Origin: an uncultured virus (IMG/VR IMGVR_UViG_3300043435_001124) | Taxonomy: Duplodnaviria; Heunggongvirae; Uroviricota; Caudoviricetes | IMG/VR virus record: IMGVR_UViG_3300043435_001124 | Strand: one strand, 5' to 3' | Length of the DNA: 64,000 nt | Shown: positions 1 to 64,000 of the stretch, in pieces | Layout of the letters: the number at the start of each line of letters is the position of its first letter | Position numbering within the stretch: the stretch's first letter is position 1 | Position numbers and translations under genes: made by a program | The notes under the pieces: model-generated | Databases searched by the model: none | The model's input: the letters and a program-made list of their open reading frames with translations, nothing else | Told to the model about the DNA's origin: nothing

Positions 1-93
1 GTTGACTTCATTGTTGAAGCATTGACAGATAAACTATCTGATGATTCTGGGTGGTGTGTAAGTGATTATGATTATGAGGTTGTGACAGAATAA
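1..93 (+). CDS. 3' end of a small hypothetical protein (partial; ...VDFIVEALTDKLSDDSGWCVSDYDYEVVTE*)
   Basis: Frame 1 is open from the window start; TAA at 91-93 lies inside repeat copy 1. Confidence 0.7.
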   Translation, partial: VDFIVEALTDKLSDDSGWCVSDYDYEVVTE

Positions 94-165
94 GAACTGG
101 CACAACAGACCTAGGCAAGTCTCTAAACTGCTGCTATGATAAACAAGTCACACCAAAGACAACAA
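81..165 (+). promoter_or_regulatory. Cassette element copy 1
   Basis: TGTGACAG-AATAAGAA-CTGGCACA (81-104); TGcTATGAT with -10 at 135; leader AAGTCACACCAAAGACAACAA-ATG. Confidence 0.8.
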
Positions 166-321
166 ATGGATCCTTACACTCAAAGGTATCAAATCGAGGA
201 ACTATCTCGTTTTGATCTTGTGGAGCAACTTGAGAATGATCCTTATCTTCGTGATGATGATGAAGATGGATACGATGATGCTTCATTCAACGAATCACTT
301 AACTCTGGGCATGATTTCTGA
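166..321 (+). CDS. Small acidic hypothetical protein (51 aa, MDPYTQRYQIEELSRF...)
   Basis: ATG at 166 directly follows the repeat leader; the track start at 136 lies inside the -10 box. Confidence 0.75.
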   Translation: MDPYTQRYQIEELSRFDLVEQLENDPYLRDDDEDGYDDASFNESLNSGHDF

Positions 322-506
322 TGATTGAAACTTACAACTTCACTGGTGATACGGTTACTTTTTTGGGTTTGATTGGTGTAGTTTCTACGGGTATCATTAT
401 TGTTACTGCATTCCGTAGATTTTTTAACTCACCAATGAACCTACGTGTGCCAGTTTCCAAAGTGGCACACGATCTCACACAGGACCCTGAAAATCCTGTA
501 TCTTAA
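321..506 (+). CDS. Small membrane protein (61 aa)
   Basis: Coupled TGA/ATG overlap with the previous gene; hydrophobic stretch FLGLIGVVSTGIIIVTAF; reads through copy 2 and stops at its TAA. Confidence 0.7.
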   Translation: MIETYNFTGDTVTFLGLIGVVSTGIIIVTAFRRFFNSPMNLRVPVSKVAHDLTQDPENPVS

Positions 507-529
507 GTAAGTCAACCAAAGGCAAACCA
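446..529 (+). promoter_or_regulatory. Cassette element copy 2
   Basis: TGTGCCAG-TTTCCAAA-GTGGCACA (446-469); TATCTT at 499; near-identical to copy 3. Confidence 0.85.
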
Positions 530-682
530 ATGACTACCACTGACACCAATCAATTCACTGCCCGCGAGATTGCGGCACTTCTCATGATCTTTAATCAACT
601 TAGTTCTTATGAGGTTCAGGAAATTACTGGTTTAGATGTTGGTGAAGTATCCGAACTTAATTACAAACTACTGGGCATGTAA
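530..682 (+). CDS. Hypothetical protein (50 aa, MTTTDTNQFTAREIAALL...)
   Basis: Hand-translated; ATG follows the repeat leader; TAA at 680-682; below the ORF-track cutoff. Confidence 0.75.
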   Translation: MTTTDTNQFTAREIAALLMIFNQLSSYEVQEITGLDVGEVSELNYKLLGM

Positions 683-712
683 AATCTAGTCGAGACTACA
701 ATCTCGTCGAGA

Positions 713-796
713 TGTGCCAGTTTCCAAAGTGGCACGAGATCTCACACAAGACCCTGAAGATCTGTTATCTTAAGTAAGTCAACCAAAGGCAAACCA
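713..796 (+). promoter_or_regulatory. Cassette element copy 3
   Basis: TGTGCCAG-TTTCCAAA-GTGGCACG; near-identity with copy 2 continues into the first six codons. Confidence 0.85.
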
Positions 797-949
797 ATGA
801 CTACCACTGACACCATTAAAGAGTTCTTTACTGAAGATGAGTGGGATATGATTTACAACTTCATTGGTCATGCTTTGGATAATGAGGATTATGATCCAGA
901 GCAAGTGTTCACCATTCGCTCTAAGATTCATAATCTGTATAAAGACTAA
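797..949 (+). CDS. Hypothetical protein (50 aa, MTTTDTIKEFFTEDEWDMIYNFIG...)
   Basis: Hand-translated; ATG follows the repeat leader; TAA at 947-949. Confidence 0.75.
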   Translation: MTTTDTIKEFFTEDEWDMIYNFIGHALDNEDYDPEQVFTIRSKIHNLYKD

Positions 950-957
950 CCTTATAA

Positions 958-988
958 GCATCCTGAGGTAAGATGTAAAACTGCCTCA
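958..988 (+). other. Predicted H-type RNA pseudoknot upstream of the KTSC-like gene
   Basis: GCATC (958-962) pairs with GATGT (972-976); TGAGGTA (964-970) pairs with TGCCTCA (982-988). Confidence 0.55.
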
Positions 989-1014
989 AACAAACCCTTT
1001 TTTTTATTATTATC

Positions 1015-1251
1015 ATGAACTTCACTTTTACTGAGCAACAATCTTCCTGCATCGCTTCTGTTGATGTCGAAGGTCAAGAAGTTAGCATCACTTTTCAGGG
1101 CAATCTGAATAATGTTTACACTTTCGTCACTGAAAGTGAGGACGTGATTGTTAACTACCTTGAAAGTCCTACCGGTTCGATTGGTCAAACCTACCGCCGT
1201 TGGGTTGCTGAGCGTATGCTCATCCCCACGACTGAACTAGTGGCAGCGTGA
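1015..1251 (+). CDS. KTSC-domain-like small protein (78 aa)
   Basis: SSCIASV...ITF...VYTF...SIGQTY pattern resembles KTSC domains; the TGA is supplied by copy 4. Confidence 0.6.
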   Translation: MNFTFTEQQSSCIASVDVEGQEVSITFQGNLNNVYTFVTESEDVIVNYLESPTGSIGQTYRRWVAERMLIPTTELVAA

Positions 1252-1334
1252 CACTCTGACAACTGGCACAAGGGGGACACGGTTCCCCCTTCGGACCCCT
1301 TAAGATTACAGAGTCAACCAAACCACTTCAAACC
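1247..1334 (+). promoter_or_regulatory. Cassette element copy 4
   Basis: CGTGACAC-TCTGACAA-CTGGCACA, AGGGGGA-CACGGT-TCCCCCT hairpin, TAAGAT at 1301, GAGTCAACC leader. Confidence 0.85.
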
Positions 1335-1652
1335 ATGCGTAAGATCGAAACCCTGATGAACGCAGCAATCCTTAACCGTAAGGATTGGTCCCTTGATAAT
1401 ACTCGTGTTGAGTATGAAGAGGGTAACGAAGTTTCCCGAGTTTACCTTCACGGTCATAAGATTGCCGAGATTGGTGAAGGTTTCATTACTATTCATCATT
1501 GCGGTTGGAAGACTAAAACAACTAAGTCTCGCCTTAATGCTCTCCTTCGGGAGAATGGTAAGGGTGATGAATCTGTCTATCAGAAAAATCACACTTGGTT
1601 TATTGCTTATGATGGTAAGATTGAAGAGTTTGATTCTGCTGTGACACTCTGA
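1335..1652 (+). CDS. Hypothetical phage protein (105 aa)
   Basis: ORF track; bounded by copies 4 and 5. Confidence 0.85.
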   Translation: MRKIETLMNAAILNRKDWSLDNTRVEYEEGNEVSRVYLHGHKIAEIGEGFITIHHCGWKTKTTKSRLNALLRENGKGDESVYQKNHTWFIAYDGKIEEFDSAVTL

Positions 1653-1731
1653 CAACTGGCACAAGGGGGACTCGGTTCCCCCTTTGGACCGACTAGGATT
1701 AAAGAGTCAACCAAAGACACACCCAACCACC
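1640..1731 (+). promoter_or_regulatory. Cassette element copy 5
   Basis: TGTGACAC-TCTGACAA-CTGGCACA, G5/C5 hairpin, TAGGAT at 1694. Confidence 0.85.
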
Positions 1732-1926
1732 ATGGAAGTTTTCCTCTGCGCTGATGCTGCCGGTCGCTATTGCTGGATACGAGGTTCATCGATTGATCAA
1801 ATCGAAGACGCTGGTTTAGAAGTTGTTGAGTGCCAGACTTCAGATTTTGAGGGTGATTCTGCAGGTACAATGACCCTCGAAGATCTGAAAGAATCTGATG
1901 CAATTCTATTCGAAGGAGGCAACTAA
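1732..1926 (+). CDS. Small acidic hypothetical protein (64 aa, MEVFLCADAAGRYCW...)
   Basis: ATG at 1732 follows the leader; the track start at 1684 is inside the repeat. Confidence 0.8.
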   Translation: MEVFLCADAAGRYCWIRGSSIDQIEDAGLEVVECQTSDFEGDSAGTMTLEDLKESDAILFEGGN

Positions 1927-1942
1927 TTCATTACATCAACTT

Positions 1943-1967
1943 GGAGGCAATCATGCCTCCTTTTTTT
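1943..1967 (+). terminator. Rho-independent terminator
   Basis: GGAGGCA-ATCA-TGCCTCC followed by T7. Confidence 0.85.
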
Positions 1968-2058
1968 ATACTTTTTATCTTACTATTTGAGAGGTGCTTC
2001 AGTGGCGATGGATTGATCAAGCAGATACCCCTCTGCTGTCTTTGCTGATTGTCCCCTT

Positions 2059-2194
2059 ATCCTACAGCATCATCAGACCCATAAGGTCACCAAGGTGGAC
2101 AGTCTGACAACTGGCACATAAGATCGCCACGACCCCTGATTTTCTGTTATCTTAAATCTTGTGAGGGATGTGTCTCCCCCCTCATCAGAAAACA
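2059..2194. promoter_or_regulatory. Cassette element copy 6, apparently bidirectional
   Basis: GTGGACAG-TCTGACAA-CTGGCACA (2095-2118); + strand TGtTATCTT 29 nt downstream; - strand TAGGAT (2064-2059) 30 nt away on the other side. Confidence 0.65.
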
Positions 2195-2521
2195 ATGTTT
2201 ACCGCATCTTTTCCTCCCGTTGACGATCTGATCAGTGTACTTTCAAAGATCGAGTACAAAAAACACTTTTACAATCTGATCAATGTTTGTATTGTTTTTG
2301 TTGCTGTTTCTGTTGCTGTTGTTTCCTTCATTTGCACAAAGATTGCACAATGGTATAAGAATGGTGGTAAAGATCTTATTCAAAAAACATATGCACAAGT
2401 TAAAGACTTATGCATCATTTGTTATCTTTGGATTCGCTGCGAAGGTTATCCTGAACTGGTAAGATTCTCTGATGATGTAAAGCAAACCTATCAGAACTGG
2501 CAATACCTTGTGACAGTCTGA
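2195..2521 (+). CDS. Hypothetical membrane protein (108 aa, MFTASFPPVDDLISVL...)
   Basis: Hydrophobic helix VCIVFVAVSVAVVSFIC; TGA inside copy 7. Confidence 0.8.
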   Translation: MFTASFPPVDDLISVLSKIEYKKHFYNLINVCIVFVAVSVAVVSFICTKIAQWYKNGGKDLIQKTYAQVKDLCIICYLWIRCEGYPELVRFSDDVKQTYQNWQYLVTV

Positions 2522-2590
2522 TCAGTGGCACAAGGGGTGCTCTGGATGCCTCTGGATGCCTTATAATAGTTTCATACACACAGAGAACTG
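2509..2590 (+). promoter_or_regulatory. Cassette element copy 7
   Basis: TGTGACAG-TCTGATCA-GTGGCACA; consensus TATAAT at 2562, 29 nt downstream. Confidence 0.85.
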
Positions 2591-2791
2591 ATGGCACAGA
2601 AAATTAAAACTCCACCCATTACCCCTTGTGCAAGATGTGGTGCAAAAGCAAAATGTATTGAAGATTGGGATTTTCGTGATATGTGGAAGGTGATTTGTGA
2701 TAATAACCACACATCAACCAAAGATTGTGGCACAAAACATCGTGCGGTATGCCGTTGGAATAATGCCCAAATAAAACTCCAAGACACTTGA
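2591..2791 (+). CDS. Lar-like (restriction alleviation family) Zn-ribbon protein (66 aa)
   Basis: PCARCG...VIC...CGTKHRAVCRWN resembles the PCPxCG...C...AxxxWN pattern of Lar-family proteins. Confidence 0.55.
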   Translation: MAQKIKTPPITPCARCGAKAKCIEDWDFRDMWKVICDNNHTSTKDCGTKHRAVCRWNNAQIKLQDT

Positions 2792-2867
2792 AGAACCGGC
2801 ACAAGGGGGACACGGTTCCCCCTCCTGACCGACTAGGATTAAAGAGTCAACACCGCACACGAGACCA
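2780..2867 (+). promoter_or_regulatory. Cassette element copy 8
   Basis: CAAGACAC-TTGAAGAA-CCGGCACA, hairpin, TAGGAT at 2834, leader GAGTCAACACCGCACACGAGACCA. Confidence 0.85.
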
Positions 2868-3122
2868 ATGAACTTCTCCGATCTGAACTTCTTCGATCAC
2901 AGTGTAGTCAAAGGTGGCACTCGCGCAGAGTACACTTTCCGGAACTATTGGACCATTAGTGTAGTTGCGGGTCCGAAGGATTCTGGACTCAAAGGTGACA
3001 TTCAGCACGACACTTTCGAGGTTGGTGTAATGCGCCCGAATGGCAATATGTTGGAAGATGTCATCATCTGGCAGACCCCGGTTCAGATCACCACGATGAT
3101 GCATCTGATCGAGATGCTGTGA
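2868..3122 (+). CDS. Hypothetical phage protein (84 aa)
   Basis: ORF track; TGA is in the left arm of copy 9. Confidence 0.85.
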   Translation: MNFSDLNFFDHSVVKGGTRAEYTFRNYWTISVVAGPKDSGLKGDIQHDTFEVGVMRPNGNMLEDVIIWQTPVQITTMMHLIEML

Positions 3123-3206
3123 CAATCTAGCAACCGGCACAAGGGGGACACGGTTCCCCCCTCCTGACCGACTAGGATTAAAGAGTCAACACCGCACACG
3201 AGACCA
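3118..3206 (+). promoter_or_regulatory. Cassette element copy 9
   Basis: TGTGACAA-TCTAGCAA-CCGGCACA; downstream part nearly identical to copy 8. Confidence 0.85.
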
Positions 3207-3395
3207 ATGAACACCATCGAGATCATTGACGGTCAGACTTTCACCGTCACCATCCTGCCCACTGCGAAACCAAAGCGTAGCGAACTCGTATGCTCCCGCG
3301 TCGGTGGCGCAAAAACCCGATTTTATGCTGCCACTGGCGCCGGTCGCAATTCTCGAGAAGTTGAGAAACGGATCCCCGCTGCCGGGACAGTCTGA
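3207..3395 (+). CDS. Small basic hypothetical protein (62 aa)
   Basis: ORF track; TGA in the spacer of copy 10. Confidence 0.8.
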   Translation: MNTIEIIDGQTFTVTILPTAKPKRSELVCSRVGGAKTRFYAATGAGRNSREVEKRIPAAGTV

Positions 3396-3468
3396 CAACT
3401 GGTTCGGGGGACTCACGGGTCCCCCTCCTGACCGACTAGGATTAAAGAGTCAACACCGACACCGACCG
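3383..3468 (+). promoter_or_regulatory. Cassette element copy 10
   Basis: Degenerate palindrome CGGGACAG-TCTGACAA-CTGGTTCG, GGGGGAC-TCACGG-GTCCCCC hairpin, TAGGAT at 3437. Confidence 0.85.
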
Positions 3469-3726
3469 ATGCTCAACTTCTCCGCTCTGACCCGCATCGC
3501 AGTCCGCAGCGTTCTCATTCAACAGGGACCGCAAACATGTAGCGATCTCGTGCGCATTATGGGTATGGATCCGAAGCGTCACAAAGGTACAATCCATGCC
3601 GTAATGGTAGACATGGAAGATGATGGTATTCTCACCGCGACCCGTTCTAGTAATGGCAAGCGCAATCAGTGGTCAATTGTTAACATCCGCAAGCGCGATC
3701 GTCTCGCCGCTGCCCTGATCGGGTGA
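3469..3726 (+). CDS. Winged-helix DNA-binding protein (85 aa, MLNFSALTRIAVRSVL...)
   Basis: GPQTCSDLVRIMG...KGTIHAVMVDMEDDGIL...NQWSI is a wHTH pattern; the true start follows the leader (the track ORF starting at 3226 is over-extended). Confidence 0.65.
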   Translation: MLNFSALTRIAVRSVLIQQGPQTCSDLVRIMGMDPKRHKGTIHAVMVDMEDDGILTATRSSNGKRNQWSIVNIRKRDRLAAALIG

Positions 3727-3790
3727 CAATCTAGCAACTGGCACAAGGGGGAGAATCCCTCCCCCATTCTTTACACTCTCTAAAACGATC
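3722..3790 (+). promoter_or_regulatory. Cassette element copy 11 (variant type B)
   Basis: GGTGACAA-TCTAGCAA-CTGGCACA, GGGGGAG-AATCC-CTCCCCC hairpin, ATTC..TACACT..AAAACG leader shared with copy 18. Confidence 0.75.
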
Positions 3791-3922
3791 ATGTTTTCAA
3801 TCCGTTACCAAACTCCGTACAATGCTTGCGAGTGGAGAACACAAACATTCTCCACTCTAGATGATGCTCTGCGCATGGTAGACTTCTATCGTTCCTGCGG
3901 TTCCCCTGCTCACCTTATCTGA
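3791..3922 (+). CDS. Hypothetical protein (43 aa, MFSIRYQTPYNACEWRTQTFSTLDDALRMVDFYRSCGSPAHLI)
   Basis: Hand-translated; follows the copy 11 leader. Confidence 0.75.
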   Translation: MFSIRYQTPYNACEWRTQTFSTLDDALRMVDFYRSCGSPAHLI

Positions 3923-3927
3923 TCATC

Positions 3928-4077
3928 ATGGCAATTACTATTCAGGACAATTCCGAAGAGTTTAATGTAGTCTGGGAGAATGACATTCCTACACTGTCTC
4001 CGATAGATTACTCACTTAGTTGTGAGCAATTTGCCGCGATGATGGAGTGTACGGTAGATGATCTCTGGGCGATGTGA
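3928..4077 (+). CDS. Small acidic hypothetical protein (49 aa, MAITIQDNSEEFNVVW...)
   Basis: Hand-translated; TGA is in the left arm of copy 12. Confidence 0.7.
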   Translation: MAITIQDNSEEFNVVWENDIPTLSPIDYSLSCEQFAAMMECTVDDLWAM

Positions 4078-4159
4078 CAATCTAGCAACTGGCACGGGGG
4101 ACTCACGGTTCCCCCTCCTGACCGACTAGGATTACAGAGTCAACACCGCACACGAGACC
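4073..4159 (+). promoter_or_regulatory. Cassette element copy 12
   Basis: TGTGACAA-TCTAGCAA-CTGGCACG, hairpin, TAGGAT at 4127, GAGTCAACACCGCACACGAGACC leader. Confidence 0.85.
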
Positions 4160-4333
4160 ATGACCCGCCTCTCCGTCATCTGCCCCGCTGCCACCTGGGA
4201 GAACGAAACCACCGATGCCGATCGCGCATGGGATCTCTGCCTGGATCTCTCGCAGGATTATGGGTACGCTGAGGTTCGCCAGAACGGCATGATCATCGGA
4301 TCCTACCGGAACGGATCCCCTGCGATCTGGTGA
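4160..4333 (+). CDS. Hypothetical protein (57 aa, MTRLSVICPAATWENETTDADRAWDLCLDLS...)
   Basis: Hand-translated; its TGA begins copy 13. Confidence 0.8.
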   Translation: MTRLSVICPAATWENETTDADRAWDLCLDLSQDYGYAEVRQNGMIIGSYRNGSPAIW

Positions 4334-4408
4334 TTCTGCCGGGGGGACTCACGGTCCCCCCTCTGACCCGCTAGACTTACCGAGTCAACACCGCACCCGA
4401 GACCGATC
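4331..4408 (+). promoter_or_regulatory. Cassette element copy 13 (palindrome-less subtype)
   Basis: TGATTC..GGGGGGAC-TCACG-GTCCCCCC..TAGACT..GAGTCAACACCGCACCCGAGACC. Confidence 0.8.
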
Positions 4409-4582
4409 ATGATTCTATCACAAGCATCCCGCCTCTCTGACCGCGCCACCGTCTGGGTCGCTCGCAAGAATGACGATTCTACGTTTAATCCGCTCACGAC
4501 CGATTATGGTGTTCCCGCTACTGCATTAGCAGCGCAGTTCGCCGATGCATTCTCGAACGAAGTGATCTCACCGATAATCTGA
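4409..4582 (+). CDS. Hypothetical protein (57 aa, MILSQASRLSDRATVWVARK...)
   Basis: Hand-translated; its TGA begins copy 14. Confidence 0.75.
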   Translation: MILSQASRLSDRATVWVARKNDDSTFNPLTTDYGVPATALAAQFADAFSNEVISPII

Positions 4583-4654
4583 ATCCTGCTGGGGGACTCA
4601 CGGGTCCCCCGGATCCGTGCTACAATTCCAGAGTCAACACCGCACACGAGACCG
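4580..4654 (+). promoter_or_regulatory. Cassette element copy 14
   Basis: TGAATCC, G5/C5 hairpin, TGcTACAAT extended -10 (4621), conserved leader. Confidence 0.85.
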
Positions 4655-4870
4655 ATGACCGCTTCCACCATCACCCCTGCCGCCCTCACCCCCGAGGTTC
4701 TTCTCCTGATCGCGGAGTCATTCAAGGTCGTTGCATACGATCCCAAAAGTGCTGAGGGTATCCGTGCCATGCACAAAACCGAATTGGGGCAGGAAGTTCT
4801 TCGCAGGATCGTCAGAGATGACATAGGGGGAGCGGCGAGCATCATCGCTAACGCGTTATGGGTTGATTGA
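4655..4870 (+). CDS. Hypothetical protein (71 aa, MTASTITPAALTPE...)
   Basis: ORF track; bounded by copies 14 and 15. Confidence 0.8.
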   Translation: MTASTITPAALTPEVLLLIAESFKVVAYDPKSAEGIRAMHKTELGQEVLRRIVRDDIGGAASIIANALWVD

Positions 4871-4944
4871 ATCCAGCAAGGGGGGACTCACGGGTCCCCC
4901 TCCTGACCGACTAGGATTAAAGAGTCAACACCGCACACGACACA
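4868..4944 (+). promoter_or_regulatory. Cassette element copy 15
   Basis: TGAATCCAGC 5' end (as in copies 16/17) joined to a TCCTGACCGACTAGGATTAAAGAGTC 3' part (as in copies 8-10). Confidence 0.85.
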
Positions 4945-5133
4945 ATGAACAGCGCCACCCTTCCGCAGATTCTACAAAACGCGGCAGACGATAGTGATAC
5001 AATCTCCTGGCATCTTGCCTACGAGGTTGCTAAAGACCACTGCTGCCTGAATGACTTTCGTTCAGAGTACGGAACTACCGCGAAGTTCGGGCGAGTAGAT
5101 CTAGGCGAACTGCTGGTGTGGTTAGGATACTGA
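4945..5133 (+). CDS. Hypothetical protein (62 aa)
   Basis: ORF track; bounded by copies 15 and 16. Confidence 0.8.
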   Translation: MNSATLPQILQNAADDSDTISWHLAYEVAKDHCCLNDFRSEYGTTAKFGRVDLGELLVWLGY

Positions 5134-5207
5134 ATCCAGCGAGGGGGGACTCACGGTCCCCCCGGATCCGTGCTACAATTCCAGAGTCAACACCGCACCC
5201 GAGACCG
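5131..5207 (+). promoter_or_regulatory. Cassette element copy 16
   Basis: Near-identical to copy 17; TGcTACAAT -10. Confidence 0.85.
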
Positions 5208-5465
5208 ATGACCGCTTCCACCATCACCCCGACCCCGCTCAAGACCATTCTCACCCCGGACCGTTACCCGTTTGCCGTTGCTAAGGTTGTGGATGGCAGA
5301 ATCGCCTGCACTATTGCTTATGCTCGCACTCTGGAAGATGTTTACAATCAGTGCCAGGGATGGCGGGCATCCGATGCTCATTACAACTTCCGTCATGAGT
5401 ACATCATGGCAGAGCAGCGGGATCTAGACAATACCCCGAACTATTCCTACTGGGTCGCAGTCTGA
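5208..5465 (+). CDS. Hypothetical protein (85 aa, MTASTITPTPLKTILTPDRYPF...)
   Basis: ATG follows the leader; the track start at 5118 is over-extended through the repeat. Confidence 0.8.
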   Translation: MTASTITPTPLKTILTPDRYPFAVAKVVDGRIACTIAYARTLEDVYNQCQGWRASDAHYNFRHEYIMAEQRDLDNTPNYSYWVAV

Positions 5466-5539
5466 ATCCAGCGAGGGGGGACTCACGGTCCCCCCGGATC
5501 CGTGCTACAATTCCAGAGTCAACACCGCACACGAGACCG
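5463..5539 (+). promoter_or_regulatory. Cassette element copy 17
   Basis: Near-identical to copy 16. Confidence 0.85.
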
Positions 5540-5716
5540 ATGACCTTCGATCAGATCCTCGCTCACTGCCAGCAATCCGGTTATATCCTCACGGGTTCTT
5601 CTCGTGAGGGTTATGTAGTTGACGGTTTGAAGAATAGGTTTGGCAAGACCTATTCCGTAGACCTTATCAATTCCCGTAGTTTGTGGAGTTGGGCGATGGA
5701 AACCTTCGACGCCTGA
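5540..5716 (+). CDS. Hypothetical protein (58 aa, MTFDQILAHCQQSGYILTG...)
   Basis: Hand-translated; its TGA begins copy 18. Confidence 0.75.
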   Translation: MTFDQILAHCQQSGYILTGSSREGYVVDGLKNRFGKTYSVDLINSRSLWSWAMETFDA

Positions 5717-5777
5717 TGTAATCGGGGGAGGCGCAATCCTCCCCCATTCAGTACACTGTTCTCAAAACGTTCTCATC
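5714..5777 (+). promoter_or_regulatory. Cassette element copy 18 (variant type B)
   Basis: GGGGGAGG-CGCAAT-CCTCCCCC hairpin, then ATTC..TACACT..AAAACG as in copy 11. Confidence 0.7.
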
Positions 5778-6080
5778 ATGTCTATCGCCATCACCACCAA
5801 CTTCGTTCCCCGCGATCTCATCTCGGCGTTTGAACTTAACGGCGCACAGTATACCAAACTCCGTAAAGAGTTTGACTACATGAATGACGCAGACTTCGAT
5901 TCTGCGATGTTCTTCAAGTACCGGGGGCAAGTGTATGCTCTGGCGGAGTTTCTTCGGACAGAGGGTGATCTACTGGCGCAGGGTTGGCAAGGTATCTGTA
6001 ACCAAACCTATTTCAGCGGTTTGGTCGTTAAGATTGTGCAATCGTGTGAGTCCGTTGTAGTCGGTAGGTATTGCGTCTGA
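5778..6080 (+). CDS. Hypothetical phage protein (100 aa), last gene of the array
   Basis: ORF track; follows copy 18. Confidence 0.85.
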   Translation: MSIAITTNFVPRDLISAFELNGAQYTKLRKEFDYMNDADFDSAMFFKYRGQVYALAEFLRTEGDLLAQGWQGICNQTYFSGLVVKIVQSCESVVVGRYCV

Positions 6081-6085
6081 GTTAC

Positions 6086-6128
6086 ACATAGTGGGTGCTG
6101 AGTTCGTTACACTTAGCACCCACTATGT
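6086..6128. terminator. 18-bp stem-loop closing the array (terminator or RNA-processing site)
   Basis: ACATAGTGGGTGCTGAGT-TCGTTAC-ACTTAGCACCCACTATGT with one G-U pair; no clear U-tail. Confidence 0.6.
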
Positions 6129-6334
6129 TCGTGCTTAAGTACAGTCATTAGTCGTGCTTATGGACAGTGTTTTTAATGATAAGCGATCCTTATGGGCGGC
6201 GCCATGCCGATAAAAATCGATGGGTCCCTGTAACCTACAAATCTTAAGAAACGCGATAGTTATATAAGACTCTCACAAAAAATGCTATAATATTCTAAGG
6301 CACACAAAAAATCCCAGACGAAAAAAAAATCAAA

Positions 6335-6517
6335 GTGAATTACCCCGCCTCTCAAAAAAACCGCGCCCAAAAAAATTCACCAAAAACCCCCTATTGGAAT
6401 TTTTGGAAGGTTGTATTTGCTGGGTGGTTAATTCGTTACCCAGGTAAGGTTTTCCGTATTATTGGAGTACCTCTGGGGTTTTTATTGGTGATGATATATA
6501 ATGCGTTGACAAAATAA
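6335..6517 (+). CDS. Small membrane hypothetical protein
   Basis: ORF track (GTG start); hydrophobic C-terminus; TGcTATAAT at 6283-6291 upstream. Confidence 0.55.
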   Translation: MNYPASQKNRAQKNSPKTPYWNFWKVVFAGWLIRYPGKVFRIIGVPLGFLLVMIYNALTK

Positions 6518-6522
6518 AATAT

Positions 6523-6708
6523 ATGTCTCAAACAATATATCACATATATGCTCGTGGTCAATGCATTTACCATTCACTTAAAGAGGATGATTTTACAACA
6601 ACCTGGGTTGCACTAAATCGCCTCTCAGATCTTCTATCAAATTCTAAAGAACTATCGTACGAAGAAGTAACTTTAGATAAGGAATTAATGTTAAGTTCCT
6701 CGTATTGA
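6523..6708 (+). CDS. Hypothetical protein (61 aa)
   Basis: ORF track; tightly packed on the + strand. Confidence 0.7.
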   Translation: MSQTIYHIYARGQCIYHSLKEDDFTTTWVALNRLSDLLSNSKELSYEEVTLDKELMLSSSY

Positions 6709-6733
6709 CAAAATCTAAATAGAACGCTAAAAT
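6705..6733 (+). promoter_or_regulatory. Sigma70-type promoter
   Basis: TTGACA-N17-TAAAAT; the spacer also contains a TAAATA late motif. Confidence 0.75.
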
Positions 6734-6757
6734 TGACTTGAGGTTTAAATAAAACTT

Positions 6758-7540
6758 ATGGCTAAAGGTTTCACCGTAAAAGCAGCAGCACCAACTCCCA
6801 AGACTGAAGATTGGGATTATGATGCAATCAAAAATAGAATGAAAGGAAAATCAATTGTTTTCTGCCTTCCAGGTAGAGGGTGTTCTTTTACATTTCTCAA
6901 AGCATTTGTTCAATTATGTTTTGATTTAGTTCAAAATGGAATGAGTATTCAGATTTCTCAAGACTACTCATCAATGGTTAATTTCGCACGTTGTAAAGTT
7001 TTAGGAGCAAATGTTCTTCGTGGTCCCAAGCAAATTCCTTGGGATGGAAAACTTAATTATGATTATCAACTTTGGATTGACTCTGATATTGTTTTCAATA
7101 CAGAAAAGTTTTGGCAACTTTGTGATATGGCATTAACAGAACCTGATGAAGAGGGTAATGTGAAAGAGAAAGAAATTGTTGCCGGTTGGTATGCTACTGA
7201 AGATGGTCACACAACCTCAGTAGCACACTGGTTAGAAGAAGATGACTTCCGTAAGAACGGTGGAGTGATGAATCATGAAAATGTTGAATCAATTGGTAAG
7301 CGTCGCAAACCTTTCACAGTTGATTACACTGGATTTGGTTGGGTACTCATTAAGCACGGAGTCTTTGAGAATCTTGAATATCCATGGTTTGCTCCAAAGA
7401 TGCAAGTCTTTGAGTCTGGTGCAGTTCAGGATATGTGTGGTGAAGACGTTTCATTCTGTCTTGATGCAATTGAAAAAGGATTTGAAATCTGGTGTGATCC
7501 ACGTATTCGTGTAGGTCATGAAAAAACTCGTATTATTTGA
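6758..7540 (+). CDS. GT-A/family-2-like glycosyltransferase, conserved cyanophage protein
   Basis: WIDSDIVF (DxD), TGFGWVLIK, GEDVSFC and VGHEK motifs. Confidence 0.7.
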   Translation: MAKGFTVKAAAPTPKTEDWDYDAIKNRMKGKSIVFCLPGRGCSFTFLKAFVQLCFDLVQNGMSIQISQDYSSMVNFARCKVLGANVLRGPKQIPWDGKLNYDYQLWIDSDIVFNTEKFWQLCDMALTEPDEEGNVKEKEIVAGWYATEDGHTTSVAHWLEEDDFRKNGGVMNHENVESIGKRRKPFTVDYTGFGWVLIKHGVFENLEYPWFAPKMQVFESGAVQDMCGEDVSFCLDAIEKGFEIWCDPRIRVGHEKTRII

Positions 7541-7556
7541 TTGGAGATTTTAAACT

Positions 7557-7697
7557 ATGGCAAAAAGACCAAATCTAAGTTCAGATCAAATTGAATCTAA
7601 ACCCAAGTCTACCCGTCAGGGTCTTGGAAAGCATACAAAATATGCTTCAACTTCTCGGAATAAGGCAAGAAAAAAATACCGAGGTCAAGGAAAATAA
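7557..7697 (+). CDS. Small very basic protein (46 aa, MAKRPNL...KKYRGQGK)
   Basis: Hand-translated; GGAG upstream; terminator downstream. Confidence 0.75.
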   Translation: MAKRPNLSSDQIESKPKSTRQGLGKHTKYASTSRNKARKKYRGQGK

Positions 7698-7706
7698 TTC
7701 TCATTC

Positions 7707-7730
7707 ATCCGCTTTATAGGCGGATTTTTT
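7707..7730 (+). terminator. Rho-independent terminator
   Basis: ATCCGCTT-TAT-AGGCGGAT followed by a T run. Confidence 0.75.
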
Positions 7731-7831
7731 ATGTCTTGCATTTTTTATAGATAGATAACAATTGAATTTCTTTCTATGGGGATAGAAACCCCCTTAAAAG
7801 TTCTGATTTTAATTAAATCAGGAGACACACA

Positions 7832-8044
7832 ATGTCAGATAGAAATGTAAATTTTATGAGACAAACTTGGGGAGCGGATCATTTGGATAAAAAAATGCTC
7901 CGTGAAATTAATAATGATTTATTGACACCTAAAAAACATGATTTTCAAATTCAAAATGAACTTCATGAAAAAATTCGCAATGATGAAGATTATGATGATT
8001 GGGAATATGGAACAGAACCTCTTTATGAAGGTAAAAAAAGTTGA
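7832..8044 (+). CDS. Hypothetical protein (70 aa)
   Basis: ORF track; AGGAG SD upstream. Confidence 0.75.
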   Translation: MSDRNVNFMRQTWGADHLDKKMLREINNDLLTPKKHDFQIQNELHEKIRNDEDYDDWEYGTEPLYEGKKS

Positions 8045-8051
8045 ATAAATA
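8045..8051 (+). promoter_or_regulatory. T4-type late promoter
   Basis: ATAAATA upstream of gp25. The TAAATA motif also occurs at 22312, 34401, 35880, 39793, 42935, 44636, 44861, 45822, 48610, 49631 and 57655, each just upstream of a gene. Confidence 0.75.
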
Positions 8052-8073
8052 ATACAGATTTATCTGTATTATT

Positions 8074-8475
8074 ATGCCTCTAGAGAGGATAAGTAAGGGA
8101 TTTAAAGATATAAGTATGACATTTCAGGTTAATCCTCTGAACTATGATCTTATTGGTCTTAAAAATGAATCTGCAATTGCACGTTCAGTAAGAAACCTTG
8201 TATTTACTCTGCCCGGAGAACGATTTTTTAATGAAAATTTGGGTTCTAAAGTAAGTCGTTCTCTTTTTGAAAATATGGATGAGATTTCAGCATCAGTTAT
8301 TCAAGATGAAATAAAAAATACTATTAATAATTACGAACCAAGAGTCAATCTAATTGATGTAGTTGTTTCTCCAAATTATGATGAAAATGAATTTAATGTT
8401 ACTATAAATTACAGAATTGTTGGGATTGATGTTCTTCCTCAACAATTATCATTCGCTCTTCAGTCAACACGATAA
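8074..8475 (+). CDS. gp25: Baseplate wedge subunit gp25
   Basis: GERFF...GS...LFE...YEPRV motif; synteny. Confidence 0.92.
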   Translation: MPLERISKGFKDISMTFQVNPLNYDLIGLKNESAIARSVRNLVFTLPGERFFNENLGSKVSRSLFENMDEISASVIQDEIKNTINNYEPRVNLIDVVVSPNYDENEFNVTINYRIVGIDVLPQQLSFALQSTR

Positions 8476-10385
8476 TGGCATTAGTAAATTTTACAAATTT
8501 AGATTTTGATCAAATAAAATCCTCCATTCGCGAGTATCTTAGGGCGAACTCCAATTTTACGGACTATGATTTTGAAGGATCTAACCTATCAATTATAATT
8601 GATACTCTCGCATATAATACTTACATATCCTCATATAATGCTAATATGATTAGCAATGAGGTGTTTATTGATGGCGCTACTCTTCGCGAGAACGTAGTAT
8701 CTCTTGCAAGAAACATTGGATACGTTCCTCATTCCCGTTCAGCATCCAAAGCAAACATTACATTTTTTATAGACACAACTCAATTTACAACTAATCCTCT
8801 CACATTAACTCTTAAGAGTGGGGTTGTTGCTACTACAAGTACTAGTTTTGGTAATCAAAATTTTTCCTTCATCATTCCTCAAGATATAACTGTTCCGGTA
8901 ATAAATGGAATTGCATTATTTGAAAATGTAGATATTTACGAAGGAACATTTATTGTTAATAATTTCAATGTAGATGCAAATAATCCAAATCAAAAATTTA
9001 TTTTAGAAAATGCTAATATTGATATAGATTCAATCAATGTCTTCGTAAGGGACACACAATTATCTACTGTTAAAAATTCTTTTAAATTATCTAAGAATTT
9101 ATTTGATATAAGTTCAGAATCAAAAGTATTTTTTATTCAAGAAATTGAAGATCAGAGATATGAATTAATTTTTGGTGATGGAATTTTTGGTAAGAAATTA
9201 AACAATTTAAATTACATTGAGGTTTCTTATAATATTACAAATGGAGAAAGTGCAAATGGAGCATCTTCATTCAACTTCAATGGGAGAATTGTTGATAACA
9301 ATAATAGAGTTGTAACAACTGGCATTTCACTTATTACTACAAATTCATCTTCACAAAATGGAAGAGAAATAGAATCTGTAGAATCTATTAGAAAATATGC
9401 TCCAAGAAAGTATTCATCACAAAATCGTGCTGTCACAGCAACTGATTACGAAACCATAATACCTACGATTTATTCGGAAGCAGAATCAATATCAGTCTTT
9501 GGTGGAGAAGATTTAAATCCACCAAAGTATGGTAGGGTGTTTATTAGTATTAAACCAATCAATGGACCATTTGTTTCTAATCAAATAAAGGATAATATTA
9601 AAAGTTCTTTAAGAAGATACTCCGTAGCAGGAATTGTTCCTGAAATTATTGATCTAAAATATCTTTATCTTGAAACAGATACCACTGCATATTATAATTC
9701 AAATTCAACTTTTGAGGCAAACACTATCAAGGATGTTATTTTATCTAACATTAGAAATTATACAAACTCAAAAGAACTTAATAAGTATGGAGCAAGATTT
9801 AAATATAGCAAATATTTAAAAATTATTGACGATTCAAATAGTGCAGTTACCTCAAACATTACTAAAGTTATAATGAGACGTGATTTGGGTGTAGTATTGA
9901 ATACATTTGCAGACTATGAAATTTGCTATGGCAATCAATTTCACATTAAAACCCAAAGTGGGTATAATATTAAATCTTCTGGATTCAATATAGCGGGAGT
10001 TAATGAAACACTTTATTTGACAGACATCCCAAACTCTAATGGATTAACTGGCACTATTTTCTTTTTTAAATTGCAATCAAGTACACAACCAGTAATTGTA
10101 AAAAGAAATGTTGGTATAATTGATTATGTTAAAGGTGAAATAAAATTATATCCAGTTAATATAATTTCAACCTCAAAATCATCATTTTCTAGACCAATAA
10201 TTGAAATATCAGTTATTCCAAAATCGAATGATGTAATTGGATTGCAAGATTTATATTTACAACTAGATATTAATAACATTACGTTAAATATGTTATCAGA
10301 TGAGATTTCTTCAGGTTCAGATATATCTGGATCTTCTTATAAATTTACATCAAGTTACACTAACGGAGACCTCGTAAGAATATAA
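8475..10385 (+). CDS. gp6: Baseplate wedge subunit gp6
   Basis: LDFDQIK...FTDYDFEGS and QNRAVTATDY motifs. Confidence 0.93.
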   Translation: MALVNFTNLDFDQIKSSIREYLRANSNFTDYDFEGSNLSIIIDTLAYNTYISSYNANMISNEVFIDGATLRENVVSLARNIGYVPHSRSASKANITFFIDTTQFTTNPLTLTLKSGVVATTSTSFGNQNFSFIIPQDITVPVINGIALFENVDIYEGTFIVNNFNVDANNPNQKFILENANIDIDSINVFVRDTQLSTVKNSFKLSKNLFDISSESKVFFIQEIEDQRYELIFGDGIFGKKLNNLNYIEVSYNITNGESANGASSFNFNGRIVDNNNRVVTTGISLITTNSSSQNGREIESVESIRKYAPRKYSSQNRAVTATDYETIIPTIYSEAESISVFGGEDLNPPKYGRVFISIKPINGPFVSNQIKDNIKSSLRRYSVAGIVPEIIDLKYLYLETDTTAYYNSNSTFEANTIKDVILSNIRNYTNSKELNKYGARFKYSKYLKIIDDSNSAVTSNITKVIMRRDLGVVLNTFADYEICYGNQFHIKTQSGYNIKSSGFNIAGVNETLYLTDIPNSNGLTGTIFFFKLQSSTQPVIVKRNVGIIDYVKGEIKLYPVNIISTSKSSFSRPIIEISVIPKSNDVIGLQDLYLQLDINNITLNMLSDEISSGSDISGSSYKFTSSYTNGDLVRI

Positions 10386-10389
10386 TAAC

Positions 10390-13300
10390 ATGAGAAAAAC
10401 CAGAATCAAAATCAGTTCAATCATTCAAAATCAACTTCCAGAGTTTGTTAAAGAAGAGTTTCCTCTTGTTTCTGAATTTTTATCACAATATTATATTTCA
10501 TTAGAAAGTGATGGACACACTAGTGATATACTTCAAAATATTGATCAATATATTAAAGTTGATAACTTAGCAAATTTAATTGAATCAACTAAATTATCAT
10601 CAAATGTAACATTTTTTGATACTACAATTAATGTTGATTCAACATTAGGATTTCCGGATTCATATGGACTTATTTTAATAGATTCTGAGATTATTACATA
10701 TACCTCAAAAACGTCTACATCTTTTGAAGGGTGCATTCGTGGTTTCGATGGAACTACATCATACGAAATTAAGGATCAGTTAAGTTTTTCTGAAACACAA
10801 GTAGAAGAACATATCTTATCCACAAAAGTATCTAACTTAAGTATTCTTTTTCTTAAAGAATTTTTCAAGAAAGTTAAAAAGCAAATTACCCCAGGATTTG
10901 AAGAAAGAGAATTATATGTTGATTTAGATGAAAGACTTTTTGTAAAGCAATCTATTGATTTTTATTCTTCAAAAGGAACTGACAATTCCTTTAAAATTTT
11001 ATTTGGTGCATTATATGGACAAAATGTTGAAGTCATTAGACCTAGAGATTATTTAATTCAACCATCTAGCGCACAATATAGAATCACTTCTGATTTAGTT
11101 GTAGAAAAAATCGAAGGGAATCCTGAAGATCTTGTAAATACAACTCTCTACCAAGATGAAACTGAAAATATAAACAGAGCACAGGGAACTATAACTAATG
11201 TTGAAAAAATTAGAAGAGAATCTAAAGATTATTATGTTATAAGTTTAGATTCGGATTATGATAAAGATATACAACCAAGCGGAAGTGTTTATGGAAAATT
11301 TCAAATACACCCAAAAACACGAATAGTATCAGTATCTTCAGTAATTTCTGGATCAACAACACTAGAAGTAGACTCTACCGTAGCATTTCCAAATTCAAAT
11401 GGGAACTTAATTATTGATCTTGATAATGGAACATCTTTAAATGTTACTTATGCGTCAAAAACACTAAATCAATTTTTAGATTGTATTGGAATTACTCAAG
11501 ACATTCCTTCAGCAACAGAAGTCAAATCAGATTTCTTTGTATATGGATATTCTAACGAAGAGATAGTAAAAATTAGAATTCTTGGTGTTTTATCCGATTT
11601 ACCGATACCTGATAATACTCTTTTTTATTCAAAAGGAGATATTGTAAAAATAAAAACTTTAGGTATTGATAGTAAAGATGTTAAAGCAAATAATTGGTTT
11701 TTCAATATTCCGGTAAAATACTCAGTTTCCGGAATTTCAACTTTAGATAATGCTGCTGAAGGTTCATACACCTTTACTGTGCCTGATAATCATTCTTTTA
11801 GATTAGGAGATTCAATATCTTTAATTCCCTCTTCAGGTGATCCACTGATTACAAATATTACTTCTATTAATGATGAAAAATCTTTTAGTGTTTTACTTGG
11901 ATCAAATCAAAATTTAAATATAAATCAAACATATATTGTTCAAAAAAATGTATCTAAAGTTCAGTTATCTAATACTGATAAAAACAAATATCCATCATTG
12001 AGTAAATATACTTCAAATGTTCAAAATGTTTATCTAGATCAAGATTCTTTATATGTTGCTTCACCATCACTTCCAACATATTTAAATATACCATTAAGCA
12101 TAAATGATGGTTCAATATCTTTTAGTGGAACTTTTTTACCAGATGATGCGGATAATTTAAACAAAGGTACTACTTTAGACATAGGTACACATAAGTTTTA
12201 TACTGGAGATTCAATTGTATATAAACCATCATTGGGAAATTCTTTAGGAATTTCAACGGGCGTTTATTTTATCAAAAGAATAAGTGGTACTGAAATAAAA
12301 TTGGCAAGAAGTAGGAATAATATTTTTACTGAAAATTTTATTTCTATAGATGCCGATGTTAAGAATGCTAAATTTGAACTTACAAAGTTTACTTACAATA
12401 ATCTAGATACACAAATACTTGAACCACAAAAATTAATTAGAAAAATTTCCAATCCAGAAATTGATGGAAAAATTTATGAAACTGTACCTGGATTAACTGG
12501 TATTTTTATTAATGGAGTAGAACTTCTTAATTATAAATCAACAGATAATGTTTTTTATGGTCCAATTGAAGATATTGTGGTATCTGCACCTGGTTCAGGG
12601 TATGACGTAATCAATCCCCCAATTTTATCAATTATAGATCCTAATGGATTTGGGGCTAATGGATATTGCTCGGTTATTGGTGGACTGGAGAGAATTGATA
12701 TCATAGATCCTGGGTTTGATTACCTTGAAGATCCTACGATTGATATTATCGGTGGTAATGGATCTGGAGCATCTGCAAAAGTAAATCTAGCAAGTTTTGA
12801 TCATAGTGTTTCTTTTAACTCAATTGGATCTGCAGGTTTAGTAAAATTAAATCCTACAAATACAATTGGGTTTTCTAGTTATCATAAGTTTAGAGATGCT
12901 GAAGAAGTAATTTACGTAACTGATGGACAATCACCTATTGTTGGCGGTATATCTACGATAGGTAATCTACCAACAAATTCAACGTATTTTGTCTCTGTTC
13001 AAGATGCGTATAACATAAAACTCCATAAGTCATTTGAAGATGCTGTTATTGGAATTAACACTATTCAATTGACTTCTTATGGAGTAGGAAATCATTCATT
13101 TAAATCTAAAAATAAAAAGAAAAAAATAGGATCAATCACTATTGAAAATAGTGGAATAAACTATCAAAACAAATTGGTTGCAACTAGTGCAAGTGGTATT
13201 AATACAGCATCAAACACTATTACAGTTTTAAATCATGGATATAATAGTGGTGAAGTTATTACATACAATCCCACCGAAACTGTTATAGGTGGATTATCAT

Positions 13301-16300
13301 CTTCAACTTCTTACTATGTGACTATAATTGATGATGATCAATTTAAATTATCTCAAATTGGAATTGGTACACTAGGTGTTACTAAAAAATTCTATTATGA
13401 TACAAATCAATATGTGAATCTAACTTCCTCTGGTGTTGGTTCTCATAGATTTAATTATCCAGAAATAAGTGTATCTATTAGTGGAAGAATTGGGGTTTCT
13501 ACTCTTTCCGGTCAAAATTTTAATGCTATCGCTCAACCAATCTTTAGGGGGCAAATACAATCAATATTTATTAGTTCTGGTGGATTAAATTATGGTTCTG
13601 AGGATATTATCAATTATAATAGACAACCACTCTTTGAATTAAATTCTGGATCGGGAATTCAATTAACACCGATTATTTCAAATGGACAAATCGTTGATGT
13701 TTTGGTCAATAGTTCTGGAAATGGGTACAATTCTCCACCAAATCTTCAAATTGATGGAACTGGTACTGGTGCAGTACTAACTCCCATATTATCAAATGGA
13801 TCTTTAGTTGAAGTTAAAGTTATATACGGTGGAATTGGGTATAATCACACAGACACTTCAATTACAGTAACGCCAGCAGGATTAGATGCAAAATTTGAAG
13901 CACAAATTAAATCTTGGAAAATTAATTTGGTAGAAAGATTAGTAATAAATTCTCAAATATCTGTTGACGAAGGAATTTTAACTCCAGGACTAAACAGCAA
14001 TTATGGACTTCAATATTCACATGCGTATGCTCCAAAATACCTAAAAAATATAGTTCAGATAGCAAATTCACACTCACCAATTATTGGGTGGGCATATGAT
14101 GGAAATCCAATTTATGGACCATATGGATATGCGTCAAAAACTGGCGGAAAGGTAATACCATTAATTTCTGGGTATGACCTAATAGATTCGCCATCAAGTA
14201 GACCTAGAGAATCAATTTATCCAAAAGGATTTTTTATAGAAGATTATAATTTTGTTGGAAACAAAGATTCTGATGAATTTAATAAATTAGATGAACATAA
14301 TGGAAGATTTGGAATTACTCCAGAGTATCCAAATGGAGTTTATGCATATTTTTCAACTATTAATAGTGTTTCAAAAAAACCAATCTTTCCGTATATAATT
14401 GGGCCTTCATATAAAGCAAAACCAATTGATTTTAATTTTAACAGTTATTCAAATCAAGATTATATTGATATAAATCAAACTAATTGGAAAAGAAATATTA
14501 CTCCATATAACATTTCTTCGTATGATTATTTACTCAACCCAAATAAAATTAAAGAACAAAACTCTATTGTTAAAAGTGTTTTAGAAGGATCTATTGATTC
14601 TATAGAAATTTTTGATGGTGGGCAAAATTATAAAATAAATGATAGATTAATTTTTAATCACCAATCTGGATTTGGAGCAAAAGCAAAAATTTCTTCAATT
14701 AAAGGGAAACAAGTAACTCAAATTAGTGTTGCTACATCATCTTTTAATGAAATTGAGTTTTATCCATATAATCAGTCTTTTATTGGATTTACTTCAATTC
14801 CACACAATTATTCAAATAATGATCTAGTTACTTTTACTGGTAGTAATGATTATAAAAAGTCAGGTAATATAGTAGTTAATACAAATAATCTCACGTTAAC
14901 ATCTGGAATTGGTTCCGCACAATATACTGGAATTATTACTTATTTTAATGTCTCTGGAGATTTAAGTTATCCAAATATCAAAGAAAATGATATCTACCAA
15001 ATTCAAAATGAAAAGATTAAAATTTTAAATATTGATTCCAGATCATCTAGAATTAAAGTTCTTCGTAATCAAAATGGAACTACTGGATTGACTTCATATG
15101 TTGCCGGTATTGGATTTACTGAGAAAACTAGAAAACTAAAACTTAATTTTGGAATTTCAACCACATATAATTTTAATGTTAATAAAGAATTTTATTTTAA
15201 TCCAAGAGAGTCTGTTGGATTAGGAACAACTTCTGGAGTTGGTATTGTTAGCACAATTTATTTTTCAAATCCGGGTGTTGGAGTTACTCAAATTACAATA
15301 CCAACACAATCAATTTATATTGAAAATCACAATTTAAATACTGGAGATTCTTTAATATATTCTTCAAATGGTGGAAATGCTATATCAATTTCTACTAATG
15401 GATCTTCTTCTTTTCAACTAGAAGAAAATTCAATTGTTTATGCTGCAAAAATTTCTAATGATTTAATTGGAATTTCAACTATTAAAGTTGGACTTGGATC
15501 AATTGGAAATTTTGTTTCTGTTGGATCAACATTAAAATCTGGTATTTTATACTTTACTTCGGTGGGAACCGGAAATAATCATAGTTTTACAACAAATTAT
15601 ACAAATACTTTAACTGGAAATATTAGTAAAAATGTAGTTACTGTTTCTACTGCAGAAACTCATGGATTATCTCTACTTGATAATGTAAACATTAATGTAA
15701 GACCGGGAATTTCTACTACACTCGTAGTAAAATATGATGACTATAATAGAAGATTGGTAATTAATCCTAGAACTTTTTCATCTATTGATACTATTAATAA
15801 TATTATTACAATTAATAATCACCAATACTATACTGGACAAAAAGTTATATACACAGCGACAACTCCAGCAACTGGTTTAATCAATTTTGGAATTTATTAT
15901 ATTGTTACTATTGATTCGAATAAAATTAAATTATCAGATACTTATTATGGATCAGTTAAATTACCTCCAGAGATAATTGATATTACAACTTCATATCCAG
16001 GAACAATTTCACCAATCAATCCGCCACTCAATTTAACAAAAAATAAAAGAGTAGTTTTTGATCTTTCAGATTCCTCTCTGTCATTTAACGCCAATTCGAC
16101 AAATTATTCTGCCTTTGAATTTAGATTTTATCGGGATGAACAATTTATTGATGAATTCAATACAACGCAGTCTTCACAAATATTTGATATATCAGGAATT
16201 GGTACAATTGGAATTACTTCCACCGCAAATATTACGTTAACTATTAATGATAGTACTCCGACTAATTTATTTTATAAATTGGTTCCTACTAATTTGGACA

Positions 16301-19300
16301 GAAATTCGCAAATTAAAAAAGATATTTTAATTGATACAGAAGTACGAGGATTTAATAAAATTACTTTATCTGAGAGCAAATATAATGGTGAATACTCAGT
16401 CGTAGGAATTACTTCCACAACATTTAGTTTTAATATTTTAGAATTTCCTGAAGAACCAATTTACACTCAAGGCATAGAATACTATACTAATAATTCACTT
16501 TCAGCACAAGGATCAATTTATGAGGTTAAAGTTCTAAGTAAAGGAAAAGGATATTCAAGATTACCTTCAGTTACTTCCATAGAATCTAATTTAGGTTTAA
16601 ATGCAATTGTTAAACCCAAAACCAGTTCTATTGGAAAGATTACATCAATAGAAATACAAGATATTGGATTTGATTATTCTGCTGATTACAGTGTTAGACC
16701 TACCACGAAGTTCCCTAGTATATTAGTTTTGGAACCTCTTTCATTTTTTGATTATATTGAAATTAATTCAATTGGAAAAGATTATACTGCTTCTCCAGAT
16801 CTTGTAGTTATTGATGGAATAACTAATAAAATAGTTAGTGATGTTGACTTATTTTATAATCTTGGTGATTCTTTAGTAACTATACGTAAAAACAGTAGTT
16901 CTCTTAATAATGCGATTCCTAAAATTATTCCAACAAATAATTCAAATGGAATTAAAATTGATAATATTACATTTAACAACTCAACTAAAAATGTAACCGT
17001 AACTATAGGTGCAAGTTTTAGTAATCCCGAAGATTATCCATTTGAAGTGGGGAGTAAAGTATTAATTGAAGGTATAAGTGTAGGTGTTAATAGTACCGGT
17101 AAAGGATATAACAGTTCAAATTATGATTATGCATTATTTACTCTTACTGCTGTAGATCCAAATCTTGGTGGATCAGTTGGAGTTGTTACATACAACCTCT
17201 CATCTTATTTGAATAATGAAGAAATTCCGGGAACATTTAAAATTAACTCATCTGCAGGAAGAATAATTCCAGAATCATATTTTCCAACTTTTAATCCAAT
17301 TCTAAAGAAAAACTCTTTTTATGAAGGAGAAATAATTTATTTTGAATCATCAGTTGGAAATGTTCAATTTTGGGATCCAGATAATCAATATCTCAAAATA
17401 TCCACAGTTGATGATTTTCCTATTGGTAGTAATATACGAGGAAAAACTTCAAACTCCGTTGGTATTATTAATGATATATTAAGTTATGAATCTAATTATG
17501 CTGTTGATTCATCCTCAAAAACAAGAAAAGGGTGGAATACCGAAACTGGATTTTTAAATAACGATTTTCAACGAATTCATGATAGTGATTATTATCAATA
17601 TTTTTCATATGAATTGAAATCTCAAAAAGATTTGACTACTTGGGATAATCCAGTAAGTTCGTTAAACCATACCGCAGGATTTAAAAAATTTGGTAATTTA
17701 ATTATAGAATCAAAACCATTAAATATCGGAATTTCAACAGATCAAAATCAAGGAGATTTTTCTGGTACTGCAGATTTGTCTAGATTCATTGACCTTAATT
17801 GTGTTTATGATTTTGATCTTGCTCGGGAAAATAATCTTATCATTGACGATACTATTACTTCTAATGAAATTTTATTTGATTCTAGAGTTATTCAAGATTA
17901 TATTGAATCTATTGGAAATAGAGTTTTAGTAATTGATAATATTTCAAATGAATTTAATAGTAATCCTAGAGCAACAGAGTTTAGTATTGTAGACTCATTT
18001 ACGTTAACAAATGTCAGATCTAAAAAATATTTTATTCTAATACAAGATCAAAAATTTATAAATGAGAAACAATTTAGTGCCATAGTACTTCTTCACGACA
18101 ATAATGTTGGATTTATGAACCAATATGGATTAAATGTAGTAGAATCTCCGAATTTGGGATTTTTTGATTTTAGTGTTTCTGGAACATCTGGAAATTTACT
18201 TTTTTATCCAGTAAAAACAAAATTTAATAATTATAATTTACAAATTTTTTCTTTCTCCCTCAACGATAGTCTAAGTGGAATTGGTACAGTAGATTTAGGA
18301 AATTCTGTTCATATTAATACTAGTAATACTATAATTCCACAAGGAACTGGAATTTCTACTTCTATTGTAGGAATTGCATCTACTTATAGAGCATCAAAAG
18401 TTTTAGTTCAAATTGGAGCAACTGATTCTTCATATTATGAAGTTGATGAGATTACTATTATTAACGATGGAAATCAAATTCATTTATTAGATTATGGACA
18501 AATAACAACCGATAGTTTTACTTCACGTTCATCTTTGGGCATTGGAACATATAATGCTTATTTGTCTGGTTCGGAGATTAAAATTGATTTAATACCAGAT
18601 ACAGTAACTTCTATTGATTATATTGTTAATACTTTTAATGTGTCTTTGGCAAATACTAGTGCTTCCGGAATTGGAACTGAAATTATTGGAGGAAGTTCTC
18701 TAAATTCATCTTCAGTCGCAATTTCCTCCAGTGTTTCTCCAGTAGCAAACATAATATCAAGTTATTCAAATACAAATTACAATAGTTCATATTATATTAT
18801 TAGTATTGAAGATAAGACCAATTCAAAATATCAAGTTTCTGAAATTTTAGTTGTAACAAATTACGAAGAAAATCAATGCTATATTACAGAATTCGGAATT
18901 TTACAAACAGAATCTTCTTTAGGAATTACAACGGCAGGAATTTCTGGTGCAAATACTGAAATTTATTTCACTCCCATTCAAGATATTGATGTTGATATCA
19001 AAGTATTTGCAATTAACATTGGATTGAGTAATAATATTGACGACATATCATTAATAAATGGATCTCTAGAATATGATTATGGAATATACACAGGAACAAA
19101 TTCAGATATTAAAAAAGAATTTGAGTTAAAACATAAAAATATACCAATTTTTGAAAGATATATCGATGGCACTAATCCAGATATTATTAAAGTTGATAAA
19201 AATATAATTACAATTCCCTACAATTACTATGTTACTGGAGAAGAAATAATATATTCATACCCTACTAAGTCGGCGCAAGCAATTGGTATCGCTACAACTT

Positions 19301-22300
19301 CTGTACCTGGTATTGGTGTTACTGATAAACTTCCTCCTAAGTTATATGTTGTTAAACTAAATGATTCTCAAATAAGAGTTTCTACTTCTGCATCCGATGC
19401 TTTAAAAACTACTCCAAAAGTTTTAGAATTAACTTCTGTTGGCATAGGGAGTTCTCATTTATTTACTTCAAAAAATCAAAACAAAAAAGCAATTATTGGA
19501 ATTGATAATGTTATTCAATCTCCTATTGTTTCAACAGCAATTACATCATCATTAATTCGTAATTTAACTGCTTTTAGTTCTTTGGTATATGTTTCTGGTA
19601 TAACATCAGTTTATGGTGGAGACTTGATTAAAATTGATGAAGAAATTATGAAAGTTACTGCAGTTGGAGTTGGAAGTACAAATTCAATAAGTGTAGTTAG
19701 ACCTTGGATGGGAACTGGATTATCTACTCATTCATCTTCAAGTTTAGTATCTAAAGTTTACGGAAACTATAACATTGTTGGGAATAAAATTTATTTTTCA
19801 GAGGCACCTTATGGAAAAGTGCCTTTTGTCAATCAATCAAATAGGGCAGATGAGCAAGATTATGTCGGTATTGCTACTGGGTCATCATTTAGTGGAAGAA
19901 TATTCTTAAGATCTGGGATTGCAGATAGTAATAATGAATCATATTCAAATAACTATATTTTTGATGATATTTCAAATGATTTTGATGGAATACAAAAAAC
20001 ATTTACATTAAAGTCTAATGGAACAAATGTATCTGGAATATCAACAGATAATGCTATAGTATTAGTAAATGAAATATTTCAAGGACCCAATTTTGTTGAT
20101 TATGACTTAAGTGAGTCTTCAGGAATAACTTCCATATCATTTACTGGATCAGCAACATCAACAAGTTATGATGTAAACACTTCAAGTATTCCTAGAGGAG
20201 GTATTATTCTTTCTGTTGGATCTACACAAGGATTTGCATATCAACCATTAGTATCTGCAGGAGGGACTGCAGTAGTATCAGTTGCAGGTACAATTCAATC
20301 TATTAGTATTGGAAATAGTGGATCTGGTTATAGATCTGGAATACAGACAGTTGTAAATGTCGGGGTTGTAACATCAAACGTTGGTATTCCAAATATACAA
20401 TTAATTGGAACCGCTTCTATAAGCGGAGGAAGTGTTGTAAGTGTTGCTATTACAAATCCAGGAGTTGGATATACTTCATCCAATCCACCAATCGTAATTT
20501 TTGATGATCCATTATCATATTCAAATATTCCATTAATATACAACTCTCAATCATCTTCAGGTGTAGGTACTGGTGCGGTTGTTGATATCATAGTTGGTCA
20601 AGGATCAAGTGTAATATCATTTGAATTAAAGAATTTTGGATATGGATATAATATAAATGAAGTATTAACGGTTTCAATTGGAGGAACCATAGGAATTCCA
20701 ACTAATACCTCATTAAGTTTTTCAGAATTCCAATTATCAATTGATGGGGTATACTCTGATGCATTTACTGCATGGACGGTTGGATCACTTCAAGTTATTG
20801 ACCCAATTGATTCCCTTTTTGATGGAAATAGAAAATCATTTCCAATTCGTATTGGGGGGAATCAAACTTCAATCCGAACAAAAAAAGGTTCAATTATTGA
20901 TGTTCAAGCAACTTTATTAATTTTTATTAATGATATTCTACAAGTTCCGGGAGAAGGATACCGTTTTTCTGGGGGAAGTATTATACGATTTACCGAAGCA
21001 CCAAAAGAAGGCGATACCTCTAAAATAATATTTTATCGAGGAACTGCAGATATTGATACTTTGGATGTAGATATTTTAGAAACCATCAAACAGGGAGATA
21101 AAGTTACTTTAACTAGTAATGATATTAAATTAAAAGAGAACTCTAGATTGGTTACTGAAATTATTTCTTCTGATATACTTTCAACAAACTTATATTCAGG
21201 TCCAGGAATTACTGAAAATGAAGATCTATCAAGACCTTTAACTTGGTGTAGACAAACTGAAGACTTGGTTATAAATGGGAAACAAGTTGGTAAAGATAGG
21301 GTACTTTATGAACCTTATATTCAACCAACTACCAATATTATTCAAAATATCGGAATAGGGTCTAGCATAATTTTTGTTGAAAGTGTTAAGGCATTCTTTG
21401 ATAGTGAGAAAGAGTATACTCATGACGGAATTACAGAAAAACCACAAAATAAAATTATTATTATTTCTCAAGATTCCATAGTTTCTTCATCTGCTACTGC
21501 AGTAGTATCTACTTCGGGGACAATTTCATCTATTATTATCTCAGATAATGGGAATGGATATACTACTATCCCAACAGTATCAATTGCCGGACCAATTGGA
21601 TTTGGAACAACTACAATACAGAACACTGCTAGAGCACTTGCAACAATTTCGGGAGGAGTTGTAACAGGAATTGCAATAACATCTGCTGGACTTGGATACA
21701 CGTTTACATATCCACCAGTGGTTTTAATTGAAACTCCACCTACAAAATATGAAATTATCGATAAAATTTCTTATGAAGGTGATTTTGGAATAATTACTGG
21801 AGTTCAAACTACTTCTGTTGGAGTAGCATCAACTGGAATTGTATTTGATTTGTTTATTCCTACAAATTCTATTATAAGAGATTCAAGTATTGTAAAAGTG
21901 GGAATTGCTACAACTGGGATTAGTGGAATTCAAACTGGATATTACTTTATTGTTCATAGTTCAAATGTGGGTAATGGGTTAACATCACTAAATCTTTCTG
22001 GTGGGGTTGTTGGTGTCGGAACTACTTTTATTAATAACATCTATCAAGTTGCATCAGTATCAATTGCCCAAACTGCTGTTCCTGGCGTAGGACTTACCAA
22101 CGTCACCAAAGTAACTGTAAGTGTTTCAAATTATAATAATTTAACTGGACTTGGATTTAGTGATTTTTATGGAGAATATAGTTGGGGGCGAATTTTGACA
22201 CCTATACGCCCAAATCCAGATGAATTTATCACTTATGCGAATATTGGTGGCATTTCATCCTCTCCAGTTATTCAAAGGTATAATCGTTTAAAATACTCAA

Positions 22301-22314
22301 ATTATAATACCTAA
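10390..22314 (+). CDS. gp7: Giant baseplate wedge initiator (gp7-like, 3974 aa) with YHYH-like domain and beta-rich repeats
   Basis: N-terminal QLPEFV...FYSSKGT, HSPIIGWAYDGNPIYGPYG, DSDYYQYFSY...HTAGF; position between gp6 and gp8. Confidence 0.8.
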   Translation: MRKTRIKISSIIQNQLPEFVKEEFPLVSEFLSQYYISLESDGHTSDILQNIDQYIKVDNLANLIESTKLSSNVTFFDTTINVDSTLGFPDSYGLILIDSEIITYTSKTSTSFEGCIRGFDGTTSYEIKDQLSFSETQVEEHILSTKVSNLSILFLKEFFKKVKKQITPGFEERELYVDLDERLFVKQSIDFYSSKGTDNSFKILFGALYGQNVEVIRPRDYLIQPSSAQYRITSDLVVEKIEGNPEDLVNTTLYQDETENINRAQGTITNVEKIRRESKDYYVISLDSDYDKDIQPSGSVYGKFQIHPKTRIVSVSSVISGSTTLEVDSTVAFPNSNGNLIIDLDNGTSLNVTYASKTLNQFLDCIGITQDIPSATEVKSDFFVYGYSNEEIVKIRILGVLSDLPIPDNTLFYSKGDIVKIKTLGIDSKDVKANNWFFNIPVKYSVSGISTLDNAAEGSYTFTVPDNHSFRLGDSISLIPSSGDPLITNITSINDEKSFSVLLGSNQNLNINQTYIVQKNVSKVQLSNTDKNKYPSLSKYTSNVQNVYLDQDSLYVASPSLPTYLNIPLSINDGSISFSGTFLPDDADNLNKGTTLDIGTHKFYTGDSIVYKPSLGNSLGISTGVYFIKRISGTEIKLARSRNNIFTENFISIDADVKNAKFELTKFTYNNLDTQILEPQKLIRKISNPEIDGKIYETVPGLTGIFINGVELLNYKSTDNVFYGPIEDIVVSAPGSGYDVINPPILSIIDPNGFGANGYCSVIGGLERIDIIDPGFDYLEDPTIDIIGGNGSGASAKVNLASFDHSVSFNSIGSAGLVKLNPTNTIGFSSYHKFRDAEEVIYVTDGQSPIVGGISTIGNLPTNSTYFVSVQDAYNIKLHKSFEDAVIGINTIQLTSYGVGNHSFKSKNKKKKIGSITIENSGINYQNKLVATSASGINTASNTITVLNHGYNSGEVITYNPTETVIGGLSSSTSYYVTIIDDDQFKLSQIGIGTLGVTKKFYYDTNQYVNLTSSGVGSHRFNYPEISVSISGRIGVSTLSGQNFNAIAQPIFRGQIQSIFISSGGLNYGSEDIINYNRQPLFELNSGSGIQLTPIISNGQIVDVLVNSSGNGYNSPPNLQIDGTGTGAVLTPILSNGSLVEVKVIYGGIGYNHTDTSITVTPAGLDAKFEAQIKSWKINLVERLVINSQISVDEGILTPGLNSNYGLQYSHAYAPKYLKNIVQIANSHSPIIGWAYDGNPIYGPYGYASKTGGKVIPLISGYDLIDSPSSRPRESIYPKGFFIEDYNFVGNKDSDEFNKLDEHNGRFGITPEYPNGVYAYFSTINSVSKKPIFPYIIGPSYKAKPIDFNFNSYSNQDYIDINQTNWKRNITPYNISSYDYLLNPNKIKEQNSIVKSVLEGSIDSIEIFDGGQNYKINDRLIFNHQSGFGAKAKISSIKGKQVTQISVATSSFNEIEFYPYNQSFIGFTSIPHNYSNNDLVTFTGSNDYKKSGNIVVNTNNLTLTSGIGSAQYTGIITYFNVSGDLSYPNIKENDIYQIQNEKIKILNIDSRSSRIKVLRNQNGTTGLTSYVAGIGFTEKTRKLKLNFGISTTYNFNVNKEFYFNPRESVGLGTTSGVGIVSTIYFSNPGVGVTQITIPTQSIYIENHNLNTGDSLIYSSNGGNAISISTNGSSSFQLEENSIVYAAKISNDLIGISTIKVGLGSIGNFVSVGSTLKSGILYFTSVGTGNNHSFTTNYTNTLTGNISKNVVTVSTAETHGLSLLDNVNINVRPGISTTLVVKYDDYNRRLVINPRTFSSIDTINNIITINNHQYYTGQKVIYTATTPATGLINFGIYYIVTIDSNKIKLSDTYYGSVKLPPEIIDITTSYPGTISPINPPLNLTKNKRVVFDLSDSSLSFNANSTNYSAFEFRFYRDEQFIDEFNTTQSSQIFDISGIGTIGITSTANITLTINDSTPTNLFYKLVPTNLDRNSQIKKDILIDTEVRGFNKITLSESKYNGEYSVVGITSTTFSFNILEFPEEPIYTQGIEYYTNNSLSAQGSIYEVKVLSKGKGYSRLPSVTSIESNLGLNAIVKPKTSSIGKITSIEIQDIGFDYSADYSVRPTTKFPSILVLEPLSFFDYIEINSIGKDYTASPDLVVIDGITNKIVSDVDLFYNLGDSLVTIRKNSSSLNNAIPKIIPTNNSNGIKIDNITFNNSTKNVTVTIGASFSNPEDYPFEVGSKVLIEGISVGVNSTGKGYNSSNYDYALFTLTAVDPNLGGSVGVVTYNLSSYLNNEEIPGTFKINSSAGRIIPESYFPTFNPILKKNSFYEGEIIYFESSVGNVQFWDPDNQYLKISTVDDFPIGSNIRGKTSNSVGIINDILSYESNYAVDSSSKTRKGWNTETGFLNNDFQRIHDSDYYQYFSYELKSQKDLTTWDNPVSSLNHTAGFKKFGNLIIESKPLNIGISTDQNQGDFSGTADLSRFIDLNCVYDFDLARENNLIIDDTITSNEILFDSRVIQDYIESIGNRVLVIDNISNEFNSNPRATEFSIVDSFTLTNVRSKKYFILIQDQKFINEKQFSAIVLLHDNNVGFMNQYGLNVVESPNLGFFDFSVSGTSGNLLFYPVKTKFNNYNLQIFSFSLNDSLSGIGTVDLGNSVHINTSNTIIPQGTGISTSIVGIASTYRASKVLVQIGATDSSYYEVDEITIINDGNQIHLLDYGQITTDSFTSRSSLGIGTYNAYLSGSEIKIDLIPDTVTSIDYIVNTFNVSLANTSASGIGTEIIGGSSLNSSSVAISSSVSPVANIISSYSNTNYNSSYYIISIEDKTNSKYQVSEILVVTNYEENQCYITEFGILQTESSLGITTAGISGANTEIYFTPIQDIDVDIKVFAINIGLSNNIDDISLINGSLEYDYGIYTGTNSDIKKEFELKHKNIPIFERYIDGTNPDIIKVDKNIITIPYNYYVTGEEIIYSYPTKSAQAIGIATTSVPGIGVTDKLPPKLYVVKLNDSQIRVSTSASDALKTTPKVLELTSVGIGSSHLFTSKNQNKKAIIGIDNVIQSPIVSTAITSSLIRNLTAFSSLVYVSGITSVYGGDLIKIDEEIMKVTAVGVGSTNSISVVRPWMGTGLSTHSSSSLVSKVYGNYNIVGNKIYFSEAPYGKVPFVNQSNRADEQDYVGIATGSSFSGRIFLRSGIADSNNESYSNNYIFDDISNDFDGIQKTFTLKSNGTNVSGISTDNAIVLVNEIFQGPNFVDYDLSESSGITSISFTGSATSTSYDVNTSSIPRGGIILSVGSTQGFAYQPLVSAGGTAVVSVAGTIQSISIGNSGSGYRSGIQTVVNVGVVTSNVGIPNIQLIGTASISGGSVVSVAITNPGVGYTSSNPPIVIFDDPLSYSNIPLIYNSQSSSGVGTGAVVDIIVGQGSSVISFELKNFGYGYNINEVLTVSIGGTIGIPTNTSLSFSEFQLSIDGVYSDAFTAWTVGSLQVIDPIDSLFDGNRKSFPIRIGGNQTSIRTKKGSIIDVQATLLIFINDILQVPGEGYRFSGGSIIRFTEAPKEGDTSKIIFYRGTADIDTLDVDILETIKQGDKVTLTSNDIKLKENSRLVTEIISSDILSTNLYSGPGITENEDLSRPLTWCRQTEDLVINGKQVGKDRVLYEPYIQPTTNIIQNIGIGSSIIFVESVKAFFDSEKEYTHDGITEKPQNKIIIISQDSIVSSSATAVVSTSGTISSIIISDNGNGYTTIPTVSIAGPIGFGTTTIQNTARALATISGGVVTGIAITSAGLGYTFTYPPVVLIETPPTKYEIIDKISYEGDFGIITGVQTTSVGVASTGIVFDLFIPTNSIIRDSSIVKVGIATTGISGIQTGYYFIVHSSNVGNGLTSLNLSGGVVGVGTTFINNIYQVASVSIAQTAVPGVGLTNVTKVTVSVSNYNNLTGLGFSDFYGEYSWGRILTPIRPNPDEFITYANIGGISSSPVIQRYNRLKYSNYNT

Positions 22315-22334
22315 ATAAATAAAAAAACTATAAA

Positions 22335-23894
22335 ATGTCTGCAATTATAACTGACCAACTAAGAATATTAAATGCAAAGAATTTTGTTAGTGGTGTTACA
22401 TCTTCTTCCAATTCATATTATTCTTTTGTTGGTTTAACTAATGCAACTGATTACTTAACAACTTGGGAAAATAATCCACCATCACCAAGAGATAGTTTTG
22501 ATCAAGAAAATGATTATTGGGATACTATGGTTGCTTTAAAAAAAATTAAAGCAAGTGACGTAAATCAAGTTATTCGTAAAATAACTTGGTCTTCTGGAAC
22601 AACTTATGATATGTATCGTCATGATATTAGTATAAGTAATACATCAAAACCATCTGGATCAACTAGTTTATATTCGGCCAATTATTATGTAATTAATAGT
22701 GATTATAGAGTTTATATTTGCCTTCAAAATGGTACTGATCCAGACAATGTAACTGGAAGACCATCATTAGATGAACCAACTTTTACAGATTTAGAACCAA
22801 AAGCAGCGGGAAATACTGGTGATGGATATATTTGGAAATATCTCTATACAATCAAACCTAGTGAAGTTATAAAATTCGATACGGTTAATTTTATACCTGT
22901 ACCAAAAAACTGGGAGACTAGTTCCGAATCTTTAGCACTAAGAACAAACGCAGCATCTCCTAATAACCAACTTAAAATTATTACCATTATAAATCGTGGG
23001 GTTGGTATTGGGACTGCAAATAGAACTTATACAAATGTCCCAATTAAAGGTGATGGTGAAGGAGCAAAAGCAACTATTGTAATTAACAACGATTCTAGAG
23101 TAGAATCAATTACAGTTTCTACTGGAGGCTCGGGATATACTTATGGAACTGTTGATTTAGTTGGAGGAAATGTTCCGATTGGGGTGAATGATAATGATAT
23201 ACCATCTTTTAATGTAATTATTCCACCAAAAGGAGGTCACGGAGCAGACATCTATAGGGAACTTGGTGCTTATAGTGTTTTGATTTTTTCTAGGATTGAA
23301 AATGATTTAGAAAATCCAGATTTTATAACCGGAAATAAAATTGCTAGAGTTGGAATTGTAGAAAATCCTCAAGCATATGATTCTACTTCATTATTAGATA
23401 TAGAAAAAGCAAGTGCTGTTTATGCGCTAAAACTTACAGGAACAGGATATGACACTGCTATATTTACTCCAAATTCAAAATTTACCCAAATTATAAGTAC
23501 TGGAACAACTGCTGTTGGAAGAGTGGTTTCTTATGACCAAAATACTGGAGTATTAAAATATTGGCAAGATAAAAGTCTCGTTGGGTTTAATACTGATGGA
23601 TCTCAAAATCAATTTCCAACTTATGGAATTCAATTAAATAGATTTACAAATTCTACTGGTGTTGGTGGAACAACTATTATACAAGGAACAAATCTTAACA
23701 TTGACACTACTTTCACAGGTATCGCTACGGCACTAAATAATAGAACATACAATCTTGGACAATCTTTCATTGCTGGTTTAGCAAATCCCGAGGTTAAAAA
23801 ATACTCAGGAAGTATTATTTACGTTGATAATAGACCTTCAATTACAAGGTCATCAAATCAAAAAGAAGATATCAAAGTCATTTTGCAATTTTAA
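22335..23894 (+). CDS. gp8: Baseplate wedge subunit gp8
   Basis: DGYIWKYLYTI and SGSIIYVDNRPSITRS...EDIKVILQF. Confidence 0.9.
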   Translation: MSAIITDQLRILNAKNFVSGVTSSSNSYYSFVGLTNATDYLTTWENNPPSPRDSFDQENDYWDTMVALKKIKASDVNQVIRKITWSSGTTYDMYRHDISISNTSKPSGSTSLYSANYYVINSDYRVYICLQNGTDPDNVTGRPSLDEPTFTDLEPKAAGNTGDGYIWKYLYTIKPSEVIKFDTVNFIPVPKNWETSSESLALRTNAASPNNQLKIITIINRGVGIGTANRTYTNVPIKGDGEGAKATIVINNDSRVESITVSTGGSGYTYGTVDLVGGNVPIGVNDNDIPSFNVIIPPKGGHGADIYRELGAYSVLIFSRIENDLENPDFITGNKIARVGIVENPQAYDSTSLLDIEKASAVYALKLTGTGYDTAIFTPNSKFTQIISTGTTAVGRVVSYDQNTGVLKYWQDKSLVGFNTDGSQNQFPTYGIQLNRFTNSTGVGGTTIIQGTNLNIDTTFTGIATALNNRTYNLGQSFIAGLANPEVKKYSGSIIYVDNRPSITRSSNQKEDIKVILQF

Positions 23895-23900
23895 AGAATT

Positions 23901-26900
23901 ATGTCACAGGAAACTAATCTCAACGTCTCTCCATATTTTGATGATTTTGATGAAAATAACGACTACTATAAAGTTTTGTTTAAACCGGGATATCCTATTC
24001 AAGCAAGAGAACTAACAACTCTACAATCAATTCTTCAAAATCAAGTAGAACAATACGGAAAGCATATTTTTAAGGAGGGTTCTGTTGTAATTCCCGGACA
24101 ACTGAGATATGAAACTCCACTTTATGCTGTAGAAATTGCGGACTCATTCAATGGCGCTCCAATTTCTTTATATTTTGATCAACTTTTAGGTAAAAAACTA
24201 AGAGGTTCTGTAAGTGGTGTTACTGCAGAGGTAGTTTATCTTCTTAAAAATATAGATTCTGAAAGAAGAAATTATACGTTATACTTAAAATATCTTCAAA
24301 GTGGTGGTGAAGATTTTACAAATAGAATTTTTCAAAGTGGCGAAACTCTAACATTAGAGACCTCACTTACATATGGTAACTTCGTAATCCAGGTCGGTCA
24401 GGGAGTCTGCAATACTATTACAACTAATGCAACATCAGAAGGTTCTGGCGTATCGGTAGCAGAAGGTGTTTATTTTGTTAGAGGAGTATTTGCAAGAGTA
24501 TCTTCACAAACTATTCTTTTAGATCAATACTCAATTACTCCATCATATAAAGTTGGTTTTGATATTGTAGAAGAAATTATAACTTCCGATGAAGATGAAA
24601 CTTTATTTGATAACGCTCAGGGATTTTCTAATTATGCTGCTCCAGGAGCAGATCGCTTTAAAATTTCGTTAGAACTTTCTAAACGAACACTTGATGACTT
24701 AGAAACTGATAATTTTGTAGAAATTTTAAGAGTTGATCAAGGAGTACCACAATTTTTTAATAAAAATTCACAGTATAATTTAATTCGTGATGAGTTAGCA
24801 AGAAGAACTTTTGATGAATCTGGTAATTATTTTATAAAACCATTTACTCTATTTGTGAGAGATAGTTTAAATGATGGAGTTTTAAATGATGGAATTTATT
24901 TTAAAGATCAACAAACAGTTCAAGGAAATAATCCATCGGAAGATTTGATGGTTTATCAGATTGGACCAGGTAAAGCATATGTGGGTGGATATGATGTAGA
25001 AACAATTTCTCCAAGACTAATTGATGTTCCAAAACCAAGAACTACAAAAACTGTATCAAATCAAGTTATTCCATACAATGCCGGAACTTTATTTGTTTTA
25101 AATAATGGTTATGGATCACCGACTTTAGGTATTGGCACAGATGCAACAGTAAGTTTGATGAATTCTCGTATTGGAGAGTCCGCAAGTGTTGCTACAGGAA
25201 CAACCATTGGTCTCGCAAGAATTTATGATTTTATACCAGAAAGTGATTACGTTGATGATACGAGTCGGTTAAATTTAAGATTATTTGATATTCAAACTTA
25301 TGCAATAATTGGTCTTACTACATCTTTTGGTGGCAGTGGATTATCTGTTCCTTGCTTTATTGAGGGTAAAAAAAGTAGGGCATCAGGTCACCTAAAAGAA
25401 TCAGTTTCTGCTGGTTCTACAACACTAACATTATACGAAACTACTGGTGATTTTTTAGAAAATGAACAAATTATTATCAATGGTATAGATAATGGAAGAC
25501 TAATTAAATCAGTAACTGATTACAATCTTTCCGACGTAAAATCAGTTTATTATAAAGTAGGAATTAATACATTTAATGCAGATTTAGTACTTTCCAACGG
25601 ATCTTATATTGCAAAACCAGGAACTACATTTAGAGTAAACAATGGTGTAGTGTCTGCAGGTTTGGGTGATATATTTACAAAAATTGTAACGGTTGGTAAT
25701 ATAGTTTCTTATGCAAATACTACTTTTACCGGCGATCCAATTTATAATAGAGTAACTGCAGTTGGATCTGGTGGAACATCGTTTACAATTACAGGTATTA
25801 CTACAGTTACTGGAATTTGCAATGGCATTCTTCCATCGGGATCTTTTGAAGTTACAAATATAATTAAAGTTACACCGTCAGTTGATTCTACAAATTCATC
25901 ACTCTTAACTCTTCTTAATTCGGATAACGTATCCTCAGTCAATTTTCAGGATAATGAGGTTATTCAAAGGCGCACATACAATGTTGCATCTTTCTCCGAA
26001 AGTTCAATTTCAGTTGCAATTGATCCTTCAGATATTGATATTTTCTTTCATTCTTTTGATGAAGATAGATTTGTAATTGCTTATTCAGATGGAAGCATTG
26101 AACCATTAAGATTTGATCAATATAATATTAGTCTTGATGGTAAAACATTAACTTTTTATGGATTAACCAAATCAAGCGGAACAAATGCAATTGTTACTGC
26201 AACGGTAAGAAATATTCAACCAAGCTCAAAATCCAAAAAGTTCAATAAAGTTTCATCTTTAGTTGTATCAAATTCCAGTCTTGTAAATTCTGGAGTTGGA
26301 ACCACAACTTTAAAAGATGGATTAAATTACAGCAACGTTTATGGAACAAGAGTTCAAGATAAAATTATTAGTTTAAATATTCCAGATGCAGTAAGAGTTC
26401 TTGCTGTATATGAATCCAATAATACATTAGAACCTGCATTACCAACTTTACTTATATCAGGAAATCCAAATAACAATCAAAATTTTGTAGTTGGAGAATA
26501 TATTGAGGGACAAAATTCTGGTGCGGTAGCAATCATAGTTAGAAAAGTAGATATCAATAAGTTGGAGTATGTATATTTAAATACAATTCAATTCTCTGTT
26601 GGTGAACTTATTGTTGGAAATGAGTCTACAGAGGAAGCGATTGTTTCTTCGAAGACCTTAGGTGATAAAAACATTACACAAAACTTTATTTTTGATGATG
26701 GTCAGAGAGATACTTTCTATGATTATTCGAGAATTATAAGAAAAAGTAATATTCAGGAACCATCAAAAAAACTTAAAATTATATTCCAAAATTATACAAT
26801 TGATTCATCAGACACTGGTGAGTTTATTACAGCAAATAGTTATAATATAAGTAATTTTAAATATGATGTTTCTTCATATGAAAATTCGAGATTAACGGAT

Positions 26901-29900
26901 TATATTGATATAAGACCTCGTGTTGCACCTTATACTTTATCCACAAAATCTCCATTTGAGTTTTCTGCAAGAAACTTTGCTTCTGATGGACAATATTCAG
27001 AATATACATTATGTCCTGGAGAAAATTTAATTTTATCATATTCATATTATGTTGGAAGAATTGATAGGATTTTCTTGAATAGTGACGGAACATTTAGTAT
27101 TGTACAAGGAAATGCCGATGAAAATCCGAGTCCTCCAATATTAAAATCAAATTGTTTAGACATTTCAACTCTTTATCTTCCACCATATGTTTATAATGTA
27201 GAAGATGTTAAAGTTGATATGTCTAGACATAAAAGATATAGAATGTCGGATATTGCACTACTTGAAGAAAGAATTCAAAGAGTTGAAGAATTTACAACAC
27301 TTTCTGCACTTGAAACTAAAACCGAAAATTTTATAATTAAAGATTCTAATACTGGTCTAGATAGATTTAAATGTGGATTTTTTGTAGATAATTTTTCTTC
27401 TCATGATTACCATGATCTTCAAAACCCAAGTTTTAGATCATGTATTGATTCAACTACAAATACCTTAAGACCAGAACATTATACAACTTCAATCGACTTG
27501 CAATTGGGTTCTGAAGCAATTAGTGGTGTTGGGCAAACTTATAATCCAAATATAGACCAAAGTTATGTTACTGATTTAGGATCTCCAAATATTAGAAAAA
27601 CTGGAGATTTGATCACACTTAACTACAACGAAATTCAATATGAAGAACAACCATATGCAACTAAAACTGAAAGTGTAACTCCATTTTTGGTAAGATATTG
27701 GGAGGGTTCAATTACTCTTAATCCACCTATTGATAGTTGGATTGAAGAAAGAAATATAACAACAACGTCATATAATGAAATAAAAGAAATAACCAAAAGA
27801 GATGATCAAAATATTATAACTGTTAATAATGTTGCAATAAATCGACCAATAAATGTAATCCCACCAATAGTACAATCAGGAATTCCTGCATCAAATTTTA
27901 TCAACAATCCAGGAACATTAAACTTGAGATTTGCTTTAGGTATTTCTGGAACACCTACGAGTCTTGTAACCCGTAGGAGTGTTCCAGGAAATGCTATAGG
28001 GCCACTAACACAACTTTTAAGTCCAGGAAGAACTGGTCTTGTTATTAACCGACAAACTGGAACAATAGGAATTCGCGGCCGAAGAGTTTCTATTTTACTG
28101 CCATCACCATCTGCTCCCAGACAATTCATTGTTGCGGTCGGTAATGTGAGACCTACTACATCAACTGGTGGTGGTGGACCTAGTACACCAGGATCTACTG
28201 GAGGAGGTACTTCAACACCGTCAGGTTCGAACATAACTACCACTATAGTTCCAGAAGAAATTATAACCGCAGATACTAGATCTGAATCAGTTTCTAATTA
28301 CACTGAAGAAATACGATATTTAAGAAGTAGAAATATTGAATTTGATGCAAAAAGTTTAAGACCCCTAACAAAATTTTATAGTTTTTTTGAGGGAATTGAT
28401 GTTAAAAATTATATTATTCCAAAATTACTTGAAATTGAAATGATTTCTGGTAAATTTGAGATTGGTGAGGATGTAGAAACTGATCCACATTTTACACAAC
28501 AAAAAATTATATTTAAACTTTGTAAACCTAATCATAGAACAGGACCTTCCGATGGTTCAAATCCACCATCAATTACAAATCCATCACCAGTAGTCGATTT
28601 TACCACTGGACAATTGATACCACAAAATACAAATTTACTACCAAAACCAGATATTTTTAAATTTAATCCATATACTCAACAAACAATACCAGAACAATAC
28701 AGTGAATCTTCAACTTTCCTTAATATTGATACAAGATCACTTGAACTTATTACTGAGACCAAATATTATGGGATGATAGCACAAAATATGGTTCTGAGGG
28801 GAAAAACTTCTGGCGCAGTAGCAAAAATTTCAAATATTCGTTTAATTTCAGACAATTCTGGACGACTAATAGGATCTTTATATATTCCAGATTCCAGTAT
28901 TCCAAATAATCCTAAATGGATTAATGGGGAAAATACATTTACTTTGATTGATACACCAAAATTAGACAATTTAAATAATTTTTATCAGGAATTTATATCA
29001 AATACTAGAGTCAACGAAAGTTCTGGAGAAGCAGAGTTTGCATCTCTTGGAAAATCTAACATTACAGAAACTAACATATTAACTACTAGAAATATAAAAA
29101 TATTAACTAGTTATAAAATTAATGTGACTAATAGAGTTCCATCTCCACCGCCACAACCCCCGGTTTCACGACCAAGACCAATCACAAATCAGCAGCGGCC
29201 ACAGCGGCGTGATCCTTTAGGTCAGTCATTTGCAGTCTCTGATGATACTGGAATATTTTTAACTTCAGTTGAAGTTTTCTTTGAGACCAAAGATGAAGAG
29301 ATTCCAGTAACTATACAAATCAGACCAATGATTGCAGGTGTTCCAAGTAATATAATAATTCCATTTTCCGAAGTAACATTATCTCCCGATGAAGTTAACC
29401 TATCAATAAATGGATCAGTCCCTACGAAATTTACTTTTCCTTCTCCTATTTATTTGTCTGGACCTCAACAACTAGAAGTACGACAAGCTTTTATAAGTAA
29501 TGATCAATCTTCAGAATATGCAATTGTTCTTCTATCAAATAGTCCACAATATAGAGTATTTGTTGCTGAACTTGGAAAAAATGACATTCAGACTAATGTA
29601 AGATTATCTGCACAACCAACATTGGGAAGTCTGTTTAAGTCTCAAAATGGTTCAACTTGGTCTCCTGCACAATTAGAGGACCTCAAATATAAACTTTACA
29701 GGGCAAATTTTGTTAATGATGGTCTTGTAAGATTCTTCAATTCAAAACTTGATGTAGGAAATCAAAAAGTAACCGTAACTGGTTCAAATCAAATTTTACC
29801 ACTCTCAAAACGTATTATTGTTGGATTAGGATCTACTGGTTATGACCAAAATAATGTTGTTCCTGGAGTAACCTTAATTCAGGGATCTGCAACTGGTAAA

Positions 29901-31715
29901 TTAATAGGAATTGCTGGAAGTATCAAATCTGATATTGGTTTAGGTGTTACAGTTTCCAACGCTGGATTTGGATATACTGCAGGTACTTTCTCTAATATTT
30001 CCTTGGAAACCGAAACTGGAAGTGGTATTGGTGCTGTTGCAATAATTGGTGTTACTGCTGCTGGAATTTCTACTGTTACTATCACTGATGGTGGATTTGG
30101 TTATCAAGTTGGCGATTCATTACTTATCCCAGAAACTGGAATGGGTCAAAATGTTGGTTTTGGTGGAAAACTAACTGTAGTAAGTATTGCATCAAATAAT
30201 ACTTTTATTATTGATAACGTTCAAGGTCAATTCTCTGCAGGTATTACAACTCTTAGTTATATTGCAGGAACTGGTACAACAACAGTAACTGGTGTAGGGG
30301 TCACTATTAACACAATCTCTCCAGATTCTTATTATGATGGTCTTCATATGAAAATTCTTCATACGAATCACGGAATGCACTCTTCAGAAAACTATGTGCG
30401 AATTAGTTCTTTCAGACCAATACAATCTGAAATAAATTCAACATTATCTCAATCAATTACTGCAGTACAAACAGTTATTCCTGTTACTTCATCAATTGGT
30501 TTTGAAACTTTTGAAGGTGTTACAGTTAGTACCAGTAATCCAGGATATGTAATTATTGGAAATGAAGTCATTTCTTATACTACACCTACAGGAACAACAC
30601 TTCCAGTTATTGCAAGAGGAATTGATGGAACTCAAGCACAATCATATGATGCAAGTGTTCCAGTATATAAGTATGAATTTAATGGAATCTCACTAAGGAG
30701 AATTAATAAAGTCCATAATTTTTCTGAGGTTTCACCAAATCATTTAACGGAACTGAATTCATACTTTATAAAAATTGACACTTCAGATGCAGATTTTAAT
30801 AATGCTGGAATAGGATCAGATCGCACAAATGACCTTTATTTTAAAGAAACTACACAAACCGGATCACCAGGTATAATTTTTACAAATAACATTCAATTTG
30901 AAGCAATTACGCCAAACGTTTCTTATATTCTTCCTGGAAAAACAAATCTTGAATGTAGGATTAGAACATTTACTGGAACAAGTATAGGTGGACGTGAAAA
31001 ATCATTTGTTGATGACGGATTTACATCCATCTCTTTAGATGAAACTACTTATTTTGATACTCCAAAACTTATTTGCTCAGATATTAATGAGCAAAAGTTT
31101 ATTACAGAATCTCCAGGAAGTAAATCATTTACAATGGAATTCTTGATGTCTACTGAAGATTCAAGAGTATCTCCAGTAATTGATACAATTCGGGTTAATG
31201 CTGTTACAACATCAAATCTTATCAATAATCCTTATGGAGTCAATGAAAACTCCGATTATGCAAATGATGATACAATAAGAAGTTTATTCAATGACAAACA
31301 TGCAGTAATTTATATCTCAAAACCAGTAAGACTTAAGATTCCCGCAAACTCAATTAAAGTACTACTCACGGCAAGTCATAATGACACTAATGATGTTCGC
31401 GTTCTTTATCAACTCTTTAGAGATGATACACCACAAGCATCACAAAATTATGAATTGTTCCCAGGTTCATCAAACTATCAAGTTGATGGCCAAGGAATCA
31501 AGAGAGTTATAGATTCTTCATTAAACGATGGATCTGCGGATACCTTTGTAAGACAAACTTCAGATTCTTCATTCCGAGACTATGAATATAGTGTAGATGA
31601 TCTTCCTGATTTTAATTCTTTTGCAATTAAGATTGTAATGGCAGGATCTAATCAAGCAACTCCTCCACTTATTCGACAATTGCGAGCAATTGCTACCATT
31701 AAACCTAGAATTTAA
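23901..31715 (+). CDS. Large virion structural protein (VrlC/DUF4815-like, 2604 aa)
   Basis: NLNVSPYFDDF...VLFKPG.PIQARELT, APGADRF, DRFKCGFFVDNF, DPLGQSF and GSLFKSQN motifs. Confidence 0.85.
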   Translation: MSQETNLNVSPYFDDFDENNDYYKVLFKPGYPIQARELTTLQSILQNQVEQYGKHIFKEGSVVIPGQLRYETPLYAVEIADSFNGAPISLYFDQLLGKKLRGSVSGVTAEVVYLLKNIDSERRNYTLYLKYLQSGGEDFTNRIFQSGETLTLETSLTYGNFVIQVGQGVCNTITTNATSEGSGVSVAEGVYFVRGVFARVSSQTILLDQYSITPSYKVGFDIVEEIITSDEDETLFDNAQGFSNYAAPGADRFKISLELSKRTLDDLETDNFVEILRVDQGVPQFFNKNSQYNLIRDELARRTFDESGNYFIKPFTLFVRDSLNDGVLNDGIYFKDQQTVQGNNPSEDLMVYQIGPGKAYVGGYDVETISPRLIDVPKPRTTKTVSNQVIPYNAGTLFVLNNGYGSPTLGIGTDATVSLMNSRIGESASVATGTTIGLARIYDFIPESDYVDDTSRLNLRLFDIQTYAIIGLTTSFGGSGLSVPCFIEGKKSRASGHLKESVSAGSTTLTLYETTGDFLENEQIIINGIDNGRLIKSVTDYNLSDVKSVYYKVGINTFNADLVLSNGSYIAKPGTTFRVNNGVVSAGLGDIFTKIVTVGNIVSYANTTFTGDPIYNRVTAVGSGGTSFTITGITTVTGICNGILPSGSFEVTNIIKVTPSVDSTNSSLLTLLNSDNVSSVNFQDNEVIQRRTYNVASFSESSISVAIDPSDIDIFFHSFDEDRFVIAYSDGSIEPLRFDQYNISLDGKTLTFYGLTKSSGTNAIVTATVRNIQPSSKSKKFNKVSSLVVSNSSLVNSGVGTTTLKDGLNYSNVYGTRVQDKIISLNIPDAVRVLAVYESNNTLEPALPTLLISGNPNNNQNFVVGEYIEGQNSGAVAIIVRKVDINKLEYVYLNTIQFSVGELIVGNESTEEAIVSSKTLGDKNITQNFIFDDGQRDTFYDYSRIIRKSNIQEPSKKLKIIFQNYTIDSSDTGEFITANSYNISNFKYDVSSYENSRLTDYIDIRPRVAPYTLSTKSPFEFSARNFASDGQYSEYTLCPGENLILSYSYYVGRIDRIFLNSDGTFSIVQGNADENPSPPILKSNCLDISTLYLPPYVYNVEDVKVDMSRHKRYRMSDIALLEERIQRVEEFTTLSALETKTENFIIKDSNTGLDRFKCGFFVDNFSSHDYHDLQNPSFRSCIDSTTNTLRPEHYTTSIDLQLGSEAISGVGQTYNPNIDQSYVTDLGSPNIRKTGDLITLNYNEIQYEEQPYATKTESVTPFLVRYWEGSITLNPPIDSWIEERNITTTSYNEIKEITKRDDQNIITVNNVAINRPINVIPPIVQSGIPASNFINNPGTLNLRFALGISGTPTSLVTRRSVPGNAIGPLTQLLSPGRTGLVINRQTGTIGIRGRRVSILLPSPSAPRQFIVAVGNVRPTTSTGGGGPSTPGSTGGGTSTPSGSNITTTIVPEEIITADTRSESVSNYTEEIRYLRSRNIEFDAKSLRPLTKFYSFFEGIDVKNYIIPKLLEIEMISGKFEIGEDVETDPHFTQQKIIFKLCKPNHRTGPSDGSNPPSITNPSPVVDFTTGQLIPQNTNLLPKPDIFKFNPYTQQTIPEQYSESSTFLNIDTRSLELITETKYYGMIAQNMVLRGKTSGAVAKISNIRLISDNSGRLIGSLYIPDSSIPNNPKWINGENTFTLIDTPKLDNLNNFYQEFISNTRVNESSGEAEFASLGKSNITETNILTTRNIKILTSYKINVTNRVPSPPPQPPVSRPRPITNQQRPQRRDPLGQSFAVSDDTGIFLTSVEVFFETKDEEIPVTIQIRPMIAGVPSNIIIPFSEVTLSPDEVNLSINGSVPTKFTFPSPIYLSGPQQLEVRQAFISNDQSSEYAIVLLSNSPQYRVFVAELGKNDIQTNVRLSAQPTLGSLFKSQNGSTWSPAQLEDLKYKLYRANFVNDGLVRFFNSKLDVGNQKVTVTGSNQILPLSKRIIVGLGSTGYDQNNVVPGVTLIQGSATGKLIGIAGSIKSDIGLGVTVSNAGFGYTAGTFSNISLETETGSGIGAVAIIGVTAAGISTVTITDGGFGYQVGDSLLIPETGMGQNVGFGGKLTVVSIASNNTFIIDNVQGQFSAGITTLSYIAGTGTTTVTGVGVTINTISPDSYYDGLHMKILHTNHGMHSSENYVRISSFRPIQSEINSTLSQSITAVQTVIPVTSSIGFETFEGVTVSTSNPGYVIIGNEVISYTTPTGTTLPVIARGIDGTQAQSYDASVPVYKYEFNGISLRRINKVHNFSEVSPNHLTELNSYFIKIDTSDADFNNAGIGSDRTNDLYFKETTQTGSPGIIFTNNIQFEAITPNVSYILPGKTNLECRIRTFTGTSIGGREKSFVDDGFTSISLDETTYFDTPKLICSDINEQKFITESPGSKSFTMEFLMSTEDSRVSPVIDTIRVNAVTTSNLINNPYGVNENSDYANDDTIRSLFNDKHAVIYISKPVRLKIPANSIKVLLTASHNDTNDVRVLYQLFRDDTPQASQNYELFPGSSNYQVDGQGIKRVIDSSLNDGSADTFVRQTSDSSFRDYEYSVDDLPDFNSFAIKIVMAGSNQATPPLIRQLRAIATIKPRI

Positions 31716-31717
31716 TT

Positions 31718-31945
31718 ATGGACTATATTAAAGTAAAAGATAAGGATCATCTAGCAAGAGATATAAATTCAAATGGGATAGTTAATTTTGATGTGGATGG
31801 ATACAACCAATATGCAGAAAACTATAAGAGAGTATATAATGAATCAAAAAGAATTAATACACTTGAAAATGATATGAACAATATTAAAAGTGATTTGAAT
31901 GAAATTAAAGATCTATTGAGGAATTTTGTAAATGAATCCAAATAG
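31718..31945 (+). CDS. Small coiled-coil hypothetical protein (75 aa)
   Basis: ORF track; heptad C-terminus. Confidence 0.8.
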   Translation: MDYIKVKDKDHLARDINSNGIVNFDVDGYNQYAENYKRVYNESKRINTLENDMNNIKSDLNEIKDLLRNFVNESK

Positions 31946-32096
31946 TATAACACTTGAAAGTATTAGCAAATTGTTTGAATATGAAAAAATATCAAGAGAT
32001 ATAGATAGTATAGATGATATTGAAATTATTAAGAATTTTGCAAAATTATACGCTAAATTATATTTAAAACAGCAAGAAGTTGTATCTAAACTCTAA
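31932..32096 (+). CDS. Small helical protein, possibly NblA-like (54 aa)
   Basis: Hand-translated MNPNSITLESISKLFEYEKISRDIDSIDDIEIIKNFAKLYAKLYLKQQEVVSKL; TAATG coupling to gp13. The ORF is well supported; the function is tentative. Confidence 0.5.
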   Translation: MNPNSITLESISKLFEYEKISRDIDSIDDIEIIKNFAKLYAKLYLKQQEVVSKL

Positions 32097-32938
32097 TGGC
32101 ACAACCATCAACAAGACAAGAATTAATTGACTATTGTTTGAGAAAACTTGGTGCTCCAGTACTTGAAATTAATGTAGCGGAAGAGCAAGTAGAAGATCTT
32201 GTTGATGACGCTATCCAATTATTTAATGAGAGACATTTTGATGGAGTTTATCATACATATTTAAAATATGAAATTACTCAACAAGATATTGATAGAGGAA
32301 GAGCAAAAGGAATATCTGGAGTAGGAGTCGCTTCAACATCAGTAACTACAAATATAGTTGGCACAGCAACAACATTCAATTATTATGAAAATAGTAATTA
32401 TTTGCAGGTTCCCTCTCACGTTGTGGGAGTAAACAAAGTATTTCAATTTGAGGGATCTAATTCTATTGCAAGTGGTATGTTTAGTATTAAATATCAATTA
32501 TTCTTAAATGATATTTACTACTGGGGGTCTACTGAATTATTAACTTATAGTATGGTTAAAACTTATTTGGAAGACATTAATTTTCTTTTAACCACACAAA
32601 AGCAAATTAGATTCAATAAGAGACAAGATAGATTGTATATGGATATTGATTGGAGTTCTTTAACTGTTGGTCAGTATTTAGTTATAGATTGTTACCGAAT
32701 GATGGATCCAAATGATTATTCTAAAGTTTGGAATGATTCATTTTTGAAACCATATTTAACATCATTGATTAAACGTCAATGGGGACAAAATTTAATTAAA
32801 TTCCAAGGAGTTAAACTTCCAGGTGGAATTGAATTAAATGGGAGACAACTTTATGATGATGCTCAGAGAGAGATAGAGGCAATAATTGAAAAAATGTCTT
32901 CAACATATGAACTTCCACCATATGATATGATTGGTTAA
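32096..32938 (+). CDS. gp13: Neck protein gp13
   Basis: YCLRKLGAPVLEINV and QWGQNLIKF.GVKLPGG motifs. Confidence 0.93.
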   Translation: MAQPSTRQELIDYCLRKLGAPVLEINVAEEQVEDLVDDAIQLFNERHFDGVYHTYLKYEITQQDIDRGRAKGISGVGVASTSVTTNIVGTATTFNYYENSNYLQVPSHVVGVNKVFQFEGSNSIASGMFSIKYQLFLNDIYYWGSTELLTYSMVKTYLEDINFLLTTQKQIRFNKRQDRLYMDIDWSSLTVGQYLVIDCYRMMDPNDYSKVWNDSFLKPYLTSLIKRQWGQNLIKFQGVKLPGGIELNGRQLYDDAQREIEAIIEKMSSTYELPPYDMIG

Positions 32939-32943
32939 AATAT

Positions 32944-34395
32944 ATGCTAAATCCATTTTTTCTTCAAGGGTCAAAAACGGAACAAGGACTTGTTCAAGAT
33001 CTTATCAATGAGCAATTAAAAATTTATGGAATTGATGTCTATTATTTACCTCGTCAATATATAACAGAAAAAACTGTTATAAAAGAAGTGATTCAATCAG
33101 AATTTAATTATGCTTATCCAATAGAAGCATATATTGATTCTTATGAGGGATATGGTGGGCAAGGAACTATACTATCAAAATTCGGAATTCAAGAATTAGA
33201 TGATTTAAACTTAATTATATCAAGAGAAAGATATGATACTTATATTCGTGAATTGATTAAAGATTTGCCTGATGTGAAATTATCGTCTAGACCCAAAGAA
33301 GGTGACTTAATTTATTTTCCATTGGGTAATCGTATATTTGAAATTAAATACGTTGAGCACGAAAAACCTTTTTATCAATTGAAAAAAAATTATGTTTATG
33401 AATTGAGATGCGAACTCTTCAGATATGAAGATGAAGTAATTAATACTGGTATAGAATTTATAGATAATCCAGATAGTGGTGGATCTGATGGTGATGGTAC
33501 TGGAGATGATGTAACTGATCGTGAGCAATTTGCATCCACTCAAAAATTACAGTTGATTGGAATTGGGTCTACGGCATCAGCAATTGCATCTATTGTGAAT
33601 GGTGGTGTTAGATTTATAACTATTACTGATAGAGGATCTGGGTATAGTAGTCCTCCAGTAGTTGCTTTTTCTTCTGCCCCATTCGGCGGAGGAACTGCTG
33701 TAGGAATTGCAACAATGATTAGTGGAATTGTTGATCTATGTGAACCGAATAAAACTTTATTAAGAATTCAAGGAGTTCAATTAACAAATCCTGGATATGG
33801 GTATACTGTAGCACCAAGAGTTAATTTTATTGGTGGTGGCGGAAACGGCGCAATAGCAACAGCAACAATTGGAAACGGTATTGTTGGTGTAATTACAGTA
33901 ACTAGTGGTGGTTCAGGGTACTCATATTCTCCCTCCGTTACATTTGTGGGTATTGCTTCAACTTCAGCACAAGCATCTACAATAATAAGTGAGTCTGGAT
34001 CAGTAACTCAAATTAGGATAATAAATGCTGGACTTGGTTATACACAAGCACCTCAAATACAGATATCACCACCAAATATAATAGTTGGATTTGGAACATA
34101 TCAATATAATGAAATTGTTTCTGGTAACATTAGTGGAGTTACTGCAAGAGTTAAGTCTTGGAATGTACCAACAAAAATTTTAGAAGTTTCTAATCTTTCA
34201 GGAACATTTTCATCTGGAGAAATTTTAGTTGGACAAACTTCTGGTGCTTCTTATAGTTTGCAAAGAAAAAGTACGAGTGGTGTAGATAATCCAGCAACTA
34301 ATCCAAATAATAGATTTGGCCAGAACGACACAATTCAAGATGAAGCAGATGATGTTTTAGATTTTAGTGAAATTAATCCATTTGGAACTCCTTGA
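32944..34395 (+). CDS. gp14: Neck protein gp14 with internal beta-repeat insertion
   Basis: GIDVYYLPR, SKFGI, RPKEGDLIYFP and C-terminal DFSEINPFG motifs. Confidence 0.9.
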   Translation: MLNPFFLQGSKTEQGLVQDLINEQLKIYGIDVYYLPRQYITEKTVIKEVIQSEFNYAYPIEAYIDSYEGYGGQGTILSKFGIQELDDLNLIISRERYDTYIRELIKDLPDVKLSSRPKEGDLIYFPLGNRIFEIKYVEHEKPFYQLKKNYVYELRCELFRYEDEVINTGIEFIDNPDSGGSDGDGTGDDVTDREQFASTQKLQLIGIGSTASAIASIVNGGVRFITITDRGSGYSSPPVVAFSSAPFGGGTAVGIATMISGIVDLCEPNKTLLRIQGVQLTNPGYGYTVAPRVNFIGGGGNGAIATATIGNGIVGVITVTSGGSGYSYSPSVTFVGIASTSAQASTIISESGSVTQIRIINAGLGYTQAPQIQISPPNIIVGFGTYQYNEIVSGNISGVTARVKSWNVPTKILEVSNLSGTFSSGEILVGQTSGASYSLQRKSTSGVDNPATNPNNRFGQNDTIQDEADDVLDFSEINPFGTP

Positions 34396-34427
34396 CTTGT
34401 TAAATAGTTTATAATTAGGTTAAAAAA

Positions 34428-35429
34428 ATGTTTGATTATTTTTATCACGAGATATTTCGAAAAACTGTTATAGGTTTCGGATCGTTGTTTAACAGTATTT
34501 CTATTAAACATACCAATTCTGCGGGGCAAGTTGTATCAGTCATTAATGTTCCCCTTGCATATGGACCAATTCAAAAATTCTTAGCAAGAGTTGAACAGCA
34601 ACCAAATTTAAATTCGCCAGTTCAAATTACATTGCCAAGAATGTCTTTTGAATTTACTGGTTTATCATACGACTCAACAAGAAAATTAACTACGACTCAA
34701 ACATTTTTAGCAAAAACAAAAACAGATCCTACTGACATAAGAAAAACATATATGCCAGTTCCATATAATATGGATTTTGATCTGAGTATTATGACTAAAT
34801 TAAATGATGATATGTTGCAAATAGTTGAGCAAATATTACCGTATTTTCAACCAGCATACACTTTAACTGTAAACTTAATAGATTCTATTGGAGAAAAAAG
34901 AGACATTCCTATCATCTTAAATAATGTTTCTATGCAAGATGATTATGAAGGTGAGTATACTACTAGAAGAGCATTAATTTATACCTTAAAGTTTACTGCA
35001 AAGGTTTATCTTTTTGGACCAGTATCTACTGGAGCAGACAAAGATATTATCAAAAAGGTTTCTCTTGGATTTATTTCTGGAGATACACGTTCTACATCTA
35101 GAGATCTTACTTATACTTCTACTCCCGTAGCAACAAAAAATTACACTGGAGATATTACAACTTATATTACTAATGATTTAGAATTAGATTCAAATATTAT
35201 TGAAGTAAATGATGCATCGGATATATTATTAGATTCACACTTTACAATAAATAATGAAACTCTTCAAGTTCAAAGTAAAAATGGAAACACTCTTACTGTA
35301 ATTAGAGGGTCATATGGAACTCCAATATCAATTCACGTATCTGGTGCTGAGGTTAAATTAATTAGAGCATCAGATAATGATCTAATCGAATTTGGTGATA
35401 ACTTTGGATTTACTGGAGAATTTAGTTGA
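34428..35429 (+). CDS. gp15: Tail sheath stabilizer/terminator gp15
   Basis: YFYHE..RK, VPLAYGP..KF, LPRMSFE and QILPYFQP motifs. Confidence 0.92.
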   Translation: MFDYFYHEIFRKTVIGFGSLFNSISIKHTNSAGQVVSVINVPLAYGPIQKFLARVEQQPNLNSPVQITLPRMSFEFTGLSYDSTRKLTTTQTFLAKTKTDPTDIRKTYMPVPYNMDFDLSIMTKLNDDMLQIVEQILPYFQPAYTLTVNLIDSIGEKRDIPIILNNVSMQDDYEGEYTTRRALIYTLKFTAKVYLFGPVSTGADKDIIKKVSLGFISGDTRSTSRDLTYTSTPVATKNYTGDITTYITNDLELDSNIIEVNDASDILLDSHFTINNETLQVQSKNGNTLTVIRGSYGTPISIHVSGAEVKLIRASDNDLIEFGDNFGFTGEFS

Positions 35430-35436
35430 GTGAATT

Positions 35437-35886
35437 ATGCCTAAAAAATTTGATAAATTAGATGAAGTCTTCAATGTTACTGGGGAGATTGTTCCCCAAG
35501 AACTTGAACCTAAACTATTAAAAAATGTTCCTTTAGAAGATACGATTGACACTAAAAGTATTTTAAGTGACATAAAAAAGGACTACGAATACGCTCGTGG
35601 CAATATGTACTCTATTATTGAAAAAGGACAAGAAGCATTAAATGGTATTTTAGAATTAGCACAGGAAACTGAGTCTCCGAGAGCGTATGAAGTTGTTGGA
35701 CAACTAATTAAAAATGTTTCGGATTCTACCGAGAAATTGATTGAATTACAAAAAAAACTAAGAGATTTGGAAGAAGTAAAAACTTCAAGTGGACCTACAA
35801 ATGTAACTAATGCCCTCTTTTTTGGATCAACTACGGAGTTATCAAAAATATTAAAGAGTAGATTAAATAACCAAGATAATAAATAG
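35437..35886 (+). CDS. gp16: Terminase small subunit gp16
   Basis: DYEYAR...PRAYEV...NALFFGSTTEL. Confidence 0.9.
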   Translation: MPKKFDKLDEVFNVTGEIVPQELEPKLLKNVPLEDTIDTKSILSDIKKDYEYARGNMYSIIEKGQEALNGILELAQETESPRAYEVVGQLIKNVSDSTEKLIELQKKLRDLEEVKTSSGPTNVTNALFFGSTTELSKILKSRLNNQDNK

Positions 35887-35893
35887 AAATAAA

Positions 35894-37846
35894 ATGCTAT
35901 CACAAGCAGTAATTGAATTAGAAAATAAGTTATTAGAGTTATCTAATGTTTCATATGATTCGATAGATTCTCTTATGAGAAAAATTATGAAATCTTATGA
36001 TATTACTGCTGAAGAACTTCATAATGCTTTTAAATCTAAAAACAAAAAAACACCAGACAATTGGGTTAAAGAAAAAATGAAAAAACTTCAAGAAGACCAT
36101 AAAGAAATTGCATCTGGTAAAAAGCAAGATGATGAAGGATATATGGCAAGAAATGAATTAGATTCAATTGAAAGAGCAATTAAAAATCTACGTCAAAGTA
36201 TAAAGTCCGGAAATCAGCAACTTCCTGCCTGGGTTCAATCCAAAATTACTAAGGCTGCTGATTATATTGATACTGCCGCTGAGTATCTTGAAAGTGATGA
36301 ATCTGTTGATGAAGGTATTAATTTAGATAGTTTAAACATAGATCCAAAAGTAATTAGAGCGAGTGCAAAATCTCAAAAAATAAGAAATCTTTCACAAAAA
36401 GGATCTACTACTGGTGAACGGGAAGCAGCGCAAGGTAAAAGAAGTGGTCCAAGTATTCCTTTAGTTAAACCTGGAGATACTAGTATAAGAAATATTAATG
36501 CTGAATACAAACCATCCTTAGTAGAAAAAATTCTTGGTGAAGAGAAGTGTGGAAAGGGAATGTACTGGTGCAATACTGATGAAGTGTGTAAACCACTTCC
36601 AAAAGGAATGAAAGTTTCGGGACAAAAAATAAAACCAACTGAAGTAGGTATTGGTAAACCGGTTGCTGAGGGTTCTTGCACCCACACTAAAAAAGGAAAG
36701 TCTTGTCCTATTCATGGAACAGATCAATGCCCAATGAGTGAAGAGAAAGACCCTAAAGGACCAGTGAAATCTTACAAATCTCCAGAAGAACTTGCTAAAA
36801 AGCATGGAATATCAGTAGAAGAAATTAAAAAGCAATTAGAAATTGGAACTAAGGTTGAATTTGAACATACCACCAGTAAGAGTTCAGCAAGAATTACTGC
36901 ACTTCAACATTTGGATGAAAAACCAGATTATTATACAAAATTGAAAAAAATGGAGACTCAAAAAGAAAGCAATACAGTAAGAGATGCAAATGGAAACGTA
37001 TATGCGGAATTTATTGACATAATTAAATCTGGAAGTATTAAAGAAGAAAATCCTTGCTGGAAAGGATACAAGCAAGTTGGAACAAAAAAGAAAGGTGGAA
37101 AAGAAGTACCTAATTGTGTTTCGGTCAAAGAAGAGAATATAGATGAGGCAGTAAGACTTCAAGCACAAACTGGAAACAATATTTTTGTTACATTATCTTG
37201 GAGAGGAAAATACTATACTATGCAATTATTCTTCCCCCAATCTAAAATTCCAAGCAGAATAGAAGTTTCTGATGAAATGCAAAAAATTTATCCAGGTTCT
37301 AAAGTAGTTACTTATCGAGTTGCCGATTTTAAACCCGGAGAACCTATAATTTATGCATATAGAGGTGGTGATGGGGGAAAGTTAGGACCTAATAGAAATT
37401 ATGTAAAACCCATGGGTGAACAAAAAGAAATAGAACCTCCGAGAGAAAGGGTTGGTGCTTTAACTGACATTAATATTCCTCAATCTGAACGTGAATCCGC
37501 AAGGCAAAGAACACTTGCTAAAGCAGCAGCAAAGAGAAAAGAACGTGAAATGAAAGAAGAGGTTGAAATATTAGAGGGAAAAAAGTCTGAGATGCCATGC
37601 AACAAACCAAAAGCACAAGCAGTTGGAGATTCTGAGACTGGAAAATCTCACGTAGTCAAAGCGTGTTCTAACGGTCAAGAAAAACTTATTCGTTTTGGTC
37701 AACGAGGAGTAAAAGGTTCCCCAAAGAAAAAAGGGGAATCTAAGGAATATGCAAGCAGAAGGAATAGATTTCAAACTAGACACGCAAAAAATATAGCAAA
37801 AGGAAAAATGTCTGCTGCCTGGTGGTCTAACAAAATAAAATGGTAG
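35894..37846 (+). CDS. Mosaic charged multi-module late protein (650 aa), possible head-internal polyprotein
   Basis: Modules LPAWVQSKIT, EFEHT..A..HLDEKPDYY, CWKGYKQVG.KKKGGKEVPNCV and IRFGQ...F..RH...SAAWW; own late promoter. Confidence 0.7.
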   Translation: MLSQAVIELENKLLELSNVSYDSIDSLMRKIMKSYDITAEELHNAFKSKNKKTPDNWVKEKMKKLQEDHKEIASGKKQDDEGYMARNELDSIERAIKNLRQSIKSGNQQLPAWVQSKITKAADYIDTAAEYLESDESVDEGINLDSLNIDPKVIRASAKSQKIRNLSQKGSTTGEREAAQGKRSGPSIPLVKPGDTSIRNINAEYKPSLVEKILGEEKCGKGMYWCNTDEVCKPLPKGMKVSGQKIKPTEVGIGKPVAEGSCTHTKKGKSCPIHGTDQCPMSEEKDPKGPVKSYKSPEELAKKHGISVEEIKKQLEIGTKVEFEHTTSKSSARITALQHLDEKPDYYTKLKKMETQKESNTVRDANGNVYAEFIDIIKSGSIKEENPCWKGYKQVGTKKKGGKEVPNCVSVKEENIDEAVRLQAQTGNNIFVTLSWRGKYYTMQLFFPQSKIPSRIEVSDEMQKIYPGSKVVTYRVADFKPGEPIIYAYRGGDGGKLGPNRNYVKPMGEQKEIEPPRERVGALTDINIPQSERESARQRTLAKAAAKRKEREMKEEVEILEGKKSEMPCNKPKAQAVGDSETGKSHVVKACSNGQEKLIRFGQRGVKGSPKKKGESKEYASRRNRFQTRHAKNIAKGKMSAAWWSNKIKW

Positions 37847-37858
37847 TGTAATTAAATT

Positions 37859-39520
37859 ATGTCTGAAGAACACTATCTTGGTAATCCACTTCTTAAGAAA
37901 GCAAATACCAAAATTGAATTTACAGAAGATCAAGTACTTGAGTGGATTAAGTGTGCTGAAGATCCAGTATACTTCGCTAAAAAATATATAAAAATAACTA
38001 CACTTGATTATGGATTATCTGATTTTGATATGTATCCATTTCAAGAAGAAATGGTGGATACCTTTCATAAAAATAGATTTACTATATGTAAGTTACCTAG
38101 GCAGTCAGGAAAAAGCACAGTTGTAGTTTCATATCTTCTTCATTATGCAATCTTTAATGATAATACTAATATTGCAATTCTTGCAAACAAAGCAAACACC
38201 GCCAGAGACCTTCTGACGCGCCTTCAAACTGGTTATGAGAATTTGCCCAAGTGGTTACAACAAGGCGTCTTGTCGTGGAACAAGGGGTCCTTAGAACTTG
38301 AGAATAAGTCCAGGATAACGGCCGCATCTACTTCAGCATCTTCTATTCGTGGTGGAACTTATAATATTATTTTTCTGGACGAATTTGCGTTTGTTCCAAA
38401 TACAGTCGCAGATAATTTCTTTAGTTCAGTTTATCCTGTAATTACGTCAGGCAAATCTTCTAAGGTTATTGTCGTAAGCACTCCATACGGTATGAATCAT
38501 TTCTACCGTCTCTGGGATGACGCACAAAAGAGTAGAAATGATTATATTCCAATTGAAGTTCATTGGACTGATGTACCGGGAAGAGATGAAGAGTTTAAAA
38601 GATTAACTATTTCAAATACATCAGAATCCCAATGGAGACAAGAATTTGAATGTTTATTCTTAGGTTCATCAGATACCCTTATATCTGGACCAATATTAAA
38701 TAGATTGGTATTTGATACTCCAAAGACTTCAAGTGCTGGTTTAGATGTTTATGAAGACCCTCAGGAAGATCATACATACGTTGTTACGGTGGATGTTGCT
38801 CGTGGAGTAGAAAAAGATTATTCGGCTTTCGTAGTAATTGATGTATCACAATTTCCACACAAAGTTGTAGGAAAGTATAGAAATAATAAAATAAGACCAA
38901 TATTATTTCCTCAAATTATAAAAGAAGTTGCACTTTCTTACAATAAAGCATATGTTCTATGTGAAGTAAATGATGTTGGAGATCAGGTAGCCGCAGGTCT
39001 TCATTACGACTTAGAATATTCAAATCTTCTTATGAGTTCTATGAGAGGTAGAGCAGGGCAAATATTGGGTCAAGGTTTTTCTGGGAAAAAAGTTCAACTT
39101 GGCGTAAAAATGTCAAAAACAACTAAAAAAGTTGGTTGTTTGAATTTAAAAACTCTCATAGAAGATAATAAATTGACTTTTACCGATTTTGAAATTATCA
39201 ATGAATTAACTACGTTTGTTCAAAAAGCAAATTCATTTGAAGCAGAAGATGGAAGAAATGATGATCTTGTAATGTGTTTGGTAATGTATTCTTGGTTAAT
39301 TCTTCAAGATTATTTCAAAGAACTTACCGATCAAGATATTAGAAAACGAATCTATGAAGAACAAAAGAATCAAGTAGAGCAAGATATGTCTCCTTTCGGA
39401 TTTATTGTTGATGGAGTGAATAATGAGGACACATTTGTAGATAAAGATGGAGATAGATGGTTCACTGACGAATATGGCGACAAGCAATCGGAATTTTCTT
39501 ATATGTGGAATTCTTGGTAA
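37859..39520 (+). CDS. gp17: Terminase large subunit gp17
   Basis: YLGNP.LK, PRQSGKST Walker A, IFLDEFAF Walker B, DDLVM nuclease motif. Confidence 0.96.
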   Translation: MSEEHYLGNPLLKKANTKIEFTEDQVLEWIKCAEDPVYFAKKYIKITTLDYGLSDFDMYPFQEEMVDTFHKNRFTICKLPRQSGKSTVVVSYLLHYAIFNDNTNIAILANKANTARDLLTRLQTGYENLPKWLQQGVLSWNKGSLELENKSRITAASTSASSIRGGTYNIIFLDEFAFVPNTVADNFFSSVYPVITSGKSSKVIVVSTPYGMNHFYRLWDDAQKSRNDYIPIEVHWTDVPGRDEEFKRLTISNTSESQWRQEFECLFLGSSDTLISGPILNRLVFDTPKTSSAGLDVYEDPQEDHTYVVTVDVARGVEKDYSAFVVIDVSQFPHKVVGKYRNNKIRPILFPQIIKEVALSYNKAYVLCEVNDVGDQVAAGLHYDLEYSNLLMSSMRGRAGQILGQGFSGKKVQLGVKMSKTTKKVGCLNLKTLIEDNKLTFTDFEIINELTTFVQKANSFEAEDGRNDDLVMCLVMYSWLILQDYFKELTDQDIRKRIYEEQKNQVEQDMSPFGFIVDGVNNEDTFVDKDGDRWFTDEYGDKQSEFSYMWNSW

Positions 39521-39750
39521 TGAATTTAGATAATCATTTAAGTTTTGAGCACTTATTTTTGTATGAAAGAAAATGTAAAAATTGTAATCAGACTAAAAAT
39601 TTAATTGATGAATTTTATAGAACTAGAAAAGATAGAGGTCATGTTGCATCTTCATATTCATATGAGTGTAAAGAATGCACCAAAAAACGAGTTATTATCT
39701 CAAGAAAGAATGTAATAATAGAAGTAAAATGGGAATATCCTGACTGGTAA
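39520..39750 (+). CDS. Small Zn-finger protein (CxxC...CxxC)
   Basis: CKNC...YECKEC; TAATG coupling with gp17. Confidence 0.7.
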   Translation: MNLDNHLSFEHLFLYERKCKNCNQTKNLIDEFYRTRKDRGHVASSYSYECKECTKKRVIISRKNVIIEVKWEYPDW

Positions 39751-39831
39751 AGTGTTCACGCAGTAATTCCCCCATGAAAAATAATATTTTAATAAATATT
39801 TTTAGTTAACTGAGACTTAGGAGAAAATTAA

Positions 39832-42279
39832 ATGGCGACTCCTCAATTATCTCCGGGTGTTCTGATCCGCGAGGTTGATCTAACTGTAGGGAGAGCTGAT
39901 AATGTTTTAGATAATATTGGAGCAATTGCAGGACCTTTTGCAATTGGACCAGTGAACGAACCAATTGACATTACTACAGAGAATCAACTTATTAACGTAT
40001 TTGGAAAGCCCTCATCAACAGATGCACAGTATGAGTACTGGATGAGTGCTTCATCATTCCTTTCATATGGTGGCGTTCTTAAGGTTATTAGGGTAGATGG
40101 GCAACTAGTAAATGCTAATGCGATTAGAAATACTTCAGGTGTCTCTACTGCAGGAGAACCCACATTAAAGATCAAAAACTTTGATGACTATGAAGCAAAT
40201 TATGCGGATGATATTGCTAATTATATCTTTGCCGCAAAGAATCCAGGTTCTTGGGCAAATGATCTTAAAGTTTGCGTAATTGATGATAAGGCAGATCAAA
40301 TTATTGGTATCAATACAACTAGTTTATCGGGTATTGGTGCTACAGTTGGTGTTGGTGTTACTATTCCTTTAACAAATGTAACTATATCTGAATCGGGAAC
40401 AACCTCAACATTTAATGGATATTTAAAGGGAATTATTACTGGAATCAATACAACTAGTTCTGGACCTAATCCAAGTACAATTGATGTAAAAATAACCTCT
40501 AGAGTATCTGCAGCATCAACACGTTACGATACAGTTACCACAAGATCATTGAGCATTACTGGTACTGCATCAACAACAATACTGTATGTGGATGGTAGCA
40601 ATCTAACACAGTCAATTACAACCAGCAATTTGGTTTCAATTGTAGGTGTTGCGACATATGCCGCAATTACAGGTGTTGCTTCTACTTTCATAACACTTAG
40701 TACGGGTATTGGCGCTACTGTAGTCGCAGGAACTTCAATCCAATTTTCCAATTCAGTTTCTGTAGCATCGACAGAAACCCCGATCACATACGCACAAAGA
40801 AATCAAGGAAGATCAATCCTAACTGGAAACTTATTATCTTTTAATAATATAGTTGGAACATATTCTGTTGCAACGGTAAAAGATTGGTATGATGAACAAA
40901 CATTAGATCTTAATAATTCTTCAATTTATTGGAATTCACTTGCACCAAAACCAGGAACCTCTCAGCATTCTGTTGAAAGAAACGCTAAGAGTGATGAAAT
41001 TCATGTAGTAATTGTTGATGATACTGGTTCCGTGACTGGAATTCAAGGAAATCTCCTTGAGAAGCATATTGGACTATCAAAAGCATCCGATGCAATTTCT
41101 TCAGTAAATTCTCCACAAAAAACTTGGTGGAAAAATTATCTGGCAGTTTACTCTAATTATGTTTATGTTGGAGATAATCCTTCTGACAATACCAAACCAG
41201 GTGAACCAACTGTTCAAACGGGATTTAATGGTCTAGGATCATTTGTCGCATTAACTACCACACAGGGATCTTGGAACGTTGATGCTCAGGATAAAACTTT
41301 TAGTGCCCTTGGAAATGTAACATATAACTTATCTGGTGGTAAAGATTACAATAGTTCAACCGGCGGAATGCAAGCATCTCTCGGTGATCTTATTACTGCA
41401 TACAATTTATTCTCAAATAGAGATGAAATTGCGGTTGATTATCTAATTATGGGACCTGGTTTAGGAAACATCAACGAATCCCAAGGGAAGGCAAATAGTA
41501 TAGTTTCTATTGCAAATCAAAGAAAAGATTGTATTGCAGTAATTTCTCCTCATCGCGGATCTGTTGTAGACATTACAAATTCTGATACCCAAACTGATAA
41601 TATCATTGAATTCTTCAATGGTGTTGCTATATCCTCTTCTTATGCAGTATTTGATAGTGGATATAAGTATACCTACGATAGATTTAATAATAAGTTCCGT
41701 TATATCCCCTGTAACGCCGATGTTGCTGGATTAATGGTTCGAACTAGTATTTTTGCATACCCTTGGTTCTCACCTGCAGGACAGCAAAGAGGAATCTTAA
41801 ACAATGCAATTAAACTTGCTTATAACCCAAATAAAGCACAAAGAGATCAACTTTATCCACTAAGAATCAATTCCATTATCAATCAACCTGGTATTGGTAT
41901 TCTTCTTTACGGAGATAAGACTGCTCTTGGATATGCATCTGCTTTTGATAGAATTAATGTTCGTCGTCTCTTCCTTACAGTTGAGCAAGCACTTGAAAGA
42001 ACTGCTCAGGCACAACTCTTTGAGTTAAACGACGAAATTACAAGAGCAAACTTCGTAAACATTGTTGAACCTTATCTTCGTGATGTTCAGGCAAAGAGAG
42101 GTCTTTATGGATTCCTTGTAAAATGCGATGAATCTAATAACACTCCAGATGTGATTGATAACAATGAATTTAGAGCTGATATTTTCTTAAAACCAGCAAA
42201 ATCAATTAACTATGTAACATTGACCTTTGTTGCAACCAGAACTGGCGTTTCTTTTGAAGAAGTCGCTGGAACTGTTTGA
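39832..42279 (+). CDS. gp18: Tail sheath protein gp18
   Basis: LSPGV..RE.DLT, PWFSPAG and FDRINVRRLF motifs. Confidence 0.96.
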   Translation: MATPQLSPGVLIREVDLTVGRADNVLDNIGAIAGPFAIGPVNEPIDITTENQLINVFGKPSSTDAQYEYWMSASSFLSYGGVLKVIRVDGQLVNANAIRNTSGVSTAGEPTLKIKNFDDYEANYADDIANYIFAAKNPGSWANDLKVCVIDDKADQIIGINTTSLSGIGATVGVGVTIPLTNVTISESGTTSTFNGYLKGIITGINTTSSGPNPSTIDVKITSRVSAASTRYDTVTTRSLSITGTASTTILYVDGSNLTQSITTSNLVSIVGVATYAAITGVASTFITLSTGIGATVVAGTSIQFSNSVSVASTETPITYAQRNQGRSILTGNLLSFNNIVGTYSVATVKDWYDEQTLDLNNSSIYWNSLAPKPGTSQHSVERNAKSDEIHVVIVDDTGSVTGIQGNLLEKHIGLSKASDAISSVNSPQKTWWKNYLAVYSNYVYVGDNPSDNTKPGEPTVQTGFNGLGSFVALTTTQGSWNVDAQDKTFSALGNVTYNLSGGKDYNSSTGGMQASLGDLITAYNLFSNRDEIAVDYLIMGPGLGNINESQGKANSIVSIANQRKDCIAVISPHRGSVVDITNSDTQTDNIIEFFNGVAISSSYAVFDSGYKYTYDRFNNKFRYIPCNADVAGLMVRTSIFAYPWFSPAGQQRGILNNAIKLAYNPNKAQRDQLYPLRINSIINQPGIGILLYGDKTALGYASAFDRINVRRLFLTVEQALERTAQAQLFELNDEITRANFVNIVEPYLRDVQAKRGLYGFLVKCDESNNTPDVIDNNEFRADIFLKPAKSINYVTLTFVATRTGVSFEEVAGTV

Positions 42280-42313
42280 TCATATAAATTAATTACAACA
42301 GGAGGAATTAAAA

Positions 42314-42934
42314 ATGGCTACTATCAAGGGTCTCTCTCAGTTTAAATCCAAGTTAATCGGCGGTGGTGCCCGCCCTAATCTTTTTGAAGTTACTATTCCC
42401 AGTTTTCCTGGTGGTGTAAATTTAGGTGTTCAGGGTGATGGTGCTGGTACATTTGATGCAGAAAACTTTACCTTTCTATGTAAAGCAGCCGCACTTCCAG
42501 CATCTATTATTGCTCCAATTGATGTTCCTTTTAGAGGTCGTATTCTAAAAGTTGCTGGCGATAGGACATTTGATTCTTGGACGGTTACTATTATTAACGA
42601 TGAAAACTTCTCACATAGAAGAGCATTTGAGTCTTGGATGCAGAACATTGGTCAGTACTCTGATCATAGTGGTCTAACCGAACCAAATTCTTATATGACC
42701 GATGCTCAGGTTGTTCAACTTGGTAGAGCATTAGTTAATAGAGAGACTGGAACTGGAACTGGCGGTAATGCTAATGTTCTTGCTCAATATAAGTTTAAGG
42801 ATATTTTCCCAACTAATATTTCACAAATTGATCTCTCTTATGAGACTTCAGATACTATTGAAGAATTCACAGTAGAATTCCAAGTACAGTTCTGGTATCC
42901 AGAAACTCCTGGATCTAACTCTGCTCAGGGTTGA
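42314..42934 (+). CDS. gp19: Tail tube protein gp19
   Basis: GGARPNLFEV, FRGR.LKVAGDRTF and IEEFTVEF motifs. Confidence 0.95.
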   Translation: MATIKGLSQFKSKLIGGGARPNLFEVTIPSFPGGVNLGVQGDGAGTFDAENFTFLCKAAALPASIIAPIDVPFRGRILKVAGDRTFDSWTVTIINDENFSHRRAFESWMQNIGQYSDHSGLTEPNSYMTDAQVVQLGRALVNRETGTGTGGNANVLAQYKFKDIFPTNISQIDLSYETSDTIEEFTVEFQVQFWYPETPGSNSAQG

Positions 42935-42964
42935 TAAATAGTATTATCAAGTTAAACCTTAATT

Positions 42965-44638
42965 ATGACAAAATTATTTGGATTTTCAATTGAGGACACT
43001 CAAACTCAATCACCCACAGTAGTATCCCCCGTCGCTCCTAACAACGAGGACGGGGTTGATCATTATTTGACTAGTGGGTTTTTTGGTTCATATGTAGACA
43101 TAGAAGGTGTCTACAGAAATGAATTTGAAATGATAAAAAGATATCGTGAGATGGCACTTCATCCGGAAGTTGATAGTGCTATTGAAGATATCGTAAATGA
43201 AGCAATCGTATCAGACACTAATGATTCTCCAATAAAAATTGAATTATCCAATTTAAATGCAAGTGATGGAATAAAAGAAAAAATAAGAGAAGAATTTAAA
43301 TATCTTCTTGAATTATTGGATTTTGACAAAAAATCTCACGAAATTTATAGGAATTGGTATATTGATGGTAGACTCTATTATCATAAAGTTATAGATTTAA
43401 AAAAACCTCAAGAAGGAATACAAGAACTTCGGTATATTGACGCAATGAAAATGCGTTATGTACGGCAACAAAAAAAGAAACCAAACGATAATTCAAATTA
43501 CGCGAAAAGTAATGTTGAAAATCCAATGGATTATGATTTTCCTGAGATTGAAGAATATTTCATATACAATCCAAAATCTTCCTATCCCGTTGGTGCAATG
43601 GGAGGACAACCAACTTCTTCACCAACACAAAATGCGGGAGTAAAGATCGCAAGAGACTCAGTTTCATATTGCACTTCTGGGTTGGTAGATAGAAATAAAG
43701 GAACTTGTCTATCTTACCTACATAAAGCAATAAAATCTCTCAATCAACTTCGGATGATTGAAGATTCTTTGGTAATTTATCGTATATCAAGAGCACCAGA
43801 ACGTAGAATTTTCTATATTGATGTGGGTAATTTACCTAAAGTAAAAGCAGAACAATATCTCCGTGATGTTATGATGCGATATCGTAATAAACTTGTATAT
43901 GATGCAAATACCGGTGAAATACGTGATGATAAGAAATTTATGAGTATGATGGAAGATTTTTGGTTGCCACGTAGAGAAGGTGGACGTGGAACTGAAATCA
44001 CTACACTTCCGGGCGGACAAAATCTTGGAGAAATTACTGATATTAAGTATTTTCAAGAAAAACTCTACCGTTCACTAAATGTTCCGCCAACAAGAATAGG
44101 TGGAGAAGGTGGGTTTAATCTTGGACGTTCATCTGAAATTTTAAGAGATGAATTAAAATTTACAAAATTTGTTGGGAGATTGAGAAAAAGATTTTCTAAT
44201 ATGTTCAGTGATATGCTGAGAACTCAATTAATTCTTAAAAATATAATTACTCCAGATGACTGGAAAATTATGAGAGAGCATATTCAATATGATTTCTTAT
44301 ACGATAATCATTTCTCTGAGTTGAAAGAAGCAGAATTAATGACTGAAAGATTGAATATGGCAGCAACAGCAGAACCTTATATTGGTAAATACTATTCACA
44401 AGATTATGTAAGAAGGAAAATTCTTCGTCAAACTGATGAAGAAATTGTGGAACAAGATATTTTAATTAAAAAAGAAATAGAAAGTGGTATTATTCCCGAT
44501 CCAAATGCCCCAATTGATCCAAATACGGGAATGCCTATGGTGACAGGTGATTCTAGTAATGGATCATCTGGACAAGTTCCTATGGATCCGGGAATAGATG
44601 AAAAGAGTATGGAACCCCCAACAGAAAAAGGAATCTAA
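42965..44638 (+). CDS. gp20: Portal protein gp20
   Basis: YRISRAPERRIFYIDVGNLPK and EDFWLPRREGGRGTEI. Confidence 0.97.
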   Translation: MTKLFGFSIEDTQTQSPTVVSPVAPNNEDGVDHYLTSGFFGSYVDIEGVYRNEFEMIKRYREMALHPEVDSAIEDIVNEAIVSDTNDSPIKIELSNLNASDGIKEKIREEFKYLLELLDFDKKSHEIYRNWYIDGRLYYHKVIDLKKPQEGIQELRYIDAMKMRYVRQQKKKPNDNSNYAKSNVENPMDYDFPEIEEYFIYNPKSSYPVGAMGGQPTSSPTQNAGVKIARDSVSYCTSGLVDRNKGTCLSYLHKAIKSLNQLRMIEDSLVIYRISRAPERRIFYIDVGNLPKVKAEQYLRDVMMRYRNKLVYDANTGEIRDDKKFMSMMEDFWLPRREGGRGTEITTLPGGQNLGEITDIKYFQEKLYRSLNVPPTRIGGEGGFNLGRSSEILRDELKFTKFVGRLRKRFSNMFSDMLRTQLILKNIITPDDWKIMREHIQYDFLYDNHFSELKEAELMTERLNMAATAEPYIGKYYSQDYVRRKILRQTDEEIVEQDILIKKEIESGIIPDPNAPIDPNTGMPMVTGDSSNGSSGQVPMDPGIDEKSMEPPTEKGI

Positions 44639-44668
44639 ATAAAGTATAGTTAATTATTTTTTAAAACT

Positions 44669-44824
44669 ATGGATGAATTAATGGATATGATTCTGACAGA
44701 TGAATCGCCGTCACAAATTAGTGATAAAATTAAAGATATTTTATTTGCTAAGTCTACAGAAAAAATAGATTCTTTTAGACCAGCAGTTGCTGCGTCATTA
44801 TTTGATGGTGATGAAGGGGAATGA
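44669..44824 (+). CDS. Small acidic protein (51 aa), possible gp67-like prohead core component
   Basis: Hand-translated MDELMDMILTDESPSQISDKIKDILFAK...; follows the portal gene and a late promoter. Confidence 0.6.
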   Translation: MDELMDMILTDESPSQISDKIKDILFAKSTEKIDSFRPAVAASLFDGDEGE

Positions 44825-44890
44825 ATTTTGTTGGAGTTATAATCTAACTTAACTGAACAATAAATATATAATATAAAACATTGTAAAATA

Positions 44891-45157
44891 ATGCAAAGAA
44901 CTAAAATAATTGGAACTGCAGTTCAAACCCAAACAAGTGCTGGATCCGCTACGAGCATTAGTGCTTCAACTTGCGTTCGTTTATTTAATAATACTGCTGG
45001 CGTTTCAACTGTAAGTATATCAACTTCAGTTGGGGCGGCAACTACCTTGTCATTTGCTATGCCCACAAATTCTGTTGAATTTATAGAAAAACTCCCAACA
45101 GATGTAATTTTTACATCTGTTGCTATTCAAGCAAACCAAGTAGGATTTACTAATTAA
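44891..45157 (+). CDS. Hypothetical structural protein (88 aa)
   Basis: ORF track; late promoter upstream. Confidence 0.75.
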   Translation: MQRTKIIGTAVQTQTSAGSATSISASTCVRLFNNTAGVSTVSISTSVGAATTLSFAMPTNSVEFIEKLPTDVIFTSVAIQANQVGFTN

Positions 45158-45161
45158 GGCA

Positions 45162-45809
45162 ATGAAACTAATCACCGAAGAAATAGAAAAAGTTGAAGTT
45201 ATTACCGAAGGAACTGGTAGTAATAAAAGACTTTATATAACAGGACCTTTCTTACAATCAGAATGTGTAAATAGAAATGGTAGAATGTATCCTTTTTCTA
45301 TTATGGAAAGGGAAGTAAAGCGTTATAATGAAAACTATATTCAAAAAGGTCGTGCTCTTGGGGAATTGGGACATCCAGAAGGACCTACTGTAAATTTAGA
45401 TCGGGTTTCTCATAAAATTGTTTGTCTTGAGCAAAAAGGCAACACTTGGATTGGGAAAGCACAAATTTTATCAACTCCTATGGGTAAAATTGCCGAATCA
45501 CTTCTTGGTGATGGCGTTTGTCTTGGAGTTTCCTCTCGTGGTATTGGATCACTAAGAGAGAACAATAAAGGTTACAAAGAAGTTGGTGAGGATTTTATGC
45601 TTGCCACCGCTGCTGACATTGTTGCAGACCCTTCTGCACCTGATGCTTTCGTCTCAGGAATTATGGAAGGTGTTGAGTGGATTTGGAATAATGGTGTTCT
45701 TGAGCAAAAAGTTTCAAGAATACATAAAAGAATTAATACTTTAGTAGATTCTAAACAACTAGAAGAGAACAAATTAAATTTATTCAATGACTTCTTAAAT
45801 TCATTGTAA
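45162..45809 (+). CDS. gp21: Prohead protease gp21
   Basis: NRNGRMY, ALGELGHP, GVSSRG.GS and DIVADPSAPDA motifs. Confidence 0.96.
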   Translation: MKLITEEIEKVEVITEGTGSNKRLYITGPFLQSECVNRNGRMYPFSIMEREVKRYNENYIQKGRALGELGHPEGPTVNLDRVSHKIVCLEQKGNTWIGKAQILSTPMGKIAESLLGDGVCLGVSSRGIGSLRENNKGYKEVGEDFMLATAADIVADPSAPDAFVSGIMEGVEWIWNNGVLEQKVSRIHKRINTLVDSKQLEENKLNLFNDFLNSL

Positions 45810-45865
45810 TTTCTTAAATTATAAATAAATATAGTTATTAACAAAGGTTAAAACGGAGAGTTCAA

Positions 45866-47068
45866 ATGTCTCGTGGTAAAAACTTACAGGAAATGGAATC
45901 AGGCACAAAGAAATCCACAACTGCCGTAAATGCTAACGCAAAAGCAGGGGATGCAATGCCTAAACTTGCGTCTGGTGCAGTTGCTGGTCAAACTGGTAGT
46001 TGGGAAGATTTAGGTGGACCTACTCCAGATAATTATACATCGGATGAGAATGGTCCAGCAAAACTTAAGGATGCTGGTTCCGGCCTTAAGCAAGTTAAGG
46101 ATGTAGTAAATAAAGGCGCAAAGTCTGCCGATCCTATGAAGGGTCTTAAGAAATCTGATGCCGTAAAGGAAGAAGAAGAATTGGGAGATGAAGATCTTAT
46201 TTCAGAAGAAGATTCTGAAGATGAAGATCTAATCTCCGAGGAAGATGAAGATGAAGATGAAAAAGAAGATAAAGGTAAGAAAAAGTCCAAGAAAGATGAT
46301 GAGGACGAAGAGGATGATGATGAAGATGAAATGAAGGAGGAGTTTGATATTGAAGAAGATGTCAATGCTCTACTTCATGGAGAAGATCTCTCAGAAGAAT
46401 TCCAAGAAAAAGCAAGGATGATTTTTGAATCTGCTCTTCGTTCAAAAGTTAATGAAATACGTGAGTCACTTGAAGTTCAATATGAAGAGAAACTCATAGA
46501 AGAAGTTCTAGTAATCAAAGAAGAACTAGAAGAGCGTCTAGACGCTTATCTAGAGTATGTTGCTGAAGAGTGGGTAGATGAAAACACTCTTGCTATTGAG
46601 ACCGGTCTCAAGGAAGAACTCACTGAGTCATTCCTTGGTGGTCTCAAGCAACTTTTTGAAGAACATTATGTAGAAATCCCTGAAGAAAAATATGATGTAC
46701 TTGAGAATATGGTAGGAAAACTTGATGATATGGAGACTAAACTCAACGAGCAAATTGAAAGAAATATTCAACTCAACAAGCGTCTCTCAGAGTCGGTTGC
46801 TGATAGAATCTTTGATGAAATTTCTGAAGGTCTTGCGACCACTCAGAAGGAAAAGCTCGCTTCACTTTCCGAAAGTGTAGAGTTTGAGAGTGAGACAGAA
46901 TATCGTGGAAGACTAGAGACTTTGAAGGAATCATATTTTCCTTCAAGAGTAGTTTCTTCATCTGCAACAACTGAAACATTATCTGAAGGAGTAAACGTTG
47001 CAACTGAGTATCACTCAGATTCAATGAATACTTACTTGAGGACTCTTTCAGCAGTTGTAAAACGCTGA
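45866..47068 (+). CDS. gp22: Prohead core scaffold protein gp22
   Basis: Acidic coiled coil, YLEYVAEEW; lies between gp21 and gp23. Confidence 0.9.
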   Translation: MSRGKNLQEMESGTKKSTTAVNANAKAGDAMPKLASGAVAGQTGSWEDLGGPTPDNYTSDENGPAKLKDAGSGLKQVKDVVNKGAKSADPMKGLKKSDAVKEEEELGDEDLISEEDSEDEDLISEEDEDEDEKEDKGKKKSKKDDEDEEDDDEDEMKEEFDIEEDVNALLHGEDLSEEFQEKARMIFESALRSKVNEIRESLEVQYEEKLIEEVLVIKEELEERLDAYLEYVAEEWVDENTLAIETGLKEELTESFLGGLKQLFEEHYVEIPEEKYDVLENMVGKLDDMETKLNEQIERNIQLNKRLSESVADRIFDEISEGLATTQKEKLASLSESVEFESETEYRGRLETLKESYFPSRVVSSSATTETLSEGVNVATEYHSDSMNTYLRTLSAVVKR

Positions 47069-47122
47069 ATTTACTATTTAATCAAACAAAACAATTTCAA
47101 TTTTTTACAGAGGTAAAAGGCA

Positions 47123-48535
47123 ATGTTTCAATCAGAAAGATTGCAAGAAAAGTGGGCACCACTTCTGAACTATGAGGGTCTTGATCCAATCAAAGATTCA
47201 CACAGAAAGGCTGTAACTGCTGTCTTGCTAGAGAACCAAGAAAAATTTTTAAGAGAGCAAAGTTCTTTCTCTCACGGAGAGTTCCTTACTGAATCTCCAA
47301 CTATGTCCGCTGGAACCGGTGGATTTGGTGGAGACGCCTCTTCGGGTGGACCTGTTGCAGGTTTTGATCCAGTTCTAATTTCACTAATTAGACGCTCAAT
47401 GCCTAACTTGGTCGCTTATGACCTCGCTGGCGTTCAACCAATGACCGGACCTACTGGTCTTATCTTTGCTATGCGTTCACGTTACGGCGATCAGCGCACT
47501 GGAGATAATGAGACCTTCTACAACGAAGTAAATACCGCTTTCTCTGCTCAAAACAGCACTGGCACTGCAACTCAAGGTAATTATACCGGTGCAGCAGATG
47601 ATGGTGCTTCTGTAGGTTTCGGTACTACTACTAACCAAAGTGGCGATAATCCAGGTCTTCTTAATCCCAATGGTCAGTTGTCTTATACAACTGGTCAGGG
47701 TATGCAAACTGCCGATTCTGAGGCACTAGGTCAGGCTGGTGGTCCTCAGTTCAACGAAATGAATTTCTCTATTGAGAAAGTTCTAGTTGAAGCAAAGTCA
47801 CGCGCCCTGAAAGCTGAGTACAGTCTTGAACTTGCTCAAGACCTCAAGGCAATTCACGGTCTAAACGCCGAGGCAGAACTTGCGAATATTCTTTCTACTG
47901 AAATCCTTGCGGAAATCAATAGAGAAGTAATTCGTACCATCTACAAGGTTGCTAAGCCTGGCGCTCAAGCAAACGTAGCAACTGCTGGCGTATTTGACCT
48001 TGACGTTGACTCAAACGGTCGTTGGAGCGTTGAGAAGTTCAAGGGTCTACTCTTCCAGATTGAGCGTGATGCTAACGCTATCGCCCAACAAACTCGTAGA
48101 GGAAAGGGTAATGTTATTATGTGTTCTGCTGACGTTGCTTCCGCACTAAGCATGGCTGGTGTACTTGATTACACTCCTGCTCTAAATGCAAACCTCAACG
48201 TAGATGACACTGGTAACACCTTTGCTGGTATTCTACTTGGCAAGTTCCGCGTCTATATTGATCCTTATGCTGCGAACGTAAGTTCCAACCAATATTATGT
48301 TGTTGGTTATAAGGGTTCTTCACCTTATGATGCTGGTCTATTCTATTGTCCTTATGTTCCTCTCCAGATGGTTCGCGCCGTTGGTGAGAATAGTTTCCAA
48401 CCAAAAATTGGATTTAAGACTCGTTATGGTCTTGTTGCTAATCCATTCGCGGAAGGTTCTGCTCAAGGTCTTGGTAGAATTACTGCAAGTAGCAATACTT
48501 ACTACCGTCGTGTACTTGTTAAAAATCTTATGTGA
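47123..48535 (+). CDS. gp23: Major capsid protein gp23
   Basis: GVQPMTGPTGLIFAMR, SRALKAEYS.ELAQDLKAIHG and FQPKIGFKTRYG. Confidence 0.98.
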   Translation: MFQSERLQEKWAPLLNYEGLDPIKDSHRKAVTAVLLENQEKFLREQSSFSHGEFLTESPTMSAGTGGFGGDASSGGPVAGFDPVLISLIRRSMPNLVAYDLAGVQPMTGPTGLIFAMRSRYGDQRTGDNETFYNEVNTAFSAQNSTGTATQGNYTGAADDGASVGFGTTTNQSGDNPGLLNPNGQLSYTTGQGMQTADSEALGQAGGPQFNEMNFSIEKVLVEAKSRALKAEYSLELAQDLKAIHGLNAEAELANILSTEILAEINREVIRTIYKVAKPGAQANVATAGVFDLDVDSNGRWSVEKFKGLLFQIERDANAIAQQTRRGKGNVIMCSADVASALSMAGVLDYTPALNANLNVDDTGNTFAGILLGKFRVYIDPYAANVSSNQYYVVGYKGSSPYDAGLFYCPYVPLQMVRAVGENSFQPKIGFKTRYGLVANPFAEGSAQGLGRITASSNTYYRRVLVKNLM

Positions 48536-48561
48536 GTCTCATTTGAGATTAAACAATACTG

Positions 48562-48585
48562 GGGAGGAGAAATCCTCCCTTTTTT
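48562..48585 (+). terminator. Rho-independent terminator after gp23
   Basis: GGGAGGA-GAAA-TCCTCCC followed by T6. Confidence 0.85.
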
Positions 48586-48626
48586 ATTGTAAATTTTTAA
48601 ATTAAGAACTAAATAGTTAAAAAACA

Positions 48627-49187
48627 ATGTTTAAAGGTCAAATAGAAAATAGAAATTTTTTATCCTCAGTAGGATTTAAATTTACTCTCAATAGAGCACC
48701 TAAAGTTGCTTTTTTTTCAAATACTGCTAATATACCATCAATTACTTTAGGTGTAGCAGAGCAACCGAATTATTTAAATAATATTCCAATTCCTGGAGAT
48801 AAAATGGAATTTGAAGATTTCACTCTACGATTTCTTGTAGATGAAAATCTTGAAAATTATATGGAAATTCAAAACTGGATGCGAGGTCTTGGATTCCCAG
48901 AATCACTCAAAGAAATATATGATTGGCAAAATACAAATGAACAATTTGAGCAACCATACAATTCTCAAATGAATCTATACTCGGATGGCACTTTACTTGT
49001 TCTAAACAGTAATAAAAATTTTAATTTCAATATTAAATTCAGTTCAATGTTTCCATATCAATTAAGCACTTTACAGTTTGACGCTACAAATATTGATGAA
49101 GAATATTTTACTGCAGACGTATCATTTAAATATATGATGTATAATATAGTAGATAGAATAGGAAATCCATTAAATCCAACAAAATAA
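48627..49187 (+). CDS. gp3: Tail completion/tube terminator gp3
   Basis: NFLS..GFKF, FLVDENLENY; synteny after gp23. Confidence 0.82.
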   Translation: MFKGQIENRNFLSSVGFKFTLNRAPKVAFFSNTANIPSITLGVAEQPNYLNNIPIPGDKMEFEDFTLRFLVDENLENYMEIQNWMRGLGFPESLKEIYDWQNTNEQFEQPYNSQMNLYSDGTLLVLNSNKNFNFNIKFSSMFPYQLSTLQFDATNIDEEYFTADVSFKYMMYNIVDRIGNPLNPTK

Positions 49188-49190
49188 ATT

Positions 49191-49625
49191 ATGATTGATC
49201 TCGAAAAAATACAGGGAATGTGGGAAAAAGATTCAATAATAGATCCAGATAACTTGCACACAGAATCTTTAAACACTCCGGTACTTCATGCAAAGTATCA
49301 CGATATGTTTAATAATATATTACTTCTTAAGAAGAAAGCAGAACAACAGAAAAGAAATATAAGGCATCAAAAATATGAGTACTACACAGGAAAAGCAGAT
49401 CCTGATGTTTATGTGGAAAATCCATTTCCTAAAAAAATAAGAGATAAAGACACCCTTCAAAAATATATGGATGCAGACGAAAGTCTTTCTCAATCATCTC
49501 TAAAAGTAGAATATTATGATGTAATGTTAAGTTATCTTCAAGATATTCTGAAGATGATTCATAATAGAAACTACCAAATAAAAAATGCAATTGATTTTCA
49601 AAAATTTGCAAGTGGGTTAGGGTGA
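49191..49625 (+). CDS. uvsY: Recombination mediator UvsY
   Basis: WEKDS.ID...YYTGKA...R.YQIKNAI. Confidence 0.88.
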   Translation: MIDLEKIQGMWEKDSIIDPDNLHTESLNTPVLHAKYHDMFNNILLLKKKAEQQKRNIRHQKYEYYTGKADPDVYVENPFPKKIRDKDTLQKYMDADESLSQSSLKVEYYDVMLSYLQDILKMIHNRNYQIKNAIDFQKFASGLG

Positions 49626-49657
49626 TACAATAAATACTCATAGAAATTGATTATTCT

Positions 49658-51133
49658 ATGAGTGACGTAGTTATATCTAAAAAGAATGAAGTTTTCATAA
49701 AGTTGGAATGCGATCCTCATATCTTATATGAATTAGCACCATACTTTAGTTTTACTGTGGAATCGGCAAAGTTTATGCCACAGTATAGAGGAAAGAGGTG
49801 GGATGGAGAAATAAGACTACTAAGTACTGCTACTGGCGAAATATATGCGGGTCTTTTAGATAAGGTTATAGCAAAAATTAAAAATCATGGATATACTTAT
49901 GAATTTAAGTCTAATAAGTATTATGGTGCTCCTTTTGAAATAAATGAAGAAATATCACCAGATGGAGTATCTGGTTATATGAATCATATTTGCAATTTTA
50001 CGCCATATGATTATCAAATCAATGCTGTATATGAATGTTTGAGGTATAATAGAAAAACAATTATATCAGCAACATCTTCAGGTAAATCTTATATGATTTA
50101 CTCAATTGTAAGATACTATGCAACAAAAGGGTTTAAAACATTAGTTGTATTTCCCACAACATCTTTGATTCATCAAATGTTTAAAGATTGGTCTGAGTAT
50201 GGGTGGGATCCAGAAAATCATTGTCATATGATTTATTCAGGTCAAGAAAAGGATACAAATTTACCAATTACTCTTTCAACTTGGCAAAGTATTCATAAGT
50301 TAGATAAATCTTTTTTTGAAAATTATGATTGCGTGATTGTTGATGAATGTCACGGATGTAAAAGTAAAAGTCTTATTGACATTATGAAGAAGTCTCATAA
50401 TGCAAAGTATCGCTTCGGATTTACCGGAACACTTTCTAATGGAGGAAAAGACTCACAAACTCACGAGTGGGTTATCTCTGGGTTATTTGGTCCATCATAT
50501 AAAGCAGTAGGAACAAAAGAACTAATTGAAAAGGGAAGGGCATCTGAATTGGATATTCATTGCCTAGTACTAAAGCATAATCCACAAAAATTTGATAAGT
50601 ATGAGGATGAAATTCAATTTCTTATTACGAATGAGAAGAGAAACAATTTCATCAAAAATCTTGCTCTTGATATCAAAGGAAATACTCTAATTTTATTTTC
50701 AAGAGTAGAAACTCATGGACTACCTTTATACGAACTCATAAATAATGGTAGTGATAATAATCGTAAAATATTTTTTGTTCACGGTGGAGTTGATGTTAAA
50801 GAACGAGAGCAAGTAAGGGAGATTACTGAAAGAGAAAACAACGCAATAATCGTTGCTTCTTATGGTGTGTTTAGTACAGGTATTTCAATCAAAAATTTAC
50901 ATAATGTAATTTTTGCTTCTCCAAGTAAGTCAAGAATTCGTAATTTACAGTCAATCGGTAGAGTTTTAAGAAAAGGAAGTAATAAAGATAAAGCAACTCT
51001 TTATGATATTTCTGACGATTGTACTTATAATTCAAGAAAAAACTATACATTAAATCACTTTATAGAAAGGATTAAGATTTATACTGAAGAAGATTTTAAT
51101 TACGAAATAATAACAATCAATCTAAAAGAATAA
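49658..51133 (+). CDS. uvsW: UvsW SF2 helicase
   Basis: WDG.IRL, TSSGKS, DECH, GFTGT and QSIGR.LR motifs. Confidence 0.94.
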   Translation: MSDVVISKKNEVFIKLECDPHILYELAPYFSFTVESAKFMPQYRGKRWDGEIRLLSTATGEIYAGLLDKVIAKIKNHGYTYEFKSNKYYGAPFEINEEISPDGVSGYMNHICNFTPYDYQINAVYECLRYNRKTIISATSSGKSYMIYSIVRYYATKGFKTLVVFPTTSLIHQMFKDWSEYGWDPENHCHMIYSGQEKDTNLPITLSTWQSIHKLDKSFFENYDCVIVDECHGCKSKSLIDIMKKSHNAKYRFGFTGTLSNGGKDSQTHEWVISGLFGPSYKAVGTKELIEKGRASELDIHCLVLKHNPQKFDKYEDEIQFLITNEKRNNFIKNLALDIKGNTLILFSRVETHGLPLYELINNGSDNNRKIFFVHGGVDVKEREQVREITERENNAIIVASYGVFSTGISIKNLHNVIFASPSKSRIRNLQSIGRVLRKGSNKDKATLYDISDDCTYNSRKNYTLNHFIERIKIYTEEDFNYEIITINLKE

Positions 51134-51134
51134 T

Positions 51135-51524
51135 ATGGAAGATGACTTTTATGCTTCAATTAAGTTAAAGACTGGAGAAGAGATATTTGCTCGTGTTCTC
51201 CCGTGTGATGAAGAAAATAAAATAACATTAATTGTTACAAATCCAATTATAATTACAAGTGTCAAAGGTCGTGGAGATTCCTCTGGTTACAAAATAGAAC
51301 CATGGATGAAAACAACAACTGAAGATATGTTTATAATTCATATGAATAATGTAATAACTATGACTGAAACAAACGATTTAGAGATAATTATGATACATCA
51401 ATCATTTGTAAGAAGAATTGAGGATATGAAAAATAACAGACATAGTGTATCACGTAAAATGGGATACATTGCAAATGTAAATGATGCTAAAGAACTATTA
51501 GAAAAGATTTATAACAACTCATAG
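51135..51524 (+). CDS. Conserved T4-like hypothetical protein (Sm-like fold candidate)
   Basis: IKLKTGEEI...PW; usual position between uvsW and gp55. Confidence 0.7.
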   Translation: MEDDFYASIKLKTGEEIFARVLPCDEENKITLIVTNPIIITSVKGRGDSSGYKIEPWMKTTTEDMFIIHMNNVITMTETNDLEIIMIHQSFVRRIEDMKNNRHSVSRKMGYIANVNDAKELLEKIYNNS

Positions 51525-51621
51525 ATATCACTTCGTGATAGTTTCCTTCGGAAACTAATCTTGTTATATAATTATTCTAGTAATATAGAAGCTTTAACTC
51601 ACTCTCAAAACCCACAAGCCT

Positions 51622-51651
51622 ATTATACATACATTCGTATAGGTCTGTCAA
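51622..51651 (-). promoter_or_regulatory. Consensus sigma70 promoter on the minus strand
   Basis: Reverse complement reads TTGACA-N18-TATAAT. Confidence 0.7.
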
Positions 51652-51655
51652 GTGG

Positions 51656-51684
51656 TTGTTATTTCAGCAATTACGTGTTATAAT
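51656..51684 (+). promoter_or_regulatory. Sigma70 promoter for gp55
   Basis: TTGTTA-N17-TATAAT with extended TG. Confidence 0.75.
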
Positions 51685-51710
51685 ATCTACATAATAAATT
51701 AGAAATACTT

Positions 51711-52250
51711 ATGATTTCAACTGAAGTAATGGCAAAGAGAAAAAGGTCTGTTCATTATGTGAACAATAAAGAATTTTTAGAAGCACTCATTGTTTATAAA
51801 AAGAAATTAAGGGACGCAGCAGAAAAAGAAATACCCAATATTACTGATGATGAATTAAAAAAATGGGTTAGTCCAAATAGACCTCCAATTCCAAATTATA
51901 TTGGTGAATGTATTCTTAAAATTGCTACGCACCTATCCTTTAAACCTAATTTTGTAAATTATATGTTTAAAGATGACATGATTTCCGATGGCATCGAAAA
52001 TTGCATTCAATATCTTCATAACTTTAATCCAGAGAAATCTCAAAATCCTTTTGCATACTTTACTCAAATTATTCACTTTGCATTTCTTCGTCGTATTCAA
52101 AAAGAAAAACGTCAATTAGAAATCAAAAATAAAATTTTAGAAAGAACTGGGTTTGATGAAGTCTTTACAGATGATAATCATATTGACGGTACAAACTATT
52201 CGGATTATAATTCTATTAAAGATAATGTACATATCCGAATGAATTCTTGA
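51711..52250 (+). CDS. gp55: Late sigma factor gp55
   Basis: HYVNNKEF, MISDGIENC..Y..NF.P and NPFAYFTQI..AF.RRI.KEK. Confidence 0.95.
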   Translation: MISTEVMAKRKRSVHYVNNKEFLEALIVYKKKLRDAAEKEIPNITDDELKKWVSPNRPPIPNYIGECILKIATHLSFKPNFVNYMFKDDMISDGIENCIQYLHNFNPEKSQNPFAYFTQIIHFAFLRRIQKEKRQLEIKNKILERTGFDEVFTDDNHIDGTNYSDYNSIKDNVHIRMNS

Positions 52251-52252
52251 AT

Positions 52253-53290
52253 ATGCGCGTAGCAATTTTAACAGACACCCACTGGTCTGCCAGAAAGTCT
52301 TCCAGATTATTTCAAGATTATTTTGAGCAATTCTATAAAAATGTGTTTTTCCCGACGCTGGAACAGTACGGGATTGATACAGTTATTCATATGGGTGATG
52401 CTTTTGATAGTCGTAAATCAATTGATTTTGCTGGACTTGATTGGACTCGTAAAGTTGTACTTGAACCACTTTCAAAATATAAGGTTCATCTAATTACTGG
52501 AAATCACGATGTTTATTTTAAGAATTCTAATAAAGTAAATTCTCCTGAACTTTTACTTAAAGATTATGGGAATATAACAACTTACTCTGAACCAACTGAG
52601 GTTAATATTGGGGGTTTAAATATTCTTCTTCTTCCCTGGATTAATTCTGAAAATCAAGATAAATCATTTAAATTGATTAAGAATACTAAAGCAAAGGTTG
52701 TAATGGGGCACCTTGAACTTCAAGGATTTAGAGTAAATAAAAACTTAGTAATGAATGAACATGGATTGGAAGCAAATATTTTTTCAAACTTCGCAAAGGT
52801 ATTTTCTGGTCATTACCACACTCGTTCTGATAATGGAACTGTCTTCTATCTGGGTAATCCTTACGAGATATACTGGAATGATGTAAATGATCCTCGTGGA
52901 TTTACTATTTTTGATACTGAAACATTAGAACATTTTCATATAGATAACCCCTATCGTATGTTCTATAACATATATTATGAGGACACTCCATATCAGACAT
53001 TTGATGTGAGGGAGTATGAGAATAAAATTGTTCGGGTAATTGTTCGTAAAAAAACAGATATTAAGCAATTTGAAAGATTTGTTGATAAACTTTATACTGC
53101 GAATATTAGTGAAATTAAAATTGTTGAAAATTTTCAAATTATAAACTTGGAAGAGTTTGAGGCATTTGAATCTGAAGATACTTTTTCTATTCTCCAAAGA
53201 TATGTGACTGAAAGTGAATGTGAACTGGATAAAACTACTATAATTAATATACTGGAAGAAGTATACAAAGAAGCATTAGAGATGGTATAA
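52253..53290 (+). CDS. gp47: Recombination nuclease gp47 (Mre11/SbcD-like)
   Basis: TDTH, GD.FD.R, GNHD and SGHYH metallophosphoesterase motifs. Confidence 0.94.
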   Translation: MRVAILTDTHWSARKSSRLFQDYFEQFYKNVFFPTLEQYGIDTVIHMGDAFDSRKSIDFAGLDWTRKVVLEPLSKYKVHLITGNHDVYFKNSNKVNSPELLLKDYGNITTYSEPTEVNIGGLNILLLPWINSENQDKSFKLIKNTKAKVVMGHLELQGFRVNKNLVMNEHGLEANIFSNFAKVFSGHYHTRSDNGTVFYLGNPYEIYWNDVNDPRGFTIFDTETLEHFHIDNPYRMFYNIYYEDTPYQTFDVREYENKIVRVIVRKKTDIKQFERFVDKLYTANISEIKIVENFQIINLEEFEAFESEDTFSILQRYVTESECELDKTTIINILEEVYKEALEMV

Positions 53291-53565
53291 TGTATCTCAT
53301 AACACTTGAAGGGAACGAAGACGAAGGTGTCTATGCTGCCGTGGATGAGTTAGGTAATAATATTGTTTATATCTTTGAAGAAAGAGATGATGCTGTTAGA
53401 TTTGCAATGTTATTAGAAGAAGATGATTATCCTAAAATGAGTGTAGTTGAAGTTGAAGAAAAAGTTGTTGTGAAATCATGTGAAATACGTGATTATGAGT
53501 ATAGAATCTTCACTCCAAACGATATTGTAATTCCACCTCAACCAGAAAATACTGATTTTATTTAA
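53290..53565 (+). CDS. Hypothetical acidic protein (91 aa)
   Basis: ORF track; FEERDDAVRFA..L...D.VIPP. Confidence 0.75.
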   Translation: MYLITLEGNEDEGVYAAVDELGNNIVYIFEERDDAVRFAMLLEEDDYPKMSVVEVEEKVVVKSCEIRDYEYRIFTPNDIVIPPQPENTDFI

Positions 53566-53567
53566 AA

Positions 53568-55277
53568 ATGATTGATTTTGAAAAAATAAAGTTCAAAAAC
53601 TTTTTAGGTGTTGGAAATCAATTTACTGAAATTGATTTTAAGAAATCTGCAACTACATTGATTATTGGTTCAAATGGTGCTGGAAAAACTACACTTTTGG
53701 ATGCTCTTACTTTTGTTCTTTTTGGTAAGTCATTTCGTGGCATTAATAAACCACAATTAATTAATGCCACCAACGAACGTGATTGTGTCGTAGAAGTTGA
53801 ATTTAAAATTGCAACAACTGCATATAAAGTTCGCAGAGGAATTAAACCAAATATTTTTGAGATATATCGTAATGGATCCTTATTAGACCAAAGTTCTTCT
53901 GCGGTAGACCAACAAAAATGGTTTGAGCAATCAGTTCTTAAAATGAACTATAAGTCATTTACTCAAATTGTAATTATTGGTAGTAGTAACTTCGTTCCTT
54001 TTATGCAACTTTCCTCTACTCATCGTAGAGAAGTAATTGAAGATTTGCTTGATATTAAAATCTTCTCGTCTATGAATACCATTATTAAGGATAAAATTCG
54101 TCAAATTAAAGATGAGATCCGAACTCTAGATTTGAAGAAACAAACCCTCAAAGATAAAGTTGAAATGCAAAAAAACTTTATTGATGAACTTGAAAATCGT
54201 GGAAAAGAGAATATCAAGCAGAGAAAAAGTAAAATCAATATTTTAATTGATGAAGTTGAAGTTTATATAAATGAAAACTCATTGCTTGATCAGAATATTT
54301 TTTCTCTGAATAAAAACCTCGAGGAAGTAAATGATGCTTCTATTAAATTAAAAAAACTCGGTAATCTTAAAGGTAAAATTTCACAAAAAGTATCAACTAT
54401 TACTACTGAGTATAAATTTTTCAAAGAGAATACGGTATGCCCTACTTGCACTCAAGAAATTGGGGAAAAATTTAGGTTAAATAAGATTAGTGATGCTGAA
54501 AAAAAAGCAAAAGAACTTCGTGATGGATATAGTGAACTTGAACAAGTAATTCAAGATGAGGAAGAACGAGAAAGACAATTTCTTATGCTTTCAAAAGAAT
54601 TATCAAAACTATCAAATGAAATTTCCCAGAATAACACTCGCATCTCTAGTCATCAAAGACAAATTCGGGATTTTGAATCAGAAGTTCAAACAATTGCCGA
54701 ACAACTTGAAAATAGAAATACTGAACATGAAAAACTAAAAGTATATATTGAAACTCTTAAAAATATTTTTGATGAACTATCTTCCAAAAAAGAGTTAGTT
54801 ACTTATCACGATTTTACATATTCTCTTCTCAAAGATAGTGGAGTTAAGTCAAAGATTATTACAAAATATCTTCCATTAATTAATCAACAAATTAATCGTT
54901 ATCTTCAGATGATGGATTTTTATATTAATTTTACTCTGGATGAAGAGTTTAATGAGAAGGTACAATCACCAATTTATGAAGACTTTTCTTATAATTCATT
55001 TAGTGAGGGTGAAAAGTCTAGGATAAATCTTGCGTTATTGTTTGCCTGGAGAGAAGTAGCAAAGTTAAAAAATTCCGTTTCTTGCAATCTTATTATTTTT
55101 GATGAAGTATTTGATAGTTCATTAGATAGTTCGGGAACTGATGAATTTTTGAAAATTATTCGTTATGTGATTAGTGATGCTAATATATTTGTAATTTCTC
55201 ATAAGAGTGGCTTGGAGGACAAATTTGAAAGTGTCATAAGAGTTGAGAAGAGAAAGAATTTTTCACATATACTCTAA
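53568..55277 (+). CDS. gp46: Recombination ATPase gp46 (Rad50/SbcC-like)
   Basis: GSNGAGKT, CPTC hook, FSEGE signature, DEVFD. Confidence 0.95.
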   Translation: MIDFEKIKFKNFLGVGNQFTEIDFKKSATTLIIGSNGAGKTTLLDALTFVLFGKSFRGINKPQLINATNERDCVVEVEFKIATTAYKVRRGIKPNIFEIYRNGSLLDQSSSAVDQQKWFEQSVLKMNYKSFTQIVIIGSSNFVPFMQLSSTHRREVIEDLLDIKIFSSMNTIIKDKIRQIKDEIRTLDLKKQTLKDKVEMQKNFIDELENRGKENIKQRKSKINILIDEVEVYINENSLLDQNIFSLNKNLEEVNDASIKLKKLGNLKGKISQKVSTITTEYKFFKENTVCPTCTQEIGEKFRLNKISDAEKKAKELRDGYSELEQVIQDEEERERQFLMLSKELSKLSNEISQNNTRISSHQRQIRDFESEVQTIAEQLENRNTEHEKLKVYIETLKNIFDELSSKKELVTYHDFTYSLLKDSGVKSKIITKYLPLINQQINRYLQMMDFYINFTLDEEFNEKVQSPIYEDFSYNSFSEGEKSRINLALLFAWREVAKLKNSVSCNLIIFDEVFDSSLDSSGTDEFLKIIRYVISDANIFVISHKSGLEDKFESVIRVEKRKNFSHIL

Positions 55278-55299
55278 ATACTTCAAACCAGTAAGACCG

Positions 55300-55446
55300 A
55301 TGCAAGTTCCAAACCGATTTCATCATTCCAAAAAGGATCAGAAGCGAAAACTGAAACCTCAAGCACTCCGACAAGCGAGAGAACGACTCGCCCAGTTCAA
55401 AAAGCGTCACAGTACCTCCCCCAAAAAGGGAGGTTCTTTTGTATGA
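55300..55446 (+). CDS. Small basic protein (48 aa, MQVPNRFHHSKKDQKRKLKPQALRQAR...)
   Basis: Internal ATG of track ORF 55243..55446; fills the gap after gp46. Confidence 0.6.
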   Translation: MQVPNRFHHSKKDQKRKLKPQALRQARERLAQFKKRHSTSPKKGGSFV

Positions 55447-55447
55447 T
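55388..55447 (+). promoter_or_regulatory. Remote degenerate copy of the array promoter element
   Basis: TCGCCCAG-TTCAAAAA-GCGTCACA, CCTCCC/GGGAGG hairpin, TATGAT 30 nt after the palindrome. Confidence 0.6.
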
Positions 55448-55470
55448 GAATTCAATTCAACAAAATTCAA

Positions 55471-57654
55471 ATGTCAGTCAATTTTGAAATTAAAGGAATG
55501 CTCGCTCGTCTTCTTGCAACAGAAGATCTGATTGTTGAACATAAGAAAGTTGATACCGCATGTTTTAATGTTCACACTCGGGTTCTTACTCTTCCTATGT
55601 GGGAGAAGGCAAGTAATGTAGTTTACGATATGCTTGTTGCTCATGAAGTATCACACGCACTTTATACTCCTGATGAGGATATGTCCCCTATGGGAGTACC
55701 TCACCAGTTCGTAAATATCGTTGAGGATGCCCGTGTAGAGAAACTTGTTAAACGCCGCTATATGGGTCTCTCAAAGACCTTCTACGGTGCATATAAGGAG
55801 CTCCAAGAACAAGATTTCTTTTCTCTTGATGATGAAGATGTTCCTACAATGAATCTTGCTGACCGCGTAAATTTATATTTTAAGGTTGGAAATTTTATTG
55901 ACCTTGAGTTTAATGAACCCGAACAAGAAATTGTAAATGAAATTGCAAATATCGAAACTTTTGATGATACAATCGTCGCTGCTAAAAAACTATACGAATA
56001 TTGTAAGCAAGAGCAAGAAAATATAGAGTCAAAACTTCCTGAAATTAACGCTCACGAACAAAGCAATTCTGATGAAGGTACAGAACCCGATCAACAAACT
56101 GAAATGCTTAATGATGGAGATCAGGAAGATGGCGCTGGTGAAAGTCAACCTCAAGAATCTCCTCTGCGAGAAGATTTGACTAATCCATCTTCACAAACAG
56201 GTGGAACTGCATCCTCTATTGGACAAGAGAAAGAAGATCCTACAGTGAAAACAATGGATTCTCTTCAAAAATCTATTGAGAGTCTTGTAAATCAAAGTGG
56301 TTATGAAAATAATTATGTTGAGATTCCTTTACTAAATCTGGAAACAGTGATTGTAAGTAACAAAGAGATTCATTCTTATATTGAGGAGTTTTACCATGAA
56401 GAACAAAGATTTCAAGACGAAAAATTGGCAAAATATTCCCACATTACTCATCCTAATATTTTTGAAGAATGTGACTCTAGTTATCAAAAGTTCAAAAAGT
56501 CTGCTCAAAAAGAAGTCAATTATTTAGTGAAAGAGTTTGAGTGCAAAAAGGCAGCAGATTCTTATGCTAGAGCAACAACATCTCGCACCGGAGTATTGGA
56601 TTGCTCTAAACTCCATACCTATAAATTTAATGATGACATTTTTCGTAAGGTAACAACTCTGTCTGATGGAAAAAATCACGGATTGATTTTTATTCTTGAC
56701 TGGAGTGGATCAATGTCGTCGGTAATGTTGGACACTATCAAACAACTGTATAATTTGATTTGGTTTTGTAAGAAAGTATCAATTCCGTTTGAAGTTTATG
56801 CATTCACTGGTGATTGGGCACAGGTTTCTTATGATAAAAATGGTAAACCAAGTTACCCTCAACCACACTACGAAAAAAAATCTGGAATGTTTAATGTAGA
56901 TGAACGATTTAATCTACTCAACCTTCTGACGAGCAGTGTAAACGGAAAGACTCTGGAAGAGCATATGGTGAACCTGTGGCGGGTTGTTTCATCTCTTAGG
57001 GGATATACTGGGTTTTCCAATCCTCCCCGTCTAACGTTCTCTGGGACGCCTCTGAATGAGAGTATGATTTCTCTTCATGCAGTTATTCCTAATTTTCAAA
57101 AAAATAATAAAGTTCAAAAAGTTCAGTGTGTAGTTTTGACTGATGGTGAAGCACCAGTTCTTAATTATCACTTAGAAATTAAACGTTATGTTGATTCCGA
57201 ACCTTATATGGGAACTCGTAGACTCAATCCTTCAACTACTTTCATTCGTGATCGTAAGTTAGGAACAACTTATAAAATTGGCAATGAATCTTACCAGTTT
57301 ACTGATGCTCTTCTTCAAAATCTCCGTGATTGGTTTTGTGATGTAAACTTTATTAGTATGCGAATTATGAATGGCCGAGATGCCGGAGAGATCATCAAGC
57401 GTTATTGTGGTTATCGTGGTAATGAACACGATAAGGTAATGTCTGATTGGAAAAAAAATAAGAGTTTTACTATTACCAATAGTGCATATAATGGGTACTT
57501 TGGTATGTCTTCTAATTCTCTGTCTCAAAATAGTGAGTTTGAAGTTTTGGATGACGCAACTAAAACTCAAATCAAATCTGCTTTTGTAAAATCCTTGAAA
57601 ACAAAGAAACTGAACAAGAAAATTCTTGGAGAATTTGTAGAACTTATTGCTTGA
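55471..57654 (+). CDS. HEXXH metallopeptidase-like plus VWA (CobT-like) protein
   Basis: AHEVSHALYT, N.VEDAR.E, MIDAS LDWSGSM, GTPL and LTDGE. Confidence 0.82.
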   Translation: MSVNFEIKGMLARLLATEDLIVEHKKVDTACFNVHTRVLTLPMWEKASNVVYDMLVAHEVSHALYTPDEDMSPMGVPHQFVNIVEDARVEKLVKRRYMGLSKTFYGAYKELQEQDFFSLDDEDVPTMNLADRVNLYFKVGNFIDLEFNEPEQEIVNEIANIETFDDTIVAAKKLYEYCKQEQENIESKLPEINAHEQSNSDEGTEPDQQTEMLNDGDQEDGAGESQPQESPLREDLTNPSSQTGGTASSIGQEKEDPTVKTMDSLQKSIESLVNQSGYENNYVEIPLLNLETVIVSNKEIHSYIEEFYHEEQRFQDEKLAKYSHITHPNIFEECDSSYQKFKKSAQKEVNYLVKEFECKKAADSYARATTSRTGVLDCSKLHTYKFNDDIFRKVTTLSDGKNHGLIFILDWSGSMSSVMLDTIKQLYNLIWFCKKVSIPFEVYAFTGDWAQVSYDKNGKPSYPQPHYEKKSGMFNVDERFNLLNLLTSSVNGKTLEEHMVNLWRVVSSLRGYTGFSNPPRLTFSGTPLNESMISLHAVIPNFQKNNKVQKVQCVVLTDGEAPVLNYHLEIKRYVDSEPYMGTRRLNPSTTFIRDRKLGTTYKIGNESYQFTDALLQNLRDWFCDVNFISMRIMNGRDAGEIIKRYCGYRGNEHDKVMSDWKKNKSFTITNSAYNGYFGMSSNSLSQNSEFEVLDDATKTQIKSAFVKSLKTKKLNKKILGEFVELIA

Positions 57655-57677
57655 TAAATACCTAAAAAGTTTATACA

Positions 57678-58115
57678 ATGAAAACTTTTAAGCAGTTCAT
57701 TCAAATATCTGATCAAATTGCAGAAAAAATTGATGGTAAATCTGCAAAAGATCCAGGATATTCTCTTAAGGATTGGTTTAAGGGTGGTGGATGGGTTCAG
57801 ACTGGTGGTAAATACGATGGAAAACCTTGTGCAAAACAACCAGGACAAACTACAAAACCATATTGTAGAGACCCGGATGATCGTGTATCCCTAGATAAAG
57901 ATGAAAGAGAAAAGAGAGCAAAGAAAAAACGCAGGGAAGATCCAAATCCAAATAGAACAGGATCTGCAAAAATTGTAACTCAAGAGGAAGTAGGTGAAAA
58001 AGATAATTGTTATAAAAAAGTAAAATCCCGTTATCGTGTTTGGCCTTCGGCCTATGCTTCAGGGGCTCTTGTAAAATGTCGTAAAGTTGGTGCCGATAAT
58101 TGGGGCAATAAATGA
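57678..58115 (+). CDS. Late basic protein with T4 internal-protein-like N-terminal signal
   Basis: MKTFKQF...IAE N-terminus; ATAAATA upstream; WPSAYASG module. Confidence 0.65.
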   Translation: MKTFKQFIQISDQIAEKIDGKSAKDPGYSLKDWFKGGGWVQTGGKYDGKPCAKQPGQTTKPYCRDPDDRVSLDKDEREKRAKKKRREDPNPNRTGSAKIVTQEEVGEKDNCYKKVKSRYRVWPSAYASGALVKCRKVGADNWGNK

Positions 58116-58174
58116 AAGACCAGTTGGTAAACTGACCACTGAGTGCGTAGTGAGCAGCATTTTTCTTATATAAT
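58116..58174 (+). promoter_or_regulatory. Remote degenerate copy of the array promoter element
   Basis: AAGACCAG-TTGGTAAA-CTGACCAC, then TATAAT 29 nt later. Confidence 0.65.
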
Positions 58175-58201
58175 AACTTCAGTTGAAACAAAACATTCAT
58201 C

Positions 58202-59326
58202 ATGTCTCGCACCAAAATGACTGACGATCAAATTGTCAATGCACTCAAAGAAACTTTTGGTTTAGAACTAACCTCTGCTGATATTAAAGGTTTTTGTGCT
58301 TCTAAAAATCTATCTTATCCCACAGTTACTCGCCGCCTAGAGCAATTTAAAACCAATCGTGGACGTTGGAACCTAGAAGTGACTCAACAAAAAGTTGAAC
58401 AAATTGAGCGTTCTTACGCTAATATTACAGTTCTACCTGAGGTTCATCAAAACCTTATTCCAGATAAAGATGATACATTTGTCAAGTTTGGCAATTTTAG
58501 CGATATTAAACGTATTATTCAATCCCGTATTTTTTATCCTACGTTCATTACGGGTCTTTCCGGTAATGGTAAAACGCTTAGTGTTGAACAAGCGTGTTCT
58601 CAACTCAACCGTGAATTGATTCGTGTAAATGTTACAGTAGAAACTGATGAAGATGATCTTATTGGGGGTTTTCGCCTTGTTAATGGCGAAACAGTGTGGC
58701 ACAATGGACCCGTCATTGAAGCACTTGAACGTGGCGCAATCCTACTTCTCGATGAGATTGATCTTGCATCTAATAAAATCCTCTGTCTTCAGTCAGTTCT
58801 AGAAGGTAAAGGTGTCTTCCTGAAAAAGATTGGTCGTTTTGCGAAACCTGCCGTTGGGTTTAATGTGATTGCAACTGCTAACACTAAGGGTAAGGGTAGT
58901 GAGGATGGTAGATTCATCGGTACTAATATTTTGAATGAGGCTTTTCTAGAACGTTTCCCAGTGACTTTTGAGCAACAGTATCCTTCCACTTCTATTGAAG
59001 TTAAGATCCTTGAAGGTGTTGCATCTCAACTGAATGTGAAAGATTCTGATTTCTGTAAGAGGCTTGCTGATTGGGGTGATATTATTCGTAAGACATTCTA
59101 CGATGGTGGAATTGATGAAATCATCAGCACTCGTCGTCTAGTTCATATCATTCGTGCTTACAGTATCTTTGGTGATAAAGCAAAAGCGATTCAAGTATGT
59201 GTAAACCGATTTGATGATGAGACCAAGACTGCCTTCTTGGAACTGTATGATAAGATTGATGCCGACTTTGTAATGCCTATTGAAGTTCATTGGACTGATG
59301 ATCTTGACAACATCCCGCAATTCTGA
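58202..59326 (+). CDS. cobS: CobS/MoxR-type AAA+ ATPase
   Basis: GLSGNGKT Walker A, LLLDEID Walker B, TANTKG.G and NEAFLERF. Confidence 0.88.
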   Translation: MSRTKMTDDQIVNALKETFGLELTSADIKGFCASKNLSYPTVTRRLEQFKTNRGRWNLEVTQQKVEQIERSYANITVLPEVHQNLIPDKDDTFVKFGNFSDIKRIIQSRIFYPTFITGLSGNGKTLSVEQACSQLNRELIRVNVTVETDEDDLIGGFRLVNGETVWHNGPVIEALERGAILLLDEIDLASNKILCLQSVLEGKGVFLKKIGRFAKPAVGFNVIATANTKGKGSEDGRFIGTNILNEAFLERFPVTFEQQYPSTSIEVKILEGVASQLNVKDSDFCKRLADWGDIIRKTFYDGGIDEIISTRRLVHIIRAYSIFGDKAKAIQVCVNRFDDETKTAFLELYDKIDADFVMPIEVHWTDDLDNIPQF

Positions 59327-59332
59327 TATAAT
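59304..59332 (+). promoter_or_regulatory. Consensus sigma70 promoter
   Basis: TTGACA-N17-TATAAT. Confidence 0.85.
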
Positions 59333-59366
59333 GAGGGGTAGGTAAAACTATGACCTTCCCCTCATT

Positions 59367-59813
59367 ATGGATGATCAAATTAAAATAGACAACGACTGGA
59401 GACCAATGCCAAATATAGTTGAATCCGCTATGTCTATTAACGAACATAGTGGGTACTTTGACCTTACAAAAACTTCTTTTACTATGACTGATAAAACAAA
59501 TCATCTTTGGAAATATAACGAAGATAAAATTTTGAAAGAAATTCAGGATTATGTGACCAGCACCTATCACGGACATTATTGTGGCGATAGTGATGGTTAT
59601 GCTGATATTCAGACTATTGATCTGATGGCAGCAAAGAAACTGGCAGCAGGTTTCTGTCAGGCAAACATCCTCAAATATGGTTCTCGTTATGGAGACAAGG
59701 ATGGACGCAATAAGCGTGACTTGATGAAGGTCATTCACTATGCTATGCTACTTCTCCACTTTGACGGGCATTATACTCGTAAAGATAATGGACTTACTGA
59801 ATTCACACGCTGA
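59367..59813 (+). CDS. DUF3310-like phage protein
   Basis: HY...IQTID...GFC.AN.LKY..RYG.K.G...DL.K..HY. Confidence 0.7.
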   Translation: MDDQIKIDNDWRPMPNIVESAMSINEHSGYFDLTKTSFTMTDKTNHLWKYNEDKILKEIQDYVTSTYHGHYCGDSDGYADIQTIDLMAAKKLAAGFCQANILKYGSRYGDKDGRNKRDLMKVIHYAMLLLHFDGHYTRKDNGLTEFTR

Positions 59814-59822
59814 TTAATTATT

Positions 59823-60488
59823 ATGAAACTATCTGACAATACTATTTCTATTCTCAAAAACTTTTCTGGAATCAACCAGTCACTTCTGTTCAAGCAAGGC
59901 AATACACTAAAAACAATTAGTGTGATGAAAAATATTCTTGCAGAAGCAACTATTGAGGAGGATTTTCCTAAAGATTTCGGTATCTATGATCTCAATCAAT
60001 TTCTAAATGGTCTTTCTATTCATAAGAATGCTGAACTTGACTTTGGGAACGATAACTATATTGTGATTCGTGAGGGTAAATCACGATCCAAGTATTTTTT
60101 TGCTGACCCTAGCGTGATTATTACTCCTCCTGATAAGTCAATTAATCTTCCTAGTCAAGATGTCTGCTTTCTTCTAGATACCAAAGAACTAGATCGCCTA
60201 CTCAAAGCGGCTGCAGTGTATCAACTTCCAGATTTTTCCGTAGTAGGAGAAGCGGGTGTTGTGAAACTAGTTGTTCGTGATAAGAAGAATGACACTTCAA
60301 ATGATTTTTCTGTAGTTGTAGGAGAGACTGATGATGTATTCACCTTCAACTTTAAAGTAGAAAATCTTAGAATTCTACCAGGGAATTATGATGTGGTGAT
60401 CTCTCAAAAACTTCTCGCACAGTTTAAAAATACAAATATTGATGTATCTTATTGGGTTGCTCTAGAACCTGATAGTACTTTTGGTTGA
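59823..60488 (+). CDS. gp45: Sliding clamp gp45
   Basis: MKLS..T...LKNFS.IN, FGIYDLNQFL and YWVALE. Confidence 0.94.
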   Translation: MKLSDNTISILKNFSGINQSLLFKQGNTLKTISVMKNILAEATIEEDFPKDFGIYDLNQFLNGLSIHKNAELDFGNDNYIVIREGKSRSKYFFADPSVIITPPDKSINLPSQDVCFLLDTKELDRLLKAAAVYQLPDFSVVGEAGVVKLVVRDKKNDTSNDFSVVVGETDDVFTFNFKVENLRILPGNYDVVISQKLLAQFKNTNIDVSYWVALEPDSTFG

Positions 60489-60506
60489 TAACATTATTAC
60501 TTTATT

Positions 60507-61037
60507 ATGAATATTTTTGCAGTGGATTCACATCCACAACTAGCTGCACAACAACTTCCAGACCGCCACATTTGCAAGATGAGTCTTGAAATGTGTCAAA
60601 TGGTTTCTATTATTTACTCTAATTGGTATCATAATTGGGGGGAAGTCTATAAAGCAGATGGAACTCCTTATAAAACTGAAAAAGGTGCCTTTAGGAACCA
60701 TCCTTGTACTATTTGGTTGAGTGAATCCTATGAAAACCTTGCCTGGGGAATCTCCCACGGACTTGCTCTTACTGCAGAATATAATTTTCGCTACGGAAAA
60801 ATACATTCTTGCGCCAAAACTTTGTTTGAAGCAAAAAAACTCTTTCACAAAAAAGTTGGAAAATCAATTGTAATGCATCGTATGGTCAGTGACTTTGCTC
60901 GTGCAATGCCAGATGATTTGAAGTATAATAATACTATTGATACGATTACCGCATATCAAAGGTATGTTGCAACCAAACCTTGGGTGAAAGACAACTACCT
61001 TCGTACTCCTGAAAGAAAACCTAATTGGGTAAATTAA
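60507..61037 (+). CDS. Pyrimidine-dimer DNA glycosylase/DenV-family-like protein
   Basis: MNIF...D.H..KM..E..Q, NHPCT.W, EY..RYGK.H and AMPD...AY..Y motifs. Confidence 0.7.
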   Translation: MNIFAVDSHPQLAAQQLPDRHICKMSLEMCQMVSIIYSNWYHNWGEVYKADGTPYKTEKGAFRNHPCTIWLSESYENLAWGISHGLALTAEYNFRYGKIHSCAKTLFEAKKLFHKKVGKSIVMHRMVSDFARAMPDDLKYNNTIDTITAYQRYVATKPWVKDNYLRTPERKPNWVN

Positions 61038-61040
61038 ATT

Positions 61041-61985
61041 ATGACAAGTGAATTCCTTTTTGTGGAAAAGTACAGGCCTCAAGTAATTGATGACTGCATT
61101 CTTCCTGATGATACTAAAAAAACATTTAAAGAGTTTGTGGCAAAGGGTGAAATCCCAAATCTACTCCTGTCTGGACCTCCTGGTATTGGTAAAACTACAA
61201 TTGCAAAAGCACTCTGTAATGAACTTGGAGCAGATTTTTATATAATCAATGGATCTGATGAAGGTCGGTTCTTAGATACTGTGAGAAATCAAGCAAAGAA
61301 CTTTGCATCTACAATGTCCCTGACTGGTTCTTCTAAACACAAAGTCATTATTATTGACGAAGCAGATAATACGGGCAATGATGTTCAAATGCTTCTACGT
61401 GCAAATATTGAGGCATTTTATAACAACTGCCGATTTATCTTCACCTGCAACTACAAGAACAAAATCATTGAACCATTGCATTCACGTTGTGCTTGTATTG
61501 ATTTTACTATTAGGGGAAAGCAAAAAGCACAACTCGCGGCAAACTTCTTCAATCGCCTTCAAACAATTCTAAATCTAGAAAGAATTGAATATGATCAAAA
61601 AGTTCTTGCTGAATTAGTATCAACGTACTTTCCAGATTTTCGTAGAGTTCTTAATGAGTGTCAACGGTATGCGACAAGTGGAAAGATTGATGCTGGGATT
61701 TTAGCATCATTTTCTGATATTTCTATAAATGAGTTGATTAAAAACTTGAAAGATAAAAACTTTACTGAAGTTAGGAAATGGGTTGTATCTAATCTAGATA
61801 ACGACACAACTACAATTCTCCGTAAGATTTATGATTCTCTGTATGATAATCTAGTTCCCGCATCTATTCCAGCGGCAGTTCTTATTATTGCTAAGTATCA
61901 GTATCAGGGAAGTTTTGTAGCGGACCAGGAAATCAATCTTCTGGCCGCTCTTACTGAATTAATGTGTGAATGTGAGTTCAAGTGA
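61041..61985 (+). CDS. gp44: Clamp loader large subunit gp44
   Basis: EKYRP, GPPGIGKTT, IIDEAD and SRC motifs. Confidence 0.95.
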   Translation: MTSEFLFVEKYRPQVIDDCILPDDTKKTFKEFVAKGEIPNLLLSGPPGIGKTTIAKALCNELGADFYIINGSDEGRFLDTVRNQAKNFASTMSLTGSSKHKVIIIDEADNTGNDVQMLLRANIEAFYNNCRFIFTCNYKNKIIEPLHSRCACIDFTIRGKQKAQLAANFFNRLQTILNLERIEYDQKVLAELVSTYFPDFRRVLNECQRYATSGKIDAGILASFSDISINELIKNLKDKNFTEVRKWVVSNLDNDTTTILRKIYDSLYDNLVPASIPAAVLIIAKYQYQGSFVADQEINLLAALTELMCECEFK

Positions 61986-63046
61986 GTTTAATTCTTTCTG
62001 ATAAAGACGCAGTTTACGCTGCGAATAAGTTTATAAATTATTATTCCCAATTTAATAGGATTGATGATTATCTTCGTTTTGTAAAAAAGGATAGAATTTC
62101 TTCTCGTCCCGGATCATTATTTGGTGCAGAAACAGAAATGTTTGACCAATTTGATATTCATCCAAAAGATATGAGTATTCGTATTCATATTGTAGATACT
62201 GATCCAAAACCATCTTCGCGGTTTAATCAATGGTTGTATTCGGAAACACTTAATCTAACTGCATCAAATGCGGTGGAGGAAGCAATTCCAGGAAGAACTC
62301 ATAAGTGGATTGTGGAAGAAACAAACACTCAAAAGGTTTTGGGAGTAGTTCGTTTTGGTTCTCCAACTATTAATTCAAAACCAAGAAACGATCACTTCAG
62401 TAAAGTTCTTCCTCTTGATGTAATTAATGATGAGTTTGTGATGGGATTTAATATAGTTCCTGTGCAACCATTTGGATACAATTATCTGGGAGGTAAACTT
62501 CTTGCTCTTCTTGCTTGCTCTAATGAATTAAAGAGACAATTTGATCAAAAGTATGGAACTGATTTAAAATACTTTGAAACAACCTCTTTGTATGGAACTA
62601 CGAAGGGGATGTCTATGTATGACGGATTAAAACCATATCTTCGCCACATTGGAGATACTGAAAGTAATTTTCTGCCCTTGTTTCACGATGGTGAGTTTCG
62701 TGATTTCTTCTGGTGGTTTAATGAAAGGAACGGTGGGGAACGTTTGATTTCTGCTGATAAATCATCCAAAAAACTCAAAATTCAACAAAAGATGATTGCG
62801 ATTATTCGTAAGTCTCTTAATAGTGAAGAAAAACTTAAGGAGTTTAATGATGTAATTGATAAGGCAAAAACCCTTACAGAAAAGAAAAGGTACTACCTCT
62901 CGAAATTTGGTCACGAAGTTGATGATGTGATTGAGTGGTGGAAAAGAAAAGCATCTAACCGATATGAAAAACTAAAGTCTGAAGGAAGATTAAGAACTAA
63001 ACTTGAGATATGGGAACCTGGTTCTAACTTGGAGATTATACGATGA
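61982..63046 (+). CDS. DUF4338 (DruA-like) domain protein
   Basis: PGR...V, VPVQPFGYNYLGGKLLALL and FETTSLYG motifs; GTG start overlapping the gp44 stop. Confidence 0.6.
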   Translation: MSLILSDKDAVYAANKFINYYSQFNRIDDYLRFVKKDRISSRPGSLFGAETEMFDQFDIHPKDMSIRIHIVDTDPKPSSRFNQWLYSETLNLTASNAVEEAIPGRTHKWIVEETNTQKVLGVVRFGSPTINSKPRNDHFSKVLPLDVINDEFVMGFNIVPVQPFGYNYLGGKLLALLACSNELKRQFDQKYGTDLKYFETTSLYGTTKGMSMYDGLKPYLRHIGDTESNFLPLFHDGEFRDFFWWFNERNGGERLISADKSSKKLKIQQKMIAIIRKSLNSEEKLKEFNDVIDKAKTLTEKKRYYLSKFGHEVDDVIEWWKRKASNRYEKLKSEGRLRTKLEIWEPGSNLEIIR

Positions 63047-63429
63047 CTTATGAGTTGAAAGATTGGTTGAATTCCATTAATTTTACTAAAGAAAATTTAA
63101 TGGAAGAAGATAAAACTTCAAAAAAAGATTATGCACCATATATCATTAATAAATGTTTGTCTGCACATATTGAATGCATTCTTTTTGCAAATGAAATGAA
63201 TATGAATCATTCATTAGACAAAGATATGCAATATTCATTTTATCTAAATACTTTGAGGAAACGGAAGAGATTTTCTCCCTGGATCCGTAAAGATAAAGTT
63301 CAAGATTTAGAGTATGTAAAACGTTACTATGGTTATAGTAATGATAAGGCAATTCAAGCTTTAAAAATTCTAAACAAAACTCAATTGAACTTCATAAAAC
63401 AACGACTTGAAACTGGCGGAATGAAATGA
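63043..63429 (+). CDS. gp62: Clamp loader small subunit gp62
   Basis: Y.PYIIN..LS...NEMN...RKRFS.W...YYGYS..KA. Confidence 0.9.
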   Translation: MTYELKDWLNSINFTKENLMEEDKTSKKDYAPYIINKCLSAHIECILFANEMNMNHSLDKDMQYSFYLNTLRKRKRFSPWIRKDKVQDLEYVKRYYGYSNDKAIQALKILNKTQLNFIKQRLETGGMK

Positions 63430-63869
63430 CTAACCAAACAATTGAACCACAAGTAAACTGGTCTCCCGATATGATGGTGGAGGTTATTCTTAATGAACCA
63501 GATGACTTTTTAAAAGTACGTGAAACTCTAACACGTATTGGAGTTGCATCAAGAAAAGAAAAAAAACTATACCAGAGTGCTCATATTCTCCATAAACAAG
63601 GACGATATTATATTGTAAGTTTTAAAGAACTTTTCGCTCTTGATGGCAAACATGCAAATCTTACTGTAAATGATATACAACGTCGTAACAGAATTGTTCA
63701 TCTTCTCGCTGATTGGGGACTTGTGTCTGTAGTAAATCCAGACAAAATTGCTGATATAGCACCTCTAAATCAAATTAAAGTTCTTCCTTTTAAAGAAAAG
63801 GGTGAGTGGGAATTAGAACAAAAATATAATATTGGATCTAAGAAACGATCTCAGGAAGTAGGGGAGTAA
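63426..63869 (+). CDS. regA: Translational repressor RegA
   Basis: DDFLKVRETLTRIGVASR..LYQS.HILHKQGRY. Confidence 0.95.
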   Translation: MTNQTIEPQVNWSPDMMVEVILNEPDDFLKVRETLTRIGVASRKEKKLYQSAHILHKQGRYYIVSFKELFALDGKHANLTVNDIQRRNRIVHLLADWGLVSVVNPDKIADIAPLNQIKVLPFKEKGEWELEQKYNIGSKKRSQEVGE

Positions 63870-63883
63870 ACCGAATAAAAATG

Positions 63884-63909
63884 GTGGGAAATTACATCCC
63901 ACTTTTTTT
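63884..63909 (+). terminator. Terminator after regA
   Basis: GTGGGA-AATTACA-TCCCAC followed by T7. Confidence 0.75.
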
Positions 63910-63984
63910 ATGATCTTGTATAATTAATAATGTCAAATGCTTCGGGTTTGACATTATAAACCTCGCTTTTTAAGGAGAAAACAA

Positions 63985-64000
63985 ATGAATTTACTTGCAA
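63985..64000 (+). CDS. Start of next gene (partial; small heat-shock protein expected from synteny only)
   Basis: AAGGAG SD then ATG; only five codons visible. Confidence 0.35.

Follow-up and report, generated by a model that had tools for sequence, protein, structure and literature searches.

What kind of system lines up about 21 short, mostly unrelated genes on one strand and sets near-identical copies of a single element between them? The question is raised by the left end of a 64,000-nt (64-kb) stretch of DNA from an uncultured virus, the whole of which we call the window. The array is best read as belonging to a T4-type lake myovirus with affinity to Kyanoviridae, in which it forms a hyperplastic small-gene region upstream of gp25–gp6, the baseplate genes. 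With moderate confidence, and from sequence comparison, we lean towards regarding its repeated element as a Kyanoviridae-type analogue of the PeSLs (promoter-early stem-loop cassettes), i.e., a composite of a per-gene expression signal and a homology patch for recombination.

Organization of the array

Positions 136–6080 hold 21 ATG-initiated open reading frames (ORFs) of 43–108 aa (median 62), all on the + strand. When these 21 proteins and five more encoded upstream in G001 were compared by blastp (n = 26), no pair was related at E ≤ 0.01, which bears out the first-pass annotation of about 21 mostly unrelated same-strand micro-genes. G001 matches positions 1–6200 of the window at 100% identity and carries the array about 1.4 kb further left, with four further complete element copies out to about −1440; the array does run past the left edge, as had been proposed. 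Reading the intergenic regions gave 13 complete and five variant or partial copies, i.e., the same total of 18 counted before, and each copy abuts both genes, beginning at the stop codon of the preceding one and ending at the ATG of the next. The rule of one gene per copy usually holds, the exceptions being the pairs 136/321 and 3791/3928 with one copy each; the spacer at 950–1014 is unrelated to the element. For the suggested role of these genes in host takeover or anti-defence, the sole lead is one weak Lar-like match. The features are as follows.

1–93, +, 3′ end of an array gene, 79 aa (start at about −146 in G001)
84–135, +, partial element: stop and GAACTGGCACA box only, then a short leader
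136–321, +, micro-gene, 61 aa, without family
321–506, +, micro-gene, 61 aa, phrog_14199 (function unknown); final ~20 codons within an element copy
446–529, +, complete element: TGGCAC, hairpin, TATCTT, AGTCAACC leader; overlaps the 3′ end of gene 321–506
530–682, +, micro-gene, 50 aa; initial 6 codons common with gene 797
713–796, +, complete element, 92% identity with 446–529
797–949, +, micro-gene, 50 aa
1015–1251, +, micro-gene, 78 aa, phrog_4357 (function unknown)
1243–1334, +, complete element, profile E 5e-20
1335–1652, +, gene, 105 aa, Pfam Kyano_Gp96 (E 6e-36); C-terminus V-T-L-stop encoded by the element
1640–1731, +, complete element, profile E 7e-21
1732–1926, +, micro-gene, 64 aa, then a canonical hairpin + T7 terminator at 1943–1960
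2098–2194, +, variant element: box and TATCTT; 3′ part divergent
2195–2521, +, gene, 108 aa; other possible start 2168; hydrophobic stretch
2510–2590, +, variant element: box, hairpin, TATAAT; leader differs
2591–2791, +, micro-gene, 66 aa, Cys-rich (Lar-like, a weak lead)
2780–2867, +, complete element, profile E 2e-20
2868–3122, +, micro-gene, 84 aa; G002 homologue at a different place in the order
3114–3206, +, complete element
3207–3395, +, micro-gene, 62 aa, GC 0.56
3385–3468, +, complete element
3469–3726, +, micro-gene, 85 aa; weak winged-helix matches
3723–3790, +, variant element: box, GGGGGAG..CTCCCCC hairpin, TACACT, different leader
3791–3922, +, micro-gene, 43 aa
3928–4077, +, micro-gene, 49 aa, 5 nt past the preceding gene with no intervening element
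4069–4159, +, complete element, profile E 1e-22
4160–4333, +, micro-gene, 57 aa, phrog_17176, GC 0.60; G005 homologue at that array's far left
4325–4408, +, complete element with a GC-rich 5′ variant
4409–4582, +, micro-gene, 57 aa
4574–4654, +, complete element with TGcTACAAT, extended −10-like
4655–4870, +, micro-gene, 71 aa; 97.5% nt identity to G003
4862–4944, +, complete element; counterpart in G003 is a pair of elements plus one additional 67-aa gene
4945–5133, +, micro-gene, 62 aa; only 56% nt identity to the G003 allele
5125–5207, +, complete element, 98.6% identity to G003
5208–5465, +, micro-gene, 85 aa; 84% to G003, mismatches per codon position 13/7/21
5457–5539, +, complete element
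5540–5716, +, micro-gene, 58 aa; 97% identity to G003
5717–5777, +, variant element: hairpin and TACACT, box absent
5778–6080, +, final array gene, 100 aa, phrog_21085
6086–6128, no strand, palindrome with a 13-bp stem closing the array, then ~400 nt without a convincing gene
6758–7540, +, conserved gene, 260 aa, phrog_1574; anchor for locating the equivalent region in relatives

A repeat search returned families of 7 × 85 nt, 4 × 98 nt and 8 × 30 nt. Thirteen instances of the core TAnnnT-N5-AGTCAAC were counted in the window, always on the + strand and between 499 and 5523, against 0.23 expected by chance (13 was reached in 0 of 100 shuffles). With a profile made from 15 copies, all matches at E ≤ 1 fell between 435 and 5538 (11 at E ≤ 1e-14, four weak ones on the + strand, and two weak reverse ones on the palindromic hairpin), and no copy was found elsewhere in the window, including the 58 kb taken up by structural and replication genes. 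Uncultured viral contigs hold at least 164 distinct copies. The cultured carriers found, S-SRM01, S-PM2 and S-CAM1, are all Synechococcus phages; neither of two partial records yielded psbA.

Anatomy of the element

The element is about 85 nt long (copies 75–90 nt), with near-identical copies separated by unrelated genes. It runs from the stop codon(s) that end the upstream gene through a AACTGGCACA box and a G-rich/C-rich hairpin of variable sequence to a −10-like hexamer, TAnnnT, which is followed after 5 nt by AGTCAAC, a CA-rich leader of 17–25 nt without a Shine–Dalgarno sequence, and the ATG. Among the 134 of 164 distinct copies that contain both boxes, the box-to-AGTCAAC spacing is 41–43 nt in 130, TAnnnT is at a fixed position in 129, and AGTCAAC lies 17–25 nt from the ATG in 126. 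The 5′ end carries stop codons in two reading frames, and an upstream ORF (≥ 35 aa) terminates within this 5′ module in 115 of 132 copies, with preferred offsets of −7 (41 copies), −15 (24), −5 (12) and −8 (11); V-T-[A/V/L] is the C-terminus of 27 of these 115 ORFs. At the 3′ side, some repeats reach into the initial 6–11 codons of unrelated genes.

In the PeSL-like reading, the 5′ end would stop any upstream gene in two frames, the hairpin may act as a buffer between each micro-gene and its neighbour, and each micro-gene would take its own promoter and translation leader from its element, with AGTCAAC as the putative transcription start. The copies would also serve as homology patches for recombination proteins that the phage itself encodes (UvsY, UvsW, gp46 and gp47), and a dedicated integrase would be unnecessary for cassette exchange.

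Cassette exchange in relatives

The first-pass annotation proposed gain, loss and shuffling of cassettes, and the relatives agree with this. Shared cassette families stand in altered order in the more distant relatives G002, G004, G005, L141 and L168, and one family, present at 20 loci, has seven different predecessor and four different successor families. Between the close relative G003 and the window, the elements are 92–99% identical and the genes 56–100% (97.5, 56, 84, 97, 87.5, 100 and 99.5%), with an excess of mismatches at the third codon position; alleles are replaced cassette by cassette. G003 also has one whole extra cassette (274 nt, with a 67-aa gene), the junction of which, the only crossover resolved to the base, lies in the hairpin loop and leaves a hybrid element, the 5′ half resembling one flanking copy and the 3′ half the other. 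Gene order is thus not identical among relatives, and a breakpoint falls inside an element. In four lake runs, contigs show the G003-like form alongside that of the window, and contig joints were seen at 4407→5113 (two runs) and 5550→5113 (two runs). Two additional close relatives, found among metagenome contigs, share a colinear arrangement with the window across 935 and 1858 nt.

It is possible, though doubtful, that the copies are instead the early promoters of this lineage, whose similarity is maintained by selection on polymerase recognition and which mark the borders of exchange and do not cause it, the turnover arising from illegitimate recombination or exchange of longer blocks. Only three of 80 anchor-derived loci have an element match, and the other 77 also have variable small-gene regions there; gene turnover is therefore independent of this particular sequence. 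L046, L049 and L052, with other repeated promoter types, are likewise variable at the same place, and one copy (one of ten pattern matches) lies dispersed beyond the array at position 77031 of G001, both of which fit early promoters. Moreover, the elements are the entire intergenic space, hence wherever two unlike genes meet, they do so at an element, and the enrichment of homology-block ends inside elements (306 of 727 vs. 107 expected, the end points not being independent) is partly trivial for the same reason. However, the hybrid element of G003 is the product expected from an unequal homologous crossover between copies, elements of 92–99% identity lie between adjacent cassettes whose own identities are 56%, 84% and 97%, and the extension of some repeats into the codons of unrelated genes also speaks against this reading.

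Promoter-like signals and the hairpin

The element had been described as a stop-promoter-leader unit, of which the stop, the −10-like hexamer and the leader stand, whereas consensus scans gave neither a canonical sigma-70 promoter nor an intrinsic terminator: none of the 13 complete copies was flagged by the −35/−10 scan, and none of their hairpins by the terminator scan, because the T-run is absent. The AACTGGCACA box lies about 33–34 nt upstream of the −10, i.e., at twice the normal spacer. Folding is pronounced, with 105 of 114 distinct spacers at ≤ −8 kcal/mol and 101 of 114 at z < −2; stems have G/C at the base and variable pair types deeper in, such that the structure is retained while the sequence varies. 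RNAalifold gave no consensus structure for a 34-copy alignment because the hairpins are out of register in it. Folding is equal on both strands (50 copies on + vs. 60 copies on −), so that roles at the RNA and DNA levels are indistinguishable by this measure and G-U-only pairs are not in excess.

An unlikely explanation is that the array forms one polycistronic early transcript, the element being a promoterless intercistronic RNA module, in which the hairpin would stabilise or mark processed 3′ ends, the AU-containing stretch would be a cleavage site, and AGUCAACC with the CA-rich leader would be a ribosome landing pad. The lack of both a canonical −35 and a T-run, the strongly conserved leader, which has no Shine–Dalgarno sequence and keeps a constant spacing to the ATG, the hairpin held in structure and not in sequence, and the RegA-type translational regulator and Sm-like protein encoded in the window are all consistent with such a module. 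A sigma-70-type −10, however, keeps T-A at positions 1–2 and T at position 6 while its middle varies, which is the pattern of the hexamer in 129 of 134 copies, and TGn precedes the hexamer in one variant. In the same region, L046 and L049 have their own 10–12-fold repeated units, at equivalent places, of a −35-position word (AACTGG in L049), a 17-nt spacer and TATAGT. These signals, together with the equal folding of the opposite strand and its lack of G-U-only excess, argue against the promoterless module.

Recombination machinery

A scan of 35 ORFs (≥ 120 aa each) in the window, which is part of the genome, turned up no integrase or recombinase family, and UvsY, UvsW, gp46 and gp47 are encoded there, in agreement with the earlier annotation. 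It is very improbable that the hairpin and flanking boxes are a dedicated, truly integron-like recombination site, recognised in its folded DNA form by a site-specific recombinase or nuclease whose gene lies elsewhere in the phage or host: the conserved structure of variable sequence at a fixed position between two conserved boxes, the G003 crossover in the loop, and the stem-loop-binding protein speculated on by the PeSL authors (PMC2839356, in the parts drawn on here) would suit it, but the scanned ORFs offer no such enzyme, the boxes are direct and not inverted repeats of each other and therefore form no attC-like core-site pair, and every cassette has its own promoter-like signal.

Comparison with known systems

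The term integron-like, used in the first-pass annotation, holds as an analogy: as in integrons (intI, attI, attC, Pc), short, unrelated, exchangeable genes lie on one strand with structured repeats between them, the structure outlasting the sequence. Against a true integron stand the lack of an integrase among the scanned ORFs and the absence of attC-type inverted core sites, and the promoter-like signal of each cassette contrasts with the single Pc.

In T4, many small early genes are each served by a strongly conserved promoter of their own. The term moron denotes a gene between other genes that carries its own promoter and terminator (PMC2839356, in part). The array resembles both in its small genes with individual promoter-like signals, but here the conserved unit is the whole intergenic space, stop codons and leader included, and the element is a site of exchange, which morons are not claimed to be. 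The 'ORFanage' of the cyanomyovirus S-PM2 is likewise a block of small ORFans and occupies broadly the same position, upstream of the baseplate genes; according to the portions of Puxty et al. (2015, PMC4503421) used here, it can be lost spontaneously, and PeSLs were judged too sparse in S-PM2 for a PeSL mechanism. S-PM2 has about two element copies in the 18 kb examined vs. 18 in 6 kb of the window.

PeSLs are known from the T4-like phages RB49/phi1, T4/PST and KVP40/nt-1 and, according to the parts of the two reports used here, comprise an upstream stop codon, sigma-70 promoter, poly-G/poly-C stem-loop, Shine–Dalgarno sequence and start, with promoter activity, terminator activity and mini-circles demonstrated, hybrid elements having been seen in circles by inverse PCR (Arbiol et al. 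2010, PMC2839356; Comeau et al. 2014, PMC4122927). The present element, known from its sequence, belongs to another phage family (Kyanoviridae-type, lake water) and is unrelated in sequence; unlike PeSLs, it has no TTGACA-type −35 at 17 nt and no AT-rich upstream tract, the distant AACTGGCACA box taking their place, it has the conserved AGTCAACC start and CA-rich leader instead of a Shine–Dalgarno sequence, and its total length is tightly fixed. The resemblance proposed earlier nonetheless extends to both make-up and behaviour. Both elements lie in hyperplastic regions among small ORFan genes with no integrase, extend from the stop of the preceding gene to the start of the following one, and contain a −10-like hexamer and a G-run/C-run stem-loop; in both, copies are similar while genes are unlike, and close phages are distinguished by entire ORFs at the elements. 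In the one case mapped, in RB49, recombination between neighbouring PeSLs was placed within the stem-loop's loop (PMC2839356, in part), just as the G003 crossover is here.

The repeat array and its micro-genes

Across window 136-6080 there are 21 plus-strand ORFs of 43-108 aa, among which the first-pass annotation had placed 18 copies of a repeated element between unrelated micro-genes. We count 13 complete and five variant or partial copies, in agreement with that description, and the array proteins are indeed mutually unrelated, with no pair found at blastp E ≤ 0.01 among 26 proteins, including five encoded upstream in the viral record G001. The core of the element, TAnnnT-N5-AGTCAAC, occurs 13 times in the 64-kb window, always on the plus strand and always within 499-5523, where 0.23 occurrences are expected by chance, and this number was equalled in none of 100 shuffles; a profile built from 15 copies finds no element in the remaining 58 kb. 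The array had also been said to run off the left edge, and G001, which matches window 1-6200 at 100% identity, adds four complete copies to about −1440. Further left, this record has larger genes and no copies, apart from a single dispersed copy at a distance of about 33 kb. The small-gene region that holds the array varies among relatives.

A Pfam family (Kyano_Gp96) is found for one of the 21 micro-genes, and seven of the 21 have PHROGs matches, all of unknown function. The gene at 2591-2791 encodes a Cys-rich protein of 66 aa with 21 environmental homologues, and its Atlas features match at 0.93 to clusters whose members have the Pfam domain Lar_restr_allev in 17-76% of cases. The protein itself gives no Pfam match and only two of the 21 homologues do, without significance (best E 0.07); a Lar-like restriction-alleviation protein is a possible product and is offered as a lead only.

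At some places the repeats reach into coding sequence. The repeat pairs 446-553/713-820 and 4591-4688/5144-5241 extend into coding starts, the genes at 530 and 797 having their first six codons in common and those at 4655 and 5208 their first ~8-11, while the last ~20 codons of gene 321-506 are drawn from an element copy. This overlap of repeats with coding parts suggests that crossovers also occur beyond the element and produce chimeric micro-genes.

The array is followed by ~440 nt (6081-6522) with long A-runs and no convincing gene, a stretch opened by a palindrome with a 13-bp stem at 6086-6128. Compared with the close relative G003, it shows 97.6% identity and 32 gap columns. The G003 homologue of the preceding gene, 5778-6080 (locus L035, reverse strand), has seven gap columns in the pairwise alignment and an ORF of 84 versus 100 aa; its frame-naive translation contains X residues and stop codons, which may reflect either a real frameshift or masked letters.

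The GC content of the window is 0.48 inside the array versus 0.33 outside, and the array genes in 2868-6080 have values of 0.43-0.60, mostly above 0.49. The element-bearing loci of two other phage records, G006 and G007 (L122, L193), have 0.53 GC versus 0.40-0.42 for their gp23 loci (L243, L242), and cassette ORFs across 57 loci range from 0.33 to 0.65, the core GC of these genomes being 0.33-0.42. The high-GC cassettes may come from a donor, or may have a selective cause, e.g., host-like codon use in the first genes expressed.

Identity of the phage

Pfam matches in the window include gp25, gp6, gp8, a neck protein, gp15, the small and large terminase subunits, sheath, portal, prohead protease, scaffold and gp23, together with UvsY, UvsW, a gp55-like sigma factor, gp47, gp46, gp45, gp44, gp62 and RegA. 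The major capsid protein shares 76% identity with its counterpart in Synechococcus phage S-SCSM1, and the stretch is present in 24 lake-water metagenome runs. Together with the Kyano_Gp96 gene, these matches therefore identify a lake myovirus of the T4 type with kinship to Kyanoviridae. A megablast search with window 1-6200 against 50,697 phage records gave no match. There is no psbA match in G001 or in the related record G002, but this says nothing about the host because both records are partial (58% and 65% complete, respectively).

Two giant baseplate-region ORFs of 3974 aa (10390-22314) and 2604 aa (23901-31715) match YHYH and DUF4815 domains. A 354-aa ORF (61982-63046) flanked by the clamp-loader genes gp44 and gp62 has a Pfam match (E 3e-9) to DruA, a Druantia protein.

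Anatomy of the element

The anatomy was derived from 164 distinct copies gathered from viral contigs. The 5′ module holds the upstream stop: an ORF of at least 35 aa ends there in 115 of 132 copies, the preferred offsets corresponding to two reading frames, and in 27 of these 115 upstream ORFs the element itself encodes a V-T-[A/V/L] tail. The module is followed by the AACTGGCACA box, 1-5 nt 3′ of which a hairpin begins. Folding of 114 distinct spacers gave −8 kcal/mol or lower in 105 and z < −2 in 101, with a mean z of −3.6. The stem base has G on its 5′ side and C on its 3′ side, with G-C pairs dominating stem depths 0-3, while deeper pairs vary (CG, GC, AT, TA, GT). In 129 of 134 copies the hexamer TAnnnT occupies one fixed position, most commonly as TATACT (60), TATGAT (16), TAAGAT (13) or TACAAT (11), and exactly 5 nt separate it from AGTCAAC. 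A CA-rich leader then leads to the ATG, which lies 17-25 nt downstream of the first base of AGTCAAC, and no GGAG-type Shine-Dalgarno (SD) sequence was seen in the element leaders read. Despite hairpin spans of 18-28 nt, 130 of 134 copies keep a distance of 41-43 nt from the box to AGTCAAC.

RNAalifold found no consensus pairs in a 34-copy alignment, as the hairpins of different copies are out of register; given this null result, hairpins were assessed by folding each copy rather than by a covariance model. No strand asymmetry in folding that would indicate an RNA-level role was observed (50 versus 60 copies), both strands folding equally well, and an Rfam search of window 1-9000 at E ≤ 1 returned three chance-level matches, all far below gathering scores.

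Distribution of the element

A search with the spaced pattern matched 119 viral-contig stretches, the gap being mostly 40-42 nt (37-44 allowed). Among 50,697 phage records, the only one in which blastn found a full-length copy was S-SRM01, a freshwater Synechococcus phage, and direct reading revealed single copies in marine S-PM2, where the copy precedes p068, and in S-CAM1, where it precedes a Kyano_Gp96-like gene. At least 164 distinct copies are present in 57 non-overlapping environmental loci, and three cultured Synechococcus phages carry copies as well. The family is thus both old and widely spread among Kyanoviridae, with amplification in some lake lineages.

Promoter-like and terminator-like signals

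Sigma-70-type −10 elements keep the same hexamer positions as the TAnnnT of the element, one variant of which reads TGcTACAAT. A −35/−10 consensus scan flagged none of the 13 complete copies. An intrinsic-terminator scan likewise flagged none of the hairpins in these copies, the flagged sites being 1943-1960 and 3747-3765. The former, 3′ of gene 1732-1926, is the one canonical terminator (hairpin plus T7) within the array, so that the array may comprise two or more transcription blocks.

Relatives retrieved through the 260-aa anchor gene downstream of the array (6758-7540) match the element in only three of 80 loci. In the same place they carry their own 10-12-fold repeated units, composed of a −35-position word, a 17-nt spacer and TATAGT. 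In locus L049 this word is AACTGG, which in the window's family stands 34 nt before the hexamer; the element of the window thus looks as if a hairpin had been inserted into the −35/−10 spacer. In the 10 kb that precede the anchor gene, the promoter-like units are genome-specific and number 10-12 in L046, 10 in L049 and 3-4 in L052, a pattern that points to lineage-wise concerted evolution of promoter-like signals.

Three results speak against the promoter reading: the scans flag nothing in complete copies, RNAalifold finds no common structure and both strands fold alike. Promoter, insulator and leader roles are therefore ones that we infer for the element from its sequence. Two other readings were rejected: cruciform extrusion that restores a 17-nt spacer fits 18-nt hairpins but not those of 26-28 nt, and a sigma-54 reading of TGGCAC fails for want of a GC word, judged by eye, at the −12 spacing of the consensus. 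The window also encodes an Sm-like domain protein (51135-51524) and a RegA-type translational regulator (63426-63869), either of which could target the conserved leaders that lack an SD.

Exchange at the elements

The evidence for insertion and replacement at elements comes from one close pair, the window and G003, a relative of 5.6 kb that encodes an identical anchor protein. Between the two, the elements show 92-99% nucleotide identity and seven successive genes show 97.5, 56, 84, 97, 87.5, 100 and 99.5%. The mismatches favour third codon positions, and the micro-ORFs therefore look coding. G003 has an additional 274 nt comprising one gene and a second element, with the alignment junction in the hairpin loop, and the single element of the window consists of the 5′ half of one G003 copy and the 3′ half of the other. 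Such a hybrid is the product that would be expected from unequal exchange between neighbouring copies, a pattern reported for the promoter/stem-loop cassettes (PeSLs) of T4-like phages (PMC2839356).

Gene order is not kept among more distant relatives, although they have cassette families in common. The window has the cassette gene families in the order F20-F21-F06 and G002 in the order F06-F21-F20, and F22 and F28 lie elsewhere. The 57 non-overlapping loci hold 158 elements and 135 element-linked ORFs in 70 families, 45 of them singletons; the commonest family, present in 20 loci, has seven different predecessors and four different successors, and families 2/7 and 8/9 are found in both orders. 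Homology ends in elements in 306 of 727 cases versus 107 expected, an enrichment that is partly built in and lends weak support to exchange at the elements. Gene turnover is also seen in relatives with other repeats.

In four lake runs, contigs break at the repeats and a G003-like form occurs beside that of the window. These data are assembled contigs, in which several joints are cross-matches between copies (e.g., 1671->1), and joints without defined intervening sequence were interpreted only where G003 explains them. A metagenome scan with the hairpin word returned 12 stretches, of which ten were chance hairpins and two were real relatives, both short and colinear with the window.

Significance

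The element profile offers a practical handle for locating where accessory micro-genes begin and end in viromes from lakes and the sea, and the copies form a large natural data set on whether phage ORFans are gained and lost through the action of regulatory repeats, with S-SRM01 as a cultured freshwater system. We consider the interest moderate to good because the PeSL idea becomes testable on both. More speculatively, and with doubt outweighing confidence, the element might be an 85-nt plug-and-play adaptor common to lake and sea Kyanoviridae, through which a pool of micro-genes passes between phages without an integrase, the hairpin being the preferred crossover site and the displaced box and structured spacer together an undescribed promoter design. 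Such an adaptor would provide two-frame stops, an upstream box, a spacer with structure, a −10 element, a fixed 5′ end of the mRNA and a leader that lacks an SD.

Comparison with known systems

The first-pass annotation had interpreted the array as an integron-like shuffling platform. This interpretation is supported in part: the G003 junction and the reordered families favour its cassette exchange in a PeSL-like form, but the integron reading does not hold, given the lack of attC sites and of an integrase among the window ORFs scanned. PeSL shuffling was put forward on the basis of three T4-like phage pairs, whose hosts are enterobacteria and vibrios (PMC2839356, PMC4122927). Like a PeSL, the element sits in a hyperplastic region between small genes, most of them ORFans, contains a stable poly-G...poly-C stem-loop, and marks where insertions and replacements between close relatives fall (G003, 274-nt cassette). 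In two respects the comparison is mixed. A PeSL runs from the upstream stop to a Shine-Dalgarno sequence and the start codon; the element has the stop and the start codon, but its leader is SD-less. The sigma-70-like early promoter of a PeSL has a −35, ~17 nt and a −10; the element has a fixed TAnnnT, but no complete copy passes the −35/−10 consensus scan. PeSLs have, in addition, a stem-loop that terminates transcription and an active promoter, and they form mini-circles.

The array is not an integron. As the first-pass annotation had noted, no integrase is present in the window: no integrase or recombinase family is found among the 35 ORFs of at least 120 aa in the window, and there is no tyrosine-recombinase integrase (intI) beside the array within it. 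Integron attC sites have inverted core sites, whereas the boxes of the element are direct repeats, for which an attC-like reading was rejected. Integron cassettes lack their own promoter, whereas each copy of the element has a −10-like hexamer. An intrinsic terminator, finally, is a G+C-rich hairpin with a T-run, in contrast to the complete copies, which the terminator scan leaves unflagged.

Among 15 papers containing the term "PeSLs", a single one deals with a cyanophage; it judged S-PM2 to be too poor in them and argued against PeSL shuffling there (PMC4503421). The terms searched in the available text of Sullivan 2010 (PMC3037559), the S-SRM01 paper (PMC8557907) and the pelagimyophage paper (PMC7029224) yielded no description of the element. 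The displaced conserved box, the structured spacer of fixed total length, the fixed AGTCAACC start, the SD-less leader and the two-frame stops are the element's own features relative to PeSLs. Thus, judged by its sequence, the element appears to work like a PeSL but is a separate sequence family, distinct and much more regular, that would do a PeSL-like job in Kyanoviridae-type phages.
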